DNA of 64,000 nucleotides from a virus (taxonomy: Duplodnaviria; Caudoviricetes), in the IMG/VR virus record IMGVR_UViG_3300009671_000010, positions 1 to 64,000 of that record; one strand, written 5' to 3'. Under the pieces are notes generated by a model, which searched no databases, was not told the origin of the DNA, and saw only the letters and a list, made by a program, of their open reading frames with translations. Below, piece by piece: positions 1 through 64,000 of the stretch. The translations under genes were made by a program, and so were the position numbers. Positions within the stretch are counted from its first letter, which is position 1, and every line of letters starts with the position of its first letter.

Positions 1-84
1 ATAGACAACCCGCATAGGTTACAAAATGTTGACCTGTTGACACATGAACAGATGCTTGCATTAAATACTGGGGTGATTATATGA
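1..84 (+). CDS. 3' end of an upstream gene (partial)
   Basis: Frame 1 is open from base 1 (IDNPHRLQNVDLLTHEQMLALNTGVII) to TGA at 82-84, which overlaps the next ATG (ATGA coupling). Confidence 0.6.
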   Translation: MDNPHRLQNVDLLTHEQMLALNTGVII

Positions 85-1145
85 TAGGAAATTTCGATGA
101 TACTGGACATGTATTTAGTTTGTTTAAGCAGCCTGACGGGACACCATCACAGAATAGTGGGTCGATCGTACTCGCTAAAGGACCTGATTATCCGTCCAAC
201 GGGATGACTGGGTTACTCGTAAATATGGAGTCGCCATATGGATGGGACGCTGTTTCACAATCATACAAATTTGACAGTGTTAACGATTTTGTGCAAACTG
301 ACCCAAAAGTAAATTCAAACACATTAACGTTGTCAATGTTTGCTAAATTAAACGGTAATAATAGTTATGGGACATTCTATTTTTACGGAGCTACAACAAA
401 TATTCGGGCTTATATTCGATATGGTAATCAGTTGAATGTCGACACTTTCTTGAATTCGTCAACTCGCCTAACTGCAAGTTTATACATACCGACCGAAATG
501 AGTGATGGTACTTGGTTTAACTTGACAGTTGTGTATGATATGGATCAATCAACCCCAGAATTAAAATTAAAAATTTACATAAACGGGATACAACGCAGTG
601 CAACCTTTATTAATACTGCGCTTACTGCAATGCCTGATTTATCTGAATTTAACTTATCAATAGGCGGCAGAGACGGCTTAACTCAGACACTAAATGGTGA
701 AATAAAGTTATTTTCATTGTTTAAAACTGCTAAATCAGATACCGAAATTTTAGAGCTTTATAATCTCGGTCCTGATCTTGGAGGACTTGAACTAAAAGCG
801 GATGGGACTTTGTATTTTCCACTGCACACACACAGCATTATTGTAAGTCCACCAAGTGCAAAAGTTGCATTTAATAAAACAAAACAGTTTAGTGCAACTG
901 CCTTAGATTTAAATAGTGATCCAGTAAACCCACAACCCACATTCGAATGGTCAACAGATATCGGATCAATCAACGGTTCAGGGTTGTTCACAGCTCCAGA
1001 TACTGAGGGTATTGGTACTGTTACAGCTACTGCTGATGGCGTGAGCGGTGAGGCGAGTGTGGCTGTTGTTGAAAATAATGCTAATGCAGCAATTATACAA
1101 AAATTAAAAAAGAATAAAATATATTCATTAGATAATTGGAGGTGA
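81..1145 (+). CDS. LamG/concanavalin A-like plus Ig-like (Big_2-type) virion-associated protein
   Basis: LamG-type pattern (FDSVNDFV, DGTWFNLTVVYD, KIYING, LSIGG, LNGEI, EILELYN) followed by an Ig-like repeat (IIVSPPSAKV, KQFSATA, FEWS, GSINGSGLFTA, TVTATADGVSGEASVAV). Confidence 0.75.
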   Translation: MIGNFDDTGHVFSLFKQPDGTPSQNSGSIVLAKGPDYPSNGMTGLLVNMESPYGWDAVSQSYKFDSVNDFVQTDPKVNSNTLTLSMFAKLNGNNSYGTFYFYGATTNIRAYIRYGNQLNVDTFLNSSTRLTASLYIPTEMSDGTWFNLTVVYDMDQSTPELKLKIYINGIQRSATFINTALTAMPDLSEFNLSIGGRDGLTQTLNGEIKLFSLFKTAKSDTEILELYNLGPDLGGLELKADGTLYFPLHTHSIIVSPPSAKVAFNKTKQFSATALDLNSDPVNPQPTFEWSTDIGSINGSGLFTAPDTEGIGTVTATADGVSGEASVAVVENNANAAIIQKLKKNKIYSLDNWR

Positions 1146-1149
1146 AAAT

Positions 1150-1494
1150 ATGAATACATTAATTATAAGTGGTTCTGGAGCAATAGGAACAATTACAGCT
1201 CCGTCAGGTTTAGCAGTTATGTTAAAATCAATTCAAATAGATATGCCAATGAGCGATATCGGAACAGTAGACCCTGTTGTTACATTTAGTGGAATCTATA
1301 ATGGAACGTATAATGTTAATTCTACTGTTGTTAACATAGACAAACGTTATGGAAATGAAGAAGAAGTAAGTATATCAACCAGTGCATTTGGTGATAATTA
1401 TTCAGCAATTATATCTTATATTTATGTTGGCGATTCACCTACTTTCTTGAATAATAAATTTAGAATGCCGTTACCACAATCATTCAGGAGCTAA
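1150..1494 (+). CDS. hypothetical protein (beta-rich, possibly structural)
   Basis: GGAGGTG RBS upstream; 114-aa ORF tightly packed in the operon. Confidence 0.6.
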   Translation: MNTLIISGSGAIGTITAPSGLAVMLKSIQIDMPMSDIGTVDPVVTFSGIYNGTYNVNSTVVNIDKRYGNEEEVSISTSAFGDNYSAIISYIYVGDSPTFLNNKFRMPLPQSFRS

Positions 1495-1496
1495 TA

Positions 1497-2300
1497 ATGC
1501 AGATACTCAAAGATATTTTGCTATTCATATCTGGACTGAGTATTTGGCAAAATCCAGTTCTTACATTTCTTTTGATAGCAGTAGTATTGGTTACTGTTGC
1601 TATTATAATATTAAAAGGTAAATATTTTATTTTTATGATTTCAAATAAGTTTTTTGGAACATCATTTAAGATAACTGAAGAAAAAACACGAACTTGTTCT
1701 GATTGTATTTTATATATGAATTCATTAAGAGAAGACTATGAGGTTGAAAAAAATAGTATTCGTGATTCAATATTAAAAAATCAAATGAATTATTCTGAAC
1801 AGAAACTAATTGAAGTAGAAACTCTTATTTATTCTAAGTATCTAGAACAAGTATCTAAATTAAATTTATCATATGAAGATGAAAGTAAACAAACAACAAT
1901 ATTTTATGGATTAATGAAGGATTCTATACGAGTTACAAAAGATGAAATACGTAGATCATTTAAAGAAAATGGATTTCATCAAATAGGTGGAACTGACTTT
2001 AGTAACTATGTAAAATCCAGAATGTCTACTATTAAAGCACTTATAATTCAAATCTATTTAAATCGTTATCCCTCACATTCAATGATAGTTTCCAAAGATA
2101 CTATAATACCAATAATTACTTATTCGATGCATGATATAGAAGATATCTTATTTGAGATATATACTAGAGCTAAGGAAGTTAGGCTGTCTTGTGAAAAAAA
2201 GATAGAAGATATTAAAAATATTTTTGCTAAGAATATGGATACTTTTTTAGGAGAAAGAAATGGAACAGGGAACTGCACTACAGCAACGGGAACTAAATAG
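1497..2300 (+). CDS. membrane-anchored hypothetical protein (possibly holin-like)
   Basis: Strong N-terminal hydrophobic segment (VLTFLLIAVVLVTVAIIIL) followed by a helical soluble domain; AGGAG RBS. Function is inference only. Confidence 0.5.
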   Translation: MQILKDILLFISGLSIWQNPVLTFLLIAVVLVTVAIIILKGKYFIFMISNKFFGTSFKITEEKTRTCSDCILYMNSLREDYEVEKNSIRDSILKNQMNYSEQKLIEVETLIYSKYLEQVSKLNLSYEDESKQTTIFYGLMKDSIRVTKDEIRRSFKENGFHQIGGTDFSNYVKSRMSTIKALIIQIYLNRYPSHSMIVSKDTIIPIITYSMHDIEDILFEIYTRAKEVRLSCEKKIEDIKNIFAKNMDTFLGERNGTGNCTTATGTK

Positions 2301-2904
2301 CTTATTAGCATTTTATCCAGAAGAACAAATTAATAAGTTATTAGAACATAAAGATAAACTTGATAAAATAATTAAAGCATTTGATAAAATGTCAGCTGTA
2401 GCATTTTCCAGTACTGTTGTTATGACTTGTAGTAGTTATTCGTGTCCATATAAAGATGTTTGTATTTTATTAAAAAATGACTTAGCTCCATCTGGAAGTG
2501 CCTGTCCAGTTGAAAAAAAGATTGTATCAGAACTTGAATGCGATATAGTTAACAGTTTAAAGATAGATAGAAATGATCCTATAGAGATGGAATTATTATG
2601 GGATCTTATTGATTTAAAACTAATAGACATGAGATCATCTGGTTATATGAAGGATGGTTCAGTTACTCAAAAAATTGAGACTAAGATGGGTCCTTCTGTG
2701 TCTATTAGAGAAGAAATATCTCCAGCATTAGAAATCAAACTTGATCTTAAAAGAGTTAAACATTCTATCATTGACTCATTCGTAGCTACTAGAAGAGCTA
2801 AGAAGAAATATGGTATGAATAATGATGCTAATACACTGGAAGATATGATCATGTCTGCTATAAATAATAAGAGGGATAATGATAGCGAAGATAGCATCTC
2901 TTAG
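2260..2904 (+). CDS. putative terminase small subunit (Cys-cluster protein)
   Basis: AGGAG RBS; CxxxxCPYxxxC...CPVE cluster then helical, basic C-terminus; upstream of the large terminase. Assignment mainly positional. Confidence 0.4.
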   Translation: MEQGTALQQRELNSLLAFYPEEQINKLLEHKDKLDKIIKAFDKMSAVAFSSTVVMTCSSYSCPYKDVCILLKNDLAPSGSACPVEKKIVSELECDIVNSLKIDRNDPIEMELLWDLIDLKLIDMRSSGYMKDGSVTQKIETKMGPSVSIREEISPALEIKLDLKRVKHSIIDSFVATRRAKKKYGMNNDANTLEDMIMSAINNKRDNDSEDSIS

Positions 2905-3409
2905 AAATTTCTTAACAAAGAATTATGGTACTGCTAAGATATGGTTTAAAAATAAAGCAGGAAGTATTACTAAAGATGAAATAATTAAGAAATTTAAAAA
3001 TTCTAAGTCATATATAAAACATTGGGGTAAGACTGCAGTTGTTGAAAAAGCTAGCTCTACTCCTCAAAATGTTAATCCAGATATGTTTAAAATCATTAAA
3101 TCTAAGTGGGGTAAAAGAACTATGGTTGCTGGTGTAAGTCTACTAGCTTATTCGACTGCTAATTCAATAATAAGTAGATCTGTATCAAAACCTGAATTAC
3201 CAAGATCATATAGTGAAGGTTATGATGTTCTAGATTCAACATTAACAGATTATGGTTCTCCATTACATTTAGCTAAAACTGCATCTAAAGTTATTAATAA
3301 TTATAAATCAACTGTTCGTAAATGCATTAAAACAACCACTGGAACTATAATAGCTTCTAATCCAGCTCTTAGTTTGAGTAAAAATGCAATAGGTCATCAT
3401 AGGTATTAA
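2879..3409 (+). CDS. basic hypothetical protein with hydrophobic segment (possible internal/ejected virion protein)
   Basis: Lys-rich; one hydrophobic stretch (MVAGVSLLAYSTA); C-terminus ALSLSKNAIGHHRY resembles that of the next gene. Confidence 0.55.
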   Translation: MIAKIASLRNFLTKNYGTAKIWFKNKAGSITKDEIIKKFKNSKSYIKHWGKTAVVEKASSTPQNVNPDMFKIIKSKWGKRTMVAGVSLLAYSTANSIISRSVSKPELPRSYSEGYDVLDSTLTDYGSPLHLAKTASKVINNYKSTVRKCIKTTTGTIIASNPALSLSKNAIGHHRY

Positions 3410-3411
3410 AT

Positions 3412-3951
3412 ATGGGATTATTAAAAACAGCACCTAAAATATTTAACTGGTTTGCAAAGAATGCTACTAAAACCACCACTCATAGTACTAATTTTGGAAA
3501 AACTATTGTTAATAATGTTATTAATGATCTTAAGAATCCTAATATTGTTAGAATGGCAAAAAGTCCAATTGGATCAAAAATTAGTTCTACTAGTAGGGCT
3601 TTTGGTCATAAGCTTGGCTCTAGAATACAATCGTATAGATTAGGCAGAACAAGTGCGAAATTAAAAAAAGTTCAGGCTAATGCAAATAGTTCCTTATCAA
3701 AAAGAGTTAAATGGGGAAGAAGAATTGGAACTATGGGTGGACTAGCGTTAGGAACTACTGCAATGATTGGTGTTGGTATGATGAATCAAGCCAGGGAATA
3801 TACCTTTGATAGGTATACACAAGATTTTACATACTCAAGAAATATGCTTTCTAATTCAAGATTATACAAAACTATGGGTAACAGAATGGTGAATTATAAT
3901 TCAACTATGGGTCTGAGCAATGCCCTCAGTCGTACAAGACATGGGATTTAA
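3412..3951 (+). CDS. basic hypothetical protein with Gly-rich hydrophobic segment
   Basis: Lys/Arg-rich; GTMGGLALGTTAMIGVGMM segment; C-terminus GLSNALSRTRHGI. Confidence 0.55.
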   Translation: MGLLKTAPKIFNWFAKNATKTTTHSTNFGKTIVNNVINDLKNPNIVRMAKSPIGSKISSTSRAFGHKLGSRIQSYRLGRTSAKLKKVQANANSSLSKRVKWGRRIGTMGGLALGTTAMIGVGMMNQAREYTFDRYTQDFTYSRNMLSNSRLYKTMGNRMVNYNSTMGLSNALSRTRHGI

Positions 3952-3953
3952 AT

Positions 3954-4820
3954 ATGAACTATCATAAAATGGATCCTTATCAAGATATTAGTTCTGTTCC
4001 AACAGCTGGATCAGTAGTTGGTTCATTTGCTAAAGAAGCTTTAAATCCAGTTAACTTACCAGTTATGTTTCCTAATATGCTTGATATAAATAAAGGAATA
4101 GCAGTTCCAATCTGGTCTAAATATAATATAAGTCCTTCCAGTATTAAGTCAGCCTGGCAGAAACCAAAAAATGCTTTCTTTAAGAATATAAAAAGAAAAA
4201 CAGAAAAGCGATTATTTGCAGGTAGATTAGGTACATATCATGATGCTAAATATATGTATCATGATAGAAAGATTGCATTATCAAAAGCAACAGAAGCATA
4301 TAGAACTAGAATTAAGAATACAAAATTTTTAACAGGAATAGATGAAATACAAACTATTCAGGGTAAAACTATTGTAAATATTAAAAATCAGCTAAAGGAT
4401 CCGATTAAACTAAAAGAAATCAGTAAATTTGCAAATAATAAAGGAACAATGAATGCTATTAATCATCTTTCATCAACTGGTAAAAGTTTAACTCGTGGAT
4501 ATTTATTGAAAACTAAACTACTTCGTATGGGAATGAGAGTTGCTAAATTTGGTGCATGGGCATCTACAATTGGAGCTTTTGCCAGTATCGGTTATATGAT
4601 AGGTGAACCCATCGGTAGATCTATTGTATCTAATGCGACTGATGCTATTAATAAATTTAGTTCAAGATTTATGCCAGAAATGTCTGGTTCAAGATTACAA
4701 GATGGGTTTTTAACTCAAGGTGCTGCTACTGAAAGGCAAAGAGCGATTGAAGCTTTATCAAAATCAAGTCTTAATGGTAGAAGTGCTTTCGGGCAGGAAA
4801 GTTTATATTTTCACCAATGA
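3954..4820 (+). CDS. basic hypothetical protein with Gly-rich hydrophobic segment
   Basis: FGAWASTIGAFASIGYMIG segment; C-terminal helix AATERQRAIEALSKSSLNGRSAFGQE; ATGA overlap with terminase. Confidence 0.6.
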   Translation: MNYHKMDPYQDISSVPTAGSVVGSFAKEALNPVNLPVMFPNMLDINKGIAVPIWSKYNISPSSIKSAWQKPKNAFFKNIKRKTEKRLFAGRLGTYHDAKYMYHDRKIALSKATEAYRTRIKNTKFLTGIDEIQTIQGKTIVNIKNQLKDPIKLKEISKFANNKGTMNAINHLSSTGKSLTRGYLLKTKLLRMGMRVAKFGAWASTIGAFASIGYMIGEPIGRSIVSNATDAINKFSSRFMPEMSGSRLQDGFLTQGAATERQRAIEALSKSSLNGRSAFGQESLYFHQ

Positions 4821-7114
4821 ATATAAGAAGAGATAATCAAGTAAGTTCGGATGAATTATTAGAGGTTTTTTCAAATCCAGTTAGATGGGCTGAAACATTT
4901 TTACGTAATCCACGTGATAAAGACAAACCATTAATATTACGCTCGTATCAAAAAAGTGTACTTGAAAATACACGAAAATATAAGAATATTATTTTACAGC
5001 AAGGCAGGCGGTGCTTACCTGGATATTCACCGATATTAATGTATAATGGAGAAATTAAAACAATTTCTGAGGTACAAGTAGATGATTATGTTGTATCGCG
5101 TGATTCTAATGCACAACCAAAAAGAAGGAAGGTTATAAATAAATTTAATAATGGTATTAAATCTGTTTATAAAATAAGATTACATGATGGAAGAGAAATT
5201 GACTGTACAAGTAATCATCCAATATTATGCTGGGTTCCTGTTTTTCCTGGTTCTAAGTCTTATCACTATGAATGGAAAACTATTGATGATGGTTTAGAAA
5301 TAGGTGATAAAGTTACATGCTTAAAGGACTGGAAAGTATTTGGTTCTTTATCTAATAATGATCAAAAACATAGTTATTATGAAATACCAATTAAATCAAT
5401 TGAATATATTGGTGAGATGGAAACATTTGATATAACTGTTGATATTGATCATAATTTTACTGTCAATGGAATAGTAACTCATAATTCAGGAAAGTCTGTT
5501 ACTATGTGTGCTTTAACCTTATGGTGGGCAGTTGTATCACCTATGGTTGAAGTGTTAGAACGCAAGAGAGATAAACAAAAAGCGGTACGTGTTATACTCG
5601 CTACCCCTTATGAAACACAAATTAAAGAGCTTTGGAATATTTATACAAGCTTAATTGCTGATTCGCCTCTGCTTAACTCACAAGTAGTTAGGATGAGAAC
5701 TAGTGATATTCACTCAATTGAATTTAGTAATGGCTCTAAAATCGAAGGTTATACGATTGGTATTTCATCCAGCAATAAAGGAACTTCACTTAGATCTTTA
5801 TCAGCAGATATATTATTTATAGATGAAATGGACTTTATTCCACGTGAAATTATGGAAGAAGTTATAATTCCTATAGCAACTACACATACTGATTGTAGAA
5901 TGTTTGTGTGTTCTACTCCATCTGGTAAACGTGAACTTTACTATGAGTGGTGTTCAAAAGCTTCTGAATTAGGTTGGTATCATCAACATATTCCAGCATG
6001 GCATCCTGATAATGATAACTGGATGTCTATTGAACAAGCAAAAGAAAAAGGAATACCTGCCAATGAATCTACAGAATTTCAGGTAAGAGCTGTAACTAGT
6101 TCTGAAAGATTTGCAAGAGAATACGGAGCTGAGTTTGGCGAAGAACTTGGTGGTGTGTATAAACATTCCTTTATAAATAGATCACTTGTTAAATATGGAA
6201 GAGATATAAATCTCGAAAATACTGATGAATTTAATCCTGAATTTCCAGTTAATAGAGATCATTTGTATGTAATGGGTGTTGATTGGAATAGTTATCAGAA
6301 TGGTGGTCAAATAGTTGTTGTAGAATACTGTAGAACTCCTACAATTGTTACATTCTTTGACGATGAGAAAAATGAAGATATATCAGTTGATTTTACTAAT
6401 AAGTTTAGACTTTTTTATAGACGTGGAATTAAGGTACAAGGTGCAACTCAAAGAGCCACAAGAGAAGAAATTATAAGAATTACATCTCATATGAAGATTG
6501 ATTTTATTTATGTAGACTATGGTTATGGGGATACTAATATTGAAGAATTAACTTTTTATGGTAAAAGTCATCCTGAATTACAATTTGATAGGAAATTAAG
6601 AGCAATAGATGCTGGTGCAACCACAGAACACTGGGATCCAGTACTTAGAGAAAAGGTTAGTAAAAGAAATAAATCTCTTATGGTTAACTTTTCATCTTTA
6701 TATGTTGAAGAAGGAAGAATTCTTTTACCAAAAGAAGAAGATCAGAAGACTAGACTAATCGGGCAAATGAGAGGATATGTTGTTAAAAATGTTACAACCA
6801 GAGGTGATTTTGCATATGAAGGTGAAGACCATATTTTAGATGCCTTTAATTTAGCATTGTATGGTTTTTCCAGAGAATTTGACCCAGGATTATTCACTAA
6901 TAAACAATTATATACTATGGTTATATTGCCTGATCCAAGAGGTGAATTATACCCAAGGAGAGAGACTGAAATAGTTAATAAGAGAGCAAATATAAATTTG
7001 AGAAATATTAAAGATCCAGAACTTGCACCTGTATATCAAAAACCTATGAGAGCATCAATGCCTAGAATTGGTATGAGATCAAATATTTCATCTACTAGGA
7101 GATCGTATGTCTGA
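4817..7114 (+). CDS. terL: terminase large subunit (intein-containing)
   Basis: LRSYQ Q-motif, Walker A GRR|SGKS (split by intein), Walker B ILFIDEMD, CSTPSG motif, nuclease domain MGVDWN and DHILDAFNLA. Confidence 0.95.
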   Translation: MNIRRDNQVSSDELLEVFSNPVRWAETFLRNPRDKDKPLILRSYQKSVLENTRKYKNIILQQGRRCLPGYSPILMYNGEIKTISEVQVDDYVVSRDSNAQPKRRKVINKFNNGIKSVYKIRLHDGREIDCTSNHPILCWVPVFPGSKSYHYEWKTIDDGLEIGDKVTCLKDWKVFGSLSNNDQKHSYYEIPIKSIEYIGEMETFDITVDIDHNFTVNGIVTHNSGKSVTMCALTLWWAVVSPMVEVLERKRDKQKAVRVILATPYETQIKELWNIYTSLIADSPLLNSQVVRMRTSDIHSIEFSNGSKIEGYTIGISSSNKGTSLRSLSADILFIDEMDFIPREIMEEVIIPIATTHTDCRMFVCSTPSGKRELYYEWCSKASELGWYHQHIPAWHPDNDNWMSIEQAKEKGIPANESTEFQVRAVTSSERFAREYGAEFGEELGGVYKHSFINRSLVKYGRDINLENTDEFNPEFPVNRDHLYVMGVDWNSYQNGGQIVVVEYCRTPTIVTFFDDEKNEDISVDFTNKFRLFYRRGIKVQGATQRATREEIIRITSHMKIDFIYVDYGYGDTNIEELTFYGKSHPELQFDRKLRAIDAGATTEHWDPVLREKVSKRNKSLMVNFSSLYVEEGRILLPKEEDQKTRLIGQMRGYVVKNVTTRGDFAYEGEDHILDAFNLALYGFSREFDPGLFTNKQLYTMVILPDPRGELYPRRETEIVNKRANINLRNIKDPELAPVYQKPMRASMPRIGMRSNISSTRRSYV
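5012..5485 (+). mobile_element. mini-intein (158 aa, no homing endonuclease) in terminase Walker A
   Basis: Starts CLPGYSPI, block B CTSNHP, ends FDITV...NGIVTHN, +1 Ser; excision restores GRRSGKS. Confidence 0.93.
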
Positions 7115-8261
7115 AATTAACATAAATGATTTAATAGGTAAATCACTTCCTCCTGAAATATTAGATCAATTAAAAGTTTTTAATAGAATACAATTTCCAT
7201 TAAAAGATACAGTTACATCTACTGTTTCCGCTACTGACAGTACTGAACAAGTTGCTGAAGATGGAATAAATGAATTATTAAATCATGTTAAAGATATGGA
7301 AGACACATGTAAACAGATAGAAGACTCTATTGATCTTCTTACTAAGGATATGGATATTCCACCAATTGATGATATTGTATCTGATGCTGCTAAAAGACTT
7401 GGTAGTCCTACTGGGAATATTACACAAGAAGTTTTTAAAAATGCACTTTCTATAATGGATTATACTCCAGCTCTTACAGGTTTGGGAGATCCAATACTTG
7501 GTGCATTAACTGGTGACTCTAGTATTAATGGTGACATTTGGTTAAGTTGTGATCAAATAACATCAGGAATAGCATCTACATTTAAAACTACTAAAAAACT
7601 TAATCCATCTATAGTTGAACCAATTAAAGAAAAAACATTAAAAATAATGAATGACTTTGAAAAAAAACAACAGAATATGTTAATAGAAATGTTACAAATG
7701 TTGTTTTGGAACATGCTATGGTGTAAGTACATAGTTGATGCTAATCTTAATATTTTAAGATCTATAATTGCTAATCCTATTGATTCTATTATATTATTTT
7801 TTAAAAAATTTCCATTTAGAAAACCAAGTAAAGAAGAAGTTGAAAAGAATGGACCAATTAATAAATTAATTAATAAAATCAGAATAACATTAATATGTAA
7901 AGTTCCTCCTAAAGCTTACCCAAGATATAAACCAATGGTTGATATAGATTGTTCAAGAATGAATAAATGTGTTAAACCACCAATACATACTAATTCTAGT
8001 GGATCAGAAAAACTTGAAGATATTGGTGATATTACATCATCTGTTTTATCTGATGATCCATGTGTAACAGCTGATGAATTTTTTAGAGATAATCTTGAAC
8101 TTAAAAATCAAAATCCTACATCTTTAGGAGCATCTCCTGAATGTATAAAAGCAGCAAAAACTGTATTAGATGCAGTTATGTCAGATGCTCTAAGTCCTGG
8201 TGACTCAGGAGTAGGTACTTTTATTAATAATACTTTATTACAGAATATAGGGAGTTTATAA
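7107..8261 (+). CDS. hypothetical protein
   Basis: 384-aa ORF overlapping the terL end, AGGAG RBS; acidic N-terminus, hydrophobic centre, several Cys. Confidence 0.7.
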   Translation: MSEININDLIGKSLPPEILDQLKVFNRIQFPLKDTVTSTVSATDSTEQVAEDGINELLNHVKDMEDTCKQIEDSIDLLTKDMDIPPIDDIVSDAAKRLGSPTGNITQEVFKNALSIMDYTPALTGLGDPILGALTGDSSINGDIWLSCDQITSGIASTFKTTKKLNPSIVEPIKEKTLKIMNDFEKKQQNMLIEMLQMLFWNMLWCKYIVDANLNILRSIIANPIDSIILFFKKFPFRKPSKEEVEKNGPINKLINKIRITLICKVPPKAYPRYKPMVDIDCSRMNKCVKPPIHTNSSGSEKLEDIGDITSSVLSDDPCVTADEFFRDNLELKNQNPTSLGASPECIKAAKTVLDAVMSDALSPGDSGVGTFINNTLLQNIGSL

Positions 8262-8497
8262 TGCATTTAAAAAAGAATGGATATGTAGCTGGGGCTGTTT
8301 TACTTGTTCCTTTTGCTAAACAATTACGTGAACATATTGAATATGAGAAATTTCTTTGCAGAACAATAGTTGATAATGAAATTACCAGAGAATTCAAAAA
8401 AACAACAGATGAACTTAGTGATCAAAGATATGCATTAAGATATAATAATCCTATTTCTGATAAATTAACTGAATTTGGAAAGAAAAATGGCGACTAA
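8261..8497 (+). CDS. hypothetical protein
   Basis: 78 aa, TAATG coupling to the previous gene, GGGAG RBS. Confidence 0.6.
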   Translation: MHLKKNGYVAGAVLLVPFAKQLREHIEYEKFLCRTIVDNEITREFKKTTDELSDQRYALRYNNPISDKLTEFGKKNGD

Positions 8498-9650
8498 ATT
8501 AGAAGATATTATACATGAATTACAAACTGGATCATTTCAGGATATTTATCAAAATAAGTCAATGATCCTAAATGAAGTTATTAATAAGATTGATAAACCA
8601 ATTTTAAAAGGTTTAGCTAAGGATGTTTCTACAGTTCTTTCTAACTGGTTTGAAAATCCCAAAATAATATGCTGTTTAATCCAAGGTTTATGGTCTATAT
8701 ATGCAACTAGTGAGATGAAAAAGAATATTAAATCATCTAATGAATACTCTTTATCAAATACTGAATTTTCTGGATTCCTTGATGTTTTAATAGCATTTAT
8801 AGATGTTATAATTGTTATATTAACTGATGGAATTAAAAAAATAGTATTTATGATTCCAGATATTTTAAAAGAATTAATGTATGGGGTTATGGGTGCTGTA
8901 ATAATTATGTTGCAACAAACATTATTTTCTCTAAGAGATTCTGTTATTAGTGCACTTATTAAATGGATAGATAAATCACAGGCAGGTACCAGTACTAGTT
9001 CAGTATGGGCTAAATGTTTACCATTATCTCAATTTTTTGATGTTATTAAAAAATATATACATGACTATGGATTGCTTACTGAACTCGAAGAAAAAATTAA
9101 AGGATATATATCCAGCATGTATAATAGATTTGCTCCACAATGGAAAAATGAATTTAATATTGCTGAGATAAATAAAGATCTTGAATTTTTATATTGGTTT
9201 AGAGATCTTCTTGTTAAGATGAAGACTGCTGCAATTAACTATGACTTATGTATACCATTTGATTATTCTGTTCCAGATAGTAATACTAACAATATTAATA
9301 TTGATGATTCTATTAATAATAGTATTTCATCTAATACAGACTACCCTCTTACATCTTCTAATCTAGGCATTAAAGTTACATCAAATGGAACTATACTAGT
9401 TGATAAACAGTCTATTAATACAATACCTTTACTATCAAATAGTTCAATAAGAGGTTTTCTGAATAAATATTATGGTTATCCATTAGATATTGTGGATAGT
9501 TTACTTGTCGGTGCAACATCTAAAGACAGTATAATTGGTACAAATATTAATTCACAAAATATATCTGATCTTAATGCTGACTGCCCTAATACACCTTCAG
9601 CAGAAGATATAATGAAGTGGGCACTAGATATAAGGAATCAAGTTAAATGA
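8487..9650 (+). CDS. hypothetical protein with two hydrophobic helices
   Basis: ORF track starts at TTG 8475; in-frame ATG at 8487 is more likely. Hydrophobic LDVLIAFIDVIIVIL and GVMGAVIIML; ATGA overlap with portal. Confidence 0.65.
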   Translation: MATKLEDIIHELQTGSFQDIYQNKSMILNEVINKIDKPILKGLAKDVSTVLSNWFENPKIICCLIQGLWSIYATSEMKKNIKSSNEYSLSNTEFSGFLDVLIAFIDVIIVILTDGIKKIVFMIPDILKELMYGVMGAVIIMLQQTLFSLRDSVISALIKWIDKSQAGTSTSSVWAKCLPLSQFFDVIKKYIHDYGLLTELEEKIKGYISSMYNRFAPQWKNEFNIAEINKDLEFLYWFRDLLVKMKTAAINYDLCIPFDYSVPDSNTNNINIDDSINNSISSNTDYPLTSSNLGIKVTSNGTILVDKQSINTIPLLSNSSIRGFLNKYYGYPLDIVDSLLVGATSKDSIIGTNINSQNISDLNADCPNTPSAEDIMKWALDIRNQVK

Positions 9651-12646
9651 GTATATTTGATATATTTAAAACAAAAAAGACTAATGATACAGAATTACTT
9701 GCAAATGGCACAGTTAATGACTATAAGGATGTAGAAGATCCAACTGCTAAGTTTTCTTCTACTCGTTTTACAAAAACAATATATGAAAGTAATCTTAAAA
9801 GGAATGTTACTTTTCAAAAACCCGAATATGATCTGTTAACTATTGCTAATGCAATTGAAATGGATGGATTATTACAAAGATCTGTATCTATTTTTGTAGA
9901 ACAGATATTAAAAAGTGGTTATGAATTTGTATCAAAGGATGATTCAATTCAAGAACATATTGATATAAGAATACGTGAAATTGAAAGTCTAACTGGTATT
10001 AAATTTTATGAAACAGTATGTAAAATAGCAAGACAACTTGTTTCATATGGTAATGCTTATTTAATCAAAGTTCGCTCTCCATCAAAATCAAAATACGGTA
10101 GTCCTTATAGACTATATGGTAAAAATATGAATCCAATAGTTGGATTATTTGTTGCTGATGCGTCAACTATTGAGGTAGGATTAAATAATAGTGGTAATGT
10201 TGTAAATTATAAACAGCGTATTCGTGGAGAAGAGATTATATGGGATGAACGTGATGTCGTTCATTTTGCTTATAATAAGATTCCAGGAACTCTAATAGGT
10301 ATGTCTAGTATTGTTCCTATTCTTGATGATCTTAGAGCTCTTAGAAAACTTGAAGAAGAAATAGAGATATTAGGGTTTCAATATTCTATTCCATTATATT
10401 TATATAAAGTCGGTAATAAAGATATGCCACCTGCTCCAGGTGAGATAGAATCTGTATCCAGTACAGTTAATAATATGCCTGCTTATGGTATGCTTGTTGT
10501 TCCAGGTCATCATACAATTGAAGTTCCTACTAATAATAACACCCCTGTTGATATAATTGCTTTTTGTAATCATTTTAAAAATAGAATGTATGCTGGTTTA
10601 GGTGTATCTCCAATAGCAATGGGGGAGACAAACTGTTATGATGAGAGTACACTTACCTTAACAAGTACAGGATGGAAATCATATAAAGATATAGATATAG
10701 CAACTGATAAAATAGCTACGTATAATATAAACAATAAGTCATTAGAATACCATACACCTAATTATGAATATAAAAAATATTATAAAGGGGATATGATTCA
10801 CTTTTTGGGTAAACATGTAGATATTAAAGTTACACCTAATCACGAAATGTGGATAATGATTCGTCATTCTGGCGAAAGAAAGAAAGTTTTTGCTTATGAA
10901 CTTCTAAATGGAAAATATCCAGAATTTTGTTTTATAGATAGTATAACAAATACATATGGTATAAATTATTTACCAGATACTTTTATACTTGATAAAAAAA
11001 CCATCTCTCGGGATAATATATTAAAATTATTAGGTTGGTATTTATCTGAAGGAAGTCTTGATAAATTTAATGCTTCGATTGGTAGATATCGAACAATTAT
11101 TTCTCAGAAAAAAGAGCCATTTGTTTCTGAAATTAGAACATTATTAAAATTATCTAATCTTTCTTTTTCCGAACAAATCCATAAACAAAGTGGAGTAACT
11201 AACTTTAAAATATATGGTAAAGAATTTTATCATTTTATGTTAGAAAATGGTGGAAGACATAGTAATAAAAAATTCATTTCAAATAGATTTAAATCATCTA
11301 ATTCATATAATGCAAAATTAATTGTAGATACAATGATGAAAGGTGATGGATGGTGGGAAAATGATAATACAGGAATATATTATACTACATCTGAAAATCT
11401 TAGAGATGATTTTTCCCAATTAGCATTTGAAGCTGGTTATGAGGTTAAAATAATACAAAAAACATATACTTCAAAAAGTGATATTAAAAGTAACTATCCA
11501 ATTTTTAGAATACATATTACTCAATCTAAAAAAGATTATAGAATTCTTACCGTTAAACATGTTAAAAAAGTTGATTATAATGGTATTGTATATTGTTATA
11601 ATGTTCCTAATCACTTATTTATAACAATGAGAAATGGTAAAATTGCTATTCAAGGCAATACCAGTAACAGAAACACTTCTGAAACACAAGATCTGGCAAT
11701 GCAAACAATTACTATGTCTTATCAACAAATAATTAAACACCGTATTGAAATAGATTTAATTCAAGAATTGTTAATGGATGGCGGTTTTAATTATATGGAT
11801 CATAAGATGGAGTTTAATTTTGAACAAATTGATATTGAAAATCAAATCAAAACAGAAACTCATATCATGCAGAAATTTATGAATAATATTATATCTCATG
11901 AGGAAGCAAGACATGAAATGAATTATGATCAACAGTTTGATGAGACTGGTCTTTATATGAATAAAATTGCTATTCCTTCTGCAAAAGCTCAGGCTGATGC
12001 TAAATTACAGGCTAGGGCAAAAGAAGTCGATAATAAAAACAGGCCAGCTAATCAACATGGTAAAAAAGCTTCAAGACCCAAGATTGTTAAGAATTTTATG
12101 GAAAATTCTAAATATTATAATATTAACTTATCTGATAATCTATGTTATGATTTTAATGTAGTTAATAGAACTAAGTATAGTAAAAAGCTTTTGTCATCAT
12201 TAGTTGACTCTATTACACAGCAACTTAATTACAATATTAAACAATATAGTGTATACTACAATATAGATAACATTACATATAATTATGAGTATGTTGACTC
12301 ATATATCAAAAGTTTAAATGATGTAATATCTGATAAAATTGAAAGATTTTCTAAAAATATTAATGATAATACTACTGAGTATTTTATAAATGGAATTAAT
12401 ACTTTGATAGATGAACAGTTTAATAGAGTTGATTCATTAGCAAAAATATTAATTTATAAAAGTTTAGGATATAAGACTATACTACTGGATACAAAAGAGT
12501 GTGAACTACACTCAAATTTAATTATAAATCTTGATGATATTACATATAATAATATTCCGCCATTTAAATATGGATGTAATTGTAAGATAGATGAAAAGGG
12601 TACAAATGAGTTCAAAAAGGAAAATACCTCAGAAGATAACTGTTAA
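9647..12646 (+). CDS. portal protein (intein-containing, with C-terminal extension)
   Basis: Portal motifs LVSYGNAYL, DVVHFAYN...GMS, AGLGVSPIAMG|TSNRNTSE, NIISHEEARHEMNY; position between terminase and protease. Confidence 0.9.
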   Translation: MSIFDIFKTKKTNDTELLANGTVNDYKDVEDPTAKFSSTRFTKTIYESNLKRNVTFQKPEYDLLTIANAIEMDGLLQRSVSIFVEQILKSGYEFVSKDDSIQEHIDIRIREIESLTGIKFYETVCKIARQLVSYGNAYLIKVRSPSKSKYGSPYRLYGKNMNPIVGLFVADASTIEVGLNNSGNVVNYKQRIRGEEIIWDERDVVHFAYNKIPGTLIGMSSIVPILDDLRALRKLEEEIEILGFQYSIPLYLYKVGNKDMPPAPGEIESVSSTVNNMPAYGMLVVPGHHTIEVPTNNNTPVDIIAFCNHFKNRMYAGLGVSPIAMGETNCYDESTLTLTSTGWKSYKDIDIATDKIATYNINNKSLEYHTPNYEYKKYYKGDMIHFLGKHVDIKVTPNHEMWIMIRHSGERKKVFAYELLNGKYPEFCFIDSITNTYGINYLPDTFILDKKTISRDNILKLLGWYLSEGSLDKFNASIGRYRTIISQKKEPFVSEIRTLLKLSNLSFSEQIHKQSGVTNFKIYGKEFYHFMLENGGRHSNKKFISNRFKSSNSYNAKLIVDTMMKGDGWWENDNTGIYYTTSENLRDDFSQLAFEAGYEVKIIQKTYTSKSDIKSNYPIFRIHITQSKKDYRILTVKHVKKVDYNGIVYCYNVPNHLFITMRNGKIAIQGNTSNRNTSETQDLAMQTITMSYQQIIKHRIEIDLIQELLMDGGFNYMDHKMEFNFEQIDIENQIKTETHIMQKFMNNIISHEEARHEMNYDQQFDETGLYMNKIAIPSAKAQADAKLQARAKEVDNKNRPANQHGKKASRPKIVKNFMENSKYYNINLSDNLCYDFNVVNRTKYSKKLLSSLVDSITQQLNYNIKQYSVYYNIDNITYNYEYVDSYIKSLNDVISDKIERFSKNINDNTTEYFINGINTLIDEQFNRVDSLAKILIYKSLGYKTILLDTKECELHSNLIINLDDITYNNIPPFKYGCNCKIDEKGTNEFKKENTSEDNC
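10634..11659 (+). mobile_element. intein with LAGLIDADG homing endonuclease (342 aa) in portal
   Basis: Starts CYDESTLTLTSTGWK, block B VTPNH, LAGLIDADG-like LLGWYLSEGS and IVDTMMKGDG, ends VYCYNVPNH...IAIQGN, +1 Thr. Confidence 0.92.
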
Positions 12647-14060
12647 AATAAAATCTACGCATATTGATTTTATTAATGATAATTATCTCTTATATACTGA
12701 AAGTGCTGTTAAAAAAGGTGCTAAGTCATGGGTTGAACCATATAATAAACCAGTCTTAAAAAATCATGATAAAAATACTGATCCTCTTGGAAGAGTTATT
12801 GGCTATAAAATAGTTACTACAGATGCAAAAAATGAACCTCCTAAATATTTAGAACTTACATGTACAATTAATGATGATAGTGCAATTGAAAAAATACTTG
12901 ATGGAAGATATTTTACTGTTTCTGTTGGATCACGTGCATCACGAATCAGATGTAGTGAATGTGATCAAGTTATAAATGAAGATGGATTATGTGAACATAA
13001 ACGAGGAACCTATAATGAAGATGGAAAACCAGTACATTGGATTATAGATAATATTGAATATGTTGAAAAATCTTTTGTAAATGAACCAGCTGATAAATAT
13101 ACTGGTATTACATATGTTGATGTTGGTAAAGGCTTTATACCATATAAAAATTTCCTGGATAATCGGGAAAAGATATTATCTGAAATAAATTTGGAGGATT
13201 GTTTAATGACTATTAAAAATACTAAACTGAGTCCTGCCCAAAGAAGTAAACTTGCAGAAAGTTCATTTTGTGGGCCAGACAGGTCATTTCCAGCACATGA
13301 TAAAGCGCATGTAGAAGCTGGTTTAAAACTTCTGGATACAATTACTTTAGACGACAGTACTAAGTCTAAAATCAAAGCATCATTGTATCGTAGAGGTAAA
13401 AAATTTGGAGTTGTTCCTACTGAAGATGCACTTCAGTCAAATCCAGATCTTGTAACGTTTAGAATGGATGATAATTTTAAAGAAGAAGAAATTACAGCAA
13501 TCAAAGATTGGTTCACTAGTAAACCTGATTCTGATTTACCTTCTGATGAAATTGTTAAACCAGATGAAAATACAGATTCTAAGAAAACCGATGATGTTTC
13601 TAAATTAACTTCTGATGAGTTAATTAAAGAAATTTCTAAACTAAAAGATGAGAAAACTAAGTCTGAACAAGAGTTACAAACTAAAATTAGTTCTCTTGAA
13701 GATCAGATTTCAAAAAAAGATACTATACTAACTCAGAGAGAAGATGAGATTAATAAACTTATCGATGATGTTACTGTTCTCGAAAAAAAGTTTAAAGATG
13801 CACTCATTTCTAATATAATCGATCTTAAAAAAGTTAAGGGTGATGTTGCTGCAGAGATTACAAAGAAAATGTCAGCAAGAAAAGTAGATAGTTTAATTGA
13901 TTCACTTACTGATTTAAGATCAGAAATAACCTTCGAGGATTCTGATAAGATAACAGATCCTACAAAAGTTATAACAAATTCTGATAATAAACAGAATAAT
14001 GATGAGAAAAATTTTGATATTTTCTCACAAGATAATTCAATAATGTTGGAGGTTGAATAA
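12606..14060 (+). CDS. prohead maturation protease fused to scaffold
   Basis: HK97/herpes-type motifs PVLKNHD...PLGRV, FTVSVGS, EKSFVNEPAD with a CSEC...CEH insert; coiled-coil C-terminal half. Start 12606 preferred over 12591. Confidence 0.85.
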   Translation: MSSKRKIPQKITVKIKSTHIDFINDNYLLYTESAVKKGAKSWVEPYNKPVLKNHDKNTDPLGRVIGYKIVTTDAKNEPPKYLELTCTINDDSAIEKILDGRYFTVSVGSRASRIRCSECDQVINEDGLCEHKRGTYNEDGKPVHWIIDNIEYVEKSFVNEPADKYTGITYVDVGKGFIPYKNFLDNREKILSEINLEDCLMTIKNTKLSPAQRSKLAESSFCGPDRSFPAHDKAHVEAGLKLLDTITLDDSTKSKIKASLYRRGKKFGVVPTEDALQSNPDLVTFRMDDNFKEEEITAIKDWFTSKPDSDLPSDEIVKPDENTDSKKTDDVSKLTSDELIKEISKLKDEKTKSEQELQTKISSLEDQISKKDTILTQREDEINKLIDDVTVLEKKFKDALISNIIDLKKVKGDVAAEITKKMSARKVDSLIDSLTDLRSEITFEDSDKITDPTKVITNSDNKQNNDEKNFDIFSQDNSIMLEVE

Positions 14061-15166
14061 TGGCTATACCTAATTCTACATTCGCATTCGACCAACATAC
14101 AACACAGAAGTATGATATTCGTAACCGTCCTAGCAAACTTGCTGAATCACCGCTGAGAAGTTGGAGATTTGAACAGGGCGAAGGTATCAGACCTCCAGAA
14201 TACTATGGTGTTTATAAATATCTACCAGTAGGATTTCAGGATGTAAATACTCAAGATTATGTTGTTATTCCTAAAGGTCGAATTGTTTCTGCACTCTCAT
14301 GTGAAGATACTACAGTATCTGGTATAATTGGTTACCCAAGTTCTAGTGGTTCTATTTATACTGGCTTTGCTGCACCAGAAGCTGGTGGAGCTGCGATAAC
14401 TAGTAAAGTGGATAATGCTTTCTTTGGATATGAACAGCATATAACTGGTCTGCTTGTTCCTGCAAATGGTGGGACAACATGTAGTGGTTTCTATACTGCA
14501 GATGATGTTGCTGCAAAAACTATTACTAACCAGGGCGAATATGCTGCTGCAAGTGGTGCTTTCGTTCTTCCTGCTAATGCTCCAATTGGAGTTGCTTTCC
14601 ATGACTGGTACCAGGATATAAGAGGGAAATACCTCAATTATAGAATGCATCCAGATGGTGGTCATGTTCTTACTGACTGGTGTGTCGAAGTTCCTTATAT
14701 TAAAGTTGCTTCAACTGGAGAAATGAGTGGTGTTACACCGAAGTTTGTAAATAACAGCTATGCCAGTGCAGTTACTTATAGAGAAATTAATAAAATATTT
14801 ACATATCTGTCTGTTGCATCAACTGATGTATTTAAAAATGGTGTTTTCGTAACATCTGATTTAATTGGAAACTATGCTATTCAGGGTGAAGCAGATGCTT
14901 TATCTCAGAATAAAACAGTTCAGACAGTTGGAAAAGTAATAGCTATCGATAATAGATGGCCAAAGGATATGTTGCATGAAGTTGCTACTTATCCACGTTC
15001 TGGAATGCCAGGTACACAAACTGCTGGTTTACCTAAGATGCTGTTTGATTTCATATATTACACAGTATTAGCAGGTGTTGGTACAGCTCCTACCGTAGAA
15101 GAAATTTACAACTATGCAAGAAGCGGCACTTTTGGACTCGTTAGAATTCAACTATTGGTATCATAA
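14060..15166 (+). CDS. accessory head protein (decoration/cement-like)
   Basis: Between protease and MCP, GGAGG RBS, VVIPKGRIV and PIGVA motifs, Gly/Ala/Thr-rich. Confidence 0.6.
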   Translation: MAIPNSTFAFDQHTTQKYDIRNRPSKLAESPLRSWRFEQGEGIRPPEYYGVYKYLPVGFQDVNTQDYVVIPKGRIVSALSCEDTTVSGIIGYPSSSGSIYTGFAAPEAGGAAITSKVDNAFFGYEQHITGLLVPANGGTTCSGFYTADDVAAKTITNQGEYAAASGAFVLPANAPIGVAFHDWYQDIRGKYLNYRMHPDGGHVLTDWCVEVPYIKVASTGEMSGVTPKFVNNSYASAVTYREINKIFTYLSVASTDVFKNGVFVTSDLIGNYAIQGEADALSQNKTVQTVGKVIAIDNRWPKDMLHEVATYPRSGMPGTQTAGLPKMLFDFIYYTVLAGVGTAPTVEEIYNYARSGTFGLVRIQLLVS

Positions 15167-15180
15167 GGGAGGAGAGCAAT

Positions 15181-16500
15181 ATGGCTTATTTATCAATTAA
15201 AGACGAAGTTGCTTTTGAAAAGTCTTATGACCAAGAGCAGAAGATCAAATTTACCAATGTTTATGATGCTTTCCAGACACGTGGAAGAATTATAGATAAA
15301 GATGGCAAATGCCATAAATTTGAACTTAAAGATCTTGTTACTAGAGAAGATTTGATGAGATTTGTTCCTACTACAGTGGAAACTGTTGTTAGAGAAGCTA
15401 TCGAACCGAATCTGTTCATAGTTGATCGTCTGTTTCAGAAGATTACTATTGAGAGAGGTACTAGAGTACAGATTGGTGCACTTGGTGCATTAGAAGCTGG
15501 TCGAGTTGGGCAAGCTGGAGAATATCCAGAAAGAACTCTTGACCTTGATGGTGGAGATATGGTTGCGATCACTACTGATAAATATGGTTTGAAAATTTCT
15601 CTTACAGAGGAAGTTCTCCAGGAAAATCAGTGGGATGTTGTTAATATATGGTTACGTGCAGCTGGTAAAGCACTTGCACGTTGTAAAGAACAGGTAGCAG
15701 CTAATCTTCTGGCACAGATGGGTTATGATATTTTTGATAATATTACTCCATCAAATTCATATGCTGGTACCACAACTGGTAGAGATATCACTGGTGCTGC
15801 TAATGGATCTGTAACTGCTAATGATATATTTGAAATGTATGCATACGGTATTAACCGTGGTTTTACACCAGATGTATTATTAATGAATCCAATTGCATGG
15901 AAAACATTTATGACTGATACTGAAATGAGAGAAGTTGTTCTTAGTGGTTCAACTGTATCAAGTGTAAGATCACCAAATGGTTCATATGCTGCTGGATATG
16001 GAACTTCACATCACGGTTATGGATTTAGAACTACCGCTACTGGTAATGCTTCTACTTCTGGTAATGTTGTGAAAGGTGCAAGTCCATGGGTTCAAACACT
16101 CAACCCAATCGGTGCTTCATTTAATATCGCTCCGAGATACTTACCATCTCCGATCGAAGTAATTGTTACACCACTGGTTCCGTTTGTATACGGTGCAGCT
16201 AATTATGAAAGAATTGATTCTGGTTGCAGAACAAATCTTATAATGGTTGATTCTGGTGCATGTGGAGTTATTGGACAGTCTGAACAGCCTATGACTGATC
16301 GTTGGTCAGATCCAGAAAGAGATATAACCAATATCAAAATGCGTGAGCAGTATGGTATGGCTATTCTTGAACAGGGTAAAGGTGTGATGGTTGCACGTAA
16401 TATTAATATTGCACGTAACTACAACTTTGAGAATTCTAATAGCGTTACTCTTACTAACATCAACACAGCTAGTGGAGTCTTAACTGGAACCTCATTATAA
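15181..16500 (+). CDS. major capsid protein (HK97 fold)
   Basis: AGGAGG RBS; VGQAGEYPE, KYGLKISLTEE, PDVLLMNPIAW, IKMREQYGMAIL motifs; followed by a terminator. Confidence 0.92.
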   Translation: MAYLSIKDEVAFEKSYDQEQKIKFTNVYDAFQTRGRIIDKDGKCHKFELKDLVTREDLMRFVPTTVETVVREAIEPNLFIVDRLFQKITIERGTRVQIGALGALEAGRVGQAGEYPERTLDLDGGDMVAITTDKYGLKISLTEEVLQENQWDVVNIWLRAAGKALARCKEQVAANLLAQMGYDIFDNITPSNSYAGTTTGRDITGAANGSVTANDIFEMYAYGINRGFTPDVLLMNPIAWKTFMTDTEMREVVLSGSTVSSVRSPNGSYAAGYGTSHHGYGFRTTATGNASTSGNVVKGASPWVQTLNPIGASFNIAPRYLPSPIEVIVTPLVPFVYGAANYERIDSGCRTNLIMVDSGACGVIGQSEQPMTDRWSDPERDITNIKMREQYGMAILEQGKGVMVARNINIARNYNFENSNSVTLTNINTASGVLTGTSL

Positions 16501-16526
16501 TTAGCACATTATAATAGTTAATATAT

Positions 16527-16562
16527 AGGCAGGCAGAAAAAAAGATCTGTCTGCCTTTTTTT
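16527..16562 (+). terminator. intrinsic terminator after MCP
   Basis: Stem AGGCAGGCAGA / TCTGTCTGCCT (one G-U), 8-nt loop, then T-run. Confidence 0.85.
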
Positions 16563-16587
16563 ATAAAAAAGAAAAGAGAGAAGAAAA

Positions 16588-17235
16588 ATGGCAGATAAAG
16601 AAGTTAAGAAAGAAACGTTTAAATTACCTAAATATTTAAAATTAGCAAAAGGATCAATGTGGTTTGATACTGAAGGCGATAATGCATCTGGTGTTAAACT
16701 ATATCTTGGTAGCCAAGTATTTGTTGGTAGAGGATTGAATGCAAAAGAATCAGCTATACCAAAGGATAAATATAATAATCAAAATATTCATGATTTTGGT
16801 TATGTTGAAAAAGAATTACCTTGGTATTTTGATACAACAACTATTGATCCAGAAAAACAATCTAGAATAATTCTTGCTTACAAGATGGGAATTCTTGAAA
16901 AAGCAGATCCTAAAAAACCTCCTGTAATGGAAGAAAAAGAACCACAAAAGGATTTTACTGTTAATAAACATGGTAATAGAATATTTGTTGGTAAAAATCA
17001 GGAAATGTATCGTAAGTTACAAAATATGATGATGTCAGAACTTATTAGTTTTATATCAACTTTTCCAAAAAATTCTATTGCAAAAGATAATCTTTTAGAT
17101 TTATATCACTATGAAGTAAAAGGTTATAATAAGTTTGGAAGAGCTAGACAGGAAGTTCTTGATAAAATTCAAGAAAAACTAAAAGAGTATGGCCCTTCTA
17201 TTTCATCTATTCGTAAAAATGAGGATGATGAATAA
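16588..17235 (+). CDS. hypothetical protein (head module)
   Basis: 215-aa charged ORF, TAATG-coupled to the next gene. Confidence 0.7.
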   Translation: MADKEVKKETFKLPKYLKLAKGSMWFDTEGDNASGVKLYLGSQVFVGRGLNAKESAIPKDKYNNQNIHDFGYVEKELPWYFDTTTIDPEKQSRIILAYKMGILEKADPKKPPVMEEKEPQKDFTVNKHGNRIFVGKNQEMYRKLQNMMMSELISFISTFPKNSIAKDNLLDLYHYEVKGYNKFGRARQEVLDKIQEKLKEYGPSISSIRKNEDDE

Positions 17236-17789
17236 TGAGAATAATAAGTCATGAACCCAGTATTAATGAAATTGATGTTCCTAGAAACTCAAAGATTAAA
17301 ATAAAATTTGATACTGAAATAGTAGGTAGCTCTGTTACCTACATGACTTTTTCTGTCAATGATGCTAAATATTATACTGCTGTGCCAGGACAATATGGGA
17401 TTGAATATACAAGCGGAGTTGCTGATACTGTAGTTTTTACACCTGATCTTGATTTTTCATCTATTAATAAATATAGAGTATTTATTTATGGAAAACCAAA
17501 CGGGATATTTAATATTGAAAATGAACAATTAGATACTACTTATATGTATGAATTTACTACTGGAAGTGGATTTATATCTGATGATAATTCAAATGGAATT
17601 CCTTCTGGTATTCCAGAAGTAATAGATGAAAGTTTAAAATTAGAGATAACAAATATTTATCCTAAACATCAAGATACAAACATTTCTGGTGTAAATAGAA
17701 TAGACATTAGTTTTAATATGCCAATAACAAGTTCTATTACTGAATTAAATAATTTAATATCTTTAAATATACAAGATGTTTTATATTAA
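17235..17789 (+). CDS. Ig-like (Big_5-type) domain virion protein
   Basis: IISHEP...DVPRNSKIKIKFD...VVFTP...YRVFI...YMYEFTT is one complete Big_5-like domain; a second begins LEITNIYP...IDISFN and stops short. Confidence 0.7.
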   Translation: MRIISHEPSINEIDVPRNSKIKIKFDTEIVGSSVTYMTFSVNDAKYYTAVPGQYGIEYTSGVADTVVFTPDLDFSSINKYRVFIYGKPNGIFNIENEQLDTTYMYEFTTGSGFISDDNSNGIPSGIPEVIDESLKLEITNIYPKHQDTNISGVNRIDISFNMPITSSITELNNLISLNIQDVLY

Positions 17790-17835
17790 TTTTATATATT
17801 AACACTATACTAGGTATAGCTAAAGGAGATTTTAG

Positions 17836-18234
17836 ATGGCTAATTTAATTTATAATTTTGGTTTGGAGAGCTTTGGTAATGGAGACATTAGCTGGAGAGA
17901 TGATAATATAAAAGCAGCAATAGTTGATACAGATACTTATACAGTAAGTGCTGAACATCAGTATATATCACAGGTATCTGGTATTATTGCAAGATCAGCT
18001 AATTTCACAAATAAAACCAATGTAGGTGGAATATTGGATGCTGATGACGCGGTATTTAGTAGTGTTACAGGTACAACTGGTGAAGCAGTAATTATTTTTA
18101 AAGATACGGGTAATGATGCTACATCAATACTGATATGTTATATCGATAGTGGAACAGGGTTGCCTGTTACTCCTAATGGAAATAATATAATAGTTTGTTG
18201 GAGTAATACAACTAATAAAATTCTAAAGATATAA
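17836..18234 (+). CDS. small beta-rich phage structural protein
   Basis: AAGGAG RBS; pattern ISWRDDNIKAAIVD...DADDAVFSSVTG...LICYID...GLPVTPNG typical of a widespread small virion protein. Confidence 0.65.
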   Translation: MANLIYNFGLESFGNGDISWRDDNIKAAIVDTDTYTVSAEHQYISQVSGIIARSANFTNKTNVGGILDADDAVFSSVTGTTGEAVIIFKDTGNDATSILICYIDSGTGLPVTPNGNNIIVCWSNTTNKILKI

Positions 18235-18305
18235 TGATTACAAATTATAATGTAAGTATTAGTAGTTTGAGTATTACTTTACCAGCTTAATTTTAAGGAT
18301 TTAAA

Positions 18306-18702
18306 ATGATGAAGAAAATAATAATATTTTTGGTTCTGGCGTTGGTGTTTTGGGACTAATCATTATGTTGATACTATTACAACAGGAGCAAATAACGGGA
18401 CATCTTGGACTGATGCATGGAATGGATTTAGATCTATACAGTGGACAGCTATTAATGCAGGGGACACAGTATTTATTAGTGGCGGAACCGATACCGCACA
18501 CTATTATGATTCTCTAATATTACAAGATAAAGGTGCTTTAAACAACCCCGTAGTCTACACTGTTGGTAGGGAATCAGGACATAATGGGTTTGTCCTTTTG
18601 CATGATTCTATTTCGGCTCGTTACTTTGTTGACCACTTGGTAATATCTGGAAAGAATGGCAGCGGTGATGGTAAAAGACATTTAATACTTTACAAGGTGT
18701 AG
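18306..18702 (+). pseudogene. frameshifted, truncated secreted beta-helix (pectate-lyase-like) gene remnant
   Basis: MMKKIIIFLVLALVF signal peptide; one extra T in GTGTTTTGGG (18348-18351) shifts frame; second frame reads GTNHYVDTITTGANNGTSWTDAW...INAGDTVFISGG to TAG at 18700-18702. Confidence 0.7.
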
Positions 18703-18757
18703 CAGGAAAATACCATAGAGGAAGATGTGTTACTTTACCATAAAAAGGAAATAACAA

Positions 18758-20287
18758 ATGTATATAATACCTAACACTACGTTTCAGATAAGATGGTCTG
18801 ATTTTGTAGCGTCTACAATTGATTTGTTTTATTCAATTGATGGCGGAAGTAATTGGATTGAAATTGGTAATGTCCCAAATAATAATGGTCCTTTAGCAGG
18901 TCAAGGTTATTATGATTGGTCTGTGCCAGTAAATTTACCTTATGGTGACGTAATAATAAGAATTCAAGATCATGATTCACCAGATATATATGTGGATACT
19001 CCTATTTTTGTTGTTTCTGAAGAAAAGTATATTGGACAGATTTGGAGATTAGAGTGGTCTGATTTGGTTTCTGATACAGTAAGTATCGAATATCAAATAA
19101 ATGGAACTGGTAATTGGATAGGAATTAACAGTACAGCACCAAATCATAATGGTGACTTATACAACCAGGGATATTATTTATGGACCATAGATTCAAATAT
19201 ATGCGATTCTTTAAGAATTAGAATAACTGATATTGATAATAATGTTTCAGTATATTCTCCATATGTATCTATTCTCGATACTCCTGACATCTACTTATAT
19301 ACAGAGAGTATTGTTAACTCTTCTATAGTTAATGATATAAATGTATTACCAACATTAATCATAGGAATTGATAATATATCCAGTATTAATATTATTAATA
19401 ATATAGATGTAAGTTTAAATGATAATGTTGTTTTATTAATGGAAAGCATCAGTAATTTATCTGGAATAAATAATATAGATTTAACTACTGAGCCAGATAT
19501 TAATATTGAAACAGATAGTATTGTTAATCAACACACTATATCAGATATCATATTAATAAATGGTGTTAATCCTTTTTCTATAGAGCGAAATGAAAATACA
19601 ATATCTATATTATTACAATCCTCTCCAGAAAATAATAAGCAATATACATTTAATATTTCATCTGGAATAACTGGTGAACTTTTATCTAATGAGTATGTAC
19701 TGGATAATAATTTTAGTTTTTGGTTTACAACTACTTTCTGTCCTTTATTTACATCGCTTACGCAAGTTAAACTACAAACTGGACCTATAGCTGATTATTT
19801 TATTGATGATACAATTTATAGAATGATTCATAAGAATTCTATAGATGCTATGGATTTATTTAATCTATCGAATAGTTCATCATTATCGTATGATTATTTT
19901 GGATGTACTTGGCATAATGTTCCTTATATTTTGAGAAAATATGTAGAATGCAAAACTGCATATGATATACTTGCACTTTATCAAAGTTTAATTCAAAATG
20001 GATTAAATGGTGGGCGTCAATTAAAAACATTGGGTGATATGACTATATCATATAAAGATGGTGCTGGTGCTACAAATAATGCAAATGATCCAAATAGAAA
20101 ACAACAATTGTATGAGTGTTGGACAGAAACATTACGTTCTATTAAAACTGTTAAAGCAGCTGTTAAAGGTATATATGATTTTAGTAAACAATATCCACAT
20201 CCTGTAATAGATACTGGTCATAATAGAATATCAAAACCTATATATATTAATAATACACCTGGTACTAGATTTGTAAGGAGTATATAA
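18758..20287 (+). CDS. multi-domain neck protein / putative head-tail adaptor with N-terminal Ig-like repeats
   Basis: Two related N-terminal repeats (WSDFV...NWI...QGYYDW and WSDLV...NWI...QGYYLW), four ~26-aa repeats, and adaptor-like C-terminus (YVECKTAYD, KTLGDMTISY). Confidence 0.6.
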   Translation: MYIIPNTTFQIRWSDFVASTIDLFYSIDGGSNWIEIGNVPNNNGPLAGQGYYDWSVPVNLPYGDVIIRIQDHDSPDIYVDTPIFVVSEEKYIGQIWRLEWSDLVSDTVSIEYQINGTGNWIGINSTAPNHNGDLYNQGYYLWTIDSNICDSLRIRITDIDNNVSVYSPYVSILDTPDIYLYTESIVNSSIVNDINVLPTLIIGIDNISSINIINNIDVSLNDNVVLLMESISNLSGINNIDLTTEPDINIETDSIVNQHTISDIILINGVNPFSIERNENTISILLQSSPENNKQYTFNISSGITGELLSNEYVLDNNFSFWFTTTFCPLFTSLTQVKLQTGPIADYFIDDTIYRMIHKNSIDAMDLFNLSNSSSLSYDYFGCTWHNVPYILRKYVECKTAYDILALYQSLIQNGLNGGRQLKTLGDMTISYKDGAGATNNANDPNRKQQLYECWTETLRSIKTVKAAVKGIYDFSKQYPHPVIDTGHNRISKPIYINNTPGTRFVRSI

Positions 20288-20832
20288 TGAATTGGACTGC
20301 TGATAAATCAGTTGCTTCAGTAAATAGAAGTATAAATCGATCTGTATATAATAATACTATTACACAGGGCGATGGTATTGATTTAAGAATTGAAATGCAT
20401 AATATTCTCTATGGTACAACTGTTGTTCCTCCTAGAGGACATTGGATTTGTTTAAGAGTATATGATATGAATAAACCAACCGAGTTTTATAATAATATTA
20501 CACATGAAGCCGTTGGTGGACCACCTTTTGAATATATTGATAAAATTATACGTACGAGAAGAATACCAGCTCACTCATTATCTGATGACCTAGTTGGAAC
20601 TAAGGCTGGCGTACTTAAAGCTGATGAATATTTATATTATATAGAATGGTCTGAAAGATTTAAAGTTGGTGATGATATATATGAACTTACACTTGATGAT
20701 CATACTAATAGACCAACTAATATAATGCTCTATGAGAAATATAAAATAAATAGAATAATTCCAAACAGGATGGAAAATGGAAATATTCAGTACTATACTG
20801 TAATAGTTAAACTTGATGAAATTGGTTATTAA
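20287..20832 (+). CDS. putative head closure / neck protein
   Basis: Position after adaptor; beta-rich with KVGDDIYEL and ENGNIQYY; coupled start/stop. Confidence 0.5.
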   Translation: MNWTADKSVASVNRSINRSVYNNTITQGDGIDLRIEMHNILYGTTVVPPRGHWICLRVYDMNKPTEFYNNITHEAVGGPPFEYIDKIIRTRRIPAHSLSDDLVGTKAGVLKADEYLYYIEWSERFKVGDDIYELTLDDHTNRPTNIMLYEKYKINRIIPNRMENGNIQYYTVIVKLDEIGY

Positions 20833-21650
20833 TGGAAAATATATTAATTAAAAAGGATGCACCAGACTTTAGATTTTCATTATTCTACAAAGAAAATGAT
20901 AAGATATTATCTGATATTATTAAATGGGATTCTAAATCTGGACATTTAAGATCAGTTGGTTCTATAAATACTGTATTTGAAATGAATGAACTGATGTCTA
21001 AATCTATGAAAATTATTGATCCTACAATGTGTTTTGAACCAGATTTTCCAGAATTTCTTGTATCAAAATCACATATTGATGGTAAACTTAATCCAAAAGT
21101 TATTACGTGGGGAACAGTTAGAAAAGAACCTGGTACTGTTAGTGGCACACCATTTCGTGGAACACAGGAAATTAAACCACGTATCAGAGAATCTATAGCT
21201 ATCTTTACACCAAGTACAAGTAATTATCTTAATATCATATCAACTGAATTAGCTAAATATGTCAGGATTAAAGCACAAGTATTTGATAATTTAATACAAT
21301 ACAATTGTTGGTCTAGATCAAATTATCAAGTTGAAGAATTACTTGACTGGTTTGAATTGTATATGGAAAGATATCGTGGTATGTTTAGAGAAGCTGGAGT
21401 TAATGACATAGTATTCAATAGACAGGTTAGAGATGATTCTCTTACCCAACTAAACAAGCATTACCATGTTAGATCCGTCCTATACTACGTTAGAACGGAG
21501 AGAATATTTATAGATACAATCTCTCCAATAACTCGTATTGATTTAAATATAGACGTTAATGATCTCCAGAAAAAAATTATTAATTTGGAAGATCATAGTA
21601 TTGATACTAACTTATATTCAAATATTATAAATAAGTGGGTCAATAAGTAA
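20832..21650 (+). CDS. putative tail terminator / neck protein
   Basis: Directly before sheath; FDNLIQYNCWSRSNYQVEELLDWFE pattern resembles tail-completion proteins. Confidence 0.55.
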   Translation: MENILIKKDAPDFRFSLFYKENDKILSDIIKWDSKSGHLRSVGSINTVFEMNELMSKSMKIIDPTMCFEPDFPEFLVSKSHIDGKLNPKVITWGTVRKEPGTVSGTPFRGTQEIKPRIRESIAIFTPSTSNYLNIISTELAKYVRIKAQVFDNLIQYNCWSRSNYQVEELLDWFELYMERYRGMFREAGVNDIVFNRQVRDDSLTQLNKHYHVRSVLYYVRTERIFIDTISPITRIDLNIDVNDLQKKIINLEDHSIDTNLYSNIINKWVNK

Positions 21651-21669
21651 GAAATTTGGAGGAATATAA

Positions 21670-24411
21670 ATGGCTAGAGAAATAAATATTCCATCAACTT
21701 CTACCTTTGTACAAGATTTCGGATTAAATGTTACTCCAGCTCCTGCAGTACGAAATAAGAAAGTTCTTATTATAGGTACAGCTTCTGATGGTCCGATGTA
21801 TGAACCAATTTTGATTAATAAACCAGAAGAGGCTGAATACATATGGGGAGATCAGGCAGGTGGTGATCTTGTAAGAGGTATATATGAATGTTGGAATGTA
21901 CAAACTGGCTTTCCCACAGTTGTAGGTGTTCGTATTGGTAATGGAAAAAAAGCAGTACTCGAACTCCTTGAAGCTTCTGGGACTGGTGCAAATGCTCCTC
22001 AAACAGCTTCAACTGTATCTTTAAAGTTAGAATCTTTATATCCAGGACAAGGATATAATCAAATAACTATTGGTTATAATGAAAATAGACAAATTGCTAT
22101 ATATAATCCTAAAACTGGTTATATTTCTACTTTTACAGTTGATACAGAGCATCCTAATAATCCTAATGCACAGGTACATAATGTTGCAGAACTCGTTGAT
22201 GCAATTAATGCTGATAGGAATCTATCAAGTGTTTTAACAGCATCATATGAAGCTTTAACAGCTGACTATGAATTTAGTATTAACTCTTCCAGTTCTGGAA
22301 TTGTTTCTAATTCTGATGTTAAAGTTGAGCTTAATCTAAATGAAATTTTGTCTAATAATTATGTTACGACAAGTGGATTTATGATTGAAAGTCCAGTAGG
22401 TAGTGGAGTTACATCAAGTAATAATATTACTGAATTGGAGACTGTAGAAGTTGTATCTGTATCTGAATGGGAATTAATTAAGACTAATGGTTCGAATATA
22501 GTAGAACTTAGTTTGTCTCCGCTTGATGGTAAAGGTAGTGTAAGATGGGATACTATTCAGTGTCTTAAAGATTATAACAATGATAATCAATGGATGACAT
22601 CTCCATCTGGTGTTATTAAATCAGAATTCATTTATCAGCTTTCTAATAAGTTTATGGATGGTGGTTCTGGTGAGGGTTTTGCTACTGCATCTGGTGGGTA
22701 TAATGGCACTAATACATTTAATATCGCAGTACCTTTATGTTTAGATGATTCAGAAGAAGTAAATGGTAACTATATATCATCTGGTATAATAGTTGGAAAT
22801 TCAGTTTATAATGACTATCAGAGTGACTGGACTTTAGCTACTTCTCAAGGTATTCAAACTAAGCTTGATGATGCTGGAATAAGTATCAGACCATCTGGTC
22901 AGATTAAAGTGTATGTTTCCACAGATTCTGATCCAAATGGATATTGGCAGGAACTTCCATATAGTAAAACATCTGGAGTTTACTTGAGTGCATATTCTAA
23001 TGGAATTGCAACATTCTCAATCGGATCTAGTTTAACAGCTGATGTATCTGGTGTTATGAGAAAACTAGTTGATGTAGATGGAACTATACTGGCAAATAGA
23101 TATCTGCGTATTTATGCTAATACAATTAAAGGTTTTCTTGGAGAAGTAGAAACTCTTCCTGAACTTGAAGATGCTGGTACAACTAATTTCACATCATACT
23201 TTGTACGTGATAATGAAGTTGTATTTAATAAAGTTCCAGATTTTGACATAGTTATTAACTATGGTACAAGAGTAAATTATGAAGTTGGTTCAAATGTAAG
23301 TTTATCTGATGCATATAGAGGATTCTTATCTTTTACTAATCCAGAAATGTTACCTGGTCCAGGTGGACATAAACTTGATAGTAAAAATGTATTTATAAGA
23401 CTACGATATAAATATATGCCTAATTTTCCAAATATAACATCTAAACAAAAATCTTTATCAGGTGGAACAAATGGAAACTATTTATCTAATGCAGAAAGAT
23501 ATAAAACATTTAATATAGCCTATGATAAGCTTAAAAACTATAATGCTGATATTTATGTTCCAATGGGTGCATATATTGATGCTACTGCAATAAAAGCTAA
23601 TCCTGTTACTGGACTGAAAGAAGAAATTCCTGTTGGGTTTCATATTCAACTTGAAGATTTTCTTGAAGATTTATCAATTAACTCAGTACAACCACATGCA
23701 GTTTTAGGAGTAAGTCCTTCTCTGAAGAATACTCAGGAATCTAAAGATTTATGGGTTGATAGACTTACTATTCCAGATTTAAGTGATCCTAATAGAGCTG
23801 CTAATATTATGACACAGATTCAAAATAAATTCATGAGTATTGTAGCTTTCGAACCTTTATTTTTGAATATCGGTAGAGGAAGACCATATATTGCAAACGG
23901 TCAGGCTGCATATGCTGGATTCCTTGCATCGATACCATATAATATTTCACCTACTAATAAAGAGATTCCTGGAATTTCTTCTATTAGATTTGATTTGTCT
24001 GTTAATCAGTTTGAACGTCTTAATGCAATGCGTTATGTTACAATGATGGCATATCAGGGTAGAAATCCAACTGTTGTTGAAGATGTAACTGCGGCACCAT
24101 ATGGATCTGATTTTGTTAACTGGTCTACATTCAGTATAATGGCTGAAGCTTCTAATCGAGTAAGATCAATAGCAAGAGAATTTCTTGGCAGACCAAATAG
24201 TGTTGAAGTTAGAGCATCACTAGAACAATTAATATCTAATGCACTTAGGAGCATGGATGGTTTAAGAGGTTTTGATTTTTCAATAACTTCTTCAGCATCA
24301 CAGCAAGTTCTTGGTACAATAGAAATAGACTTGGTTCTTGTTCCAGTATTTACAATCAAGAGAATAAGAAATACAGTCAAATTAAGAAAGAATCTTACAA
24401 CAAATACTTAA
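21670..24411 (+). CDS. tail sheath protein with large central insertion
   Basis: N-terminal VLIIGTASDGPMYEP, LSGGTNG, SPTNKEIPG, C-terminal FLGRPN and IEIDLVLVPVFTIKRI; GGAGG RBS. Confidence 0.92.
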   Translation: MAREINIPSTSTFVQDFGLNVTPAPAVRNKKVLIIGTASDGPMYEPILINKPEEAEYIWGDQAGGDLVRGIYECWNVQTGFPTVVGVRIGNGKKAVLELLEASGTGANAPQTASTVSLKLESLYPGQGYNQITIGYNENRQIAIYNPKTGYISTFTVDTEHPNNPNAQVHNVAELVDAINADRNLSSVLTASYEALTADYEFSINSSSSGIVSNSDVKVELNLNEILSNNYVTTSGFMIESPVGSGVTSSNNITELETVEVVSVSEWELIKTNGSNIVELSLSPLDGKGSVRWDTIQCLKDYNNDNQWMTSPSGVIKSEFIYQLSNKFMDGGSGEGFATASGGYNGTNTFNIAVPLCLDDSEEVNGNYISSGIIVGNSVYNDYQSDWTLATSQGIQTKLDDAGISIRPSGQIKVYVSTDSDPNGYWQELPYSKTSGVYLSAYSNGIATFSIGSSLTADVSGVMRKLVDVDGTILANRYLRIYANTIKGFLGEVETLPELEDAGTTNFTSYFVRDNEVVFNKVPDFDIVINYGTRVNYEVGSNVSLSDAYRGFLSFTNPEMLPGPGGHKLDSKNVFIRLRYKYMPNFPNITSKQKSLSGGTNGNYLSNAERYKTFNIAYDKLKNYNADIYVPMGAYIDATAIKANPVTGLKEEIPVGFHIQLEDFLEDLSINSVQPHAVLGVSPSLKNTQESKDLWVDRLTIPDLSDPNRAANIMTQIQNKFMSIVAFEPLFLNIGRGRPYIANGQAAYAGFLASIPYNISPTNKEIPGISSIRFDLSVNQFERLNAMRYVTMMAYQGRNPTVVEDVTAAPYGSDFVNWSTFSIMAEASNRVRSIAREFLGRPNSVEVRASLEQLISNALRSMDGLRGFDFSITSSASQQVLGTIEIDLVLVPVFTIKRIRNTVKLRKNLTTNT

Positions 24412-24439
24412 ATGAGTTGGGCGTAATGCCCTTCTCATT
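24411..24439 (+). other. intergenic hairpin between sheath and tube genes (no U-tract)
   Basis: AATGAG-TT-GGGC-GTAAT-GCCC-TT-CTCATT inverted repeat. Confidence 0.55.
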
Positions 24440-24459
24440 ATATCCTTAAGGAGGAAATT

Positions 24460-25182
24460 ATGGCATTTGATAGCATAGAGGGAGCAGTAAGTGGATTACA
24501 AAGATCCTATAATGCATCTTCTGGTTGTGATATCGTTGCTACGTTGGATGGGATTGTGATAGCTAATTTAAATGGTATATCATATTCTACAACTAGAGAA
24601 AAGGCTCCGATATATGTCATGGGTTCTACTGATGCTGTATCATTTGGACGTGGAAAAAGGGGACATGCTGGCTCATTAGTTTTTACTAATTTTGATAGAC
24701 ATGCTCTTTATGATTTCATGGAAGGAACATATGGTGGTGGAACAAGTGATAAAAAACGATATTATTACTGGGCAAAAAAGACAGACATTCCAGCTGGAGG
24801 ACGTAGTAATCTAATAGGTACTACATTCAATGATCTTAGTGCTTTAGGTGTTGAACGTAAAAAGCCAAACTATTCTGATCAGTTACCTCCATTTACAATT
24901 ACTCTTACTTCTTTAAATGAATATGGTAATGTATCTGTAATGCATATTCTTGGTGTTGAACTTATAAATGAAGGATCTGGTGTATCTATAGATGACATAG
25001 TTACTGAAACTCAGATGACTTTCACAGCTCGTGGTATAATTGGTTGGAGACCTTTAATGGAAGCAGCTAATATAACAGGTGATTCATATAATATTACCAA
25101 CACTGATATATTAGATAGAATTAATCAATTAACAGCTGTTCAGCAAGCTGAATTATTTGGTAATATATCTAATAACACTTAA
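24460..25182 (+). CDS. tail tube protein
   Basis: Follows sheath, AAGGAGG RBS; SGCDIVA, ISYSTTREKAPIY, GKRGHAGSLVF, DQLPPFTI, GVELINEG...SIDD. Confidence 0.85.
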   Translation: MAFDSIEGAVSGLQRSYNASSGCDIVATLDGIVIANLNGISYSTTREKAPIYVMGSTDAVSFGRGKRGHAGSLVFTNFDRHALYDFMEGTYGGGTSDKKRYYYWAKKTDIPAGGRSNLIGTTFNDLSALGVERKKPNYSDQLPPFTITLTSLNEYGNVSVMHILGVELINEGSGVSIDDIVTETQMTFTARGIIGWRPLMEAANITGDSYNITNTDILDRINQLTAVQQAELFGNISNNT

Positions 25183-25183
25183 T

Positions 25184-25219
25184 ATTTAGCCATAGTCATA
25201 TATGGCTAAATTTTACTTT
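25184..25219 (+). terminator. intrinsic terminator after tube gene
   Basis: Perfect 11-bp stem ATTTAGCCATA / TATGGCTAAAT, 6-nt loop, T-rich tail. Confidence 0.7.
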
Positions 25220-25221
25220 AT

Positions 25222-26178
25222 ATGATTAATACAAATATAACAGATATACTTGGAACTTCACTTAATAACTTAGATGGAATAATTACTGGTTTAGATAAAA
25301 ATACTGGTGATAATGATCCACTTAGGGATTCTTTTGTCAAATCTAATTCTTCATTTAGTGGAAGTGATTGTACTGTTATAGCTCAAATTAATCAGACTTT
25401 AATTTCTCTTGGAAATGTAGAAACATTTTCCTATTCTATATTTAGAGAAAAATCTCCTGTACGTACACTTGGAAGATCTAATGCTAAAGGATATACATCT
25501 GGAGGTAGAACTATAAGTGGAAGCATAGTATTTATAGTATTCGATAGACATCCTCTATATGATATTATTAAAGCTATGAAATATAATCCTAGAAAACTAG
25601 ATACCAGGTCAACCAATCCAGTTGCAGATCAGATATCTCCAATTGATTTATTTCTTGTCTTTCGTAATGAATATGGACATGAATCATTATTAAAGTTATA
25701 TGGTGTTGAGTTTTTACAAGAAGGTCAAACTCATTCTATTAATGATTTATATTCTGAAAATGTAATTCAATATGTTGCAAAAGATATGGATGTCATGATA
25801 AATTCTAAAGATAATGATGAATTCCATGATCTTGTTTTTCAGAGAAGATTAGCAGGACAATTTGTCGATAATTACTTATCATCTCTGCTGACATTTAAAC
25901 AAAATATATTATATCAGATAACAATGGCTAATAAGAATATTATGGAAAGTGAATTACTTAAACAAAAAGATCCTACACAATCTAGAGCTCTTGATACTGA
26001 TATTCGTTATTATAATATGAAATTAACTAAACTAAATAATGATTTGAATTCTATTAATAAACAAATAACTGTTTATGAATCTAATCTAAATGGTTGGAAT
26101 GCTCAACATGATGACAGTATGACATTATATGATAATCTTCGTCAATCATCAGTAACTACACCTTCATATAAAGGATAA
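25222..26178 (+). CDS. tail tube paralogue (tube initiator-like) with C-terminal coiled coil
   Basis: FSGSDCTV, FSYSIFREKSPV, GGRTISGSIVF, DQISPID, GVEFLQEGQTHSIND align by eye with the tube protein. Confidence 0.8.
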   Translation: MINTNITDILGTSLNNLDGIITGLDKNTGDNDPLRDSFVKSNSSFSGSDCTVIAQINQTLISLGNVETFSYSIFREKSPVRTLGRSNAKGYTSGGRTISGSIVFIVFDRHPLYDIIKAMKYNPRKLDTRSTNPVADQISPIDLFLVFRNEYGHESLLKLYGVEFLQEGQTHSINDLYSENVIQYVAKDMDVMINSKDNDEFHDLVFQRRLAGQFVDNYLSSLLTFKQNILYQITMANKNIMESELLKQKDPTQSRALDTDIRYYNMKLTKLNNDLNSINKQITVYESNLNGWNAQHDDSMTLYDNLRQSSVTTPSYKG

Positions 26179-26180
26179 TT

Positions 26181-28316
26181 ATGGCAGAAAGAGTTAATAT
26201 ATTATCTAATAGTGATTATTCTGCTAATAATCCTTACACAGAACCAACAAGAGATAATTACCAGAGATATCCATATGACTATTACTCTGGTACAGATTGC
26301 AAAATATTCTTTGGTGATATATGGGTAGATGACATAGTTACTATTCAGTATTCTATTAACCAGACAAAAACTCCAATTTATGGTTATGCTTCACAAAATT
26401 ATGATGCTGTATGTAAAGGTCAAGTATTGGTACAAGGTACACTTAGTATTGCATTTAAAGAAGTTGGATATTTAAATACAATACAATATGTTATGGATGG
26501 ACAAAAAGAAAGAGTACATACAGCTTTAGCTGATAAAATTGTTGAATATTCTGATGGTGCAAAAAAAGGAACTGTTAAATATATTCCACAGTTAGATGGA
26601 TTAACAGGTGTTACTATTTCTGCTAATGGAACTCCGCAAATAATAAGACAAGAGCAAACTATAGAACAAATACTTTCGGCTAGGAATGGTAATAATACTG
26701 CTTCTGGATTATGGAAAGATTTATATGGTGGAAATACAACAAATAGAGATTTTGAAGATTTTGCTGAAGCACTTGAAGATACAATTTGGGGTGATGCTAA
26801 TGGTAAACCATATGAATTGAAAAAATATTTAAGACGTGTTGATGAATTCGATTATAATAGAATTGGTGGAATAACTGTAGGTTCAGATAATGATTACTCA
26901 GAGTGTTTAAATATATTACTTGCATTCGGAGATATAAATGACTATAGAGCTGAACATACACTTGTTTCTCTTAATGATGTTCATTTTACAAGTTCTTCAA
27001 TGGTTGTTTCTCCTGATGGAAATCCAATAGCTGAAGTTTATCAATTTTTTGCAAGAGATATTAATAGAAGTATTCAACAATCATCCAGTACTTTTAAAAT
27101 AAATCCTATTAAATTAAATATGGGAATAGATGCTTCTGTATCTAAGTTATCTGATATTGCAGAGATTGAAAAAGAATTAAATCAATCATCTCAAAAAGTT
27201 ATTATAACAACCTTATCAAGATTAACTTCAAATGGTTGGTCGCCTGTAAGTATGATTATTGGTGAAGGTACTTTAAATATTAATAAATCTGAACCATATG
27301 TTGATCAGTTAATTAGAGTAGTTAGCTCAATATTTAATGAAACTATTACTACAACCGATGCATCTCAATATCTTATATCAGCAAATGTTGGTGATGGAAA
27401 TAATATCAATATGATATTAGAACAAACATTTCCTAATACAAGATCTTACAAAGTAATTTCTCCTACAAGAGATAATTATTTAGCATCTAATATACTTTCA
27501 AGAGATGATTTATGGAAAAATACTAAAGTTATAACAAATGAAGATATACGTGAAAATAACTCTAATCCAAAAAATGATTTTGAAAATACAAAAGAATTAG
27601 GAGATATTTTGGCTAATGTTGGTAAACTTAATAAAGTTGAAGATAAAATTCCAACTACTGCACAGATTGTAGATTCTTCTAATCCAGTCGAAGAACAACA
27701 GAATAAACCAAATCCTATAAAATCTAATGCAATATATACACAAAAAGCACAAGATTTTATTAATCAATATACAGATAGCTTTGTTAAAACTGGTTTAGAA
27801 TATGGAATTGAACCAGGAGTACTAGTTGCTAATATGGCGATGGAATCAGGTTTTAATACATCAGCTATTTCATCTACAGGTGCTGTTGGTTTATCTCAAT
27901 TTACAGCAGAAGGCATAAAGGCAATTAATAACCGATACCCCAGTTATATTAAAGATACATTTGGTATAACCAAAAATCCAAAAGATCTAACTTCATCTGA
28001 TTATGAATATATTAAGAAACAAATTGCATCAGATCCTGATACTTCTATTGATGCGATGGGTAGATTATTATCTATTAATAAGACTGATTATGTTAAAAAA
28101 AATAATGTAAATCCAACTGCAGCAGAACAAAGAGCTATGTATGTCGGTGGCTTAAATTATAATAAATCAAATAATTCAGCTGAAGCAAATAATGAATTAA
28201 ATAGATTTAATCAACAATATTCTAATATTGGACAAATATCGAATATTAGTATTAAGAATGAAGAAAAAGAAAAAGAAATTTATATAAATGGAGTAAAGAT
28301 TACGATAAAAAAGTAA
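26181..28316 (+). CDS. tail tube paralogue fused to SLT-type lytic transglycosylase
   Basis: N-terminal YSGTDCKI...IQYSINQTKTPIYGY...VQGTLSI tube-like domain; C-terminal MAMESGFNTSAISSTGAVGLSQFT. Confidence 0.8.
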   Translation: MAERVNILSNSDYSANNPYTEPTRDNYQRYPYDYYSGTDCKIFFGDIWVDDIVTIQYSINQTKTPIYGYASQNYDAVCKGQVLVQGTLSIAFKEVGYLNTIQYVMDGQKERVHTALADKIVEYSDGAKKGTVKYIPQLDGLTGVTISANGTPQIIRQEQTIEQILSARNGNNTASGLWKDLYGGNTTNRDFEDFAEALEDTIWGDANGKPYELKKYLRRVDEFDYNRIGGITVGSDNDYSECLNILLAFGDINDYRAEHTLVSLNDVHFTSSSMVVSPDGNPIAEVYQFFARDINRSIQQSSSTFKINPIKLNMGIDASVSKLSDIAEIEKELNQSSQKVIITTLSRLTSNGWSPVSMIIGEGTLNINKSEPYVDQLIRVVSSIFNETITTTDASQYLISANVGDGNNINMILEQTFPNTRSYKVISPTRDNYLASNILSRDDLWKNTKVITNEDIRENNSNPKNDFENTKELGDILANVGKLNKVEDKIPTTAQIVDSSNPVEEQQNKPNPIKSNAIYTQKAQDFINQYTDSFVKTGLEYGIEPGVLVANMAMESGFNTSAISSTGAVGLSQFTAEGIKAINNRYPSYIKDTFGITKNPKDLTSSDYEYIKKQIASDPDTSIDAMGRLLSINKTDYVKKNNVNPTAAEQRAMYVGGLNYNKSNNSAEANNELNRFNQQYSNIGQISNISIKNEEKEKEIYINGVKITIKK

Positions 28317-28351
28317 TTATACTATTATAGATTCTTGGGAAGGAGAATAAA

Positions 28352-28654
28352 ATGGAAGTTACAAAAGAACAAATTGAGGCATGGAAAAAAGAACATACAT
28401 ATGTCTATAGAACAAAATTTGACAATGATTTTTATTATTTTAGAACTCTAACACGTTCTGACTATGATAGGATTACTAGTGAGCAGGCTGCAGATCCAAT
28501 TGGGTATAATTATGAAAAGTCTGTAGTAGAAACATGTATTTTATCTGAACATCCTGCAGATATTTTTGATAAAAAATCTGGTATTGTAATTGTTTTATCA
28601 GAGGCTATATTTATTAGATCTGGTTTCCAACAAGTTGATATAGAAGAACTTTAA
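28352..28654 (+). CDS. tail assembly chaperone
   Basis: AAGGAG RBS; EQIEAWKKEH..VY...YYFRTLTRSDY pattern; position after tube genes. Confidence 0.75.
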   Translation: MEVTKEQIEAWKKEHTYVYRTKFDNDFYYFRTLTRSDYDRITSEQAADPIGYNYEKSVVETCILSEHPADIFDKKSGIVIVLSEAIFIRSGFQQVDIEEL

Positions 28655-28680
28655 TCTAAAAATTATACCAGTTCAATGAT

Positions 28681-28719
28681 AGCCATGGTAGAATTTACTA
28701 TCATGGCTTATTTTATTTT
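28681..28719 (+). terminator. intrinsic terminator-like hairpin
   Basis: Stem AGCCATGGTAG / CTATCATGGCT (one G-U) followed by TATTTTATTTT. Confidence 0.65.
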
Positions 28720-28730
28720 AAAGGAATGAT

Positions 28731-29282
28731 ATGACAAGAAATACTCAGTTATTTAAAGTTAAGAACGGTGACAATGAATTAATATGTAGAGATCTAACTG
28801 CAATAGAAATATCATTTTTAAGTAATATTAAAAGTGTATCAATGCAGAGAGAAATGGCTGGTAGAATGTGTGTCATGAATGTTGATCCAGATACATTAAA
28901 ATGGCAACTAGTTGTTCAGCTTGGACAGACAATACTTGAGCGCAGTAATGAAATTATAAATAATGAAAAGCTCGAAGAGATAGTTATTAATGAGCTTAGA
29001 GAGTCAGTTGATTATGATTATGCATTTTATTTAATATCAAAAATAAAAAAAGTATTTCCTACTGAATCTATTCTTGAATTATTAAATTTAAATTATAAAG
29101 ACTTACTAGAACTAGTAGTATTTGCAGAAAAAGTAAGTGGACAACAAATACTTTTATCCAAAGAAGAGCAAACTAAACATATTAAAAAGGGTAGAAAATT
29201 AATCAATCCTCATGATCTTCCCGATGGTGGAGCAAGTATTCAGGAAGCCATCAATAAATTAAATACAAGAGTAGGTTACTAG
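28731..29282 (+). CDS. second tail assembly chaperone-like protein
   Basis: AAGGA RBS; LICRDLTAIE resembles YFRTLTRSD of the preceding chaperone; precedes the giant ORF. Confidence 0.5.
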   Translation: MTRNTQLFKVKNGDNELICRDLTAIEISFLSNIKSVSMQREMAGRMCVMNVDPDTLKWQLVVQLGQTILERSNEIINNEKLEEIVINELRESVDYDYAFYLISKIKKVFPTESILELLNLNYKDLLELVVFAEKVSGQQILLSKEEQTKHIKKGRKLINPHDLPDGGASIQEAINKLNTRVGY

Positions 29283-29285
29283 TTT

Positions 29286-32200
29286 ATGGCCTATTATAAT
29301 CCTTTTCAAGATAATAAATCATATTATAATCCATATGAACAGGCAAAAGCAACACCATCAGTAATATCAACTGTTTCTGATGTTGCTAAGAATATGATTG
29401 TATTTGGTGGTTTATTTGCATTAGGGACAGCTGCTACTAAATTTGCATCTGGCAAAATTGGTTCTATTGTTAAAAGTGGAAACTTTGGTAGAGCTACTGA
29501 AATAGCCAAAGGATTAGAGAAACCAACAATTGGAAGTATATTACGCAATTCCAGTGTTGGTAAAAATTATACTGCATTTAAGGAATCAACTGGTTTATAT
29601 AAAGCTGCACAAGAAAGATCTTCTTTACTCTCAAATATTGCAAAAACAGATCCTTCAAAATATAATTTAACCAAGATAACATCTGCTTTTAAAAATCCCA
29701 CTACTTTTGCTGCAACACTTGGTGGTGTATGGAAAAGAAATGTAATAACGGGCTTAGGTGTATCATTTGCCATCGATAAATTATCTGGTTATTATAATGA
29801 GATGAATCCAGAAAAGAAAGCATGGTATGACATTCCAGGTAAAGTTGGTCAGGTAGGTAAATGGTTTGTTAATAACAGTGTATACTCCACTGCATTTGGT
29901 TTACTTGGTCCTGCAGCAAAAGGTGTTGCAAGTATTGGTATGGCTGGAGCCAGGAAAGCATTCGGTGGATCTTTTGGTAAATATATAGAAAAAAGTCTAA
30001 GTCAAGTTTCACCAACACTACAGCATGTTAATGGAGAAAGCAATTTATTTAGAGATAAAGTAATTGCTAATGCCGTTTCAAGACATGAACAAACTTTTGC
30101 TACTAAAGCTATTAAATGGGGTCAAAACTTTTCAACATCTGTAAGTGAAAATTTTAGGAACTTAAATAGTTCAGTTAGAGCAGTTACAACTGGTGGTGCT
30201 GTAGATGCATTTAGAAAACAAGGATCATTTTTAAGTAAAGCTAAATCAGCTTTTGATCCAATTAAAAAAGCATTAGGTCAAATAAGAGAAATAAATGCCA
30301 GGGCAGAAACAATTAGAAGTGAGAGACTAGTTGATACAAGAACCAGTTATAGTGGTATTAGGGGTTTACAATTTTTACAGGCACTAGCTACTGATGCTGC
30401 ACAGAATACTACTATAGAGAAACATTCACTTGATGCACAGATAATGTCTGTTCGTGAATCTATGAAATCTAAACAGACATTTCTTGAGAAACTTCTTCCT
30501 ACTGCTAAACGTGTTAAGAATAAAGATATAACATCTAAAGAATGGTTAAGAGATCAAATAAAAGATCTTAGAAAAAGATATGATAATAAAAGTGTTGGTA
30601 AATTTGTAAGAGAATTTATGAATATGGATGTAGGTGATAATGTTTTTAAAATTAATAATAGAATTGTTAATCTTGATAATTATTCGCCATTTGGAATGAT
30701 AAGAAACATATCTGCTCCTCTATTAAATAAAAAGTTTAATGATCCATTAACAAATTTTAAGTTTACATTAGGTGATATTACAATGTTAAATACTTTTATA
30801 ACACCTAAACCTAAGCTTGATTTTTTTATTGATAAAAACTTAAAACAACTCGCTGAGAAACAAAGTTTAAATATACATGGTATAACTGAACGACCAGTAT
30901 TTTCAACAAATAGAGAACTACAAAAACAAGGTCTGAATAGTATTGATGATATTATGCGTAATTCTCAATCAACAGTAGCATTGTATACAAAAGGTGGCAA
31001 ATGGTCATTTTTTGGTCAAAATGAACCAATGTCTATCAGTACTGGAAAAGATTTAAATTATTCATCCAGATCAAGTAGATTTAGATATAATGAGACCAGG
31101 GATATTACTATTAAAAGTCTTCTCCATAAAGGTGTAAGTAAAAAAGAAATATCATCTCTATTAGGTGGTGTATATTCTGGTAATAATAAATTTGTTAAAT
31201 TTATGGATAAGATGGGATTCCAGTTACCAACAGCTATGGATGGAATGCTTGGTTCGTTGAATGATTTAATTGCTGGTAGAAATAGGGAATATTTAACTGC
31301 AGTTAAAAATATATTTACACCAGGTAGTGTCACTAATATTCAGTCGTCTCTAAATGTATTAGATGATATAAGATCACATACATCTCAAGTAATGTCTGAT
31401 ATACTTGGAAATCCAGAAGTAGTTGATATAATACAAAAACATGGCAGATTTGGTAATTTCAAGGATGATCTAAAGGATATATTATTTAGTGAAAAAAAAT
31501 TAATTGAAAAATTCAGTGAAGATGATTTGATAGCTGATGGCTGGAAGTATAGTTCTGATATTAGGAGAAATTTAGAAACAATAAAAGCATATCCATCTGT
31601 TGCTAGACAACATGAACAGGTCAAAACTCTTGGTGGTTTAGGATCAATGACTTCATTTGATAAACTCAAGGTTGCATATGTTGATCACATAACTGGGAAT
31701 AATTTTTTGAATTACGTTTCTAAAGGAAATGGTTATAAGCATGATTTAATTGATGCTGTTCCAGATTTATTAAATGCAGGTTTGATAACTGAAAAACAGG
31801 CTGGAATTGTTAAACTTCATGCCAAATTATCTTCTTTGCAAAACTATTCTAAGGAACAACTAAAGACTTCATTACAAACTACTGATTTCACAGGAAGTCA
31901 TTTATGGGATGAAATGATTTCTAATGAAAAGAAATTTGGTCTTGATCTTGAAAAAGATCTAATTCAATTTATTAATAATAATAAATTAAGAAGGACCAAT
32001 ATTAATAAATATGAGCAAAGAATTTTACAAAGGTTTAATGATAATAGACCTGTGAATAATAATACTCCTTATTATTCAATGGGTAGGGGTATCGAAGGTA
32101 TTGGACAGTATTTAGGTACTTCTATGGATCGTTTAACAGAAATCATGGGAGAAATAACTCCATTTAAAAAAGATCCTGTTAATCACTTCGGACTATTAGG

Positions 32201-35200
32201 TGGCGCAAAATATTTATCAGGAACAGTATTTAAAATAGCAGCTGCTACTACCGCTTATAGAATTGCAGATACAGCTATTGCGGCAAATCCTTTATTCGAT
32301 AATTCTTCATTTGATGATGGTATTACTGGTATGACGGCTGATCAACTTGCTAAAGCCCGATTATTCAGTGCAAAAGTTGGCGATACAATCGGATTAACTG
32401 GTGCAATGAAATATCTCGAGGGTTTGATGCCTGGATCAACATCAACTATTCCTGGTTTAATAGCTGGTGCTGCTATGGGAACTTTTACTAAGACTAGTCC
32501 ATTCGGAATGATTAAGGCTATGGCTGCAGGAGCTTTAATAAATAGGGTGGCAGATCCATATATTCCAGACTTTAGTAAAGATTATCAACAAGTAAGAAGA
32601 GAATATTCTGGTGAAGAAAAAGTTCCAATGATGAAATCTCCTACTTGGTTACTCGGTTCTACTCCATGGGAAGGTAGTAAAGTAGCAGGATATAGACCTA
32701 ACTGGTATGTTAGAGCCAAATCTAGGTGGGAAGCCTCTGATACGATGTATGGAAGTGAATTTAGAGCACTTATACATAAACCAATATTTCCACTTGGATT
32801 TAATATCGGTGATATAATTGATCCTTACTACATGGAACGCCGCCACTACTTCGATCGTCCCTATCCAAAGTGTCTTTTTGGAAGTGCTAAAGTAGTTACT
32901 GTTAATGGTATTAAGAAAATTAAGGATATCGATATTGGTGATTATGTATATGATATAAACGGTTCTGTTACAAAAGTTATCAATGTACTTAAACGTAAGG
33001 TAAATTATAATGATACAATTTTTTCTATGAGGGTTATTGGTCAGGAAGAAGATTTGATACTTACTTCTGATCATAAAATTCCTATTATAAGGGATAAAAA
33101 ATGTATTTTTAAATCACAACATAATAAGAGTTGCACAGGTAATGATAAAGGAATTTGTAGATATTGTACTAAAAAACGTAAAGATTTTGATATTAGTTGG
33201 GTAGAAGCTAAGGATATAAATATTGGTGATTTTTTGGTGAAAAAACCAATAAATCCTGAATATTTAGGATCCACTATAGATATTTCATTATATGTACAAA
33301 GACCATTTGATATTAAAGAAAATAAAATTTTCATTAAAGATAAACTAGGTAGATATACTGGAGATAGTTTTAATAGATACTGGGATATTGATAACGATTT
33401 AGCTTATTATTTTGGTTTATATTTATCAGAAGGATGGCTTGGTAAACAAAGGGGAAAATATATATCTGTTAATACCGTTCATAATAAAAAAGAATTTGAT
33501 CATATTAATAGAATAATTAATAATATATCAAAAAAATATAATTTAAAGTTTTCATATAAAGATTTTGGAACACATGTAAACTTTTATATATTTGATTATA
33601 TTTTTTCTGATATAATATATGGTTTATTTAATTGTGGTTCTGCTACTAAGAGTGTAAAATTTTTTACTAAAGAATTAGATAGAAAAATATTAGCTGGTTT
33701 ATTTTATGGAGATGGTCATTATGATAAAACACATGTTGTTTTAACCAGTATTAATATGAATTTGATTAATTTCGCAACCATAGTTCTAGAAAATGATTTT
33801 ATTTCTACATGTTTGAAGAAACACTGTGATAATGGTCATCAGTCGTACAGGTTATCATTTTCATATTCATACTTAGATGATTATAGATTGTTATTCGATA
33901 TTAATCATAAAAATGAGAACATATTAACTTCTAATAAGAAGTTACATTTAATTTATTTTAGGAATGGTTATCTTCTTAAAAGAATTATTAAAAAAGAGGA
34001 GATAGAGTATAATGATTTTCTATATGACCTTACTGTAGAATCACCAACACATAGTTTTTCTCTTTATGAATTTATTGTCCATAATTCAGGTAGATTATTT
34101 TCCGAGGTTCCTATTATAGGTGATCTTTTAACTCCTATTGGTAGAATTTTAAAACCCGAGAAAACAATGCATCAGGAGTTCTTACAAGGAGAATGGGCTG
34201 GAACAACTGATGGTGATAATCCTTCTATGGCTTCTTTACCACCTCCAACATATCAACAAAATATGTTTATGATGAACCAGGGAAGTGGTGCTAGAAGTCT
34301 TGGAAGAATTACTGCAAATGGTGGCAATTATACAACTGGGGGAATAACTCCTTGGTCTAAAGTTATTCAAGGTAAAGTTTTCGGAGATGTAACTGAAGCA
34401 ATGGGTTTACCTGGATTTTTAGCAAGAACAACTGCAGAAAAAGTATTTGGTGAACCAGAAGTAATTCCTACACTTGAATCAGCTGGAAGAATGGCTTCTA
34501 TGACAAGATCTTTTTATGATAAGAATCTTGGTGGTATGGGATCACTATGTTTACCAGCTTATGAAAAGATTTTAACACCAAGTGGTTTTATTATGTCTGA
34601 AGATATTAATATAGGTGACATAGTCTATGATAATTTTTATACTGAGCAAAAAGTTGTTAACAAATTTTCGAGATTATGTAGTGAAAATGAAAATTTATAC
34701 ACAATTACTATGGGAGCTGGTAAGACTACGATTTCTATGACTGATGAACATCCTGTTGCCATATATAAAAGAATTTCATGTAATGATAATAAAAAAAGAC
34801 CATGTATACCAAATTACTCAAAAAAATGTTTGACTTGTTCTAAACGTAATAGTCCTATTCATTGGAATTGGACAGCAGCAAAAAATATAAGTGTGGGTGA
34901 TTTTGGTGTTGTTCCTTTACCAAAAATTAAATCATTTAACTATATAGATTTAGCTAAGTATAGTGGTTATGTGTACACTGATAAATATATATATTTTCGT
35001 GCAACTTTAGAATACGCCAAAGGACTTGAGTTACTTGAAAATAATATTTGTAAAACAAGAAAAGATTTAAGAAATTATATATCTGATAACATAGCTAAAG
35101 AAGTTATCAGATGCTATCGATACCATAATTTTTCTAGAGTACGTATCCCTAGATTTATTAGTATTGATGAAGATTTTTGTTATTTTATGGGATGGTGGTT

Positions 35201-37994
35201 AGCTGAAGGTTCATCTGATATTAAAACTGGAAATATATGTTTTACATTAAATATTAATGAAATAAATATTGCACAAAAACTTGGAGAAATTTATAAAAGA
35301 TTTTCAAATTGTTCATATAATATTAAAATTATTAAAGAAAAAAATACTTGTATTTTATCACTTAAAAATAAAGCACTTTCATTATACTTAAAAACCTATG
35401 GTAATGTATATACAAAACAACTAAATGATTTAATTTATTTACCAGATAAATTAGCTATTTCATTATTAGATGGTTTGATAAATGGTGATGGGTGGATCAA
35501 TTATGATTTACAAAGAGGTGGATTTACATCTGTGTCTGAACGACTTGTTAGAGATATATGGTTATTATTATATAGATTAGGTGTACAATCTACTATTATT
35601 TTAAATTATAAAGAGCATCCAAATGGTTATTATCCTCAAGGAACACTAAGACACATAACTACGCGATCTTGTCTTAAATTTAATAAGGATGGTTTTATTA
35701 ATTTATCGAAATGTTTTTCCACTGGAGTTTCGAATGGAGTTATATCAAATGGAAGAGTTTTTACAACAACAGAATATCTGTTTATACAGATAACTGATAT
35801 AAATTTTGTTAATTATTCTGGAAAACCTGTATATGACATAGAAGTTGAAAACTCACATTGTTTTATTGGTAATTATATATTATTACATAATTCTGAACCA
35901 ATAAGAAGACTTTTATCTAAAGAAGAATATAATGAATATCAGGTTAATCCAATACCTAATATGATGCCAAACTTTCTACCTAGTCAATTTCTTACAGGAG
36001 ATCCTTATTCTTCCATTCAAAATGGAGAATTAAGATTACCAGGTAAAGCGTATATGCTAACTAATCCAGATTTAAAACAGAGTATGCCAGGTAGAGCAAG
36101 TAGTTTAGGTGCACCATTGGAAAATATAGTTCAATATTTTACTGGTTTATTACCCCCTAATTTAAAAGAAGAATATGATATATTAGAAACTGGTACATTA
36201 TGGCATAGTAAAATACAGGATACTTTAGCTGCAGAAGGATTGCTTATTAAAGCAGAGGCACTGGTATATGATGTTAAAAATGACATATCAGGACACGTGG
36301 ATGCTATTATTAGAGATGGACAAGGTGGTAAAGGAAGAAGAGCGTTAGAAATAAAAACTATCAGCAATAAAGGATTTGAAAAGCTTGATGCTCCGAAGGA
36401 TCAACATATAGGACAACTTAATTTCTATTTACATCAACTTAGATTTAATAATGGAACTATTTTATATATTAATAGAGATAACCCATCTCAAGTTAAAACA
36501 TTCGAGTTAACTTATAATAAAAACAGATGGGAAAGGGATGTTCAAAAACTACAGCGGGCAAGACAGATAGCTAGAGATATGATGAAAGATGATGTCAGTG
36601 ATACTTTAGGTTATTCCTATTCGTGGCTTGATAGATTAAATATCTTATCTGATGTTGCTCCGATGTCTAATGAATTTAAAGAAGCCAAACAGATTGTTAT
36701 GGCTCAAATTAAGGCTGGTCAATTTACACAAAAAGATATCGATAAATATCATAGAATATTAAAACAACAAAAAGCAAGAGCTAGATCATATGAATTATAT
36801 CCATTAAGATTTAAAGGTAAAGTAATGTCTCCTGACAGTGAGTCTAATATACAATCCATTAATGAGAACATAAAAGCATCTTCAGAATATACTTTACCAG
36901 AAAGATTAATTGGAAGTGCATGGGAAACATTCACAAATTCCAGTAACCCCGCAGTTAATAAATTTTGGGCATTTAAGGATCCACTTGAACATTATAAAGA
37001 AAAGAAATTATATGGTCGTGAGTATACACCGTGGGATGAACCGTATAGAAGCTGGATTGACCCATATATTAGAACTTCTCTTAGTAAAACAAGTACTGTA
37101 GGTGGCGGAGTTTCATGGGGAACTACTGGTTATGTATTTGGAGGTGAGTTTGGAGCTTTTGCTGGAAGTATATTAGGAGCAATGTATGGTACTGTAAATG
37201 GGCTATTTAGATCTGCTTCTAATAGTGCTTATATTCCATCAGAGGTAAAAAATCAAAGAAGAATAAATGAATATTTTGATAAGCTTAAATATGAACGTTC
37301 TAATATGATGTCATCTTTAACTATGGGTAACGTTCGTAATGAATTTTTAGCTCAAAGATCTGCTACTATGTATGCATTTAATAATGAGTCTGATCCATCT
37401 GTTGGTAATTTATTTAGAGCAGCAAGTCCATCAGAAAAACCATATCTACAATCATGGATAAATACAACTGATTCTGGTGAAAGAAATGAAATTTTAAAAC
37501 TTGTTCCAAATGATTTAGGGAGTGCACTTAAGAAGGTATGGGGTAAAAATGATGGTAAAACATTTACTAGAAACAGAATTGATAATATAAGTTCTGATAT
37601 GTCTGGAAATCAACAGAATTTTAATTTTGATGCATCTTTGATGGACCCAAGAATTAACGTGGATGATATAAAATTAAAAGCAATAGAGGATTATGGATAT
37701 AATTGTCATGATTTTGGTTTAGGCTGGAATGAACAAATGTTGAGAATAAAAGAATCAGAACTCAACATACCAAAATCTAATTTAAATGATGATATACCAT
37801 ATACTCCAAATTTATCATCAACGCAAATACGAGGTCAGATATATGAATTACTTCATCAGAGTGGTATTAAATGTAACGTAAATGTCTATATTAATAATAT
37901 GGATGGTCCCAATGTTGTTAATTTAACAGTAAGAAGAGATAGATCACTTGTAGCAATTAATGCATTAAGAAATAGAAGAAAGTATGGAGTTTAA
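29286..37994 (+). CDS. giant tape-measure-position virion protein with two inteins and a PD-(D/E)xK nuclease domain (2049 aa after splicing)
   Basis: Follows chaperones; multiple Gly/Ala-rich hydrophobic segments; two canonical inteins; GTLWH...GHVDAII...LEIKT...QLNFY nuclease motifs. Confidence 0.8.
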   Translation: MAYYNPFQDNKSYYNPYEQAKATPSVISTVSDVAKNMIVFGGLFALGTAATKFASGKIGSIVKSGNFGRATEIAKGLEKPTIGSILRNSSVGKNYTAFKESTGLYKAAQERSSLLSNIAKTDPSKYNLTKITSAFKNPTTFAATLGGVWKRNVITGLGVSFAIDKLSGYYNEMNPEKKAWYDIPGKVGQVGKWFVNNSVYSTAFGLLGPAAKGVASIGMAGARKAFGGSFGKYIEKSLSQVSPTLQHVNGESNLFRDKVIANAVSRHEQTFATKAIKWGQNFSTSVSENFRNLNSSVRAVTTGGAVDAFRKQGSFLSKAKSAFDPIKKALGQIREINARAETIRSERLVDTRTSYSGIRGLQFLQALATDAAQNTTIEKHSLDAQIMSVRESMKSKQTFLEKLLPTAKRVKNKDITSKEWLRDQIKDLRKRYDNKSVGKFVREFMNMDVGDNVFKINNRIVNLDNYSPFGMIRNISAPLLNKKFNDPLTNFKFTLGDITMLNTFITPKPKLDFFIDKNLKQLAEKQSLNIHGITERPVFSTNRELQKQGLNSIDDIMRNSQSTVALYTKGGKWSFFGQNEPMSISTGKDLNYSSRSSRFRYNETRDITIKSLLHKGVSKKEISSLLGGVYSGNNKFVKFMDKMGFQLPTAMDGMLGSLNDLIAGRNREYLTAVKNIFTPGSVTNIQSSLNVLDDIRSHTSQVMSDILGNPEVVDIIQKHGRFGNFKDDLKDILFSEKKLIEKFSEDDLIADGWKYSSDIRRNLETIKAYPSVARQHEQVKTLGGLGSMTSFDKLKVAYVDHITGNNFLNYVSKGNGYKHDLIDAVPDLLNAGLITEKQAGIVKLHAKLSSLQNYSKEQLKTSLQTTDFTGSHLWDEMISNEKKFGLDLEKDLIQFINNNKLRRTNINKYEQRILQRFNDNRPVNNNTPYYSMGRGIEGIGQYLGTSMDRLTEIMGEITPFKKDPVNHFGLLGGAKYLSGTVFKIAAATTAYRIADTAIAANPLFDNSSFDDGITGMTADQLAKARLFSAKVGDTIGLTGAMKYLEGLMPGSTSTIPGLIAGAAMGTFTKTSPFGMIKAMAAGALINRVADPYIPDFSKDYQQVRREYSGEEKVPMMKSPTWLLGSTPWEGSKVAGYRPNWYVRAKSRWEASDTMYGSEFRALIHKPIFPLGFNIGDIIDPYYMERRHYFDRPYPKCLFGSAKVVTVNGIKKIKDIDIGDYVYDINGSVTKVINVLKRKVNYNDTIFSMRVIGQEEDLILTSDHKIPIIRDKKCIFKSQHNKSCTGNDKGICRYCTKKRKDFDISWVEAKDINIGDFLVKKPINPEYLGSTIDISLYVQRPFDIKENKIFIKDKLGRYTGDSFNRYWDIDNDLAYYFGLYLSEGWLGKQRGKYISVNTVHNKKEFDHINRIINNISKKYNLKFSYKDFGTHVNFYIFDYIFSDIIYGLFNCGSATKSVKFFTKELDRKILAGLFYGDGHYDKTHVVLTSINMNLINFATIVLENDFISTCLKKHCDNGHQSYRLSFSYSYLDDYRLLFDINHKNENILTSNKKLHLIYFRNGYLLKRIIKKEEIEYNDFLYDLTVESPTHSFSLYEFIVHNSGRLFSEVPIIGDLLTPIGRILKPEKTMHQEFLQGEWAGTTDGDNPSMASLPPPTYQQNMFMMNQGSGARSLGRITANGGNYTTGGITPWSKVIQGKVFGDVTEAMGLPGFLARTTAEKVFGEPEVIPTLESAGRMASMTRSFYDKNLGGMGSLCLPAYEKILTPSGFIMSEDINIGDIVYDNFYTEQKVVNKFSRLCSENENLYTITMGAGKTTISMTDEHPVAIYKRISCNDNKKRPCIPNYSKKCLTCSKRNSPIHWNWTAAKNISVGDFGVVPLPKIKSFNYIDLAKYSGYVYTDKYIYFRATLEYAKGLELLENNICKTRKDLRNYISDNIAKEVIRCYRYHNFSRVRIPRFISIDEDFCYFMGWWLAEGSSDIKTGNICFTLNINEINIAQKLGEIYKRFSNCSYNIKIIKEKNTCILSLKNKALSLYLKTYGNVYTKQLNDLIYLPDKLAISLLDGLINGDGWINYDLQRGGFTSVSERLVRDIWLLLYRLGVQSTIILNYKEHPNGYYPQGTLRHITTRSCLKFNKDGFINLSKCFSTGVSNGVISNGRVFTTTEYLFIQITDINFVNYSGKPVYDIEVENSHCFIGNYILLHNSEPIRRLLSKEEYNEYQVNPIPNMMPNFLPSQFLTGDPYSSIQNGELRLPGKAYMLTNPDLKQSMPGRASSLGAPLENIVQYFTGLLPPNLKEEYDILETGTLWHSKIQDTLAAEGLLIKAEALVYDVKNDISGHVDAIIRDGQGGKGRRALEIKTISNKGFEKLDAPKDQHIGQLNFYLHQLRFNNGTILYINRDNPSQVKTFELTYNKNRWERDVQKLQRARQIARDMMKDDVSDTLGYSYSWLDRLNILSDVAPMSNEFKEAKQIVMAQIKAGQFTQKDIDKYHRILKQQKARARSYELYPLRFKGKVMSPDSESNIQSINENIKASSEYTLPERLIGSAWETFTNSSNPAVNKFWAFKDPLEHYKEKKLYGREYTPWDEPYRSWIDPYIRTSLSKTSTVGGGVSWGTTGYVFGGEFGAFAGSILGAMYGTVNGLFRSASNSAYIPSEVKNQRRINEYFDKLKYERSNMMSSLTMGNVRNEFLAQRSATMYAFNNESDPSVGNLFRAASPSEKPYLQSWINTTDSGERNEILKLVPNDLGSALKKVWGKNDGKTFTRNRIDNISSDMSGNQQNFNFDASLMDPRINVDDIKLKAIEDYGYNCHDFGLGWNEQMLRIKESELNIPKSNLNDDIPYTPNLSSTQIRGQIYELLHQSGIKCNVNVYINNMDGPNVVNLTVRRDRSLVAINALRNRRKYGV
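32871..34085 (+). mobile_element. intein with LAGLIDADG endonuclease (405 aa)
   Basis: RPYPK|CLFGSAKV, block B LTSDH, YFGLYLSEGW and LAGLFYGDG, ends LYDLTVE...FIVHN, +1 Ser. Confidence 0.93.
34548..35891 (+). mobile_element. intein with LAGLIDADG endonuclease (448 aa)
   Basis: GMGSL|CLPAYEKI, block B MTDEHP, FMGWWLAEGS and LDGLINGDG, ends VYDIEVE...ILLHN, +1 Ser. Confidence 0.93.
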
Positions 37995-40900
37995 ATTGGC
38001 TTTATTCAAAAATGATGATAAAAAAGAAAAAGATAAATTCTGGTTTGTTAAAGTTGCTACTAATGCAGCTATTGCTGGTGGAGCTTTTTATGGATTTAAA
38101 AAGGTAAAAGGACCAGCTGGATCAATCATTAAAAAAATTACAGATACAAATATAAATACAACTGTTGAAAAAGAAGCAGCTAAATACATTAAAACTTCAG
38201 AAGAATTTTCTAATGGTTACAATCCTTTTGATGAAGATGATTTAATTAATCCAAATATTCCAGATCAAATGATGACAATGACTGAATCTCTTATAAGTTC
38301 TAGTGAGGATAGTCTTATATCTGAAATAAATACTCTCAGTAATACTGATAAAGAATTTGGTGAAAAGTTTTCTATTTTCTACTCTAGATTTAATAGTCTT
38401 GAAAAATATGCAATTTCATATGGTCTTGATGGTGAAGATGCACATATAATTTTAGCACTTAGATCTGTTGTTCAAAAAGCACTTGCAAATGGCGTAGTTG
38501 ATGATAGTATTATTTCTAAGGTTAATTCATTACATGAAAAGTATTTAAAGCAAAACGCTTATGGTGTTTTATATCAAAGCCAATTACATCATCTTAAAAA
38601 TAATGCCAGGAAAGTTGTATTTGATAATATGTCATCGAAAGATGTATTAAAAAAATCAATTCTTGGTGATGTTACAACTGACTTAAGTTCTAAAGTAGAA
38701 TCACATCTTCTTGCTGATTTATTTAAAAGGAATAAATCTATCGAGGAATTTGTTCCTGGACAGATTAACAGTGCTCTTACACATGAGCTTGGTTCAACTA
38801 TATCTTCTTTCAAAAAAACAGTTGACTATAATCCACTACTTACAAGGATAGATGACAAACTTAGTTTAATCGAAGCAAAACCAAATTCCAGTATTACTTC
38901 ACATGCTATTCAAATAGCTAGAGATACAAATGGAAAACAGTGGGCTCATATAAATATAACTTTAAATAGCGGGAAGACACACACATTGGAAGTTCCACTT
39001 GCAAAAAATATGATTGTTCCAGGTTCAAATTCAACTGTAAGTTCATATGTTGATATGTTATTCACATTTGGTGGATCTCCAGCAAGTCCATATCAAAATG
39101 TGAAAAGTGCATTAAATTCAAGTGAATATATATTACATACAATATCAAAAAGACTTGATACTAATTCTTCTTTTATGAGTGAGTTTATTAGTGATACTAG
39201 TAATGCTATTCATAGATTAAATAATGAAATTAATGGAATACTTGATAACCTTACAATATATCAAGGTAAACCTGGTCAGTTGATATTACAATTATATAAT
39301 CCAGAATATGATAAACTTTTACATCAAAATGGTGAAGCTGGTCAAAGACAATATGACAAAATGAATCGTGCATTAAATAATATGTCTATGATGAATAGAA
39401 TGGTTCAATATAAAAAAGAAATAAAAAGTGGTAGAATTGGACGTGTATTTATAGTATCATTGGATACAGAAACGATAATGGCATCACAAACACATATACC
39501 TGGTTTAGAACACACTGCTAGAAATCCACAAACTCACTTAGTACAAATTGGTATTGACATAGCAGAGGTTAACAATTCTATGACTCCTAAAGTAGTGGAA
39601 TCTAAAAGATTTTATAGTGATCATGCTACTAATGCTTTGAAAAAAGATAATCTTTTTGATACAAAACAAATGGAATTCATACGTAAGGTTACACCTGGAG
39701 TTGATGCAAGTACAAGTATTGATGAAGTTATAAGCAAATATACTGAACATATTAAATTAAAAACTGATCAAACTGGAACGCGTGCTGCTAATGATACACA
39801 ATTTGCAGACAGTCTTTTAGATTATCTTGATCAATTCTTTGAACACAGTAAAACTGGTAAACTTGGTATTAATGATAAAGTTGTTATAGTTACAAAAAAT
39901 GGTCAACAATATGATTTACCATTGATTAAATTACATGCTACTAAAATGAAATGGAATAAATTTGAACGTAAATATAAAAATATGATTGATACTGGTTCTC
40001 TTGGGGTAATAGAATCAAAATATAATTTCGATGATAGTCCCCTTGGATTGGATTCCGTTATGAAAGGTATTCTTAATAGAACAGGTTTTGGAGATCCGAA
40101 TGTCGATTTTAATAATCCTAAAGTCATAGGAAGTGTATTAGATCATTTTGAAAGAAAAGGTTATCTTACAATTGATAATAATGTTAAAAAACAATTACAG
40201 GGTGCACTAACTCAAACGCATGGTGAAGCAGTAGTGGATGCATTATTTAACATAGTCATATATCAGGATATGTTTCTAAAGGCATCTACTAAAAGAGGGA
40301 TTTGGGATACATCTACACAATTAAAATTAAGAAAAGTAAATGATATGTTTCATGGATCTGCTTCTATTTATGAAAATGTTTTAACTAGAATGGAAAATGA
40401 CTCAGCTTATTTTAATGGGAAATTATTTACTGGATTTTTATCATCTGCTAATAGAGCTACAAAGGGTGCCTTGTATGAAGAATCAGCTGGAGCATTGTAT
40501 GCTTTTGGAGGTGGGTCTAACTTATCTAAACAGATATATCAAAATTTATCTGGACATACATTATCACGAAATATAAACATATCACCAAAAAAAGGTAGAA
40601 ACATTTTTAGAAAAACACTAACTACATTACCCGCTGTTGAATTACATCTAAAAAGAGAAAAAGCAAATAAACAAGCTGGTCTATATAGAGGTAAAGGAGT
40701 AACTCATAACAGTATAACTGTTAAATCAGCTCAAGTTATTTACTCTGCTGCAGAAACTGAAGGTTTGGCAATTTTATCTACTGACATAGCTAAGCAGGTT
40801 AATGTATTACATGATATGAATGTAAATATTAGTTCTATTAATTTTAGCGGAAATAGTACAGATGTAGGACCTCGTATTGATAAGTTTAAAAATATATTAT

Positions 40901-43900
40901 TAGATGCAATGTTAAATGAAAAGAGTAGTAAGCCAGGAAGTATAATTGATATTAATAGATTAGCAAAAAGAATTGCTTCGAGACCCGATATTAATCTTGC
41001 TAGACTACCGCGAGGTACTACTATTGGATCAGGTGATCTTGGACAGATTATATTGAAACATACAGCTAATATTGAGGATTTTGAAATTACACCAATAGAT
41101 GTTAATGGTAGAATTGATTTGGATATACGTGTAAAAATATCAAGAAAGGCTAGGGTTGATGGAAGTGAAGCATGGAAGGCTCGTGATATAAGTGGAAATA
41201 AATCTGTTCTTACATACTCTGATCCAAGTCAAAAAATAAATGGATTATATGGACATGATTTTAGAACTGAAGCAAAATGGATAAAAGATGGTAATGTTTC
41301 AGCTTTTAAAGATTCAGCTGTAAATAAAATTATAGGCACATTACAAGAACAAATTTATTCTGGTGATAGAAAACAATCTATACAAGCTAAATGGCAATTA
41401 AGAAAATTTGCAAGGGAAATTGGCGCTGACATAGTTAAAGATGAATTAATACTTAATCCTTATAAAATGAAAAAAACTAAGTATAAGCATTTGGGTAAAA
41501 AGGAAGAACAGCTTGCACACGCTATTTATGGGGCTCTAGACATCAGTTTAGATACAATCAATAGGTATATGAAGCCTGTTGGCAGTACGTGGTCTAGTGA
41601 GCGTTTAAAGGAGTTTTATGCTAATTTTGGAGGCGGGGATTATAATAAAGGTAGAAGTATTGCTAAAAGATTAGCTGATTCAATGTATGATAAAGCTGTT
41701 TCTAAATTAAAAAATGCAAGTCAGGAAGCATTATATTCAGTTAGTAAAGGTGATGTTTTAAAGGTAGAAGAAGAATATAGAAGAATAGCTGATTCTATAT
41801 ATCAACCAAAAGAAGGCGATACAATTTTTGCTGAATGGGCTAACTCTGATCCTAATGTCAAAAGTTCACATAAATCACTTATATTCTCCTCATTCAGTGA
41901 AATAAGTTTACATTCAGGTAGTATCACTGGAGAAGGTTTCGGATATCATACATTAAAAATGAGTAATAATGTAGTAGATCATATTCTTAGGTCAGATTAT
42001 ATTTCAAAAACTACTAAGGATATGGTTTCCAGTAATAGAGTCTATTATAGAGATGATATAAAGGCGAAAGCTAAAAAATCATTGGATAAATTTAAAAGAG
42101 AAGTATTTGCTGAAGCTTCTATGGCAACACATCTTGATCTTAATGAAATTAATAAATTATTATCTAGACCTGGGACTGAAATGCTTTCTTCTAATAATTT
42201 GGCAAAAAGTATTGATGAAGAGTTGAAAAAAAATATAGCTGGTTATAATATAGAAGCAGATGATATTCTTATTGATGTTAAAGATTCTATGATGACAACG
42301 ATTGAAAAATATAAAGATCATCTAGTTATGATTGATAATGAACTTGATGATCCAGAAAAATTTAGAGAGTATAAAGAAAAACTTGTTTCAAATATTATTT
42401 CACATCATAGAATGGAAACTGCTTTAAAAAAACAAAGTAAATTCGTTACCTATGAAGAAACAAGTGTATGGGCAAAAATGGCTAAAGAGCATAATAATAT
42501 TTTTAGGATTAGTAATAGTGTATCTGGTTTACCAGCAGTATTTGATATTGATATGAATAAAACCTTTAATTCTATTTATGGATCTACAAATTATTCTAAG
42601 CAACAGAAAAATTTATTTGTTAAAATGCTTAATGATATGTTAAAATATCAGCAAAAAAATAAAGTCGATGGACCAATTATATCTATTGATGGAGATAATG
42701 TTAAACTTAGAGAATTATTTATACCAGCACATGATGTAGCAGCAAACATAGCTGACAAAGTTGCTGGACCAATTGCTAGGGAAACTCCAGAAACATATAG
42801 TTCTAAAAGATTCTTACAATCAGTTGTATCTTATGCTAATGGTTTAACTATGCAGGGATGGACAGATGTTAATGCTAAAAGTTCCTATGAAACTATGATT
42901 AAGTTCTGGACTATGCATATTCTTGATACAACTATTGGTAATAAATCTGTATATGGTCAATGGCAGTCATCTAATTTAAAAGTTCAACAGTTTAAATCAA
43001 AAGGTGCTGAAAATTTATATATACAGGCACTTGAAATAAAAAATGCAGGAGGTATGAAAGCTATAGCCAAAGATAAAAATGTATCAGCTGATTATATACG
43101 TAGAGGTAATGAGATTCTTGAACAAATTTTAAATTCAAAATTTAATACTACATTCATATCAGAGACTGCATTTAAAAAAATGAAAGTTGACATAGGTGCG
43201 GGATTATCTACATCGTCAGAATCATATCTCAAGTCATTATCTACTAAGCAGGATAATCTATATAAAAGAATAGTTTCTGGTGAACAGAAAATGATTGGTT
43301 TTTCTACTCGTTATCCAAATGAACCACAGGGACAACACGCAATGATGGATACCATGATTCAGGTTATACCTGATGAATATAAAAAATATTTCCTAATGGA
43401 TGACTGGAGTGCATATACATATGATATATTTACTCAAATGATTAAGATGGACCATGATGGTGATGTTAATAACATCGGTTTAACCAATGTTAATACTATT
43501 GAAAAATTTAGGACTCACCGTAAAGAAATAAAGAATAAATCAAAATTATTATTTCAAAAAATTACTAATGTTATAGAAAAGCAAAAATATGATTATCATA
43601 CATGGATGAGACCTATAGGACTTGATGAAAATGGTGTTATGGATATACTTACATTTGATAAAGTAACCTATAGTCCCAGGGTTATAAAAAAAGAACTAAC
43701 TCAAGCATCTACTGATGAATTAGCTGAATTATTTGCTGGAGACAATATGTCAGCTTTTATTGCTGGATATGGTACTCAACTTCCTGAATTCATGACTGGT
43801 AGAGGATTAAATGCTATTAGGGTTCAAGCTGCATCGGCTGCTGCCACTAAAGATACTATGGGTATTGCAACCAATAGTGTAATGCGTGCAAACATAGCTA

Positions 43901-44919
43901 TGAAAGCTGGACTAGTTAAAGATCAGCATATTATTAATGATTTTTTTGGTGACATGAAAACTGGTTTAGGACGATTTTTACAAGATGTTACTGGTATTAC
44001 AAAAAATCCTACATTAGAAAAAATTATATCATTATCTAGGCAACTTGAAGTTTTACATGGAAAAACATCTGATCTTGAAGCAGTTGAACAATTTAAAGAT
44101 AGTTATATTAAAACATTTGAAAATGAGGCTAAATCTCTTGGTGATGAATATGATTTATTTCTTAATAAAAAAGGTTCTTTTTATGAGAATAAGAAAAATC
44201 AAATAGATACATATATCATGGTTAATAAAATTATTAATACGGCTAATAGAAATAGTGTTACGTTTAGAGATGCATATAAACAAGTTGTTCAATCTGAAAT
44301 GAATTCACCATCCAGAGGTTTGACTAGTATTTTTAATCAACCAGAAGATATTGGGCGTGATGATATATTTGCTGGAGTTCTAGAAAATGCAAGGCAAAAT
44401 CATTTTTATGAAACAAGTTCTATATTTGATGAGTTTTCTGAAAACTTTAAAAATAAAATAAAACTTAGTCATCCTATTATTAATAATAGTAAAAAATTTG
44501 CTAAATATGGTGCTATTGGTGCATCGGTGTTCTTAGCTGCTAATTTCTTTAGGTCAAATCAATTAAGTTCATCAGCCAATCCTTTAGATATGTTTGTTGA
44601 CTTAGATAATAATATAAATTCTGACAATAATATTTTTTCTTCTGATTTACAACTTGATAGAGGATCTTCACTTGAAATGGTAGATGCGTCATTCTCTAAA
44701 AAAGCTTTTGTTAGAATGAATAAAATACAACAAGGTAAAATGAATCAATATAAGTCAAAACAAATTAATAGTATTTTAGGCAGTATGTCTGAAAATTACT
44801 CAAATACAGGCTTTAATGTTTCAAATAGAGATATAGTAACCAATGCGAACTATACTAGTCATATTGGTAAATTCGGTAATAATAATATAGTAAGAAAGAG
44901 AAAATATGGTGGTTATTAA
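37984..44919 (+). CDS. putative single-chain two-barrel virion RNA polymerase fused to DEDDh 3'-5' exonuclease
   Basis: Exonuclease motifs SLDTET, KNGQQYDLPLI, IDT, HGEAVVD (aa ~490-755); polymerase motifs TEGLAILS (~926), KARDISGNKSV (K1065/K1073), RYP (R1776), MDHDGD (D1823-D1827). Confidence 0.75.
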   Translation: MEFKLALFKNDDKKEKDKFWFVKVATNAAIAGGAFYGFKKVKGPAGSIIKKITDTNINTTVEKEAAKYIKTSEEFSNGYNPFDEDDLINPNIPDQMMTMTESLISSSEDSLISEINTLSNTDKEFGEKFSIFYSRFNSLEKYAISYGLDGEDAHIILALRSVVQKALANGVVDDSIISKVNSLHEKYLKQNAYGVLYQSQLHHLKNNARKVVFDNMSSKDVLKKSILGDVTTDLSSKVESHLLADLFKRNKSIEEFVPGQINSALTHELGSTISSFKKTVDYNPLLTRIDDKLSLIEAKPNSSITSHAIQIARDTNGKQWAHINITLNSGKTHTLEVPLAKNMIVPGSNSTVSSYVDMLFTFGGSPASPYQNVKSALNSSEYILHTISKRLDTNSSFMSEFISDTSNAIHRLNNEINGILDNLTIYQGKPGQLILQLYNPEYDKLLHQNGEAGQRQYDKMNRALNNMSMMNRMVQYKKEIKSGRIGRVFIVSLDTETIMASQTHIPGLEHTARNPQTHLVQIGIDIAEVNNSMTPKVVESKRFYSDHATNALKKDNLFDTKQMEFIRKVTPGVDASTSIDEVISKYTEHIKLKTDQTGTRAANDTQFADSLLDYLDQFFEHSKTGKLGINDKVVIVTKNGQQYDLPLIKLHATKMKWNKFERKYKNMIDTGSLGVIESKYNFDDSPLGLDSVMKGILNRTGFGDPNVDFNNPKVIGSVLDHFERKGYLTIDNNVKKQLQGALTQTHGEAVVDALFNIVIYQDMFLKASTKRGIWDTSTQLKLRKVNDMFHGSASIYENVLTRMENDSAYFNGKLFTGFLSSANRATKGALYEESAGALYAFGGGSNLSKQIYQNLSGHTLSRNINISPKKGRNIFRKTLTTLPAVELHLKREKANKQAGLYRGKGVTHNSITVKSAQVIYSAAETEGLAILSTDIAKQVNVLHDMNVNISSINFSGNSTDVGPRIDKFKNILLDAMLNEKSSKPGSIIDINRLAKRIASRPDINLARLPRGTTIGSGDLGQIILKHTANIEDFEITPIDVNGRIDLDIRVKISRKARVDGSEAWKARDISGNKSVLTYSDPSQKINGLYGHDFRTEAKWIKDGNVSAFKDSAVNKIIGTLQEQIYSGDRKQSIQAKWQLRKFAREIGADIVKDELILNPYKMKKTKYKHLGKKEEQLAHAIYGALDISLDTINRYMKPVGSTWSSERLKEFYANFGGGDYNKGRSIAKRLADSMYDKAVSKLKNASQEALYSVSKGDVLKVEEEYRRIADSIYQPKEGDTIFAEWANSDPNVKSSHKSLIFSSFSEISLHSGSITGEGFGYHTLKMSNNVVDHILRSDYISKTTKDMVSSNRVYYRDDIKAKAKKSLDKFKREVFAEASMATHLDLNEINKLLSRPGTEMLSSNNLAKSIDEELKKNIAGYNIEADDILIDVKDSMMTTIEKYKDHLVMIDNELDDPEKFREYKEKLVSNIISHHRMETALKKQSKFVTYEETSVWAKMAKEHNNIFRISNSVSGLPAVFDIDMNKTFNSIYGSTNYSKQQKNLFVKMLNDMLKYQQKNKVDGPIISIDGDNVKLRELFIPAHDVAANIADKVAGPIARETPETYSSKRFLQSVVSYANGLTMQGWTDVNAKSSYETMIKFWTMHILDTTIGNKSVYGQWQSSNLKVQQFKSKGAENLYIQALEIKNAGGMKAIAKDKNVSADYIRRGNEILEQILNSKFNTTFISETAFKKMKVDIGAGLSTSSESYLKSLSTKQDNLYKRIVSGEQKMIGFSTRYPNEPQGQHAMMDTMIQVIPDEYKKYFLMDDWSAYTYDIFTQMIKMDHDGDVNNIGLTNVNTIEKFRTHRKEIKNKSKLLFQKITNVIEKQKYDYHTWMRPIGLDENGVMDILTFDKVTYSPRVIKKELTQASTDELAELFAGDNMSAFIAGYGTQLPEFMTGRGLNAIRVQAASAAATKDTMGIATNSVMRANIAMKAGLVKDQHIINDFFGDMKTGLGRFLQDVTGITKNPTLEKIISLSRQLEVLHGKTSDLEAVEQFKDSYIKTFENEAKSLGDEYDLFLNKKGSFYENKKNQIDTYIMVNKIINTANRNSVTFRDAYKQVVQSEMNSPSRGLTSIFNQPEDIGRDDIFAGVLENARQNHFYETSSIFDEFSENFKNKIKLSHPIINNSKKFAKYGAIGASVFLAANFFRSNQLSSSANPLDMFVDLDNNINSDNNIFSSDLQLDRGSSLEMVDASFSKKAFVRMNKIQQGKMNQYKSKQINSILGSMSENYSNTGFNVSNRDIVTNANYTSHIGKFGNNNIVRKRKYGGY

Positions 44920-45088
44920 TCTAACTATTGATCTACAGGATGGAATACAACCTGATAATATTATTTCATCTATTCAAGCAATCTTATCTCAAATTACAAA
45001 TAATCAAACTATGGTTAATGTTAATGAAGTAAATGATCCCATATCATTAAGTCCTATATCTTTTAATAAAATTGGAGATTCTGAATGA
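44906..45088 (+). CDS. small hypothetical protein
   Basis: 60 aa, fills the gap exactly, overlaps the upstream stop and is ATGA-coupled to the next gene. Confidence 0.6.
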   Translation: MVVINLTIDLQDGIQPDNIISSIQAILSQITNNQTMVNVNEVNDPISLSPISFNKIGDSE

Positions 45089-48000
45089 CTAGTAATCTGC
45101 TGTCTATCTGTACATATCTTAAATCTGTTTTTGTTTTAGAACATGATAAATATTATTCTTTTGATTATTCATCAAATATGTCTAAAACTGTATCAATTAA
45201 AAATATAATTAATGATGAATTAAATAAAATAGATGCCAAAATTAATTTTAATAAACAGATTAGATCAGTTGATTTTCAACTTGGAGACATAGTATATAAA
45301 GATTCTATTAATGAATTATATATTATACTTGGTGTTGATGGTGATAAAGTATTTACTTTTCCAGACAGTAAAAATGCAAAATGGATTAATACATCTACTA
45401 AGTCATATACAGTTATAAGACCTGATTACAGTTCTGTTAAAATGGATAATATAAATACTAGAATTAATGATAATATTACTAAAGATATAACTAATAAACT
45501 TAAATCTAATGAAGGTACGTTTATAACTAATTATAATCAGTTACCTGATTCATCATTACAAATTGGAGACATAGTTGTTGCTGTCGATCCAATACAAATA
45601 TCTTTTAGTACTCAGAATGGATATCAATATTATCCTACAGTTAGAACTAATGGTAATCCTATTCTTCCATCCCCGCAGCAAATTAAGAATATATCAGTAG
45701 TTCTTATATTTCCAAATGAAGATTCTATTAATAATCAGCTATTGAATATATATGCAATGTACAGAAGAACCCCTTTTGTTAATATTCGTAATAAACATAT
45801 ATGTGATTTTTTTAAAGATATTAAATCTGAAAAATCAGATTATATACCTGTAGCATTAGAAAGTATAAATATTGAATCTGTATCTGGATTTCCAAATACA
45901 TTACAGGCAACTCTTACTTTACTTCCATTTGATCCTAGGGTTATATCAAACGGATTATTAGCATTAAGATCATTATCTGATGTACAAAATCAAACTATTG
46001 ATAATGATTATCTTTTAAAAGAATATAATAAAGCTATTGAAAGAATGGATAGTAGTTTATATAATTCAAATACTTTCAAAAATGAAGATATTATAACTAA
46101 ACCTGTCAGATATTCTGATGATTTTAGAGAAAGTCTTCCATTTAGAGCATTCTATCAATCAATGATATCTGAAAAAAAATATGTAGAAGATGAATATGGA
46201 AATGTTGTTCCAATTAAAGATATATCTGGTATCGAAATAGCAGATGGATATGATATAAGTGCATATAGACCAACTAATAGTTATAATATGTTACATAGAT
46301 ATACTTCAATTGATAATATTAAACCTATTTCTTTCAAATATTCATATCTTAAAGATGATTATAGATCACTTATAAAAGATATATCCAAAAATAGAGTTAT
46401 AAATCAAGAAGAACTTGTTAATAAATTAAAGGATACTCTTATTCAATTAAATTCTAAAGATACAATGATAAGTTCTATATTTACAAGTTGTTTGTCTTTT
46501 AAGGATTATGTTGCTGAAACTGAATTTACATGGAATAAAGTTGATAATGCACTTAGAAATCTTTTTATTGAAAGTGGAATAGATGTACCTAATCAGAGAG
46601 TAAATTACAATCTTTCTGAAAAAGATATTGGAAATAATGTTACTTCTTTATTTAAGTTTCTTATAGAAAATATAATGAGGAGTGGTTCGAATGCAGTTGG
46701 ATATAATGCACTAAAAAATATACGATCTATAGTTGATGGAAGAAACATAGTAGTAGATGATTATATTGGTTTACTTAATCAATTATATGTTCAAACAGAT
46801 AATGAATTTAACTCTGGAACCAAACTTGTAGGTCTACCAACTTTAATAGATAATATATGGAAATGGTTAAATATAAATGATAATAATAAAATTGCATTTG
46901 CACAATTTTTAAAGAATTGGACTGAAGCACTTGCTAATGATCTTAATACTGGAATAATGACTACTGATATATCATCTCCATCATCTGATATTCAAGGAAA
47001 AAAAATATATAGATTACCTATAGAAAATGATACTATATCTATTGATTCTAAAAATAATATTATTCAGAACTGGAACATAGTGTTTAGCAATAAATTTGTA
47101 CCTATCAATATACAATCTTTTAAATATCCATTTTATCAACACCTTGGTAGTGAAAATGCATCAATTAATCTAAACATAGTTTCTGTTAATAATTCTGATT
47201 TTATTTCAAAAATTTCACAGTTATCTGATAGATTATTAGATTCTTCAAAAGTTTTATCAATGTGTTGTCCTGAATTATTAACATGGCTTGACTCTAGAAT
47301 AACAGTCGAATCTGATACAAATAATATATTTAATGTATTTGGATTTAATAAAGTATCTTATAATTCTTCTAATATTACAAATATACAGGGTCAGCCTGGA
47401 TGTTGGAACATTGTATTGAATTTAACACAATCAAATATAAGTGTAGCTGATTATACAAACATACAACAAGAAAATGATAATTATGCTTATATAGAAGAAC
47501 TTGCTAAATTTATATGTAGGTTACAGATTGAAAATGATAATATAATTGTAGTTGATTATTATAATGAAGATAATACTCTTATAACTGATTTAGAAGATAT
47601 GATAAAATGTTCTTTTATGTTTTCTAAGTATATGGTTATGCTTAATGATGAAACTGGATATTTATCCACTGTAAAAGATAATAGTGTTACTTTGGGTAAA
47701 AAAAAGCTTTTAGCTGATCTTAAAAAGAATGGTGTATATAGTATCATTAATGGTTCTTTAAGTAGTGTACTTAATAACTTTTTTTCTAAAAATGATATAT
47801 TCTATAAAGAATTAAAGACAGTTTTATTTAATGTTGATAAATTACATAAAAAAGAATATCTATTATTTAATAATTTATTAGCAGACAAAAAAAAAATATT
47901 TGAAAGTAATAATGTTAAATTTACCGATGTTTTGTTTGCAGTAATTGGTCCAAATAGATTATTTACTATTTCCAGTATTGTTAATAAAAGTGTTGGTACT

Positions 48001-51000
48001 GTAAGTAAAAATATATTACATAATCAGTTAAACAAAATCCTTATTAGTACTACAAATAGATTTAAAGGATTAATTGATTCATATAAAAAAGAAGTAACTA
48101 TTTCACTTGCACATTCTATTATAAAAGATCCTGCTATGATTAATAACTTAGTTAAGTATAAATTCTTACCAGAATCTGTAAAAAAAACAAATACTTATTC
48201 TAACTGTTATCCAGATTTTGATATTCCTAATTTTTCAATAGATAATAAATTTACAGTATTATCACCTGATTTTTATTTATATAAACCTTCCGTATATAGT
48301 AAAGATATATATGAATATTTAAATACATCACTCGATACAATTTCAAGAGTAGATAATCTTTCTCAAATGATAAATTTTAGTGACTATGAAAGTTATATTA
48401 ATAAATATGAAGATATACGCTCTAAGATTGATTTTGATTCTACTAAGTTAGATAAGATTGATAAAATATTACAATATAAAACAAATATAACAGATTCACT
48501 TGATTATGTTAGAAAACAATATTTTAATTTAATTCTAGAAGATAAGACAGAGATATCTAAAGATGATAGTGATAAGATAGTCGCAATTTTGGATACACTT
48601 GATAATGATGTAAGATTTAAAAATAATCCTGATCAAGTAGCTGCTATAAAGTCTTATTATGGTATGGTTTTAAGAATAAGAGGAACATCGCAACATATTA
48701 ATACTGATGAATTTAAAATTGATATGATAAAAGCCGCAAGAATGGGTCTGATAGTTGAAATACTAGAAATATATGTAGCAATTAATGAATTCTTAGGTGC
48801 TATTGTTAAAAACAGATCAGATGATTATATTAATAGTGTTGTTAAAACAGCAGCAACAAATGTTTCATTAAAATCAATTTTTGATAAATTTTTTTCAAGT
48901 TCAAATAACATTGCTGATACAAATAAAATTCTTGTTACATCCTTAACTGATATTCAATTTAAAGTTAAGAAGATATTAGAAAATCCAGAAACCAATGTTT
49001 TACCTGATAAAATTAATATTAATTTTCAAAAAGGTTTACCATATAATCCAGATGATAAAAAATATACAGTTCTTCCAGAATTACAAGTATTAGAAACTAA
49101 TTTATATAATAAAATAGGTTCATTGATAAGAATGAATTTATTTATTGATGATGTTAAATCTAATGTTGCTAAGAAAGTTAATGTATCAGATTATGTACCA
49201 GAATATGCTGCACTTGATTATTGGAATGTTCAACAAAAAGAATCTAATAAAGAAAGAGTTGATTTACTACAACAACTACAGAATGCAACATCACATCATA
49301 ATAATGGATTTCTTAAAATGTATCCAACCTTTAAAATATATTTTGTTGAAGAAAATAAAGGGCTTACATTTGAATTTAGTAACTATTTTTCTTACAATGC
49401 TGTACAATCTATAGAAATAATTAAACAGAAATCATCTGCAAGTAATACAGCAGTAATAAGACTGAGTAACATTGCTGGAAATTTAAGTGATAGATTTAGT
49501 TTTATGAGAGAACAAGTTGATACATTTGCTGCAGTAAATCCTAATGTTAATAATATTAAATTTCTCGGTACTCTTAATATCAAACCAGGTACCCAGATGA
49601 TAGTTAAACAAGGTTATGCTTCAGATGAAAAAAATCTTAAAACTGTATTTATTGGGAAAATAATTGAAATGAATCCTGGTCCTGATATTGAAATTATATG
49701 TCAAAGTTATGGTGCACAGTTATCATATGAAATTCCAAGAATGAAATTTAATATGTTTTCCAGAGAAAAAGCATATGGTGAGATAGTTAGTGCTATTTTG
49801 GATAAAATTCCAGACTTGAATAAAATGGGTAAATTTGATTTATTTAATCAAGGATTACAAACTTTTTCTGGAATAAATCTTAGAAATTATAAAAGTAATT
49901 TTTATGAAAGATTTATGTTATCGAATTTATTTGGTAAAGTGAGTGCATTGGAATTTGCTAAGGATAATCCACGAGATGAGAATATATATCTTCCATATAA
50001 TTTATTAATCAATTCATTATATCATCCTACATTTGACTGGATAATATATAATCAGTCTATTTGGGAAGCTATACAAGAAATATGTTTATATAATGATAAC
50101 GCTACCCCAATGGTAAAAATATTTAATGATGATTTTATGAGTAATAAGAATCAGATAAGAGAAACACTGGTAATAGGCGATAAATCAGGATATTATAAAT
50201 ATACAGATTCATTTGCATTAAGTTCACTGGATTATAAAAAAATTGATGAAGTGATTAAAGAATCTAGTACCATTATAAGTACAATTTTATCTTTTAAAAT
50301 AGATGCATTCAATAAAGAAGAGACACAAAGACGTGGTTTTTTTATATCAAATACAGGTAATAGATATAAACTTAATAGTAATCTTATTAATGTGTATTCA
50401 TTTTTCCAAAATGAATTGAATGTAAAAGTTATGATAAAATATTTAATGAGTAAAATTGAATTTACTACTAAAGTTGACATAAGTGATATAATGGAAGTTA
50501 TTACTGGTTCATCTTCTCTTTTTACCAAAAAAGATTCTAATACAGAATTACTTAGTAGTATTTGTAAGTTTTATTCACTCGGACCAATCACTGATGATAT
50601 CAGAGAATATTATTTTGATTCAGCTAGGGCAAATGATATGAATCGAATTGAATATTTTAATGATATTATAAAGTATATACAAAAAAGTAATCTTGATTTT
50701 AATCTAAATAAAGAAATGTTATATGATGTAAATACTGTATTATCTAATAAGGATGATAACCTAGCTTCTAACTTACAGTATAAAAAGATACAACAACATC
50801 ATCTTATTACTGATACTAGGGATATTATTTCGAATAATATTATCTTAAATTCTTCTTTTGCAAATTCAGTTAACTTATATTATTTTGATGAACCAAAATT
50901 TCAACATGCTAGTATGGAATTGATAACTGAAAAAGATATTAATAATTTAAAGATTTTTCCTATTAAAGCATTCGGTGATATACAGGATAGTGGACTTAGA

Positions 51001-51897
51001 CCATTAAATTCTTTTCAAAAAAATATAGATACAAACTGGTTTGATGTAAAAAATAAATCAGATCTTTTCTATAATAAATATAAACGTATATATAATAATC
51101 ATGATGATTTAAAGAAATATTTATCTAAAAATGATACTGATTCTCCATCATGGGATTTTTTCCCATCTTTTGTAATTACTGCTGTTAATTTATTAAAGCA
51201 AGAAGTTTCTAAGATGTATCAAGGAACTATTGATATAATAGGTAATCCAGAGATAGAACCATATGACATAGTACATATTTCTGATTATACCAATGATATA
51301 CATGGAGCTGTAGAAGTTGAAGAAGTAATACATACATTTACTCCAGATAGAGGATTTATCACAACTATTACTCCTAATTTAATAACATATGATAGAGATC
51401 CAATACAATTACAAGATATTGAAGTTATTAATAATGTATTAAATGTTGCTAATGATAGAGCAAGAGCTGAAACTTTAATAAGTTTTGGAACAAATATGGT
51501 TGGTGCTTCAACAGGATTTTTGCTTAGTGGTATTGGTGGAATTGTAACAAGTACACTTGCTACTGGTAATTTCTTATATAATGGAATATATAATGTTATT
51601 ATGAAAAAACAAAAATTTCTATATGATCAAATGGCTCAAATACTTGGACGAGATTGTATTAATTTTACAACACTTATATATCATGGACTTCCATATATTA
51701 CTGGTTTTGATGGAGTTGATTATGAAAATCTAAAAACTATTATTAGGCATAATGTAGCTGGTATTAAAAATCCAGTAACAAGACTGGCTGCATTTTGGGA
51801 CCCATATGAAGCTGGTTTAATAAGAGGTGTTGATGATTTTAAAGCTATCAATGCATTAACTCCATCATTTTTACGATTTTTACCAAATAGGAAATAA
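45085..51897 (+). CDS. giant baseplate hub protein (T4 gp27/Mu gp44-like C-terminal region)
   Basis: VQSIEI...NTAVIRLSN, IKPGTQMIVKQGY...VFIGKIIE...EIICQSYG, and QGTIDIIGNPEIEPYDIVHI...VEEVIHTF...GFITTI are hub-type patterns. Confidence 0.75.
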   Translation: MTSNLLSICTYLKSVFVLEHDKYYSFDYSSNMSKTVSIKNIINDELNKIDAKINFNKQIRSVDFQLGDIVYKDSINELYIILGVDGDKVFTFPDSKNAKWINTSTKSYTVIRPDYSSVKMDNINTRINDNITKDITNKLKSNEGTFITNYNQLPDSSLQIGDIVVAVDPIQISFSTQNGYQYYPTVRTNGNPILPSPQQIKNISVVLIFPNEDSINNQLLNIYAMYRRTPFVNIRNKHICDFFKDIKSEKSDYIPVALESINIESVSGFPNTLQATLTLLPFDPRVISNGLLALRSLSDVQNQTIDNDYLLKEYNKAIERMDSSLYNSNTFKNEDIITKPVRYSDDFRESLPFRAFYQSMISEKKYVEDEYGNVVPIKDISGIEIADGYDISAYRPTNSYNMLHRYTSIDNIKPISFKYSYLKDDYRSLIKDISKNRVINQEELVNKLKDTLIQLNSKDTMISSIFTSCLSFKDYVAETEFTWNKVDNALRNLFIESGIDVPNQRVNYNLSEKDIGNNVTSLFKFLIENIMRSGSNAVGYNALKNIRSIVDGRNIVVDDYIGLLNQLYVQTDNEFNSGTKLVGLPTLIDNIWKWLNINDNNKIAFAQFLKNWTEALANDLNTGIMTTDISSPSSDIQGKKIYRLPIENDTISIDSKNNIIQNWNIVFSNKFVPINIQSFKYPFYQHLGSENASINLNIVSVNNSDFISKISQLSDRLLDSSKVLSMCCPELLTWLDSRITVESDTNNIFNVFGFNKVSYNSSNITNIQGQPGCWNIVLNLTQSNISVADYTNIQQENDNYAYIEELAKFICRLQIENDNIIVVDYYNEDNTLITDLEDMIKCSFMFSKYMVMLNDETGYLSTVKDNSVTLGKKKLLADLKKNGVYSIINGSLSSVLNNFFSKNDIFYKELKTVLFNVDKLHKKEYLLFNNLLADKKKIFESNNVKFTDVLFAVIGPNRLFTISSIVNKSVGTVSKNILHNQLNKILISTTNRFKGLIDSYKKEVTISLAHSIIKDPAMINNLVKYKFLPESVKKTNTYSNCYPDFDIPNFSIDNKFTVLSPDFYLYKPSVYSKDIYEYLNTSLDTISRVDNLSQMINFSDYESYINKYEDIRSKIDFDSTKLDKIDKILQYKTNITDSLDYVRKQYFNLILEDKTEISKDDSDKIVAILDTLDNDVRFKNNPDQVAAIKSYYGMVLRIRGTSQHINTDEFKIDMIKAARMGLIVEILEIYVAINEFLGAIVKNRSDDYINSVVKTAATNVSLKSIFDKFFSSSNNIADTNKILVTSLTDIQFKVKKILENPETNVLPDKININFQKGLPYNPDDKKYTVLPELQVLETNLYNKIGSLIRMNLFIDDVKSNVAKKVNVSDYVPEYAALDYWNVQQKESNKERVDLLQQLQNATSHHNNGFLKMYPTFKIYFVEENKGLTFEFSNYFSYNAVQSIEIIKQKSSASNTAVIRLSNIAGNLSDRFSFMREQVDTFAAVNPNVNNIKFLGTLNIKPGTQMIVKQGYASDEKNLKTVFIGKIIEMNPGPDIEIICQSYGAQLSYEIPRMKFNMFSREKAYGEIVSAILDKIPDLNKMGKFDLFNQGLQTFSGINLRNYKSNFYERFMLSNLFGKVSALEFAKDNPRDENIYLPYNLLINSLYHPTFDWIIYNQSIWEAIQEICLYNDNATPMVKIFNDDFMSNKNQIRETLVIGDKSGYYKYTDSFALSSLDYKKIDEVIKESSTIISTILSFKIDAFNKEETQRRGFFISNTGNRYKLNSNLINVYSFFQNELNVKVMIKYLMSKIEFTTKVDISDIMEVITGSSSLFTKKDSNTELLSSICKFYSLGPITDDIREYYFDSARANDMNRIEYFNDIIKYIQKSNLDFNLNKEMLYDVNTVLSNKDDNLASNLQYKKIQQHHLITDTRDIISNNIILNSSFANSVNLYYFDEPKFQHASMELITEKDINNLKIFPIKAFGDIQDSGLRPLNSFQKNIDTNWFDVKNKSDLFYNKYKRIYNNHDDLKKYLSKNDTDSPSWDFFPSFVITAVNLLKQEVSKMYQGTIDIIGNPEIEPYDIVHISDYTNDIHGAVEVEEVIHTFTPDRGFITTITPNLITYDRDPIQLQDIEVINNVLNVANDRARAETLISFGTNMVGASTGFLLSGIGGIVTSTLATGNFLYNGIYNVIMKKQKFLYDQMAQILGRDCINFTTLIYHGLPYITGFDGVDYENLKTIIRHNVAGIKNPVTRLAAFWDPYEAGLIRGVDDFKAINALTPSFLRFLPNRK

Positions 51898-51898
51898 T

Positions 51899-52672
51899 AT
51901 GAATAATATGATTTTAGAACAAAATTCACTACAGTTTTATTTAGGAGAATTAGCTGAGACTAATTACTATAATGAGCAACAACACTTGGTTAGAGTTAAA
52001 TTTAAAAATAGCTATTATGATATGCATTTATTTGGGTATACAGTAGAAGTTCCAGATCCTAAGTATCATCTTGTTATGTTTTTAGCTCCAGAAAGAAGTA
52101 TTTCTACTTCATCCATAGATGGCGATGCTTTAAATAATCCTCCAGGAATAGTTAATAATAAGGTTGTTGATGTACAATTTTGTGTTGCTTTTCTGATTAA
52201 TAGAACACAAAAACTGTCTACCACAAATGCTCAAACTGGTACAGCTAGTTTTGCTATTTCAAATACTAACTTTTATGATTCTAATAATGTCCGTGTGGCT
52301 ATTACTGCTCCAACTTCTAATGACTATACTAGGGTTAATGATGATTCTGGAGTAGATTCTAATAGAAATCAAAGTATAGGATTATTTTTAAATGATGACA
52401 GTGTATTAATTAAATCACGAGGTTCATCGATTACACTTGGTGATGATGGTATACATATTGGTGGTAATGTTTCTTGGGAACAAACTTCACATGGTAAAGG
52501 CGTAATGGCTAGGAACCAATTTGCAGAAATAATTCCATCAAGCATTCCTACTGCTATTATATCTACACCCAATATACCAAATGTAACTCAATTTCTTATG
52601 TTTGCTGAAGCTGGTCAAAGAGTTATGTCTGTAATAAATAAAGCTGGAAAAGTACTGGAGATATTAAAATAA
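51899..52672 (+). CDS. putative baseplate spike (gpV/gp45-like)
   Basis: Position after hub; short beta-strand run GLFLNDDSVLIKSRGSSITLGDDGIHIGGNV. Confidence 0.5.
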   Translation: MNNMILEQNSLQFYLGELAETNYYNEQQHLVRVKFKNSYYDMHLFGYTVEVPDPKYHLVMFLAPERSISTSSIDGDALNNPPGIVNNKVVDVQFCVAFLINRTQKLSTTNAQTGTASFAISNTNFYDSNNVRVAITAPTSNDYTRVNDDSGVDSNRNQSIGLFLNDDSVLIKSRGSSITLGDDGIHIGGNVSWEQTSHGKGVMARNQFAEIIPSSIPTAIISTPNIPNVTQFLMFAEAGQRVMSVINKAGKVLEILK

Positions 52673-53181
52673 TGGAACCTTTTAGTGAAATGTTTGATAT
52701 AACTCTATCGTATGATACGGATATTTTATTTAGTTCTGGAGATTTGGATATTACAAATGGAGTTGATTATATTGAACGTGAGATATATAAAATATTAGTT
52801 ACATTTGTTGGTGAATGGAAATTAAATCCAACAATTGGTTGTGGTTTGAAAGAATTTGTTGGACAAGAAAATTCTAGGAATACAGCACAGAAAATTGAAA
52901 AAAGAATTCAAGATAGTCTTATATTAACAGTTTATCCAGCACAAGTTAATGTCAGAGTAGTACCAAGTAATTATAATACTATTTTTTGTTTTATAGATGT
53001 CATTGGACCAAATATAAACATTACCAGTATTCCATTTGAATTTACTTTTACAACTGGTACTATTAAAATACATAGAGCAGATAAAAATGTACAAAACATA
53101 TCTGATACTAATTTGGATATTAATGATATCACAAATATGAGAAAACCTAATAAATATCAAAATAGTTTTAGGAAAGTTTAG
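52672..53181 (+). CDS. baseplate wedge / sheath initiator (gp25-like)
   Basis: GDLDITNGVDYIE...GEWKLNPTIGCGLKEFVG pattern; before baseplate J. Confidence 0.8.
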   Translation: MEPFSEMFDITLSYDTDILFSSGDLDITNGVDYIEREIYKILVTFVGEWKLNPTIGCGLKEFVGQENSRNTAQKIEKRIQDSLILTVYPAQVNVRVVPSNYNTIFCFIDVIGPNINITSIPFEFTFTTGTIKIHRADKNVQNISDTNLDINDITNMRKPNKYQNSFRKV

Positions 53182-53189
53182 GAGTTAAT

Positions 53190-54446
53190 ATGCCAATCAG
53201 TAGAACATATCTGGAAGTATATCGAGATGGTCAACGTAGACTTAGAAATAATACACCAGTAACTAATTTTAATCAACAAAGTTTATCAAAAGCATTCTTA
53301 GATATCATGTCTGTTGAAGTTGAAAAGATATATAGTGACATAGATTTTATATACAGTTCATTAGATCCAACTAGAGCATCTGGTTCTGATTTGGATAAAC
53401 TTGGACTTCTTGTTGGAGTTAAACGTAATGAAGCTACAGTCGCTGTCGATGAGACTGATACAAACTTCTACTTTTACATAGATCTGAAAGTTGATTGGAA
53501 TATACAAAAACTAATTTATAGTTTATACTCTGAACAAGAAATAGATCTTCTCGAATCAAATGGTTATGTTGTTAAAACTAATGGGTATGTCAGTAGACTT
53601 ATCCTACCTAGAGGAATAGTTATTAGTAATTATGATAATACAATTACATATACGACTATTGATGAGATTACCTTTGATGCAGATGATACAAGCAAATATG
53701 TAGGAATTATAGCAACAGGTACTGGACCCGAGTATAATGTCATTAGTAATATTTTAATTAATCATAATATTTCTACTATACCAGAATTAATTAAACTTGC
53801 ATCTATGATTAAATGTACAAATACTTTTCCTATACAAAATGGTTCATATTCTATGACTGATGATGAATATAGATATAATATAAGCATAGCAAAATCAGCA
53901 CTTAATTCTAATGAGCTTTCTATTAGAAAATCAGCATTAGAAATTCCAGGAATTAGAGATATATTATTTGAAAAAAATAAATTTGGTAATGGTACTATTA
54001 ATATAATAGTTGATGGTGTATCTCCACTCATTTCAGATGGATTGTTGCTTGCTGTTAAAGAAAATGTACAAAAAAATATGGCATTCGGTGATGTATTATT
54101 TGTTTCATCACCTGAATATATTGGAATAGAATTGAATTTCAATATAGAATTAGAACTCGGTATAACAGATTCATTATCAATTAGAAATCAAGCTAGAAAT
54201 ACAGTTATACAATATATTAATAATTTAACTATTGGTGGTGAAATAATTTGGAATCAATTGGTTGCTAATGTATTAGAAATTGATGGAATTAAAGATTTTA
54301 TTCCAGTTTATTTTAAATGTGGAAAATATGATCCTGTTAATAAAATTAATAAAGAACAAATTATACTTCGATTTGTTAATCAAACAGCTAAATATAATGA
54401 AAAATTTTATTGTGATGCTGGCATGATAACTACCTGCATAGCATAA
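53190..54446 (+). CDS. baseplate J-like protein
   Basis: RASGSDLDKLGLLVGVKR, ATGTGPEYNV, MTDDEYRYNI, ALEIPGI, GTINIIV, YINNLTIG...LEIDGI. Confidence 0.9.
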   Translation: MPISRTYLEVYRDGQRRLRNNTPVTNFNQQSLSKAFLDIMSVEVEKIYSDIDFIYSSLDPTRASGSDLDKLGLLVGVKRNEATVAVDETDTNFYFYIDLKVDWNIQKLIYSLYSEQEIDLLESNGYVVKTNGYVSRLILPRGIVISNYDNTITYTTIDEITFDADDTSKYVGIIATGTGPEYNVISNILINHNISTIPELIKLASMIKCTNTFPIQNGSYSMTDDEYRYNISIAKSALNSNELSIRKSALEIPGIRDILFEKNKFGNGTINIIVDGVSPLISDGLLLAVKENVQKNMAFGDVLFVSSPEYIGIELNFNIELELGITDSLSIRNQARNTVIQYINNLTIGGEIIWNQLVANVLEIDGIKDFIPVYFKCGKYDPVNKINKEQIILRFVNQTAKYNEKFYCDAGMITTCIA

Positions 54447-54455
54447 TGAGGATTA

Positions 54456-56594
54456 ATGAAAACACAACGTGCAATACAGTCTAAGAATACATCAAGAATA
54501 TTAAAAGCTGTCTTACCTGAATCCTTCAGAATAGTTAATGATAAATCATCTAATGGATATAAATTTATTAATTTATTATATGGAGTAGAAGTTGATGAAG
54601 TAAGAGAAAGACTTAAAGATTTATATAATAATACATCACTTGAATTTATGGAGTATGATGATAATATTATATATGAATCATATTTATCTGGTATTCCTCA
54701 CAGTGGAGTTCTTAATGCAGGTATATCAGGTATTCCAATATATATTGTAGACTATGATGAATTTCATAATGGAGATCCTACACGACTAAAACATATTGAA
54801 AATATTTCTATATCGGGAATCAGTTTTGTTAATGGACTTGAATATTTTAGAGATAATAATAGGTTATCTGGATATTATTTAATAAATTCAGATATAGATC
54901 AACTATCTGGATATATTGATAATATTTTTCCTAATAATAAAGTAATTCTTACGAGTACTGGTATAATTGCCAGTGGATTTTATGATGGCATTAAAGACCA
55001 TAATTTTAATACAAAAGGATATTATGAATTACTAGAACCAATGGATTATAATTCTTTATTATCTAAATATCCATTATATAGAAAAATATTAGATGATAAT
55101 GAAAATGAAGTATTTATAGATCACTATGAGCCTTATTATGGATGGATATATGATCATAATAATAACATAGTGGCTGATACATCTAGTTATAATGGAGATT
55201 ATTATTTTGATGAGAATGGTAATAAAATCTATTATAGAACAGCGTATAATAATCCTTATGGTTATAATAATTATAGTTCTGTATATATTGATCTAGAATA
55301 CATTCCTATTTCTGGAACATTACATGTATTTGATGTTGATTTACTTGATGCAGATGGCAATGCAATTGAAATACCAATGTCTGGAATTGATCTATATTAT
55401 AAAAAATCTGATAATACATTTAATCCAATTTATACTGGGTATGATGAATATGTTCCAGATGATATACAGTTTGGAAGTATTGCTGGTTTAAAAGCTGATA
55501 AAATATCTACAATTACATGGGACTATGTAACAGAAGGTAGTGGAAAAGATGATGTTACATTATCCTGGATTAATTCTTCAGGTAATATTACTAATAAAAT
55601 AAGAATCAATAACCCATCGAGTAGATATATAGTTGAATATAAATATAAAACATATGATAAATCTAGTTATATATCATCATTAAGTACCTCCAAATTTATT
55701 AGACTTGATTCATCAAATTCTATTTTTTCTATTAATAATAATGAATATAAAGAAATAGATTTTAAATTTACAAATGATCCAAATCTTAATGAATCCATTT
55801 CTGGATTGTATAGATCTACCATATTGACAATGGATGGGTTTAATGTTAGACCTAATTCAAGAATTAGTAAAATTGATTTTAATATTCCTGTTGAAATTAA
55901 AACCGATATTCTAACATCATATAATCTTATACAACCAGAGTATTTACATATTGGATATTCTAATGAGTTTATTCCGAGTATGTTATCTAAGAGAGAATAT
56001 TTATATAAGACTTACTTTGATTCTATAATTGATATTAATAATGATACTGAAAATGATTTATATAACAAATATACAATGAAATTTATTTCTGATGATATAT
56101 CAATAATAAATAGAATTCCTTATAATGGTAGGTTTTGTAAAAATATTCTTAATTTTAATATGAATTCCGAATATAGTATATCTCAATGTGATTTTATTAA
56201 AAATAACATATTTTTTAGAATATCTCTTAAGAAAGATTTTATTGAAGATTTTACACTATTAGAAGTATCGGATGCTACTAATGATATGTATTTTAAAGTT
56301 GATGTATTGAGCAATGGTGATATTAAACTTCATTCAAATATTGAATCTGATATAATGTGTACTAATTATATTTTTAAAAATGCATTTGTATATAACAAAG
56401 ATAATGATATCATTATTAGATATAATAATGGATCGTATGATATATATTCTAAAAATCATTTTACATACTTTAAACAAAATGAATATTATAGTGAGTATGT
56501 TACATTATTTACTGTAGATGATAGTTTTGTTAAATTAGCTAAAAATTGTTCACTTGAACTCTTTAATTTTGAAATTTATTATGAGGATCTGTAA
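54456..56594 (+). CDS. putative baseplate wedge / tail protein
   Basis: Follows baseplate J; ILKAVLP...SNGYKFIN N-terminus; GAGG RBS. Confidence 0.55.
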   Translation: MKTQRAIQSKNTSRILKAVLPESFRIVNDKSSNGYKFINLLYGVEVDEVRERLKDLYNNTSLEFMEYDDNIIYESYLSGIPHSGVLNAGISGIPIYIVDYDEFHNGDPTRLKHIENISISGISFVNGLEYFRDNNRLSGYYLINSDIDQLSGYIDNIFPNNKVILTSTGIIASGFYDGIKDHNFNTKGYYELLEPMDYNSLLSKYPLYRKILDDNENEVFIDHYEPYYGWIYDHNNNIVADTSSYNGDYYFDENGNKIYYRTAYNNPYGYNNYSSVYIDLEYIPISGTLHVFDVDLLDADGNAIEIPMSGIDLYYKKSDNTFNPIYTGYDEYVPDDIQFGSIAGLKADKISTITWDYVTEGSGKDDVTLSWINSSGNITNKIRINNPSSRYIVEYKYKTYDKSSYISSLSTSKFIRLDSSNSIFSINNNEYKEIDFKFTNDPNLNESISGLYRSTILTMDGFNVRPNSRISKIDFNIPVEIKTDILTSYNLIQPEYLHIGYSNEFIPSMLSKREYLYKTYFDSIIDINNDTENDLYNKYTMKFISDDISIINRIPYNGRFCKNILNFNMNSEYSISQCDFIKNNIFFRISLKKDFIEDFTLLEVSDATNDMYFKVDVLSNGDIKLHSNIESDIMCTNYIFKNAFVYNKDNDIIIRYNNGSYDIYSKNHFTYFKQNEYYSEYVTLFTVDDSFVKLAKNCSLELFNFEIYYEDL

Positions 56595-58621
56595 TGAAAA
56601 TTATTAAATATGTTGATCCAACTGGATCTGGAGATTATCTTGATCTTATTACTGGTATATCTGGAGTTATAAATTTAGCTAATGATGCAAATGAATACTC
56701 TGATATATATTTATATGTATCAAGAGGAATATATAGTGGATCATTTAATATTAATATACCTTATTCAGGATCACTTAGTATCATTGGTAATGATTCTGTA
56801 TTTTATCCAACTACAACATGTTATATATACGGCAACTATTCTAATAAAGAAAATTTTATTATTAATGGATTTAATATATATGGAAAATATAATTCAAATA
56901 CATGTTTTTCTTTATCTTCTGGATTATATTCTACTATTAATAATGCTAAAGTAGTTCATAATAATTTTATTAATAATTCAGGTGTACTAAGTATATATGA
57001 TTCAAAAATCACAGGTAGTGGTTATGGTGTAATAAGTGATGGGAGTGTATATTTTATTAGGTCTAGTATATCAAATTATAACATAGGAATTACATCAAAT
57101 GATATCAGTATATATGATTCATTTATAAGTTATTGTGATTCAGGTGTATTTAATATTGGAAATATAAATATATTTAATACTGTTATTAATAAATGTCATA
57201 CAGGTATATATAATATTGGAACTGTAGAATTACATAATACTACATTATATAATACATATGATATTTATTCTGTAAGTGGAATTGTAAGTTCAGAATCGTC
57301 TATTGCTAATATATTTGGTATATCTAATTCTGGATTTTTTAACAATCATAATTTTTATTCAGGCTATCAAGCTTCAGTATTTAGTTTTACTGATTCTAAT
57401 AATATTTCTGAACATACTCCTATATATAATTCAATACAGAATGATGACTACAGACTTGTCTTTAATAGTACTTCTGGATCTTATCTTGTTAATTTCTCTA
57501 ATAAAATAGATTCTGATATTAATGTTATAAATGATATTGAAAATATTAAATTAATAGAATACTTTGACACAGTAAATTATAATATTCCTATAGAGCAGTA
57601 TTCAAATTTTATATATAAAAATGATAGTACTATGATCTTATCTGATTATGGTAAAGAAATTCAGTTCTCAAATTTTATACAAAGTAAAGAAATATTATTA
57701 AATACTATCTCTATTTTTAAATTTAGCAATTATAATGTTTATACTGATAGTTCTTTTCCAATAGAATTAGATAAAATAGCATATACATGGGATTGGGATT
57801 TTAAAAATATAGCAACTTATAAAATAGGTAATGATTATAATTTTATAATTCCTCGATCAATAGTTAATGTAAAAAATATAATTGATGAAAAAATTCCTAA
57901 TTATAAAATAAGATATGATCTTTTAAATAAAAATTCATATAATGTATACAATCAAATATTTTATACTGGGATTTCGTATGATGATAACCTGTCTACTCTT
58001 CAAGATAAAATTATCTGGCTAGTTGATGGTAATAATCAAACATTATTAAAGAAGAATATTTATAATGACGAAATATATGATTCATATCCTCTTATGATAC
58101 CAAGTGGTACATATTATGTTAATCCATCAGGATTAATATATGTTGGTAGAGAAAATGAAAAATATAAATATGTATATGAAGCTGATCCATCGAAATACAT
58201 ATATACAGATAATTATAATGGTAGATTTCAACTACTTCCTACTAATATAAATAATAATATTGATATTAGAGGAATTAGAAATTATTATGATAAATTACTT
58301 ATTACTGGTTCAGAATACTCAATGAATATCAATAATAGACTGATTCCTTCATCTGGTAATTGTGTAGGAAAAATGTATATGTTAAATAATAATGATGATT
58401 TTTTACATTATATATATGAGCCAAATAATAGTTTTATTTTAGAAAATAATATTCCAACTGATTTAACAGTTGATGAATTTAATAATATTGTTATATCAGA
58501 TTATTATGATTCTAATTTATATAAATATAAATTTCTTTATGATTATGCTGTAATTGAATCTAATTATGATCAAGATATAAAAGTTCTATTAAGAGAATAC
58601 TATCCTAATATTGAATTGTAA
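56594..58621 (+). CDS. beta-helix (pectin-lyase-like) tail-associated protein
   Basis: YVDPTGSGDYLDL...IYLYVSRGIY cap, then regular Asn/Ile/Gly beta-helix repeats and DYRL motif. Confidence 0.65.
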   Translation: MKIIKYVDPTGSGDYLDLITGISGVINLANDANEYSDIYLYVSRGIYSGSFNINIPYSGSLSIIGNDSVFYPTTTCYIYGNYSNKENFIINGFNIYGKYNSNTCFSLSSGLYSTINNAKVVHNNFINNSGVLSIYDSKITGSGYGVISDGSVYFIRSSISNYNIGITSNDISIYDSFISYCDSGVFNIGNINIFNTVINKCHTGIYNIGTVELHNTTLYNTYDIYSVSGIVSSESSIANIFGISNSGFFNNHNFYSGYQASVFSFTDSNNISEHTPIYNSIQNDDYRLVFNSTSGSYLVNFSNKIDSDINVINDIENIKLIEYFDTVNYNIPIEQYSNFIYKNDSTMILSDYGKEIQFSNFIQSKEILLNTISIFKFSNYNVYTDSSFPIELDKIAYTWDWDFKNIATYKIGNDYNFIIPRSIVNVKNIIDEKIPNYKIRYDLLNKNSYNVYNQIFYTGISYDDNLSTLQDKIIWLVDGNNQTLLKKNIYNDEIYDSYPLMIPSGTYYVNPSGLIYVGRENEKYKYVYEADPSKYIYTDNYNGRFQLLPTNINNNIDIRGIRNYYDKLLITGSEYSMNINNRLIPSSGNCVGKMYMLNNNDDFLHYIYEPNNSFILENNIPTDLTVDEFNNIVISDYYDSNLYKYKFLYDYAVIESNYDQDIKVLLREYYPNIEL

Positions 58622-58632
58622 ATGGAGGTAAT

Positions 58633-59787
58633 ATGTCGTATCCTGTAGGTAACCCAGTTAGTGGTTTATATAATATTTGGAGTGAAGGTGCATTCACTCC
58701 TGAACAAGTAGTATCTTTTATTAGAGATAATCAAACGCCAATTAATAAAGCATCATTAATTAATTCAGTTGGTCACCATGTATCATTGATTGAAAATTTT
58801 ATTAATACAAGTTATTTAGCCAGAGCTGATTATCCAATTAACAGCGGATGGATTAATAATATATACAATAATTTTATACAGACAGACAATATTAATATGT
58901 CTGGTTCTATAACAATGAATGTAAAAAATAGTGATCAAGGAATAATTGCTTATTATGATGAAGCAGATAAGTATACCTTTACTTCATCTCTTAAACCCAA
59001 TAGTATTTCACTTACACAAAATCCTTGGAATAATTCAGATTATTGGGGAAAAACTACTATTACTCCTGGCGTTATTACTGTATGTGGTGCTAATAATTCT
59101 GGAATCACTGCATCGGGTTCTGTAATGCATTTTAATAGTGATACATTTGCTACATTAAATTTTAATTCACATGCACATGTTATTTCCGATAATAAAATTT
59201 TTTCTTATATTGATACAACCTTTAGAGTAAGTTCAGCTGGAATTCATACTGAGGTTAAACCAGATTCGATAACATCAACCTCTGCATGTGGATTTTTTAT
59301 AACAAATACTAATAAAATAAAACTTAAATCGAAATTATTAGATATGTCAGCTGGTACTGTTTTAACTAATTATCTTGGCAACTATGATTATCCAATTGTT
59401 AACTCATACATGTCCAAAGTTATAATTACTGATTCTCTTCAGATGGGAACTAATCCTAATAGTAAATTTAAAATTGGTGTATATAAGAAAAATTTATCTG
59501 GTAGTACAACATCACCAATTGTTTTAAGTGGAACTGTTGAAAATAATTATGGAGACTTTGATTCTGTAGTTGCTACTGCAATCTTTAATAATCAACTTAT
59601 AACTGCTGGTTTTGAAATTACTGGTGGAGATTTAGATGATTGGACAGTATATCCTTGTACTGGTTATACTATATCCACTGATTCATCAACTGGAGTAGTT
59701 AACATATCTGTAACTGGTTCCTTTGCTGGAATGGCTAGTACTACAAACACATATGTATCTATGTTTTTTATATATTTTTCAGAATAA
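58633..59787 (+). CDS. putative short tail fibre / spike protein
   Basis: GGAGG RBS; Ser/Thr/Gly-rich beta-strand repeats; located in the fibre region. Confidence 0.5.
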   Translation: MSYPVGNPVSGLYNIWSEGAFTPEQVVSFIRDNQTPINKASLINSVGHHVSLIENFINTSYLARADYPINSGWINNIYNNFIQTDNINMSGSITMNVKNSDQGIIAYYDEADKYTFTSSLKPNSISLTQNPWNNSDYWGKTTITPGVITVCGANNSGITASGSVMHFNSDTFATLNFNSHAHVISDNKIFSYIDTTFRVSSAGIHTEVKPDSITSTSACGFFITNTNKIKLKSKLLDMSAGTVLTNYLGNYDYPIVNSYMSKVIITDSLQMGTNPNSKFKIGVYKKNLSGSTTSPIVLSGTVENNYGDFDSVVATAIFNNQLITAGFEITGGDLDDWTVYPCTGYTISTDSSTGVVNISVTGSFAGMASTTNTYVSMFFIYFSE

Positions 59788-59799
59788 TTAGGAGTATTA

Positions 59800-61206
59800 A
59801 TGGCTAAAGTTACCAAGAAACAAGTATGGTCGAATATAGATGCATTCGGTTTATTGAATGGAATATCTGTATGGGATGAACAATATAAAAATCTGAAATA
59901 TGTAAGAAAACCATTTGATACTACTCATGATATCAGAAAAAAGATTTATAATTTACATGATAATAAAGTTGATACTACATATCAAGGTATTGTTAATGGA
60001 CTTTCAATTGAATTTGATTATGAACCATATAATGTATATGATAAACATATTTTTTTACTTTCATACGAACCCAATGTGTATAACAGTATAAATGAACAGG
60101 ATGTATTTGTATATTATAAACTACAAAATTCAGATGATTGGAATGAATTAACTCCACAGACTTGGAATGTATCAGCTAGTGGTTTTATGGTTTGGCAAAA
60201 ATCACATTATAATAATTTGTCTACAAAGAATTTTATATATTCTAATATTCTTCAAATTTTTTCTGATTTACCTGATTTGACTGAAATTAAAGTTAAATAT
60301 AAAATTTATATTGATACTGAGGATGGAAAAAAACTTGTTGATTTTACAGACGTAAATAGTATAAATGAAGACAGACTTACATATAGAAAAAAAACATTTA
60401 ATAATATTAATGATTCAATACAAGTATATAATTTAACTAATATTCCTAGCGGAATATACAGTCAATATTATAAAAATGGAATTCCTACTGATTTTACATA
60501 TAAATTAAAAAATTATATATCATCGAAGTTTAAACATAAATGGGGTGAATTTAATGATTCTTCATGTATATGGGATATTAATAAATATTATGGAAGTGGT
60601 CATTTACCATCATATTATGATGCATATGATCCAATAGATAGTGGTTATTTGGGTGGTATCGAGAGCTCAAGTACATGTTTATATCCATATGAAATCATAG
60701 AAACAGATAATCAAGTATTTAATCTTAAAATGTATCCTGGTAAATTTTATATAAGTGGTATTCCATTTTATATGTTTGAAAATCCACGAGTATCTAATCT
60801 TGTATTTTTTAATGGTTCATGTAATATTCCATCTGGTTTATCACGTACTATGCATACAATATTAAGTCCATCTGATTTCTATAATTCTACTCAGGATGAG
60901 TATTTAAATGGTCATGTATATGAAGATTACATATATCCAACTGGAATAAATCAGATTAAAATTAATGATATTTTAAGGCGTAGACCATATCTTAATAATA
61001 ATAACTCAGAACTTGATATAAGTTTAGCTAGTGGCGAATATAGTATTGATTTTAGTGCTGGTAAAATTTATGCATCAGGTATTAATAATGGCGTTTTAAT
61101 ATGGGATAATAGTTTAATAAATAGTGGATTTATAGTTCCATTTAATGTAAATCCAAGTTTATATTCAAATATAAACAGTAGTTTTTTTATTTACCTAAAT
61201 ATATAA
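59800..61206 (+). CDS. baseplate/tail-associated structural protein
   Basis: AGGAG RBS; N-terminal NIDAFGLL...RKPFDT..DIRKKI...TYQGIVNGLS resembles wedge-protein starts; GEYSIDFSAGKIY motif. Confidence 0.55.
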   Translation: MAKVTKKQVWSNIDAFGLLNGISVWDEQYKNLKYVRKPFDTTHDIRKKIYNLHDNKVDTTYQGIVNGLSIEFDYEPYNVYDKHIFLLSYEPNVYNSINEQDVFVYYKLQNSDDWNELTPQTWNVSASGFMVWQKSHYNNLSTKNFIYSNILQIFSDLPDLTEIKVKYKIYIDTEDGKKLVDFTDVNSINEDRLTYRKKTFNNINDSIQVYNLTNIPSGIYSQYYKNGIPTDFTYKLKNYISSKFKHKWGEFNDSSCIWDINKYYGSGHLPSYYDAYDPIDSGYLGGIESSSTCLYPYEIIETDNQVFNLKMYPGKFYISGIPFYMFENPRVSNLVFFNGSCNIPSGLSRTMHTILSPSDFYNSTQDEYLNGHVYEDYIYPTGINQIKINDILRRRPYLNNNNSELDISLASGEYSIDFSAGKIYASGINNGVLIWDNSLINSGFIVPFNVNPSLYSNINSSFFIYLNI

Positions 61207-61219
61207 GATTTGAATACAT

Positions 61220-64000
61220 ATGGATGAAATATATAAATTATATGAAGGTTCTGATGAACAATGTGATATAGTTCAACACAATCGTGAGTTACTTTGGGTT
61301 AAAGATGTTGGAGCAAGTGGTGCATTACGTTATATGGATAATGATGGTGTAGTAACATATATCTATCCATACATTAATGATCTCGATCTAACACATATTT
61401 TCGATGGACTAAATACTGGAATTATTACAGAGAGTGGAAATTTATATTACACAGATGAACGTGTTGATTTAAGAATATCTAATATGATGGGTGTTCCATA
61501 TGGAATTGTTCCACTTAATGATTCTGGTTTGATTCCATATCAATATATACCACCTATATCTGGAAGTGTCAGCTTAGTTAACTATTATACAAAGAAAAAT
61601 TTACAAACTCCTGGTCAATCATATGTTCATTGGGATAATATTATAAATGCTCCTGTAACTGATTTACCATCTAATGAAGGTGCAGAAGGATATTTATATA
61701 CTGATATATCTGGAATTCTTTCATGGAAAGATATATCCACATCTGATAATTCAGAACCATATCTTGGGTTACCAGCTGTAAGTGGTTATATATTATCTTC
61801 ATCAAATACTGGAGTTAGATCATGGGTGCCAGCTTATACACATCCTGTATATCAAACTATAAATTTATCATTATCTGGTAATATGGTGTTATCTAGCATA
61901 GTGGTTGATTCATTAGGACATATAACTACATTATCTGGTAGAACAATTTCATATAATGATATATCAGCACAAAAACATAATTCTAAACTGGATTCTTTAT
62001 CTAATCTAAATAGTACTAGTGGTTTTATTTATCAAAATGGAACTAATACATTTACAAAATATCAGTTTGGTGGAACAGGTACAAGTAATTTTATATCTCG
62101 AAGTGATCATACACATACTGGAGATTATGAACCAATCCTAACATCTGGCACTATTGCTCAGTATTTTCGTGGTGATAAAACATGGCAAACCTTAAATACA
62201 AGTAATGTACCCGAGGGTAGTAATTTATATTTTACAAGTTCTAGAGTTATTAGTACTTTAAGTGGTGCTATTTCTACTGCACTTACATCAAATCTAACAT
62301 CAAGTAGAGTAATAGTATCCAATAGTTCTGGTAAATTAACAACATCCAGCATTACATCAACACAGTTGTCATATTTATCGGGTGTATTATCTCCAATTCA
62401 AGCACAACTTGATTTAAAACAAGATCATTCAAATATTCTCGATGGCATCGTTAACCTGAATACTAGTACTGGTTTTGTATATAAATCTGATGCTAATTCT
62501 TTTATTACTTATAATTTCGGAGGAAATGGTGTATCTAGTGATATAAGCAGAAGCGATCACAATCATAGTGGCACGTATGAACCTGTAATAACAGGAACAG
62601 CTAACAGAATATTAAAAATACAATCTGATGGAACAGGGGTTACTGAATCAATTATCCGTGATAACGGAACAACTGCAACTATTAACGGGGCAATGAGTAT
62701 TAGTGGTAATATTATCGGTACAGGTAGTGCAAATCTTACAGTAAGCATGAATGCTACAAATAAGCAACTATTACTTACAGGTGGAACATCAGCAGTGCAA
62801 TCAAGTGGAGCAATAATTAAACTATATGGGATAACAGAGTCTACTAACGCAGGCAGATTGTATTTAGGTGCAGGTACAGGTAAGGAAATAGTTTTAAATG
62901 CTGATGCAGTATCGTTGAGTAAATCGTATTTCGGGACAAGACCTGTAAAAGATTATTATGATTTAGCAATAGGCAATCATACTTTTTGGGATAATAGCAA
63001 CTATTTAAACATAATTGACAATGCTTATTATGATGGAGGGTGGAAATATCGCACAACACGAGGGGCCGCTCGTATAGCGATAGGCAGTAACGGCAATATT
63101 AATTTAATGGTTGCCTCAGAAGGAACTGCTGATAGTGCTTTAACATGGAAGACTGCTATATACTCTGCCAATACTGGTAATGTTGCAATTGGTCATACTT
63201 CCCCTACAGAGAATCTTGACGTATCAGGTAATATAAAATTATCAGGAACATTAAATGTTGGTTCGATTCCAGCATACAGTTCATCAGCAACAACGTATTT
63301 AACAAGTAATTCTGGTATAATAAGCAGTAGAACGGCAGCACAAGTTAGGTCCGATATCGGAGCACAAACAGCAATTGCAGGAACAGCAAATAGAATATTA
63401 AAAGTGCAATCAGATGGAACTGGTGTAACAGAATCGAGTATTAGTGATAATGGAACTATTGTAGATTTCACTAATACAGGTTCTACTCTATTTAAAAGTT
63501 ATTTATATATAGGGGGTTTACCTACATCTGTAAACTCGCTTTTTACTGGTAATAATTATGCGTTAATCTATAGTACTGGTACAAATACAGGTTCTTACCC
63601 ATTTAATAATTACGGCCATTTGATTATACAGGCACAGTCTACGCAACCACGAAGTATATTATTTGTAGCTGGTACAACTCCTGAAGTTAAAATGAGGATA
63701 AATCCTAATAATGTAGTTGTAAATAATCCGCTTTCAGTCGATGGCAATATAAATGTTGGTGGTTTAACGGCGTCACGTATTGTTGAAACAGATGCAACAA
63801 AAACACTGGTGTCGGTAGCTAAAAACACAGCTTACAATAAAAATTTTGGAACTACGTCAGGTACAGTGTGTCAAGGAAACGATTCAAGGTTGAGTGATGC
63901 AAGAACACCAACATCTCATGCAAGTACTCACTTATCGGGAGGTAGCGATCAGTTGTTTGATCAAAACTTAAATACTACAAACGCACCACTATTTACTGGA
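61220..64000 (+). CDS. long tail fibre protein (partial; runs off window; absent from ORF track)
   Basis: ATG at 61220; my manual translation found no in-frame stop to the end (MDEIYKLYEG...NLNTTNAPLFTG). Fibre motifs include GIVPLNDSGLIP, SRSDHTH, QYFRGDKTWQTL, VPEGSNLYFT, GNVAIGHTSP...LDVSGNI, QGNDSRLSDARTPTSHASTH. Confidence 0.85.
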   Translation, partial: MDEIYKLYEGSDEQCDIVQHNRELLWVKDVGASGALRYMDNDGVVTYIYPYINDLDLTHIFDGLNTGIITESGNLYYTDERVDLRISNMMGVPYGIVPLNDSGLIPYQYIPPISGSVSLVNYYTKKNLQTPGQSYVHWDNIINAPVTDLPSNEGAEGYLYTDISGILSWKDISTSDNSEPYLGLPAVSGYILSSSNTGVRSWVPAYTHPVYQTINLSLSGNMVLSSIVVDSLGHITTLSGRTISYNDISAQKHNSKLDSLSNLNSTSGFIYQNGTNTFTKYQFGGTGTSNFISRSDHTHTGDYEPILTSGTIAQYFRGDKTWQTLNTSNVPEGSNLYFTSSRVISTLSGAISTALTSNLTSSRVIVSNSSGKLTTSSITSTQLSYLSGVLSPIQAQLDLKQDHSNILDGIVNLNTSTGFVYKSDANSFITYNFGGNGVSSDISRSDHNHSGTYEPVITGTANRILKIQSDGTGVTESIIRDNGTTATINGAMSISGNIIGTGSANLTVSMNATNKQLLLTGGTSAVQSSGAIIKLYGITESTNAGRLYLGAGTGKEIVLNADAVSLSKSYFGTRPVKDYYDLAIGNHTFWDNSNYLNIIDNAYYDGGWKYRTTRGAARIAIGSNGNINLMVASEGTADSALTWKTAIYSANTGNVAIGHTSPTENLDVSGNIKLSGTLNVGSIPAYSSSATTYLTSNSGIISSRTAAQVRSDIGAQTAIAGTANRILKVQSDGTGVTESSISDNGTIVDFTNTGSTLFKSYLYIGGLPTSVNSLFTGNNYALIYSTGTNTGSYPFNNYGHLIIQAQSTQPRSILFVAGTTPEVKMRINPNNVVVNNPLSVDGNINVGGLTASRIVETDATKTLVSVAKNTAYNKNFGTTSGTVCQGNDSRLSDARTPTSHASTHLSGGSDQLFDQNLNTTNAPLFTG
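62594..63454 (+). repeat. internal direct repeat in tail fibre (copies at 62594 and 63380)
   Basis: GTANRILKIQSDGTGVTESIIRDNGT versus GTANRILKVQSDGTGVTESSISDNGT; DNA differs mostly at third codon positions. Confidence 0.85.

What the first reader, a model, noticed from the sequence alone, without database searches (positions are those of the whole stretch)
29286..45088. Coupled gene set as a possible co-injected transcription and DNA-processing machine
Seen: the nuclease-bearing giant, the exonuclease-RNAP giant and a 60-aa ORF overlap each other's stop and start codons, at the position normally held by one tape-measure gene. Both giants have Gly/Ala-rich hydrophobic segments (e.g. AAIAGGAFYGF and YGAIGASVFLAANFF near the ends of the RNAP protein). 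Inference: both could be stored extended in the tail or head, ejected, and membrane-anchored. They would then supply two nucleases of different families plus a polymerase at the entry site, possibly pulling DNA in by transcription as T7 does.
Basis: inference. Interest (0 to 1): 0.8.

Follow-up and report, generated by a model that had tools for sequence, protein, structure and literature searches.

The report
Tail-module RNA polymerase and nuclease giants
In the tape-measure slot of an uncultured jumbo contractile-tailed phage, a conserved gene block encodes a giant nuclease-bearing virion protein and a giant exonuclease fused to a cell-type RNA polymerase. The phage probably carries both in the particle to start infection, as a Thermus phage is already known to do, so this is a new variant rather than a new principle.

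Summary
The window is the structural module of a roughly half-complete, about 230-kb myovirus distantly related to Bacillus phage 0305phi8-36.

- **Gene order:** after sheath, tube and two chaperone-position genes come g1, g2, a conserved 60-aa gene and g3. Their stops and starts overlap by 11, 14 and 4 nt.
- **g1 (2902 aa):** carries two LAGLIDADG inteins and a Cas4-like PD-(D/E)XK nuclease.
- **g2 (2311 aa):** carries a DEDDh exonuclease and a single-chain two-barrel RNA polymerase.
- **g3 (2270 aa):** is the baseplate hub.

In 42 full-length g2 relatives the exonuclease residues and the RNAP signature R-x-P...DxDGD are invariant or nearly so. AlphaFold models match RNA polymerases and DEDD exonucleases. 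The same block recurs in 9 of 9 related loci, including the most divergent ones. The g1 homologue in 0305phi8-36 is a virion protein by mass spectrometry.

Delivery of g2 with the DNA is likely but not shown. The "membrane anchor" segments are conserved but only weakly hydrophobic. The true tail ruler is unresolved.

The closest precedent is the tape-measure-fused virion RNAP of Thermus phage P23-45 (Chaban 2024). I class this as a new variant of a known kind. This scan has already noted tail-slot RNAPs on other DNA: 81 notes in at least 67 genomes.

The parts
28352..28654 (+). 100-aa gene in the tail-chaperone position
   Evidence: A gene of the same size sits at the same place in L029 and L031. 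It corresponds in position to 0305phi8-36 gp143.
28731..29282 (+). 183-aa gene in the tail-chaperone position
   Evidence: 176-178-aa genes sit at the same place in relatives. It corresponds in position to gp144.
29286..37994 (+). g1: 2902-aa giant (2049 aa after splicing), homologue of 0305phi8-36 gp145
   Evidence: BLASTP to gp145 gives several colinear segments, E 1e-14 to 1e-4. Intein-free orthologues are 2041-2091 aa.
29382..29450 (+). g1 N-terminal hydrophobic helix (aa 33-55)
   Evidence: Kyte-Doolittle 1.39. The same plan is seen in relatives and in gp145.
32871..34085 (+). Intein 1 with LAGLIDADG endonuclease (C1196 to N1600, +1 Ser)
   Evidence: Pfam Intein_splicing and LAGLIDADG_3 hits. 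Boundaries. The insert is absent from the L006, L008 and L010 orthologues.
34548..35891 (+). Intein 2 with LAGLIDADG endonuclease (C1755 to N2202, +1 Ser)
   Evidence: Pfam hits, boundaries, absent from intein-free orthologues.
36177..36569 (+). PD-(D/E)XK (Cas4/RecB-like) nuclease domain of g1 (aa about 2298-2428)
   Evidence: phrog_1706 at E 1.7e-16, plus phrog_2506 and phrog_1990. The GT..H, D, E-x-K and Q..Y motifs are conserved in 6 relatives and gp145.
37984..44919 (+). g2: 2311-aa exonuclease-RNA polymerase giant
   Evidence: The family has 57 representatives at 50% identity, most of them 2234-2491 aa. No Pfam, PHROG, NCBIfam or PDB sequence hit.
38041..38097 (+). g2 N-terminal hydrophobic segment (aa 20-38) followed by the conserved K-x-x-G-P
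   Evidence: G43 and P44 are invariant. Kyte-Doolittle 0.99.
39436..40293 (+). DEDDh 3'-5' exonuclease domain (aa about 485-770)
   Evidence: D494, E496, D669, H746 and D752 are invariant and D644 is kept in 98%. The AF2 model matches Pop2, RNase T, TREX and PolB exonuclease domains at probability about 1.
41143..44361 (+). Single-chain two-barrel RNA polymerase (aa about 1054-2126)
   Evidence: AF2 model with pLDDT 75.8. All 84 Foldseek PDB hits at E<=1e-3 are largest RNAP subunits. VIA-align top hits are QDE-1 (Z 8.7), P74-26 gp62 (8.3), RDR2 (8.0) and P23-45 gp96 (7.5).
43450..43464 (+). Catalytic DHDGD loop (D1823, D1825, D1827), preceded by R1776-x-P1778
   Evidence: The three Asp and P1778 are invariant in 42 relatives; R1776 is kept in 93%. 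This is the only such motif in a long ORF of the contig.
44491..44916 (+). Most conserved part of g2: C-terminal module with the hydrophobic GAIGAxxFLxxNxF segment and the ASFSK motif
   Evidence: A hydrophobic segment sits at about the same distance from the C-terminus in 0305phi8-36 gp146, Moorella CDS0031 and ME3 gp036. The resemblance is not statistically significant.
44906..45088 (+). Conserved 60-aa gene between g2 and the hub
   Evidence: A 56-62-aa orthologue is present at the same place in 8 relatives, at 30-43% identity. No family match.
45085..51897 (+). g3: 2270-aa baseplate hub giant, homologue of 0305phi8-36 gp147
   Evidence: tblastn to gp147, ME3 gp037 and Moorella CDS0032. phrog_20474 at E 7e-31. 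33-36% identity to g3 of relatives over nearly the full length.

Best explanation
g1, g2, the 60-aa gene and g3 form a conserved, translationally coupled late (tail-module) gene block of a clade of about 220-230-kb myoviruses related to 0305phi8-36.

**g2.** It occupies the slot that holds the putative tape measure (gp146) in 0305phi8-36. From N- to C-terminus it has a short hydrophobic leader, a DEDDh 3'-5' exonuclease, a QDE-1/YonO-type single-chain two-barrel RNA polymerase, and a conserved C-terminal module.

**Most likely mechanism.** g2 is built into the particle during tail assembly. On sheath contraction it is expelled ahead of or with the DNA. It then transcribes the first genes of the entering genome, as shown for the tape-measure-fused gp96 of Thermus phage P23-45.

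**g1.** This lineage-wide virion protein carries an active-looking PD-(D/E)XK nuclease and would travel the same way.

**Later genes.** These would use host RNAP with the phage sigma factor.

**Shown here:** domain identities, conservation of catalytic residues, gene linkage, and slot equivalence. **Inferred:** virion location of g2, ejection, timing of transcription, and the substrates of the two nucleases.
For: - **RNAP identity.** The R-x-P...DxDGD signature is invariant or nearly so in 42 relatives. It satisfies the [RK]xPx{20,100}DxDxD filter used by Chaban et al.. Fold matches are exclusively to two-barrel RNAPs.
- **Exonuclease identity.**
- **Slot equivalence.** The gene order matches 0305phi8-36 and ME3.
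- **Virion evidence in a relative.** gp145 (the g1 homologue), gp146 (same slot as g2) and gp147 are marked as virion proteins by mass spectrometry in the 0305phi8-36 record.
- **Linkage.** The block is intact in 9 of 9 loci, with g1/g2 overlapping or abutting, down to 23% identity.
- **Only RNAP candidate.** A complete 230-kb relative and a 95%-complete one have no YonO/RdRP-type (PF05183) gene, and no other long ORF among their D-x-D-G-D matches. The PF05183 search did find 0305phi8-36 gp99 as a positive control. A sigma-70-like gene lies on the same contig.
- **Logic of timing.** An RNAP made with the tail genes is useful mainly if it is packaged for the next infection.
- **Precedent.** P23-45 gp96.
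- **A cultured relative.** ME3 gp036, in the same slot, has R-E-P...DHDQD. It is probably the ME3 protein behind the RNAP model's second-best BFVD match (E 6e-7); that link is inferred from chunk size.
Against: - There are no proteomic, expression or activity data for g2 or any member of its family.
- g2 is predicted to be largely globular, unlike a canonical helical ruler. It would have to be stored unfolded, or in the head.
- No tape-measure profile matches g1 or g2.
- The end segments are too weakly hydrophobic to call transmembrane.
- g2 shows no significant sequence relation to gp146.
- The contig is only about 48% complete, so a second RNAP in this particular genome cannot be excluded.
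Confidence: 0.6

Rival explanations
1. g2 is a non-virion enzyme. It would be made late with the structural proteins and act inside the producing cell, for example in late transcription, priming, or RNA synthesis linked to replication or packaging. Its place in the tail module would be historical.
For: g2 is globular and enzyme-like. It has no tape-measure profile hit. 0305phi8-36 keeps its YonO-like RNAP gp99 outside the structural module, with no virion note in the record.
Against: The position between g1 and the hub, with overlapping stops and starts, is strict in 9 of 9 loci. The conserved N- and C-terminal modules are unrelated to catalysis. The protein in the equivalent slot of 0305phi8-36 is a virion protein. 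A phage sigma factor is available for late genes.
Confidence: 0.15
2. g1 and g2 are delivered, but as weapons rather than as a DNA-processing and transcription machine. The two nucleases would degrade host or competitor nucleic acids. The polymerase would make non-coding or decoy RNA, or act on RNA templates as QDE-1 does, to counter defence.
For: The best structural matches include the RNA-silencing polymerases QDE-1 and RDR2. Two nucleases of different families are conserved. The g1 nuclease is present in gp145 of a phage whose slot-mate has no RNAP.
Against: All characterised virion RNAPs (N4, the crAss-like phage phi14:2, P23-45) transcribe early phage genes (and established knowledge). 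Complete relatives show no other phage RNAP.
Confidence: 0.12
3. g2 is carried in the capsid as an internal cargo protein, as in N4 and crAss-like phages, not in the tail lumen. g1 alone is the tape measure.
For: g1 directly follows the chaperone-position genes, which is the canonical tape-measure place. It is conserved across the whole lineage: 0305phi8-36, Moorella MTATph1 and ME3. g2 is globular.
Against: The gene lies in the tail operon, not the head operon. The C-terminal hydrophobic module resembles in position that of gp146, the assigned tape measure.
Confidence: 0.1

Closest known systems
Thermus phage P23-45 gp96, a tape-measure-fused virion two-barrel RNAP (Chaban et al. 2024, PMC10770324; PDB 8H2M/8H2N)
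   Same: A two-barrel RNAP with DxDGD encoded in the tape-measure gene slot, carrying hydrophobic segments. It is proposed to transcribe pre-early genes at the entry pore. VIA-align Z is 7.5.
   Different: P23-45 is a siphovirus. Its RNAP is the N-terminal 1200 aa of a 5002-aa protein that also has a long ruler and a metallopeptidase. There is no exonuclease and no partner nuclease giant, and P23-45 has a second, non-virion RNAP. There is no detectable sequence similarity to g2.
Bacillus phage 0305phi8-36 gp145-gp146-gp147 (Thomas 2007; Hardies 2007, PMC2147016)
   Same: The tail-module order is the same. g1 is homologous to gp145, including the nuclease motifs. g3 is homologous to the gp147 hub. 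All three are virion proteins by mass spectrometry.
   Different: gp146, the assigned tape measure, has no DxDxD motif and no detectable similarity to g2. The 0305phi8-36 RNAP is a separate 1218-aa YonO-like gene, gp99, near the genome end. There are no inteins in gp145/gp146 and no 60-aa gene.
Acinetobacter jumbo myovirus vB_AbaM_ME3 gp035-gp036-gp037
   Same: It is a cultured relative with the same slot order. gp036 (1603 aa) has R-E-P...DHDQD. The g2 family HMM hits it weakly (E 0.0035). It is probably the ME3 protein behind the RNAP model's second-best BFVD match (E 6e-7), a link inferred from chunk size.
   Different: It is shorter. An exonuclease domain was not shown. gp035 (1263 aa) showed no BLAST match over the g1 nuclease region. 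There is no small gene before the hub. gp036 is annotated only as hypothetical, and no held paper calls it an RNAP.
Virion RNAPs of crAss-like phage phi14:2 (gp66) and of N4
   Same: Giant virion-carried polymerases that are delivered with the DNA to transcribe early genes. gp66 is also a single-chain two-barrel enzyme (as cited, and from established knowledge).
   Different: These are podoviruses and the proteins are stored in the head. N4 vRNAP is T7-like, not two-barrel. Neither has an exonuclease fusion.
QDE-1 / RDR2 / YonO clade of single-chain two-barrel polymerases
   Same: Best structural matches: Z 8.7 and 8.0, spanning both barrels at model residues 55-1127. The barrel order, beta-like first and beta'-like second, is the same.
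   Different: The Pfam RdRP model PF05183 does not match g2. About 700 aa separate the two barrels in g2. The Z-scores are only middling.

Membership tests
Two-barrel (DPBB) RNA polymerase superfamily | Metal-binding DxDxD loop in the beta'-like barrel | tested here: met
   DHDGD at aa 1823-1827. All three Asp are invariant in 42 relatives.
Two-barrel (DPBB) RNA polymerase superfamily | [RK]-x-P located 20-100 residues before the DxDxD loop | tested here: met
   R1776 (93%) and P1778 (100%) lie 44 residues upstream of D1823. The filter is as stated in Chaban et al., Supplementary Data 4.
Two-barrel (DPBB) RNA polymerase superfamily | Second (beta-like) barrel that supplies two basic residues | tested here: inconclusive
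   The family consensus is K...G..K at aa 1102-1109. K1109 is kept in 90%. P0002 has K1101 in place of K1102. Single-chain RNAP matches start at model residue about 55, which is aa about 1054. No residue-level structural alignment was available.
Two-barrel (DPBB) RNA polymerase superfamily | Overall fold similar to solved RNAPs | tested here: met
   84 Foldseek hits at E<=1e-3, all of them Rpb1, A190 or beta'. VIA-align gives Z 7-8.7, with the top 14 rows all RNAPs. TM-scores are low and the Z-scores middling.
Two-barrel (DPBB) RNA polymerase superfamily | Template-dependent RNA synthesis | not testable with these tools
   Needs an enzyme assay.
DEDDh (DnaQ-like) 3'-5' exonuclease | ExoI D-x-E, ExoII D, and ExoIII H-x(n)-D | tested here: met
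   D494, E496, D644, H746 and D752 are invariant or 98% conserved. The His-Asp spacing is one residue longer than usual.
DEDDh (DnaQ-like) 3'-5' exonuclease | RNase H-like exonuclease fold | tested here: met
   The model has pLDDT 80-93 over aa 280-830. Foldseek top hits are Pop2, RNase T, TREX1/2, PARN and PolB exonuclease domains, at probability 0.97-1.0 but E only 3e-3 to 1e-2.
PD-(D/E)XK nuclease, Cas4/RecB-like | Profile match and the D...E-x-K plus Q-x-x-x-Y motifs | tested here: met
   phrog_1706 at E 1.7e-16. GHVD, ALEIK and QLNFY are conserved in 6 relatives. gp145 has D-I-K.
PD-(D/E)XK nuclease, Cas4/RecB-like | Cas4-type Fe-S cysteine cluster | not tested
   Not examined here. A first-reader note (e1-5865541) says it is absent.
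Tail tape measure protein | Gene directly after the tail chaperone genes and before the hub | tested here: met
   g1 directly follows the 100-aa and 183-aa genes. g2 directly precedes the small gene and the hub. The slot is shared by the two.
Tail tape measure protein | Match to a tape-measure profile | tested here: inconclusive
   No hit in Pfam, PHROGs or NCBIfam for g1, g2 or intein-free orthologues. Tape measures are very diverse, so the absence of a hit decides nothing.
Tail tape measure protein | Long, mostly helical extended chain | tested here: not met
   This applies to g2. AF2 predicts folded mixed alpha/beta domains over aa about 280-830 and 1050-2130.
Tail tape measure protein | Protein length proportional to tail length | not testable with these tools
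   No particle images exist for this clade.
Virion RNA polymerase | Present in purified particles and active before phage protein synthesis | not testable with these tools
   The support is indirect only: late-operon position and virion status of the slot-mates in 0305phi8-36.
Intein with LAGLIDADG homing endonuclease | Hint and LAGLIDADG profiles, Cys1, a terminal His-Asn followed by a nucleophile, and absence from orthologues | tested here: met
   Pfam hits. Boundaries are C1196...HN1600/S and C1755...HN2202/S. Intein-free orthologues align colinearly across both sites.

The most novel reading that the evidence does not exclude
In this clade the contents of the contractile tail's lumen have become an enzyme train. 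g1 and g2 would thread through the tube on contraction and lodge at the cytoplasmic membrane through their shared N-terminal leaders and C-terminal modules. The PD-(D/E)XK nuclease of g1 and the DEDDh exonuclease of g2 would then resect the entering genome end, giving the single-stranded template that QDE-1/YonO-type polymerases prefer. Transcription by g2 would both express the first genes and help pull the 230-kb genome in. If so, tail length would be set by g1 or by unfolded enzyme chains, and an exonuclease-RNAP fusion would be a new kind of transcription initiation module.
Probability: 0.15. Interest if true: 0.85.

Novelty: new variant of a known kind. Interest (0 to 1): 0.6.

Why it matters
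The only published virion RNAP built into a tape-measure protein is in one group of Thermus siphoviruses.

Here the same idea appears in contractile-tailed jumbo phages, in an unannotated protein family of at least 57 clusters at 50% identity. It is fused to a proofreading-type exonuclease and is always paired with a nuclease-bearing virion giant.

This suggests that tail-delivered transcription enzymes are widespread and are missed by annotation pipelines.

It also gives an accessible test system, because the cultured Acinetobacter phage ME3 appears to carry a shorter version (gp036).

Finally, it raises a concrete question: how can a tail be measured, and a roughly 260-kDa globular enzyme be passed through a tail tube, when the slot's protein is not a simple helical ruler?

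Tried and rejected
**Searches that found nothing.**
- tblastn of g2 against 50,697 phage records: no match.
- phmmer and a family profile against PDB sequences: nothing meaningful.
- Pfam, PHROGs and NCBIfam on g2 and on intein-free g1: nothing beyond inteins and the nuclease.
- BLASTP, family HMM and hhalign of g2 against 0305phi8-36 gp146, gp145, gp99 and Moorella CDS0026-0032: not significant. I therefore dropped the idea that g2 is a recognisable homologue of gp146 or of the YonO-like gp99. hhalign did pick the same C-terminal hydrophobic segment in each.
- A scan for a second RNAP found none. D-x-D-G-D matches in G001, G002 and the own contig fall in short ORFs or non-RNAP proteins.
- The T7-like PF00940 search found nothing, but its control also rang nowhere, so it is uninformative.

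**Hydropathy.** The "membrane anchor" segments score about 1.0, so I do not call them transmembrane.

- Complex prediction (g2 C-terminal module with the 60-aa protein): the machine was busy on four tries, so there is no result.

**Other dead end.** The ME3 genome announcement gives no tail length, so the length-versus-ruler test could not be made.

Full report
**What the window is.** All large ORFs are on the + strand and GC is about 30%. Profile searches identify these genes:
- a large terminase with a mini-intein, 4817-7114
- portal, 9647-12646
- major capsid protein, 15181-16500
- a 913-aa tail sheath, 21670-24411
- a tail tube and a paralogue, 24460-26178
- a 711-aa protein with a tube-like N-terminus and an SLT lytic transglycosylase domain
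- downstream of the finding, gp25-like and Baseplate_J proteins

The sheath and the 2270-aa protein find only Bacillus phage 0305phi8-36 and its kin, Moorella phage MTATph1 and Acinetobacter phage ME3, at 26-30% identity. The window is the first 64 kb of a 111-kb viral contig that CheckV rates 48% complete. Two relatives are 230 kb (terminal repeats, 100% complete) and 219 kb (95% complete). So this is the structural module of an uncultured jumbo myovirus of the 0305phi8-36 lineage.

**The observation.** The four ORFs exist as described. Their stops and starts overlap by 11, 14 and 4 nt. The order is sheath, tube, tube paralogue, SLT protein, two small genes, g1, g2, small gene, hub. This is the order of 0305phi8-36 gp139-gp147. 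There gp143/gp144 are the split tail chaperone, gp146 is the assigned tape measure and gp147 is the gp27-like hub. The slot is therefore the tape-measure slot. In this lineage, however, it already holds two giants, so "one tape measure gene" is inexact.

**g1 (P0001).**
- It is colinear with 0305phi8-36 gp145 in several segments. It also matches Moorella CDS0026 and ME3 gp035.
- Two inteins with LAGLIDADG domains interrupt it: C1196-N1600 and C1755-N2202, each followed by Ser.
- Orthologues in L006, L008 and L010 lack both inteins and align straight across the sites. The spliced protein is 2049 aa, against 2041-2091 aa in relatives.
- Residues about 2298-2428 match Cas4/RecB-type nuclease PHROGs at E 1.7e-16. 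The GT..H, D, E-x-K and Q..Y motifs are kept in six relatives and in gp145.
- gp145 is marked in its record as a virion protein identified by mass spectrometry.

**g2 (P0002).**
- No curated library, phage record or PDB sequence matches it.
- An exhaustive HMMER scan of 1.8 billion representatives found 57 relatives, most of them 2234-2491 aa.
- In 42 full-length members the invariant or nearly invariant positions fall into three groups.
  - DEDDh exonuclease set: D494, E496, N639-G640, D644, D669, H746, D752.
  - Beta'-type RNAP signature: R1776-x-P1778 followed 44 residues later by D1823-x-D1825-G-D1827.
  - Further conserved residues: Q2000, K2007, and a K...K pair near 1101-1109.
- An AlphaFold model of aa 1000-2150 has pLDDT 75.8 and pTM 0.69. 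It gives 84 Foldseek PDB hits at E<=1e-3, every one a largest RNAP subunit.
- An independent all-against-all structural search ranks QDE-1 (Z 8.7), the P74-26 non-virion RNAP gp62 (8.3), RDR2 (8.0), Pol I/II/III, the AR9 and phiKZ RNAPs and P23-45 gp96 (7.5) at the top. The single-chain enzymes align across both barrels. These Z values are middling, but the list is uniform and agrees with the motif evidence.
- A model of aa 1-1000 is confident over aa 280-830. It matches only DEDD exonucleases (Pop2, RNase T, TREX, PARN, PolB exonuclease), with probability near 1 but modest E-values.

So "exonuclease-RNAP giant" is correct.

**The ends of g2.**
- The N-terminus has a conserved, moderately hydrophobic stretch followed by K-x-x-G-P.
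- The C-terminal 140 residues are the best conserved part of the whole family.
- g1 and g2 share the N-terminal plan: a polar leader, often M-A-x-Y-[ND]-P-[FY], and then a hydrophobic helix.
- The quoted segments score only about 1.0 on a 19-residue Kyte-Doolittle window, no higher than buried segments of the folded domains. Membrane insertion is therefore possible but not indicated by hydropathy.
- A hydrophobic segment sits at about the same distance from the C-terminus in gp146, Moorella CDS0031 and ME3 gp036. hhalign picks it, without significance.

**Linkage.**
- Six IMG/VR loci, and three further loci found through the two most divergent family members (23-26% identity), all show the same order. 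It runs 100-aa gene, about 177-aa gene, g1, g2, a 56-62-aa gene, g3, an about 265-aa gene, an about 170-aa gene, Baseplate_J, wherever the contig reaches.
- g1 and g2 overlap or abut in every case.
- The small gene is conserved, with P45 and P50 invariant within a D-[DN]-P-[IL]-S-x-[SN]-P motif, so it is a real gene of unknown role.

**Wider lineage.**
- g1 and the hub are conserved from Bacillus to Acinetobacter phages. The middle giant varies.
- 0305phi8-36 gp146 has no DxDxD motif and no similarity to g2. That phage carries a separate YonO-like RNAP, gp99, near its right end.
- In the g2 clade the complete relatives have no PF05183-type gene. They also have no other long ORF among their D-x-D-G-D matches. 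The contig does encode a sigma-70-like protein.
- The cultured phage ME3 has, in the same slot, the 1603-aa gp036 with R-E-P...DHDQD. The g2 family HMM touches it at E 0.0035.
- An 802-residue second chunk of an ME3 protein is the second-best BFVD match to the g2 RNAP model (E 6e-7). I infer from the chunk size that it is gp036.
- Other BFVD matches include a Microcystis myovirus protein and a siphovirus "minor tail protein".
- No paper in the held library calls any of these an RNAP.

**Mechanism.** The published precedent is Thermus phage P23-45. The N-terminal 1200 residues of its 5002-aa tape measure are a two-barrel RNAP. That protein is present in virions, transcribes pre-early genes, and is proposed to act at the tape-measure pore while DNA enters.

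By analogy and by gene context, the most likely reading is that g2 is assembled into the particle with the tail and expelled on contraction. It would then transcribe the first genes, and host RNAP with the phage sigma factor would take over later. g1 would be a co-delivered nuclease.

I put this at about 0.6. What lowers it:
- There is no direct evidence of virion carriage for g2.
- g2 is predicted to be globular.
- The ruler is unidentified.
- The hydropathy of the end segments is weak.

The roles of the two nucleases are open. They could process the genome end, proofread or cleave RNA, or attack host nucleic acids.

**Novelty.** The principle, a virion RNAP in the tape-measure gene, is known. 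Several things differ here:
- the tail type is contractile
- the protein family is unannotated and shows no detectable sequence relation to gp96
- a DEDDh exonuclease is fused to the RNAP
- g2 is always paired with a nuclease-bearing giant and a small conserved gene
- the RNAP appears to have replaced the helical tape measure of sister phages

I class it as a new variant of a known kind. This scan has already noted tail-slot RNAPs in myoviruses on other DNA: 81 notes in at least 67 genomes, some with an exonuclease fusion. Those are unchecked AI notes that agree with this reading.

Noticed in passing
window 4817-7114; G000 92068-95766, 96972-100433 and 108793-111237 (all three on the - strand): The genome is unusually rich in inteins. 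Besides the two in g1 there are: a mini-intein in the large terminase (aa 63-223); inteins with homing endonucleases in the primase-helicase and in the family B DNA polymerase; and one in a 1231-aa protein of unknown core.
   Followed up: partly
G000 105911-106714 (- strand; L005:11911-12711): A 266-aa protein with a Sigma70_r2 domain (E 1.2e-10). This is a phage sigma factor that could redirect host RNAP to later genes.
   Followed up: no
L009:13759-14427: In one relative a 222-aa ORF with an HNH-like Cys/His-rich sequence is inserted between the small conserved gene and the hub gene. It looks like a free-standing homing endonuclease in the coupled block.
   Followed up: no
L032:21173-25984 (Acinetobacter phage vB_AbaM_ME3 gp036): The tape-measure-slot protein of this cultured jumbo phage is annotated hypothetical. 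It carries R-E-P...DHDQD, and a chunk of an ME3 protein (inferred to be gp036) matches the g2 RNAP model in BFVD. It is a likely unrecognised tail-module RNAP in an isolate.
   Followed up: partly
window 29286-29450 and 37984-38110, and the same places in L006-L011, L029 and L031: g1 and g2 share an N-terminal plan: a polar leader, often M-A-x-Y-[ND]-P-[FY], then an 18-20-residue hydrophobic stretch. This could be a common incorporation or export signal.
   Followed up: partly
window 32583-32870, 34086-34547 and 35892-36160 (g1 aa about 1099-1195, 1601-1754, 2203-2290): Both inteins sit in a strongly conserved core of g1 that is shared with gp145, Moorella CDS0026 and ME3 gp035 and has no assigned fold or function. 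Inteins usually mark functionally critical sites.
   Followed up: no
window 9647-12646: The portal protein is 999 aa, about twice the usual size. Residues 327-415 hit a PHROG labelled thymidylate synthase, which may mean an inserted element. Pfam finds nothing.
   Followed up: no
window 26181-28316: A 711-aa protein combines a tail-tube-like N-terminus (phrog_9206) with an SLT lytic transglycosylase domain (aa 536-594). It is in the position of virion protein gp142 of 0305phi8-36.
   Followed up: no

Follow-up and report, generated by a model that had tools for sequence, protein, structure and literature searches.

A tail-module giant of an uncultured jumbo phage with a predicted 3'-5' exonuclease and single-chain RNA polymerase core

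Results

The window analysed here (64,000 nucleotides, to which all positions refer) belongs to a 111-kb record of an uncultured jumbo phage with a contractile tail. Amid its tail genes lies an ORF, open throughout from 37984 to 44919 (+), which codes for a protein of 2311 aa (P0001). The gene order runs from sheath and tube paralogues through two small ORFs and three overlapping giants to a gp25-like gene and baseplate J. A matching order was found in two homologue loci, one on a 437-kb contig and one on another contig, and the placement in the giant-gene block is kept between homologues at ~22% identity. P0001 shares its first 11 nt with the end of the upstream 2902-aa ORF, and its own end runs into a 60-aa ORF, to which ORFs of 63 and 60 aa correspond in position in homologue loci L002 and L003. 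Translational coupling ties the gene into a conserved three-giant block:

29286..37994, + strand: upstream coupled giant, 2902 aa, with a LAGLIDADG intein and a RecB/Cas4-like nuclease (Pfam and PHROG matches)
37984..44919, + strand: whole ORF of P0001, the predicted exonuclease-RNA polymerase giant, 2311 aa, overlapping both neighbouring ORFs
44906..45088, + strand: 60-aa ORF linking P0001 to the next giant (ORF overlap)
45085..51897, + strand: downstream coupled giant, 2270 aa, likely a baseplate hub with a cell-wall hydrolase domain (phrog_20474, E 7e-31)

The upstream giant is homologous to virion proteins ORF145 of 0305phi8-36, annotated as found in virions by mass spectrometry, and gp096 of WH1, and the downstream giant to 0305phi8-36 ORF147 ("baseplate hub protein") and WH1 gp094. 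An earlier note on this DNA had placed P0001 between a tape-measure-position gene and the baseplate hub; a hub-like giant does lie downstream, whereas P0001, rather than following a proven tape measure, itself occupies the slot of the "hypothetical tape measure" ORF146 of Bacillus phage 0305phi8-36.

Searches with P0001 against Pfam, PHROGs, PDB sequences (phmmer) and GenBank phages returned zero matches. Some 22 homologues, all from metagenomes and with identities of 21-27%, came from an exhaustive HMMER search. No published description of this family was found in the literature searched. P0001 represents a family without earlier annotation and is predicted to be a multidomain enzyme, with a 3'-5' exonuclease linked to a one-chain form of the cellular RNA polymerase core. 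Across 20 aligned family sequences (~20% identity), only 41 columns were conserved at ≥90%. The best conserved were, on the exonuclease side, the DEDDh set D494, E496, D644, H746 and D752 and, on the polymerase side, E926 (invariant), K1073, P1778 and D1823/1825/1827; G927 and G1772 also belong to the 41, as do K1073, P1778 and the three Asp. The features of P0001 are:

38038..38097, + strand: N-terminal hydrophobic helix, aa 19-38, followed by a conserved K-x-K-G-P (family consensus)
38281..39423, + strand: N-terminal helical region and beta-rich domain, aa ~100-480 (model helices 101-248, strands 262-378)
39436..40338, + strand: DEDDh (DnaQ-like) 3'-5' exonuclease domain, aa ~485-785 (conserved residues and fold match)
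40642..41946, + strand: beta-like module with the second barrel, DPBB-B, aa ~887-1321 (Beta/Rpb2/Rpo132 chains on model residues 8-442)
40756..40779, + strand: TEGLAILS, with invariant E926 and G927 at ≥90% (model strand start)
41176..41211, + strand: basic loop WKARDISGNKSV, aa 1064 on (between model strands 185-189 and 194-200)
42097..44184, + strand: beta'-like module, aa ~1372-2067, comprising a clamp-like connector, DPBB-A and a subsequent long helix (structure alignment)
42979..43485, + strand: predicted catalytic double-psi beta-barrel DPBB-A, aa ~1666-1834 (isolated DPBB domain alignments)
43309..43317, + strand: R1776-Y-P1778 (RxP), P in 19/19 and R in 17/19
43450..43464, + strand: D1823-H-D1825-G-D1827, predicted Mg-binding triad, all Asp at ≥90%
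43798..43914, + strand: candidate bridge helix of 39 residues, aa ~1939-1977, with near-invariant T1963 (model helix 1060-1098)
44476..44916, + strand: C-terminal module, aa ~2165-2311, a hydrophobic helix and the family's most sequence-conserved stretch (family consensus)

The exonuclease, which lies outside the polymerase finding of the earlier note, is an integral and conserved part of the protein: four of its five catalytic residues (D494, E496, H746, D752) show no variation, and D644 reaches ≥90%. Its model aligned by VIA-align with the S. aureus DinG exonuclease domain (Z 13.0), ExoI (Z 12.4) and Pol III epsilon (Z 12.0, 170/174 residues); 58 chains reached Z≥8, and the best 50 of these were almost all DEDD-type exonucleases. 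Foldseek matches included family-B polymerase exonuclease domains, RNase T and TREX1. P0001 thus shares with DnaQ/RNase T/TREX-type enzymes the five catalytic residues and the fold (Z 11-13 over ~170-190 residues), but between H746 and D752 it has one residue more than the usual H-x4-D, the domain has inserts (~300 residues versus ~180), and it sits inside a giant protein beside a predicted RNA polymerase.

On the polymerase side, the sequence motifs reported in the earlier note were all reproduced by script (TEGLAILS from aa 925; WKARDISGNKSV from aa 1064, with K1065 at nt 41176 and K1073 at nt 41200; RYP at aa 1776, nt 43309; MDHDGD from aa 1822, with DHDGD at nt 43450-43464), as was the spacing of 47 aa from R1776 to D1823. 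Among 286 six-frame ORFs of ≥60 aa from the whole 111-kb record, P0001 was the sole carrier of the pattern R.P.{25,70}D.D[GASN]D, and the occurrence appears to be more than chance. The catalytic positions proposed as invariant held in most respects, with K1073 and D1823/1825/1827 at ≥90%, P1778 in 19/19 and R1776 in 17/19 covering sequences (one aligned fragment, which ends upstream of the RxP column, is excluded). The suggested K-x7-K pair survived by half: K1065 varies over the family, R1067 is kept in ~14/20, and the conserved basic pair, as judged from the alignment, is R1067/K1073. Similarly, the DHDGD loop called unusual is present, but its His is restricted to the closest four members, with F, S, V or N elsewhere (DFDGD, DSDGD, DVDAD, DNDAD, DNDSD); DHDGD is a subclade variant of the family consensus DFDGD(Q). 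These conserved positions map onto the set of eight residues described as invariant in every two-barrel RNA polymerase, with QDE-1 R738/K743 and Rpb2 K979/K987 as the comparison basic residues (PMC2919709), and E926 may correspond to the acidic residue on the beta side (Rpb2 D837, QDE-1 D709).

Profile comparison gave no significant link to cellular enzymes: the family profile matched in the PDB only beta' at ADFDGDQ (E 2.6-3.6, non-significant), and hhalign gave E 0.019 (probability 2.4%) against E. coli rpoC and nothing meaningful against rpoB. The AlphaFold2 model of aa 880-2079, which rests on a shallow alignment of 24 sequences (pLDDT 74.7, pTM 0.72), is globular rather than an extended coiled coil, and every strong structural match to it is an RNA polymerase. 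All of the best 50 Foldseek matches in the PDB were largest or second-largest RNA polymerase subunits (50/50). In an exhaustive VIA-align search over 48,161 chains, Z≥8 was limited to single-chain two-barrel RNA polymerases aligning across both barrels: QDE-1 (Z 11.8, 296 aligned, rmsd 4.4), P74-26 gp62 (Z 11.2), P23-45 gp96 (Z 9.9, two crystal forms) and maize RDR2 (Z 8.3); realigned Foldseek matches gave Z 11.8 for gp62 and 11.6 for gp64. Cellular beta and beta' subunits covered separate, consecutive halves of the model (aa 887-1321 and 1372-2067). The beta-like module aligned with E. coli beta 686-1243 (Z 8.1, rmsd 3.6 Å, 196 aligned) and vaccinia Rpo132 (Z 7.6), and the beta'-like module with E. 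coli beta' (Z 7.9, 346 aligned), Beta'/Rpb1/A190/ASFV RPB1 chains lying on model residues 492-1200. DPBB-A was matched by the designed msDPBB_sym2 (Z 6.6, 86/86 residues) and by the isolated DPBB domains VAT-N, CDC48-N and NSF-N, and its element order (strand, strand, strand, helix, DxDGD loop, strand) is that of the beta' barrel. The structure-prediction check that the earlier note had called for therefore bears out its proposal of a diverged single-chain two-barrel RNA polymerase, with both barrels modelled, beta before beta', around conserved motifs. The Z values of 8-12 for this modelled fold are moderate. That the basic loop lies next to the Asp triad is only implied, by the rigid alignments with QDE-1, gp62 and gp96 across both barrels, and the bridge helix (family consensus SK..IG..TN....R) is a candidate by position. 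Neither a canonical RNA polymerase Pfam domain nor a P0001 paralogue was found elsewhere in the 111-kb record, although another RNA polymerase may lie elsewhere in the genome, since the record is only ~48% complete.

Both termini carry conserved hydrophobic modules. The N-terminal consensus is WF..T....G..FG.YKMKGPA (W20, K40, G43 and P44 at ≥90%), and aa 19-38 are helical in the model at low pLDDT; this helix may serve membrane insertion or packaging. Structure-search lists for the model containing aa ~100-480 were filled by matches to the exonuclease domain. The C-terminal consensus, AIGAA..LA.NFFRPNQ.SNS.NPLD...PLDMVNASFSKQAF...YSNYT, may mark a docking or packaging module.

Discussion

We consider it probable that P0001 is a two-barrel RNA polymerase with a DEDDh exonuclease that is packaged in the virion, ejected, and transcribes the first phage genes; the phage would probably carry its own transcription enzyme into the host. 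The chain would consist of an N-terminal helix and helical/beta region, the exonuclease, a complete two-barrel polymerase (aa ~887-2067) and the C-terminal module. In the predicted active site, the catalytic Mg ions would be coordinated by D1823/D1825/D1827 of the beta'-like barrel; the remaining residues would be R1776/P1778 plus, from the beta-like barrel, R1067/K1073 and E926, an arrangement resembling that of QDE-1 and cellular enzymes. P0001 would be synthesized late, alongside tail proteins, enter the virion together with both flanking giants and be ejected with the DNA, so that the first phage genes could be transcribed without host RNA polymerase. The least certain step is that of the exonuclease, which might act on a nucleic acid 3' end in the same complex, either trimming backtracked or misincorporated RNA 3' ends or processing the entering DNA end into a template for the polymerase. 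Early transcription by an ejected virion RNA polymerase has been shown for P23-45 gp96, crAss-like gp66 and N4 vRNAP, and only a few phages, very different from this one, are known to bring their own transcription enzyme. Against this reading, the presumed beta-side acidic residue is Glu (E926) where Asp is canonical, the first basic residue of the putative pair, R1067, is absent in ~30% of aligned members, and a folded protein of ~260 kDa would not obviously fit in the tail tube lumen.

That P0001 is an active RNA polymerase which stays unpackaged, a non-virion enzyme encoded in the late structural operon for jobs such as late-gene transcription or the making of primers or regulatory RNA within the infected cell, we regard as unlikely. 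Phage non-virion single-chain two-barrel enzymes exist (P23-45 gp64, YonO), and gp64 and gp62 are best or near-best structural matches (Z 11.2-11.8); however, both coupled neighbours are giants with virion or baseplate homologues, the gene's placement is conserved at ~22% identity, the hydrophobic terminal modules would be needless in a soluble enzyme, and a late-only product could not serve early transcription unless virion-carried.

Two-barrel cores can also make DNA, as in archaeal PolD, and fusion to a DEDD exonuclease, a hallmark of proofreading, is a feature expected of DNA rather than RNA polymerases. P0001 could accordingly be read as a two-barrel DNA polymerase or repair enzyme with the exonuclease as its proofreading partner, which the matches to Pol III epsilon and family-B exonuclease domains and to PolD DP2 (Z 6.2) would suit. 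We hold this to be improbable: the PolD score lies far below those of QDE-1, gp62 and gp96 (9.9-11.8) and of many RNA polymerase subunits, the long helix and later elements align with beta'/Rpb1 up to model residue ~1190, and RNA is also a substrate of DEDDh exonucleases (RNase T, 3'hExo, PARN, Pop2). An essentially structural role (tape measure or ejection protein), with an RNA polymerase-derived fold devoid of polymerase activity, is very improbable even though P0001 occupies the slot of ORF146, which has no DxDxD motif, and the middle giant is evidently exchangeable among related phages, since in both enzyme parts it is the catalytic residues that stand out as most conserved amid divergence to ~20% identity, which indicates selection on catalysis rather than length or shape, and the models are globular instead of extended coiled coils.

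For the packaged RNA polymerase that we favour, a precedent is P23-45 gp96 (PDB 8H2M/8H2N), a tape-measure-fused virion two-barrel enzyme that transcribes pre-early genes (Chaban et al. 2024, PMC10770324). Both proteins have a single-chain two-barrel core within a tail-module giant and a DxDGD triad, and they align across both barrels (Z 9.9, 271-285 aligned, rmsd 4.2-4.3 Å), with sequence similarity undetectable in the GenBank phage search or by family profile against the PDB; delivery with the tail contents and first-gene transcription would be common to both. In contrast, gp96 belongs to a siphovirus and is a tape measure of 5002 aa that starts with the polymerase, which lacks a clamp; it has membrane and metallopeptidase domains and no exonuclease. 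P0001, from a contractile-tailed jumbo phage, is its own gene, with the polymerase in the C-terminal two-thirds behind the exonuclease and a ~400-residue inter-barrel connector whose structural counterpart is found in N-terminal regions of beta'.

The best structural matches, Neurospora QDE-1 and eukaryotic RDRs (PDB 7Y7P, 7W84) and Thermus phage gp62/gp64 (PDB 8F5M, 8F72), range from 590 to 1400 aa, lack an exonuclease and are either cellular or non-virion enzymes. P0001 resembles QDE-1 in R-to-D spacing (47 versus 45) and in its R-x4-5-K basic pair (QDE-1 R738/K743), but has no Pfam RdRP match, and its beta-like barrel carries a ~140-residue insertion between acidic residue and basic loop, a spacing like that of Rpb2 (D837 to K979) and unlike that of QDE-1 (D709 to R738). 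Single-chain two-barrel phage polymerases also include gp66 of crAss-like phi14:2 (PDB 6VR4; bioRxiv 10.1101/2020.03.07.982082), which is packaged and injected, and SPbeta YonO (PMC5467207). Neither was among the structural and sequence matches listed for P0001. The likeness to both is one of concept, with packaging of P0001 a presumed parallel to gp66; gp66 is from a podovirus and YonO (~100 kDa) is not virion-associated, and both are without exonuclease. Finally, the virion and non-virion enzymes of PhiKZ/AR9-type phages comprise 4-5 Pfam-detectable polypeptides, as opposed to the one chain without Pfam signal of P0001, but these phages too are jumbo, bringing or making a two-barrel RNA polymerase of their own, and the beta'-like chains of the AR9 and PhiKZ nvRNAPs match the beta'-like half of P0001 (Z 7.8 and 7.2).

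A giant tail-module ORF with polymerase motifs

The window is the first 64 kb of a record of 111,472 bp (CheckV completeness ~48%). It has ~30% G+C, with every large gene on the + strand. Within it, the ORF at 37984-44919 is open and encodes the 2311-aa protein P0001, which an earlier note, working from the sequence, had proposed to be a single-chain RNA polymerase (RNAP) carried in the virion. A script located the motifs exactly where that note had placed them, namely TEGLAILS at aa 925, WKARDISGNKSV at aa 1064 with K1065 and K1073, RYP at aa 1776 and MDHDGD at aa 1822, and returned the same spacing of 47 aa between R1776 and D1823. When all six frames of the complete record were scanned, this was the only one of 286 ORFs to contain the pattern RxP-(25-70)-DxD[GASN]D.

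Sequence searches gave little for this protein. No Pfam domain of any kind and no PHROG matched P0001, and neither tblastn against 50,697 GenBank phage records nor phmmer against PDB sequences found a match; PDB sequence searches likewise revealed no homology to gp96 of phage P23-45. A word-indexed search of 5.8 billion proteins returned one homologue, 56% identical and retaining all the motifs, with the single sequence and the family profile alike, and a related-locus search with a 433-aa piece found none in viral contigs. Exhaustive HMMER searching of 1.84 billion cluster representatives with aa 950-2100 retrieved 23 proteins, most of them ~2250-2400 aa long and 21-27% identical to the query. 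Against PDB sequences the family profile touched beta' at ADFDGDQ only, and non-significantly (E 2.6-3.6), while hhalign of the family against E. coli rpoC aligned the correct motif at a probability of only 2.4%. The hhalign alignment to rpoB, which placed a different segment, aa 1007-1022, on the GDKMAGRHGNKG loop (E 0.12), was rejected because the columns concerned are poorly conserved and poorly modelled.

The predicted structure is that of a single-chain two-barrel RNAP

With a 24-sequence alignment as input, AlphaFold2 modelled aa 880-2079 at a mean pLDDT of 74.7 and a pTM of 0.72. The best 50 Foldseek matches in the PDB were exclusively largest or second-largest RNAP subunits (E 7e-4 to 5e-3, probability 0.66-1.0). 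When VIA-align was run on the Foldseek candidates, the non-virion RNAPs of Thermus phages came first (P74-26 gp62, Z 11.8; gp64, Z 11.6), with beta/Rpb2 chains falling on aa 887-1321 of the predicted model (model residues 8-442) and beta'/Rpb1 chains on aa 1372-2067 (492-1200).

An exhaustive structural search of 48,161 representative chains, independent of these candidates, yielded five chains at Z of at least 8 after re-alignment of the listed matches (four by whole-model count). The best was QDE-1 (Z 11.8, 296 residues aligned, rmsd 4.4), followed by gp62 (11.2), P23-45 gp96 in two crystal forms (8H2M/8H2N, Z 9.9, 271-285 residues aligned) and maize RDR2 (8.3). Subunits of the AR9, PhiKZ, vaccinia, ASFV, archaeal, plastid and eukaryotic RNAPs, together with PolD, lay between Z 6.2 and 7.8. 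Neither gp66 nor YonO was among the matches listed by PDB phmmer, Foldseek or VIA-align, an absence that is compatible with kinship.

Isolated double-psi beta-barrel (DPBB) domains aligned to aa 1666-1834 of the predicted model. Around the Asp triad D1823/D1825/D1827 the modelled elements succeed one another as in the beta' barrel, with RYP closing the first strand, then two strands, a short helix, the DHDGD loop and a further strand. On the beta side, the R1067...K1073 loop sits between two model strands. QDE-1, gp62 and gp96 each span the beta-like and beta'-like halves of the predicted model at Z 9.9-11.8. Since each of these alignments is rigid over its full span, the barrels appear to be mutually placed as in real polymerases, and the basic loop and the Asp triad would by implication face each other at the barrel interface. 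The model supports the single-chain two-barrel fold that had been proposed, both DPBBs being predicted and single-chain RNAPs matching both halves. By its predicted fold, P0001 belongs to the two-barrel RNAP superfamily, whose mode of action it would share, and its closest clade is that of the single-chain enzymes, i.e. QDE-1 and the RDRs together with the P23-45 RNAPs. At the level of sequence, no test identified it as a member of the gp96, gp66, YonO or PhiKZ families.

Two catalytic residue sets are conserved across the family

We aligned P0001 with its metagenomic homologues (20 sequences, mean identity to the query ~20%). Thirteen columns were invariant and 41 further columns were at least 90% conserved, and the conserved columns formed two functional sets, one of the DEDDh exonuclease type and one of the RNAP type. 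The latter comprised E926, G927, K1073, G1772, P1778, D1823, D1825 and D1827. Each Asp of the triad was at least 90% conserved at this ~20% identity, and the loop varied at its non-Asp positions only (DFDGD, DHDGD, DSDGD, DVDAD, DNDAD and DNDSD). The "unusual" DHDGD loop remarked on earlier is one of several variants, the family consensus DFDGDQ being the bacterial beta' form. Among the 19 sequences that cover the column, P1778 was found in all and R1776 in 17, one aligned fragment ending before it. K1073 was at least 90% conserved (one Arg) and R1067, on column inspection, occurred in ~14 of 20. Of the motif residues singled out in the earlier note, K1073, R1776 and D1823/D1825/D1827 were kept and K1065 proved variable across the family.

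Eight invariant residues define all two-barrel RNAPs (Ruprich-Robert and Thuriaux, PMC2919709): in QDE-1 they are D709, R738, K743, R962, P964 and D1007/1009/1011, with equivalents that include Rpb1 R446/P448, the basic pair K979/K987 of Rpb2 and, as the beta-side Asp, Rpb2 D837 (PMC2919709). The family counterparts are E926, R1067, K1073, R1776, P1778 and D1823/1825/1827. E926 is invariant in the alignment and is a Glu, not an Asp; if it is the true equivalent, seven of the eight residues would be of the same kind and one would have changed from Asp to Glu.

A DEDDh exonuclease is predicted to precede the polymerase

In a second model, which covers aa 1-900 (pLDDT 70.4), residues ~485-785 adopt the fold of a DEDDh exonuclease. 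Enzymes of this type have an RNase H-like fold and are recognized by an Exo I D-x-E, an Exo II D and an Exo III H-x4-5-D. The residue set was complete in the family alignment, with D494, E496, H746 and D752 invariant and D644 at least 90% conserved. The best structural matches of the predicted fold were the exonuclease domain of DinG (Z 13.0), ExoI (12.4), 3'hExo (12.1) and Pol III epsilon (12.0), the last aligned over 170 of its 174 residues, and 58 chains reached a Z of at least 8 against the exonuclease-containing model. Both enzyme sites are under strong purifying selection, and P0001 apparently combines, in one chain, a two-barrel polymerase site and a DEDDh exonuclease, both predicted to be intact.

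The resulting architecture (DEDDh exonuclease, RNAP, conserved C-terminal module) is unlike that of gp96, whose RNAP is joined to a tape measure that has membrane and metallopeptidase domains (PMC10770324). Two conserved terminal parts of P0001, the hydrophobic N-terminal helix and the very conserved C-terminal module (aa ~2165-2311), may serve to anchor it to the ejection channel or to package it.

P0001 occupies the "hypothetical tape measure" slot of a contractile tail module

Features of the window and of related loci.
4817-7114, +, terminase large subunit, interrupted by an intein (Intein_splicing/Hint, aa ~63-223) that directly precedes the ATPase domain
9647-12646, +, portal ORF, 999 aa, the portal profile matching aa 54-327 only
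21670-24411, +, tail sheath, upstream of the tube-like paralogues
24460-25182, 25222-26178 and 26181-28316, +, three tube-like paralogues (phrog_9206), the third fused to an SLT lysozyme (lytic transglycosylase)
29286-37994, +, 2902-aa giant, with an intein carrying a LAGLIDADG homing endonuclease (aa ~1774-2202)
44906-45088 (window), 17137-17328 (homologue locus L002) and 16861-17043 (homologue locus L003), 60-63-aa ORF flanked in all three loci by the RNAP giant and the hub giant, its start and stop codons overlapping
14593-22140 (locus L009), -, gp095 of the cultured 230-kb Bacillus phage vB_BceM_WH1, middle giant, "virion structural protein"

The major capsid protein gene lies between the portal and tail sheath genes, and two small ORFs separate the tube-like paralogues from the giants, which follow in the order 2902 aa, 2311 aa (P0001) and 2270 aa before a gp25-like sheath initiator and baseplate J. 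Overlaps tie the giants together: 11 nt are shared by the 2902-aa ORF and P0001, P0001 overlaps the 60-aa ORF, and the latter overlaps the 2270-aa gene. This block, small ORF included, recurs around the homologues P0003 (on a 437-kb contig) and P0006. Since the virion module has a sheath, gp25 and baseplate J, the tail is contractile, and a crAss-like phage was rejected on the same genes. A split RNAP of the PhiKZ type was also rejected, RNAP Pfam domains being absent from the whole record. Searches for RNAP Pfam domains and for paralogues found no other RNAP in these 111 kb, about half of the genome.

The cultured phages with the most similar sheaths are 0305phi8-36, WH1 and Edson, all of Bacillus, and MTATph1 of Moorella. 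In 0305phi8-36 the corresponding block consists of ORF145, ORF146 ("hypothetical tape measure protein") and ORF147 (baseplate hub), of which ORF145 and ORF146 are both annotated as virion proteins by mass spectrometry. The 2902-aa protein is homologous in several segments to ORF145 and to the virion protein WH1 gp096, and the 2270-aa protein is homologous to ORF147; P0001 therefore fills the ORF146 slot. This modifies the placement proposed in the earlier note, between a gene in tape measure position and the baseplate hub: the hub homologue is indeed downstream, and it is P0001 itself that stands in the "hypothetical tape measure" slot. Its likeness to a tape measure is limited to this positional equivalence, as neither Pfam nor PHROGs matched it to one, hhalign gave no homology of the family to ORF146 (probability 0.6%), and the models are globular and multi-domain. 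Nor did hhalign show homology of the family to ORF145, and no match to the family profile turned up in the complete genomes of 0305phi8-36 and MTATph1.

ORF146 has no DxDxD motif, while WH1 gp095 carries RYP-(37)-ADHDGD, so that the middle giant seems to be exchangeable. Over the beta' barrel, gp095 matched the family weakly in hhalign (E 8e-4, probability 25%), and a simple pattern search revealed no obvious DEDDh motifs in it. In BFVD, the best matches of the polymerase model were a "minor tail protein" of Siphoviridae sp. ctnpt50 (A0A8S5SD80, E 4.6e-7), an unnamed protein (A0A7R7G2L5, E 5e-7) and an uncharacterized protein of the Acinetobacter jumbo phage vB_AbaM_ME3 (A0A172Q021, E 6e-5), all three ahead of giant-virus RNAP subunits; a protein of Microcystis phage MaMV-DC (A0A075BUT7) followed more weakly. 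Taken together with gp095, these matches suggest that the fold recurs in unannotated tail-module giants of cultured phages, and two-barrel RNAPs hidden in tail giants may be far commoner than annotated.

A candidate virion-carried transcription enzyme

Most likely, P0001 would be a virion-carried enzyme, ejected with the DNA and transcribing the first genes independently of the host. The crAss-like gp66 and N4 vRNAP are analogues for such a role, and what supports its presence in the virion is the homology of the flanking giants to 0305phi8-36 virion proteins. A further analogue is P23-45 gp96 (PMC10770324). The least certain step concerns the exonuclease, which may edit the 3' ends of RNA or process the DNA end as it enters. 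In a fuller reading, which we consider doubtful, exonuclease and polymerase would function as a single machine, located at the tip of what the tail ejects. It would be anchored through its conserved termini to the ejection channel formed with the flanking giants, one of which carries a RecB/Cas4-like nuclease, and would process the entering DNA end, start transcription on it and perhaps help to pull in the jumbo genome; contractile-tailed phages would then have a new class of virion transcription complex, one that proofreads or processes ends.

The same fold and residues would suit an RNAP that is not packaged, and the leading VIA-align matches are themselves non-virion enzymes; set beside flanking giants related to virion proteins, this appears unlikely. 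A DNA polymerase of the two-barrel kind, its exonuclease serving for proofreading, would accommodate the PolD and Pol III epsilon matches, and we judge it very improbable next to single-chain RNAPs that lead the structural search. Least probable of all is a catalytically dead structural protein, which the tape measure slot would allow and which is hard to square with two sites conserved in this way.

If packaged as proposed, P0001 would give a whole uncultured group of jumbo/mega phages (contigs up to 437 kb), and probably also certain cultured phages of Bacillus, Acinetobacter and Microcystis, a cellular-type RNAP in the virion whose gene is hidden, annotation pipelines leaving it blank or calling it a tail protein. 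It would account for how transcription starts without a recognizable RNAP or sigma factor, and would take the strategy of an injected two-barrel RNAP to contractile-tailed phages, beyond podoviruses (crAss-like) and one siphovirus (P23-45). The literature searched describes no fusion of an exonuclease with an RNAP in the tail module of a phage, and the P0001 architecture in a contractile-tailed jumbo phage was found neither there nor in a jumbo-phage survey (PMC7824862). The only DPBB RNAPs which that survey names are those of PhiKZ-like phages and the YonO-like proteins of 0305phi8-36 and c-st; the "moraphage" paper (PMC12619734) deals with another lineage. P0001 would be the first case found of an RNAP permanently fused to a DEDDh 3'-5' exonuclease, which bears on transcript proofreading and on the diversification of two-barrel polymerases. 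The labels "tape measure" and "minor tail protein" on giant tail-module genes merit re-examination.

Termini of the giants and minor features of the module

The 2902-aa giant and P0001 resemble each other at their ends: both finish in R-[RK]-K-Y-G (37900-37994, 44850-44919), both start alike (MAYYNPF in the former, consensus MA..NPF in the P0001 family; 29286-29450, 37984-38100), and in each a hydrophobic segment rich in Gly and Ala lies close behind the N-terminus. These common termini may be a packaging or processing signal; hhalign of the family against the 2902-aa giant gave no significant similarity (E 0.095). The 2902-aa giant also contains a RecB/Cas4-like PD-(D/E)xK nuclease region at aa ~2290-2430 (phrog_1706, E 2e-16) and a weak lysyl-oxidase-like match at aa 1268-1327. 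In the portal ORF, aa 327-415 match phrog_85 "thymidylate synthase" (E 4e-9), which may reflect a further inserted element or a wrongly named profile. Phrog_9206 is labelled "major head protein", and its 0305phi8-36 equivalents are annotated as tail tube.

Follow-up and report, generated by a model that had tools for sequence, protein, structure and literature searches.

A predicted DEDDh exonuclease domain precedes a putative RNA polymerase signature in a giant tail-module protein of an uncultured jumbo myovirus

What does a contractile-tailed phage send into the cell together with its DNA, and might a nuclease travel in one chain with a polymerase? To our knowledge, only a few phages (N4, crAss-like phages and P23-45) are known to inject a virion RNA polymerase. 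The question is raised by a stretch of 64,000 nucleotides of viral DNA (positions 1 to 64,000 of IMG/VR record IMGVR_UViG_3300009671_000010), which we call the window. Its plus strand encodes, at 37984..44919, a giant protein of 2311 aa (P0001). A first-pass annotation of the bare sequence proposed that this protein carries a DEDDh (DnaQ-like) 3'-5' exonuclease N-terminal to a putative RNA polymerase. The exonuclease fold itself is ordinary. Its presence beside a polymerase signature suggests that chemistry for processing nucleic acids enters the cell with the DNA of these jumbo myoviruses, and bears on how an injected polymerase finds or makes its first template.

Within a myovirus tail module, the gene occupies the place of the tape measure. 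On its 5' side lie the genes for terminase, portal, major head and sheath (sheath at 21670-24411), and on its 3' side baseplate wedge and gpJ-like genes (gp25-like at 52672-53181, gpJ-like at 53190-54446). Between the sheath and tail-chaperone-like genes on one side and the baseplate genes on the other, three giant ORFs, ours included, together occupy 29286-51897. The same gene order recurs in the loci of relatives (L001-L003) and in Bacillus phage 0305phi8-36. The giant protein that precedes ours contains a Cas4/RecB-like nuclease (PHROG match, E 1.7e-16). The only GenBank relatives of the sheath are those of 0305phi8-36-like jumbo phages, and the window sheath shares 28% identity with that of 0305phi8-36 itself. 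The source is an uncultured jumbo myovirus, distantly related to 0305phi8-36. A crAss-like identity was considered and ruled out: the tail module is contractile (sheath, gp25-like, gpJ-like), crAss-like phages are not contractile-tailed, and the candidate metal-binding loop described below reads DxDGD rather than DFDID.

Is the giant protein a singular case? Word-based searches for relatives retrieved P0002 and P0006 only, and scans of IMG/VR and metagenomes added three further loci. The family comprises nine relatives of about 2340 aa, which share 20-28% identity. With the whole protein as a tblastn query, none of 50,697 GenBank phages was matched. When the exonuclease domain was compared by phmmer with 1.84 billion representatives, only giant proteins were matched, and always at the same position. 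The annotation had suggested a survey of whether homologues keep the domain; all nine do, at the same place in the ~2340-aa protein. The exonuclease is a fixed part of a small protein family of uncultured jumbo contractile-tailed phages. Each member carries, besides, an invariant R-x-P...D-x-D-x-D signature about 1070 residues downstream of the exonuclease and conserved hydrophobic segments at both ends. In the window protein, the N-terminal segment, read from the sequence, is Gly/Ala-rich and hydrophobic (aa 19-38, 38038..38097, plus strand), with similar hydrophobic segments at the N-termini of P0003-P0006. The C-terminal one, YGAIGASVFLAANFF (aa 2175-2189, 44506..44550, plus strand), falls within the best-conserved part of the protein, aa ~2150-2300.

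The motifs on which the exonuclease was recognized are all present at the residues assigned to them, on the plus strand. ExoI is VSLDTET (aa 491-497, 39454..39474), to be compared with IVLDTETTG of E. coli epsilon; it provides D494 and E496, both invariant in 9/9 members, and is followed by LVQIG at aa 519-523. ExoII is KNGQQYDLPLI (aa 638-648, 39895..39927; HNAAFDIGFM in epsilon), in which KNG is invariant and D644 is Asp in 8/9 members and Glu in one (P0003/L001). The "DT/DS" structural motif is represented by MIDTG (aa 667-671, 39982..39996; KVTDSLAV in epsilon), which contains the IDT of the annotation and whose I668-D669 pair is invariant. ExoIII is HGEAVVD (aa 746-752, 40219..40239; HGALLDA in epsilon), with H746 and D752 invariant in 9/9. 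The distance from D494 to D644 is 150 residues, compared with 91 in epsilon.

How easily could such a pattern arise by chance? Shuffling the protein 5000 times reproduced a loose, ordered version of the motif set 21 times, and of the 28 plus-strand open frames of at least 200 aa in the window the giant ORF alone contains it. An alignment of seven sequences, which are 20-26% identical to the window protein, has 14 invariant positions out of 331, and these include D494, E496, H746, D752, K638-N639-G640 and I668-D669. Four of the five residues named in advance are thus among the invariant ones, for which the hypergeometric probability is about 1e-5. The spacing of ExoIII deserves a comment. The annotation had noticed that His and Asp stand one residue further apart than usual, and this is true of all nine members, which have H-x5-D in place of the canonical H-x4-D of E. 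coli epsilon. We treat it as a peculiarity of the subfamily and not as a reason for exclusion from the DEDDh superfamily.

An AlphaFold2 model of the domain (pLDDT 80.4, pTM 0.82) is consistent with the motifs; the fold rests on this one model, built from an alignment of 5 sequences. It has an RNase H-like alpha/beta fold with a five-stranded sheet, in the order beta1-beta2-beta3-helices-beta4-helix-beta5-helices. The catalytic residues are located as in epsilon: on beta1, in the helix that follows beta4 and where the last core helix begins. In model numbering, D494 and E496 lie in strand 19-31 (beta1), D644 in helix 171-182, which follows strand 163-168 (the motif itself running from the end of beta4 into this helix), and the MIDTG motif at the end of beta5. 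H746 comes just ahead of helix 280-299, with D752 in its first turn, and it is this ExoIII His that tells DEDDh from DEDDy enzymes. A Foldseek comparison with the PDB, which had been proposed as a check, returned DEDD exonucleases at probability 0.91-1.00: RNase T, Pol III epsilon, PARN, Pop2, ExoI and PolB exonuclease domains. In BFVD the same fold class was found, and the nearest named clusters by language-model features are RNase_T phage exonucleases (0.90-0.91). Two outcomes had been named beforehand as speaking against the assignment, the lack of an RNase H-like fold and variable catalytic residues; neither was seen. The annotated span, 39448-40260, was correct in location and slightly short, since the model extends the domain to aa ~486-790 (39439..40353, plus strand).

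None of the sequence methods assigned the domain of the window protein itself to a DEDD family. Scans with Pfam and PHROG of both the whole window protein and the domain gave no relevant DEDD match. PF00929 (RNase_T) found no match in the viral record, phmmer and hmmsearch against the PDB with the single sequence and the family profile found nothing relevant to the exonuclease, and hhalign did not match the seven-sequence profile to E. coli DnaQ. The closest approach is that of RNase_H_2 (PF13482) to the ExoII-beta5 region of homologue L006 (E 1.9e-4, 21.9 bits, cutoff 22.0), followed by homologue L003 (E 0.012, 16 bits). The gathering thresholds of PF00929 and PF13482 are not reached, and the window protein itself matches neither. 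Because no score exceeds its threshold, we file the domain under the DEDDh superfamily by fold and motifs, and under neither of the two Pfam families. The closest known members of the class are E. coli epsilon (DnaQ), RNase T, TREX1/2, ExoI, Orn and the N-terminal domain of S. aureus DinG. Sequence profiles detect no similarity to them, about 130 extra residues are present here as helices inserted between beta3 and beta4 and behind beta5, ExoIII reads H-x5-D rather than H-x4-D, and the domain is part of a tail-module protein of 2311 aa, whereas the others are free-standing or attached to a replicase. We are nevertheless highly confident that aa ~486-790 have the DEDDh fold that the model predicts, and an active nuclease is a well-founded prediction, if a less secure one.

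Is the other part of the protein an RNA polymerase? The candidate signature consists of STRYP (43303..43317, plus strand), whose R1776-x-P1778 might be an element of a beta'-type double-psi barrel, and DHDGD (43450..43464, plus strand), whose D1823, D1825 and D1827 might form the Mg-binding loop of a two-barrel RNA polymerase. All five residues are invariant in 6/6 aligned members at about 20% identity, and D-x-D-x-D is found in P0002 as well. The R-x-P...D-x-D-x-D pattern is the one expected of the loop in single-chain two-barrel (DPBB) RNA polymerases such as YonO, QDE-1, crAss gp66 and P23-45 gp96, and in beta' too R-x-P comes before the NADFDGD loop. When aligned by hhalign, DHDGD falls in register with the NADFDGD of E. 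coli beta' (E 0.0089, probability just 4.5%).

It can be argued that the exonuclease is real and the rest is no RNA polymerase, the D-x-D-x-D belonging to some other metal-dependent or structural module of a tape-measure or ejection protein, in which case the proposed fusion would read too much into a short motif. No structural or profile test of the polymerase region succeeded, which speaks for such a reading, as does the low hhalign probability. The AlphaFold2 model of aa 900-2020 (1121 aa, 6-sequence alignment) reached pLDDT 46 and pTM 0.29, which makes fold searches with it meaningless; Foldseek against the PDB and wide VIA-align searches returned nothing but noise and helical hairpins. 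Pfam and PHROG scans of all family members gave nothing relevant, as did PDB searches with family profiles A2, A4 and A7. The Pfam RNA polymerase models PF00623 and PF00562 matched neither this record (G000) nor a complete relative (G001), even at E 10, and hhalign against the barrel region of E. coli beta and the bridge-helix region of beta' was not significant. Further, K-x7-K, which had been proposed as a beta-barrel motif, is not conserved; K1073 alone is invariant. Against this reading stand the invariance of R-x-P and the three Asp at such low identity, their beta'-like order and the register of the loop. The precedent of Thermus phage P23-45 also counts. What first revealed its gp96, a virion protein, was a DxDxD signature. 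The authors of that work state that RNA polymerase families have little sequence similarity beyond this motif; known phage two-barrel enzymes are likewise undetectable by sequence outside it (PMC10770324). Null profile results are expected for such families and therefore lower the polymerase claim without removing it (PMC10770324). The proposed fusion to a putative RNA polymerase is accordingly upheld in part: the conserved signature and the weak in-register alignment agree with it, while fold and profiles bring no confirmation (pLDDT 46). On the strength of these motifs we lean towards a putative two-barrel RNA polymerase as the fusion partner; a non-polymerase module is the less probable of the two and still deserves serious attention.

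If the partner is a polymerase, what might the exonuclease do for it? The protein is most likely packaged and ejected, because its gene is located between tail-chaperone-like and baseplate genes, and by analogy with gp145-147 of 0305phi8-36, discussed below. As the exonuclease domain precedes a metal-binding signature of cellular-type RNA polymerases in a protein at the tape-measure position, injection by this phage probably brings a nuclease into the cell along with a polymerase. We suggest the following sequence of events. The protein would travel in the virion or tail and enter the cell by ejection. There the exonuclease would act beside the polymerase on 3' ends by the usual two-metal mechanism, with Mg2+ bound by D494, E496, D644 and D752 and with H746 as the general base. 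At the end of the entering phage DNA, the 3' strand would be trimmed, possibly with the help of the RecB/Cas4-like nuclease in the giant protein encoded just upstream, and single-stranded template or promoter DNA would be exposed for the first transcription. On balance we favour this overall picture of a giant tail-module protein with an active exonuclease, conserved together with the polymerase signature, that is ejected and trims DNA ends. That DNA-end processing is the main role of the exonuclease is our preferred inference, put forward tentatively. The annotation had suggested resection of the injected DNA end as well as proofreading or trimming of transcripts, and our observations would agree with either.

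Alternatively, the exonuclease might serve the RNA of the polymerase, removing misincorporated or backtracked 3' nucleotides or trimming transcripts. It would then resemble the proofreading exonucleases fused to DNA polymerases or the coronavirus nsp14 ExoN (DEDDh), which works with an RNA polymerase. In DNA polymerase fusions of families A, B and C, a DEDD exonuclease likewise stands N-terminal to the polymerase active site in one chain, but the catalytic domains there are unrelated to ours and of palm type. PolB exonucleases are of the DEDDy type; PolB exonuclease domains are the best matches of our model in BFVD, and neither PolB motifs nor PolB Pfam matches were found in the giant ORF. Several aspects make a role in RNA editing unlikely. 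The active site of two-barrel RNA polymerases normally cleaves backtracked RNA by itself, and the polymerase identity is itself only putative. Between the exonuclease and the DxDxD loop there are a linker of about 110 residues and some 1030 further residues. Finally, short early transcripts have no obvious need of fidelity.

The exonuclease could also be an injected takeover or counter-defence enzyme that works independently of the polymerase and shares a polypeptide with it just for delivery. Its targets would be 3' ends of host DNA or RNA, primers, or short or cyclic oligonucleotide defence signals. The second nuclease (Cas4/RecB-like) delivered alongside in the neighbouring giant protein fits this idea, as do the structural neighbours Orn/REXO2, which act on short oligonucleotides, and the defence-associated exonuclease Cap18. 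We nonetheless think it improbable. That the DEDD fold has lost catalysis and now only binds nucleic acid or plays a structural part, such as holding a DNA end, appears very improbable: the non-canonical ExoIII spacing of all members, the Glu at ExoII of one member and insertions that double the usual domain size could be cited in its favour, but the catalytic positions are kept at 20-28% identity (four invariant, the fifth varying only between Asp and Glu) and inactive DEDD domains, like the EXO-like domain of Exuperantia, which is among the structural neighbours, typically lose these residues.

In the boldest reading, the tail delivers a two-barrel polymerase whose DEDDh exonuclease acts in cis and either edits the 3' end of the nascent chain or prepares the polymerase's own template. 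We give it a small chance. If true, the two-barrel polymerase superfamily would gain its first exonuclease-polymerase architecture of a proofreading or end-processing type, and contractile-tail injection with a RecB/Cas4-like nuclease would amount to a self-contained genome-start machine. We found no paper in the literature that describes an exonuclease-polymerase architecture of this kind. In any case, D494/E496 and H746 with its odd H-x5-D offer a mutable target in a family that present annotation pipelines do not recognize.

Known virion polymerases provide a partial parallel. P23-45 gp96 is a virion two-barrel RNA polymerase fused to the tail tape-measure protein (PMC10770324). It resembles our protein in its giant size, tape-measure position, DxDGD-type signature and a polymerase part of which sequence searches see nothing but the motif. 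It differs in coming from a siphovirus and in having the polymerase at its N-terminus, and the polymerase identity of our protein is putative. Exonucleases and nucleases are mentioned 0 times in the gp96 paper (PMC10770324), and PDB phmmer and profile searches detected no sequence similarity between gp96 and the giant ORF. Another virion RNA polymerase, gp66 of the crAss-like phage phi14:2, has a single-chain two-barrel core with about 1600 surrounding residues of unknown fold (bioRxiv 10.1101/2020.03.07.982082). Like ours it is large (~2200 aa), and its gene adjoins those of other giant virion proteins, one of them with a hydrolytic domain; unlike ours, its DFDID loop lacks Gly at position 4. 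The gp66 paper contains 0 mentions of an exonuclease (bioRxiv 10.1101/2020.03.07.982082), and PDB phmmer gave no similarity of the giant ORF to gp66.

The closest parallel in gene organization is 0305phi8-36. Iyer et al. described a YonO-like RNA polymerase in this phage, ABS83659.1; as gp145-147 are ABS83703-ABS83705, it is a different protein. A search of the 0305phi8-36 genome with the A4 profile found nothing, and both gp145 and gp146 lack a DxD[GAIV]D motif and a Pfam domain and were not matched by hhalign to either the exonuclease or the polymerase profiles. The block itself is shared: gp145, gp146 ("hypothetical tape measure") and gp147 (hub), annotated as virion proteins by mass spectrometry, are encoded by three giant genes that lie between the tail chaperonins and the baseplate, as in the window, and in both phages the third giant protein carries cell-wall hydrolase domains.

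All motifs of a DnaQ-like 3'-5' exonuclease that the first-pass annotation had read in P0001, the 2311-aa product of the second of three giant ORFs (37984-44919, + strand), are present at the residues claimed: ExoI VSLDTET at aa 491-497 (D494, E496), LVQIG at aa 519-523, ExoII KNGQQYDLPLI at aa 638-648 (D644), MIDTG at aa 667-671 and ExoIII HGEAVVD at aa 746-752 (H746, D752; H-x5-D). Compared with epsilon from E. coli (K-12 record), P0001 shows four strikingly similar sequence blocks: IVLDTETTG of epsilon corresponds to IVSLDTETIM of P0001, VIHNAAFDIGFM to VTKNGQQYDLPLI, KVTDSLAV to NMIDTGSLGV, and HGALLDAQILAEVY to HGEAVVDALFNIVIY. Taken alone, the motif set is only modestly unlikely by chance, because a loose ordered pattern of the full set is matched by 21 of 5000 shuffles of P0001 and by none of the 27 other + strand open frames of at least 200 aa in the window.

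The conserved DEDDh active-site set sits on a DEDD fold that is predicted with confidence. A 5-sequence alignment gave an AlphaFold2 model of aa 470-800 (mean pLDDT 80.4, pTM 0.82) that runs beta1-beta2-beta3, helices, beta4, helix, beta5, helices, and its motif residues are predicted to occupy the positions that they have in DEDDh enzymes. Strand beta1 carries D494 and E496; D644 belongs to the helix that follows beta4, and I668-D669 are found where beta5 ends. H746 immediately precedes the final core helix, whose first turn holds D752. Foldseek, a check that the first-pass annotation had named, matched the model in the PDB to RNase T, Pol III epsilon, PARN, Pop2, ExoI, Orn and the exonuclease domains of B-family polymerases (E from 3e-4, probability 0.91-1.00). 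BFVD matches were PolB exonuclease domains together with phage proteins named DEDDh or exonuclease. By language-model features, the nearest named clusters are viral RNase_T exonucleases (0.90-0.91). The only connection at the sequence level comes from two homologues, in which the region from ExoII to beta5 matches Pfam RNase_H_2 (PF13482), once at 21.9 bits (cutoff 22; E 1.9e-4) and once at E 0.012; other profile searches for the exonuclease family gave no match (Pfam, PHROG, PDB, PF00929 on the record, hhalign against E. coli DnaQ). Model, structural neighbours and conservation of catalytic residues agree on the DnaQ-like assignment, and we regard the fold as sound with high confidence. By fold the exonuclease is an unexceptional member of the superfamily; by sequence it is divergent, a subfamily with about 130 extra residues in helical insertions and unusual ExoIII spacing.

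The domain is obligatorily fused within a giant protein of the tail module. When 1.84 billion representative proteins were scanned in full by phmmer with P0001 aa 440-839, only four others matched (E 4e-19 to 5e-4), giant proteins of 1679-2378 aa that match at an equal relative position. P0002 (63% identical) came from a word-based search and three further loci from pattern scans of IMG/VR and JGI metagenomes, which brings the family to nine members; none of these searches found a free-standing version of the domain. In a 7-sequence alignment (20-26% identity to P0001), 14 of 331 positions are invariant, including D494, E496, H746, D752, K638-N639-G640 and I668-D669. The chance of four of five pre-named catalytic residues falling among these 14 is about 1e-5 by our own arithmetic. 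Eight members have Asp at position 644 and one (P0003) has Glu, and the His-Asp spacing, already noticed as longer than usual, is H-x5-D in 9/9. The locus of the Glu-bearing member (L001) lies on a 437,216-bp JGI contig, which belongs either to a phage of very large size or to a cell whose DNA carries the element. P0006 (L004 725-5764) stops at 1679 aa, short of the DxDxD region; its 6-kb contig has 2.2x coverage, and an assembly error or frameshift is probably responsible rather than a natural short form.

The proposed fusion partner, a putative RNA polymerase, stood in part. R1776-x-P1778, followed some 45 residues on by D1823-x-D1825-x-D1827, is kept in every member whose C-terminal part is available (loop variants DHDGD, DFDGD, DYDAD), and in an hhalign comparison of the block with E. 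coli beta' 330-520 the loop falls in register with NADFDGD, weakly (E 0.0089 for a single comparison, probability 4.5%). Against this, Pfam, PHROG and PDB profile searches of the region gave nothing relevant, tests for a beta-type barrel and a bridge helix (hhalign against E. coli beta and beta') were not significant, and the AlphaFold2 model of the 1121-aa region reached a pLDDT of only 46, so that fold searches with it are meaningless. Even with E values up to 10 allowed, PF00623 and PF00562 matched neither this record nor the complete 230,193-bp relative, in whose whole genome Pfam beta and beta' domains are undetectable at that threshold. These negatives carry limited weight, since two-barrel families have little in common beyond the DxDxD region, and P23-45 gp96 was itself first spotted by this signature in a virion protein (PMC10770324). 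On balance we lean towards a polymerase, still putative; if the complete relative has its own, no candidate other than the tail-module protein was seen. Virion or tape-measure-fused two-barrel RNAPs are known in P23-45 gp96 (PMC10770324) and crAss gp66 (bioRxiv 10.1101/2020.03.07.982082). Neither paper mentions a nuclease, and a full-text literature search found no published description of an exonuclease fused to such a polymerase.

The window, with genes on the + strand throughout, has the look of a structural module from a large phage with a contractile tail. A PHROG scan identifies large terminase (4817-7114), portal (9647-12646; 999 aa), major head protein (15181-16500), tail sheath (21670-24411) and the gp25-like (52672-53181) and gpJ-like (53190-54446) baseplate wedge proteins. 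The record, an IMG/VR contig, is 111,472 bp long, with an estimated completeness of 48%; the complete relative encoding the same protein has terminal repeats. The three giant ORFs (29286-37994, 2902 aa; P0001; 45085-51897, 2270 aa) are flanked by two small ORFs (100 and 183 aa) on one side and baseplate genes on the other, the usual site of the tape-measure gene. Sheath relatives in GenBank are confined to Moorella phage MTATph1 and Bacillus jumbo phages including 0305phi8-36 (about 28% identity). The latter likewise has a block of three giant genes. In its record, gp145 and gp146 are annotated as virion components (mass spectrometry); gp146 bears the name "hypothetical tape measure protein", and gp147 is the hub, with domains of cell-wall hydrolases (NlpC/P60 and M23). 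The positional counterpart of gp147, ORF 45085-51897, resembles that hub in having an endolysin-like region at aa 1897-2104 (phrog_20474, E 7e-31). The first giant ORF, whose stop overlaps the P0001 start, contains intein splicing and LAGLIDADG domains (aa ~1774-2202; Pfam E 1e-15 and 1.4e-14) and, near its C-terminus, a Cas4/RecB-like PD-(D/E)xK nuclease (aa 2298-2423; PHROG E 1.7e-16). Near each end, P0001 itself carries a hydrophobic segment rich in Gly and Ala (aa 19-38, 38038-38097; aa 2175-2189, 44506-44550; + strand), and its C-terminal 160 residues are its best-conserved stretch (40-43% identity to distant members in 50-aa windows), features consistent with a tail-lumen or ejection protein.

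We hypothesize that P0001 is packaged and ejected, and that its DEDDh domain, as an active Mg-dependent 3'-5' exonuclease, would act beside the putative polymerase. Presumed activity at the entering genome end would then trim the 3' strand and expose a single-stranded template or promoter. We favour this role, tentatively, because the adjacent gene delivers a second, RecB-type nuclease and because recombinant crAss gp66 strongly transcribes single-stranded DNA in vitro (bioRxiv 10.1101/2020.03.07.982082).

Some smaller features of the module deserve mention. The portal ORF has a second PHROG match, "thymidylate synthase" (aa 327-415, E 4e-9); this probably reflects an insertion, for instance an intein, and not a genuine domain of that enzyme. 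The first giant ORF has a weak lysyl-oxidase match (aa 1268-1327). Between sheath and giant genes, a 711-aa ORF (26181-28316, +) matches transglycosylase-like and lytic tail proteins at aa ~486-680. A 60-aa ORF (44906-45088, +) overlaps the P0001 stop as well as the beginning of the giant ORF that follows; none is called there in locus L003, and ORFs of 60-63 aa occupy the same spot at three relatives' loci.
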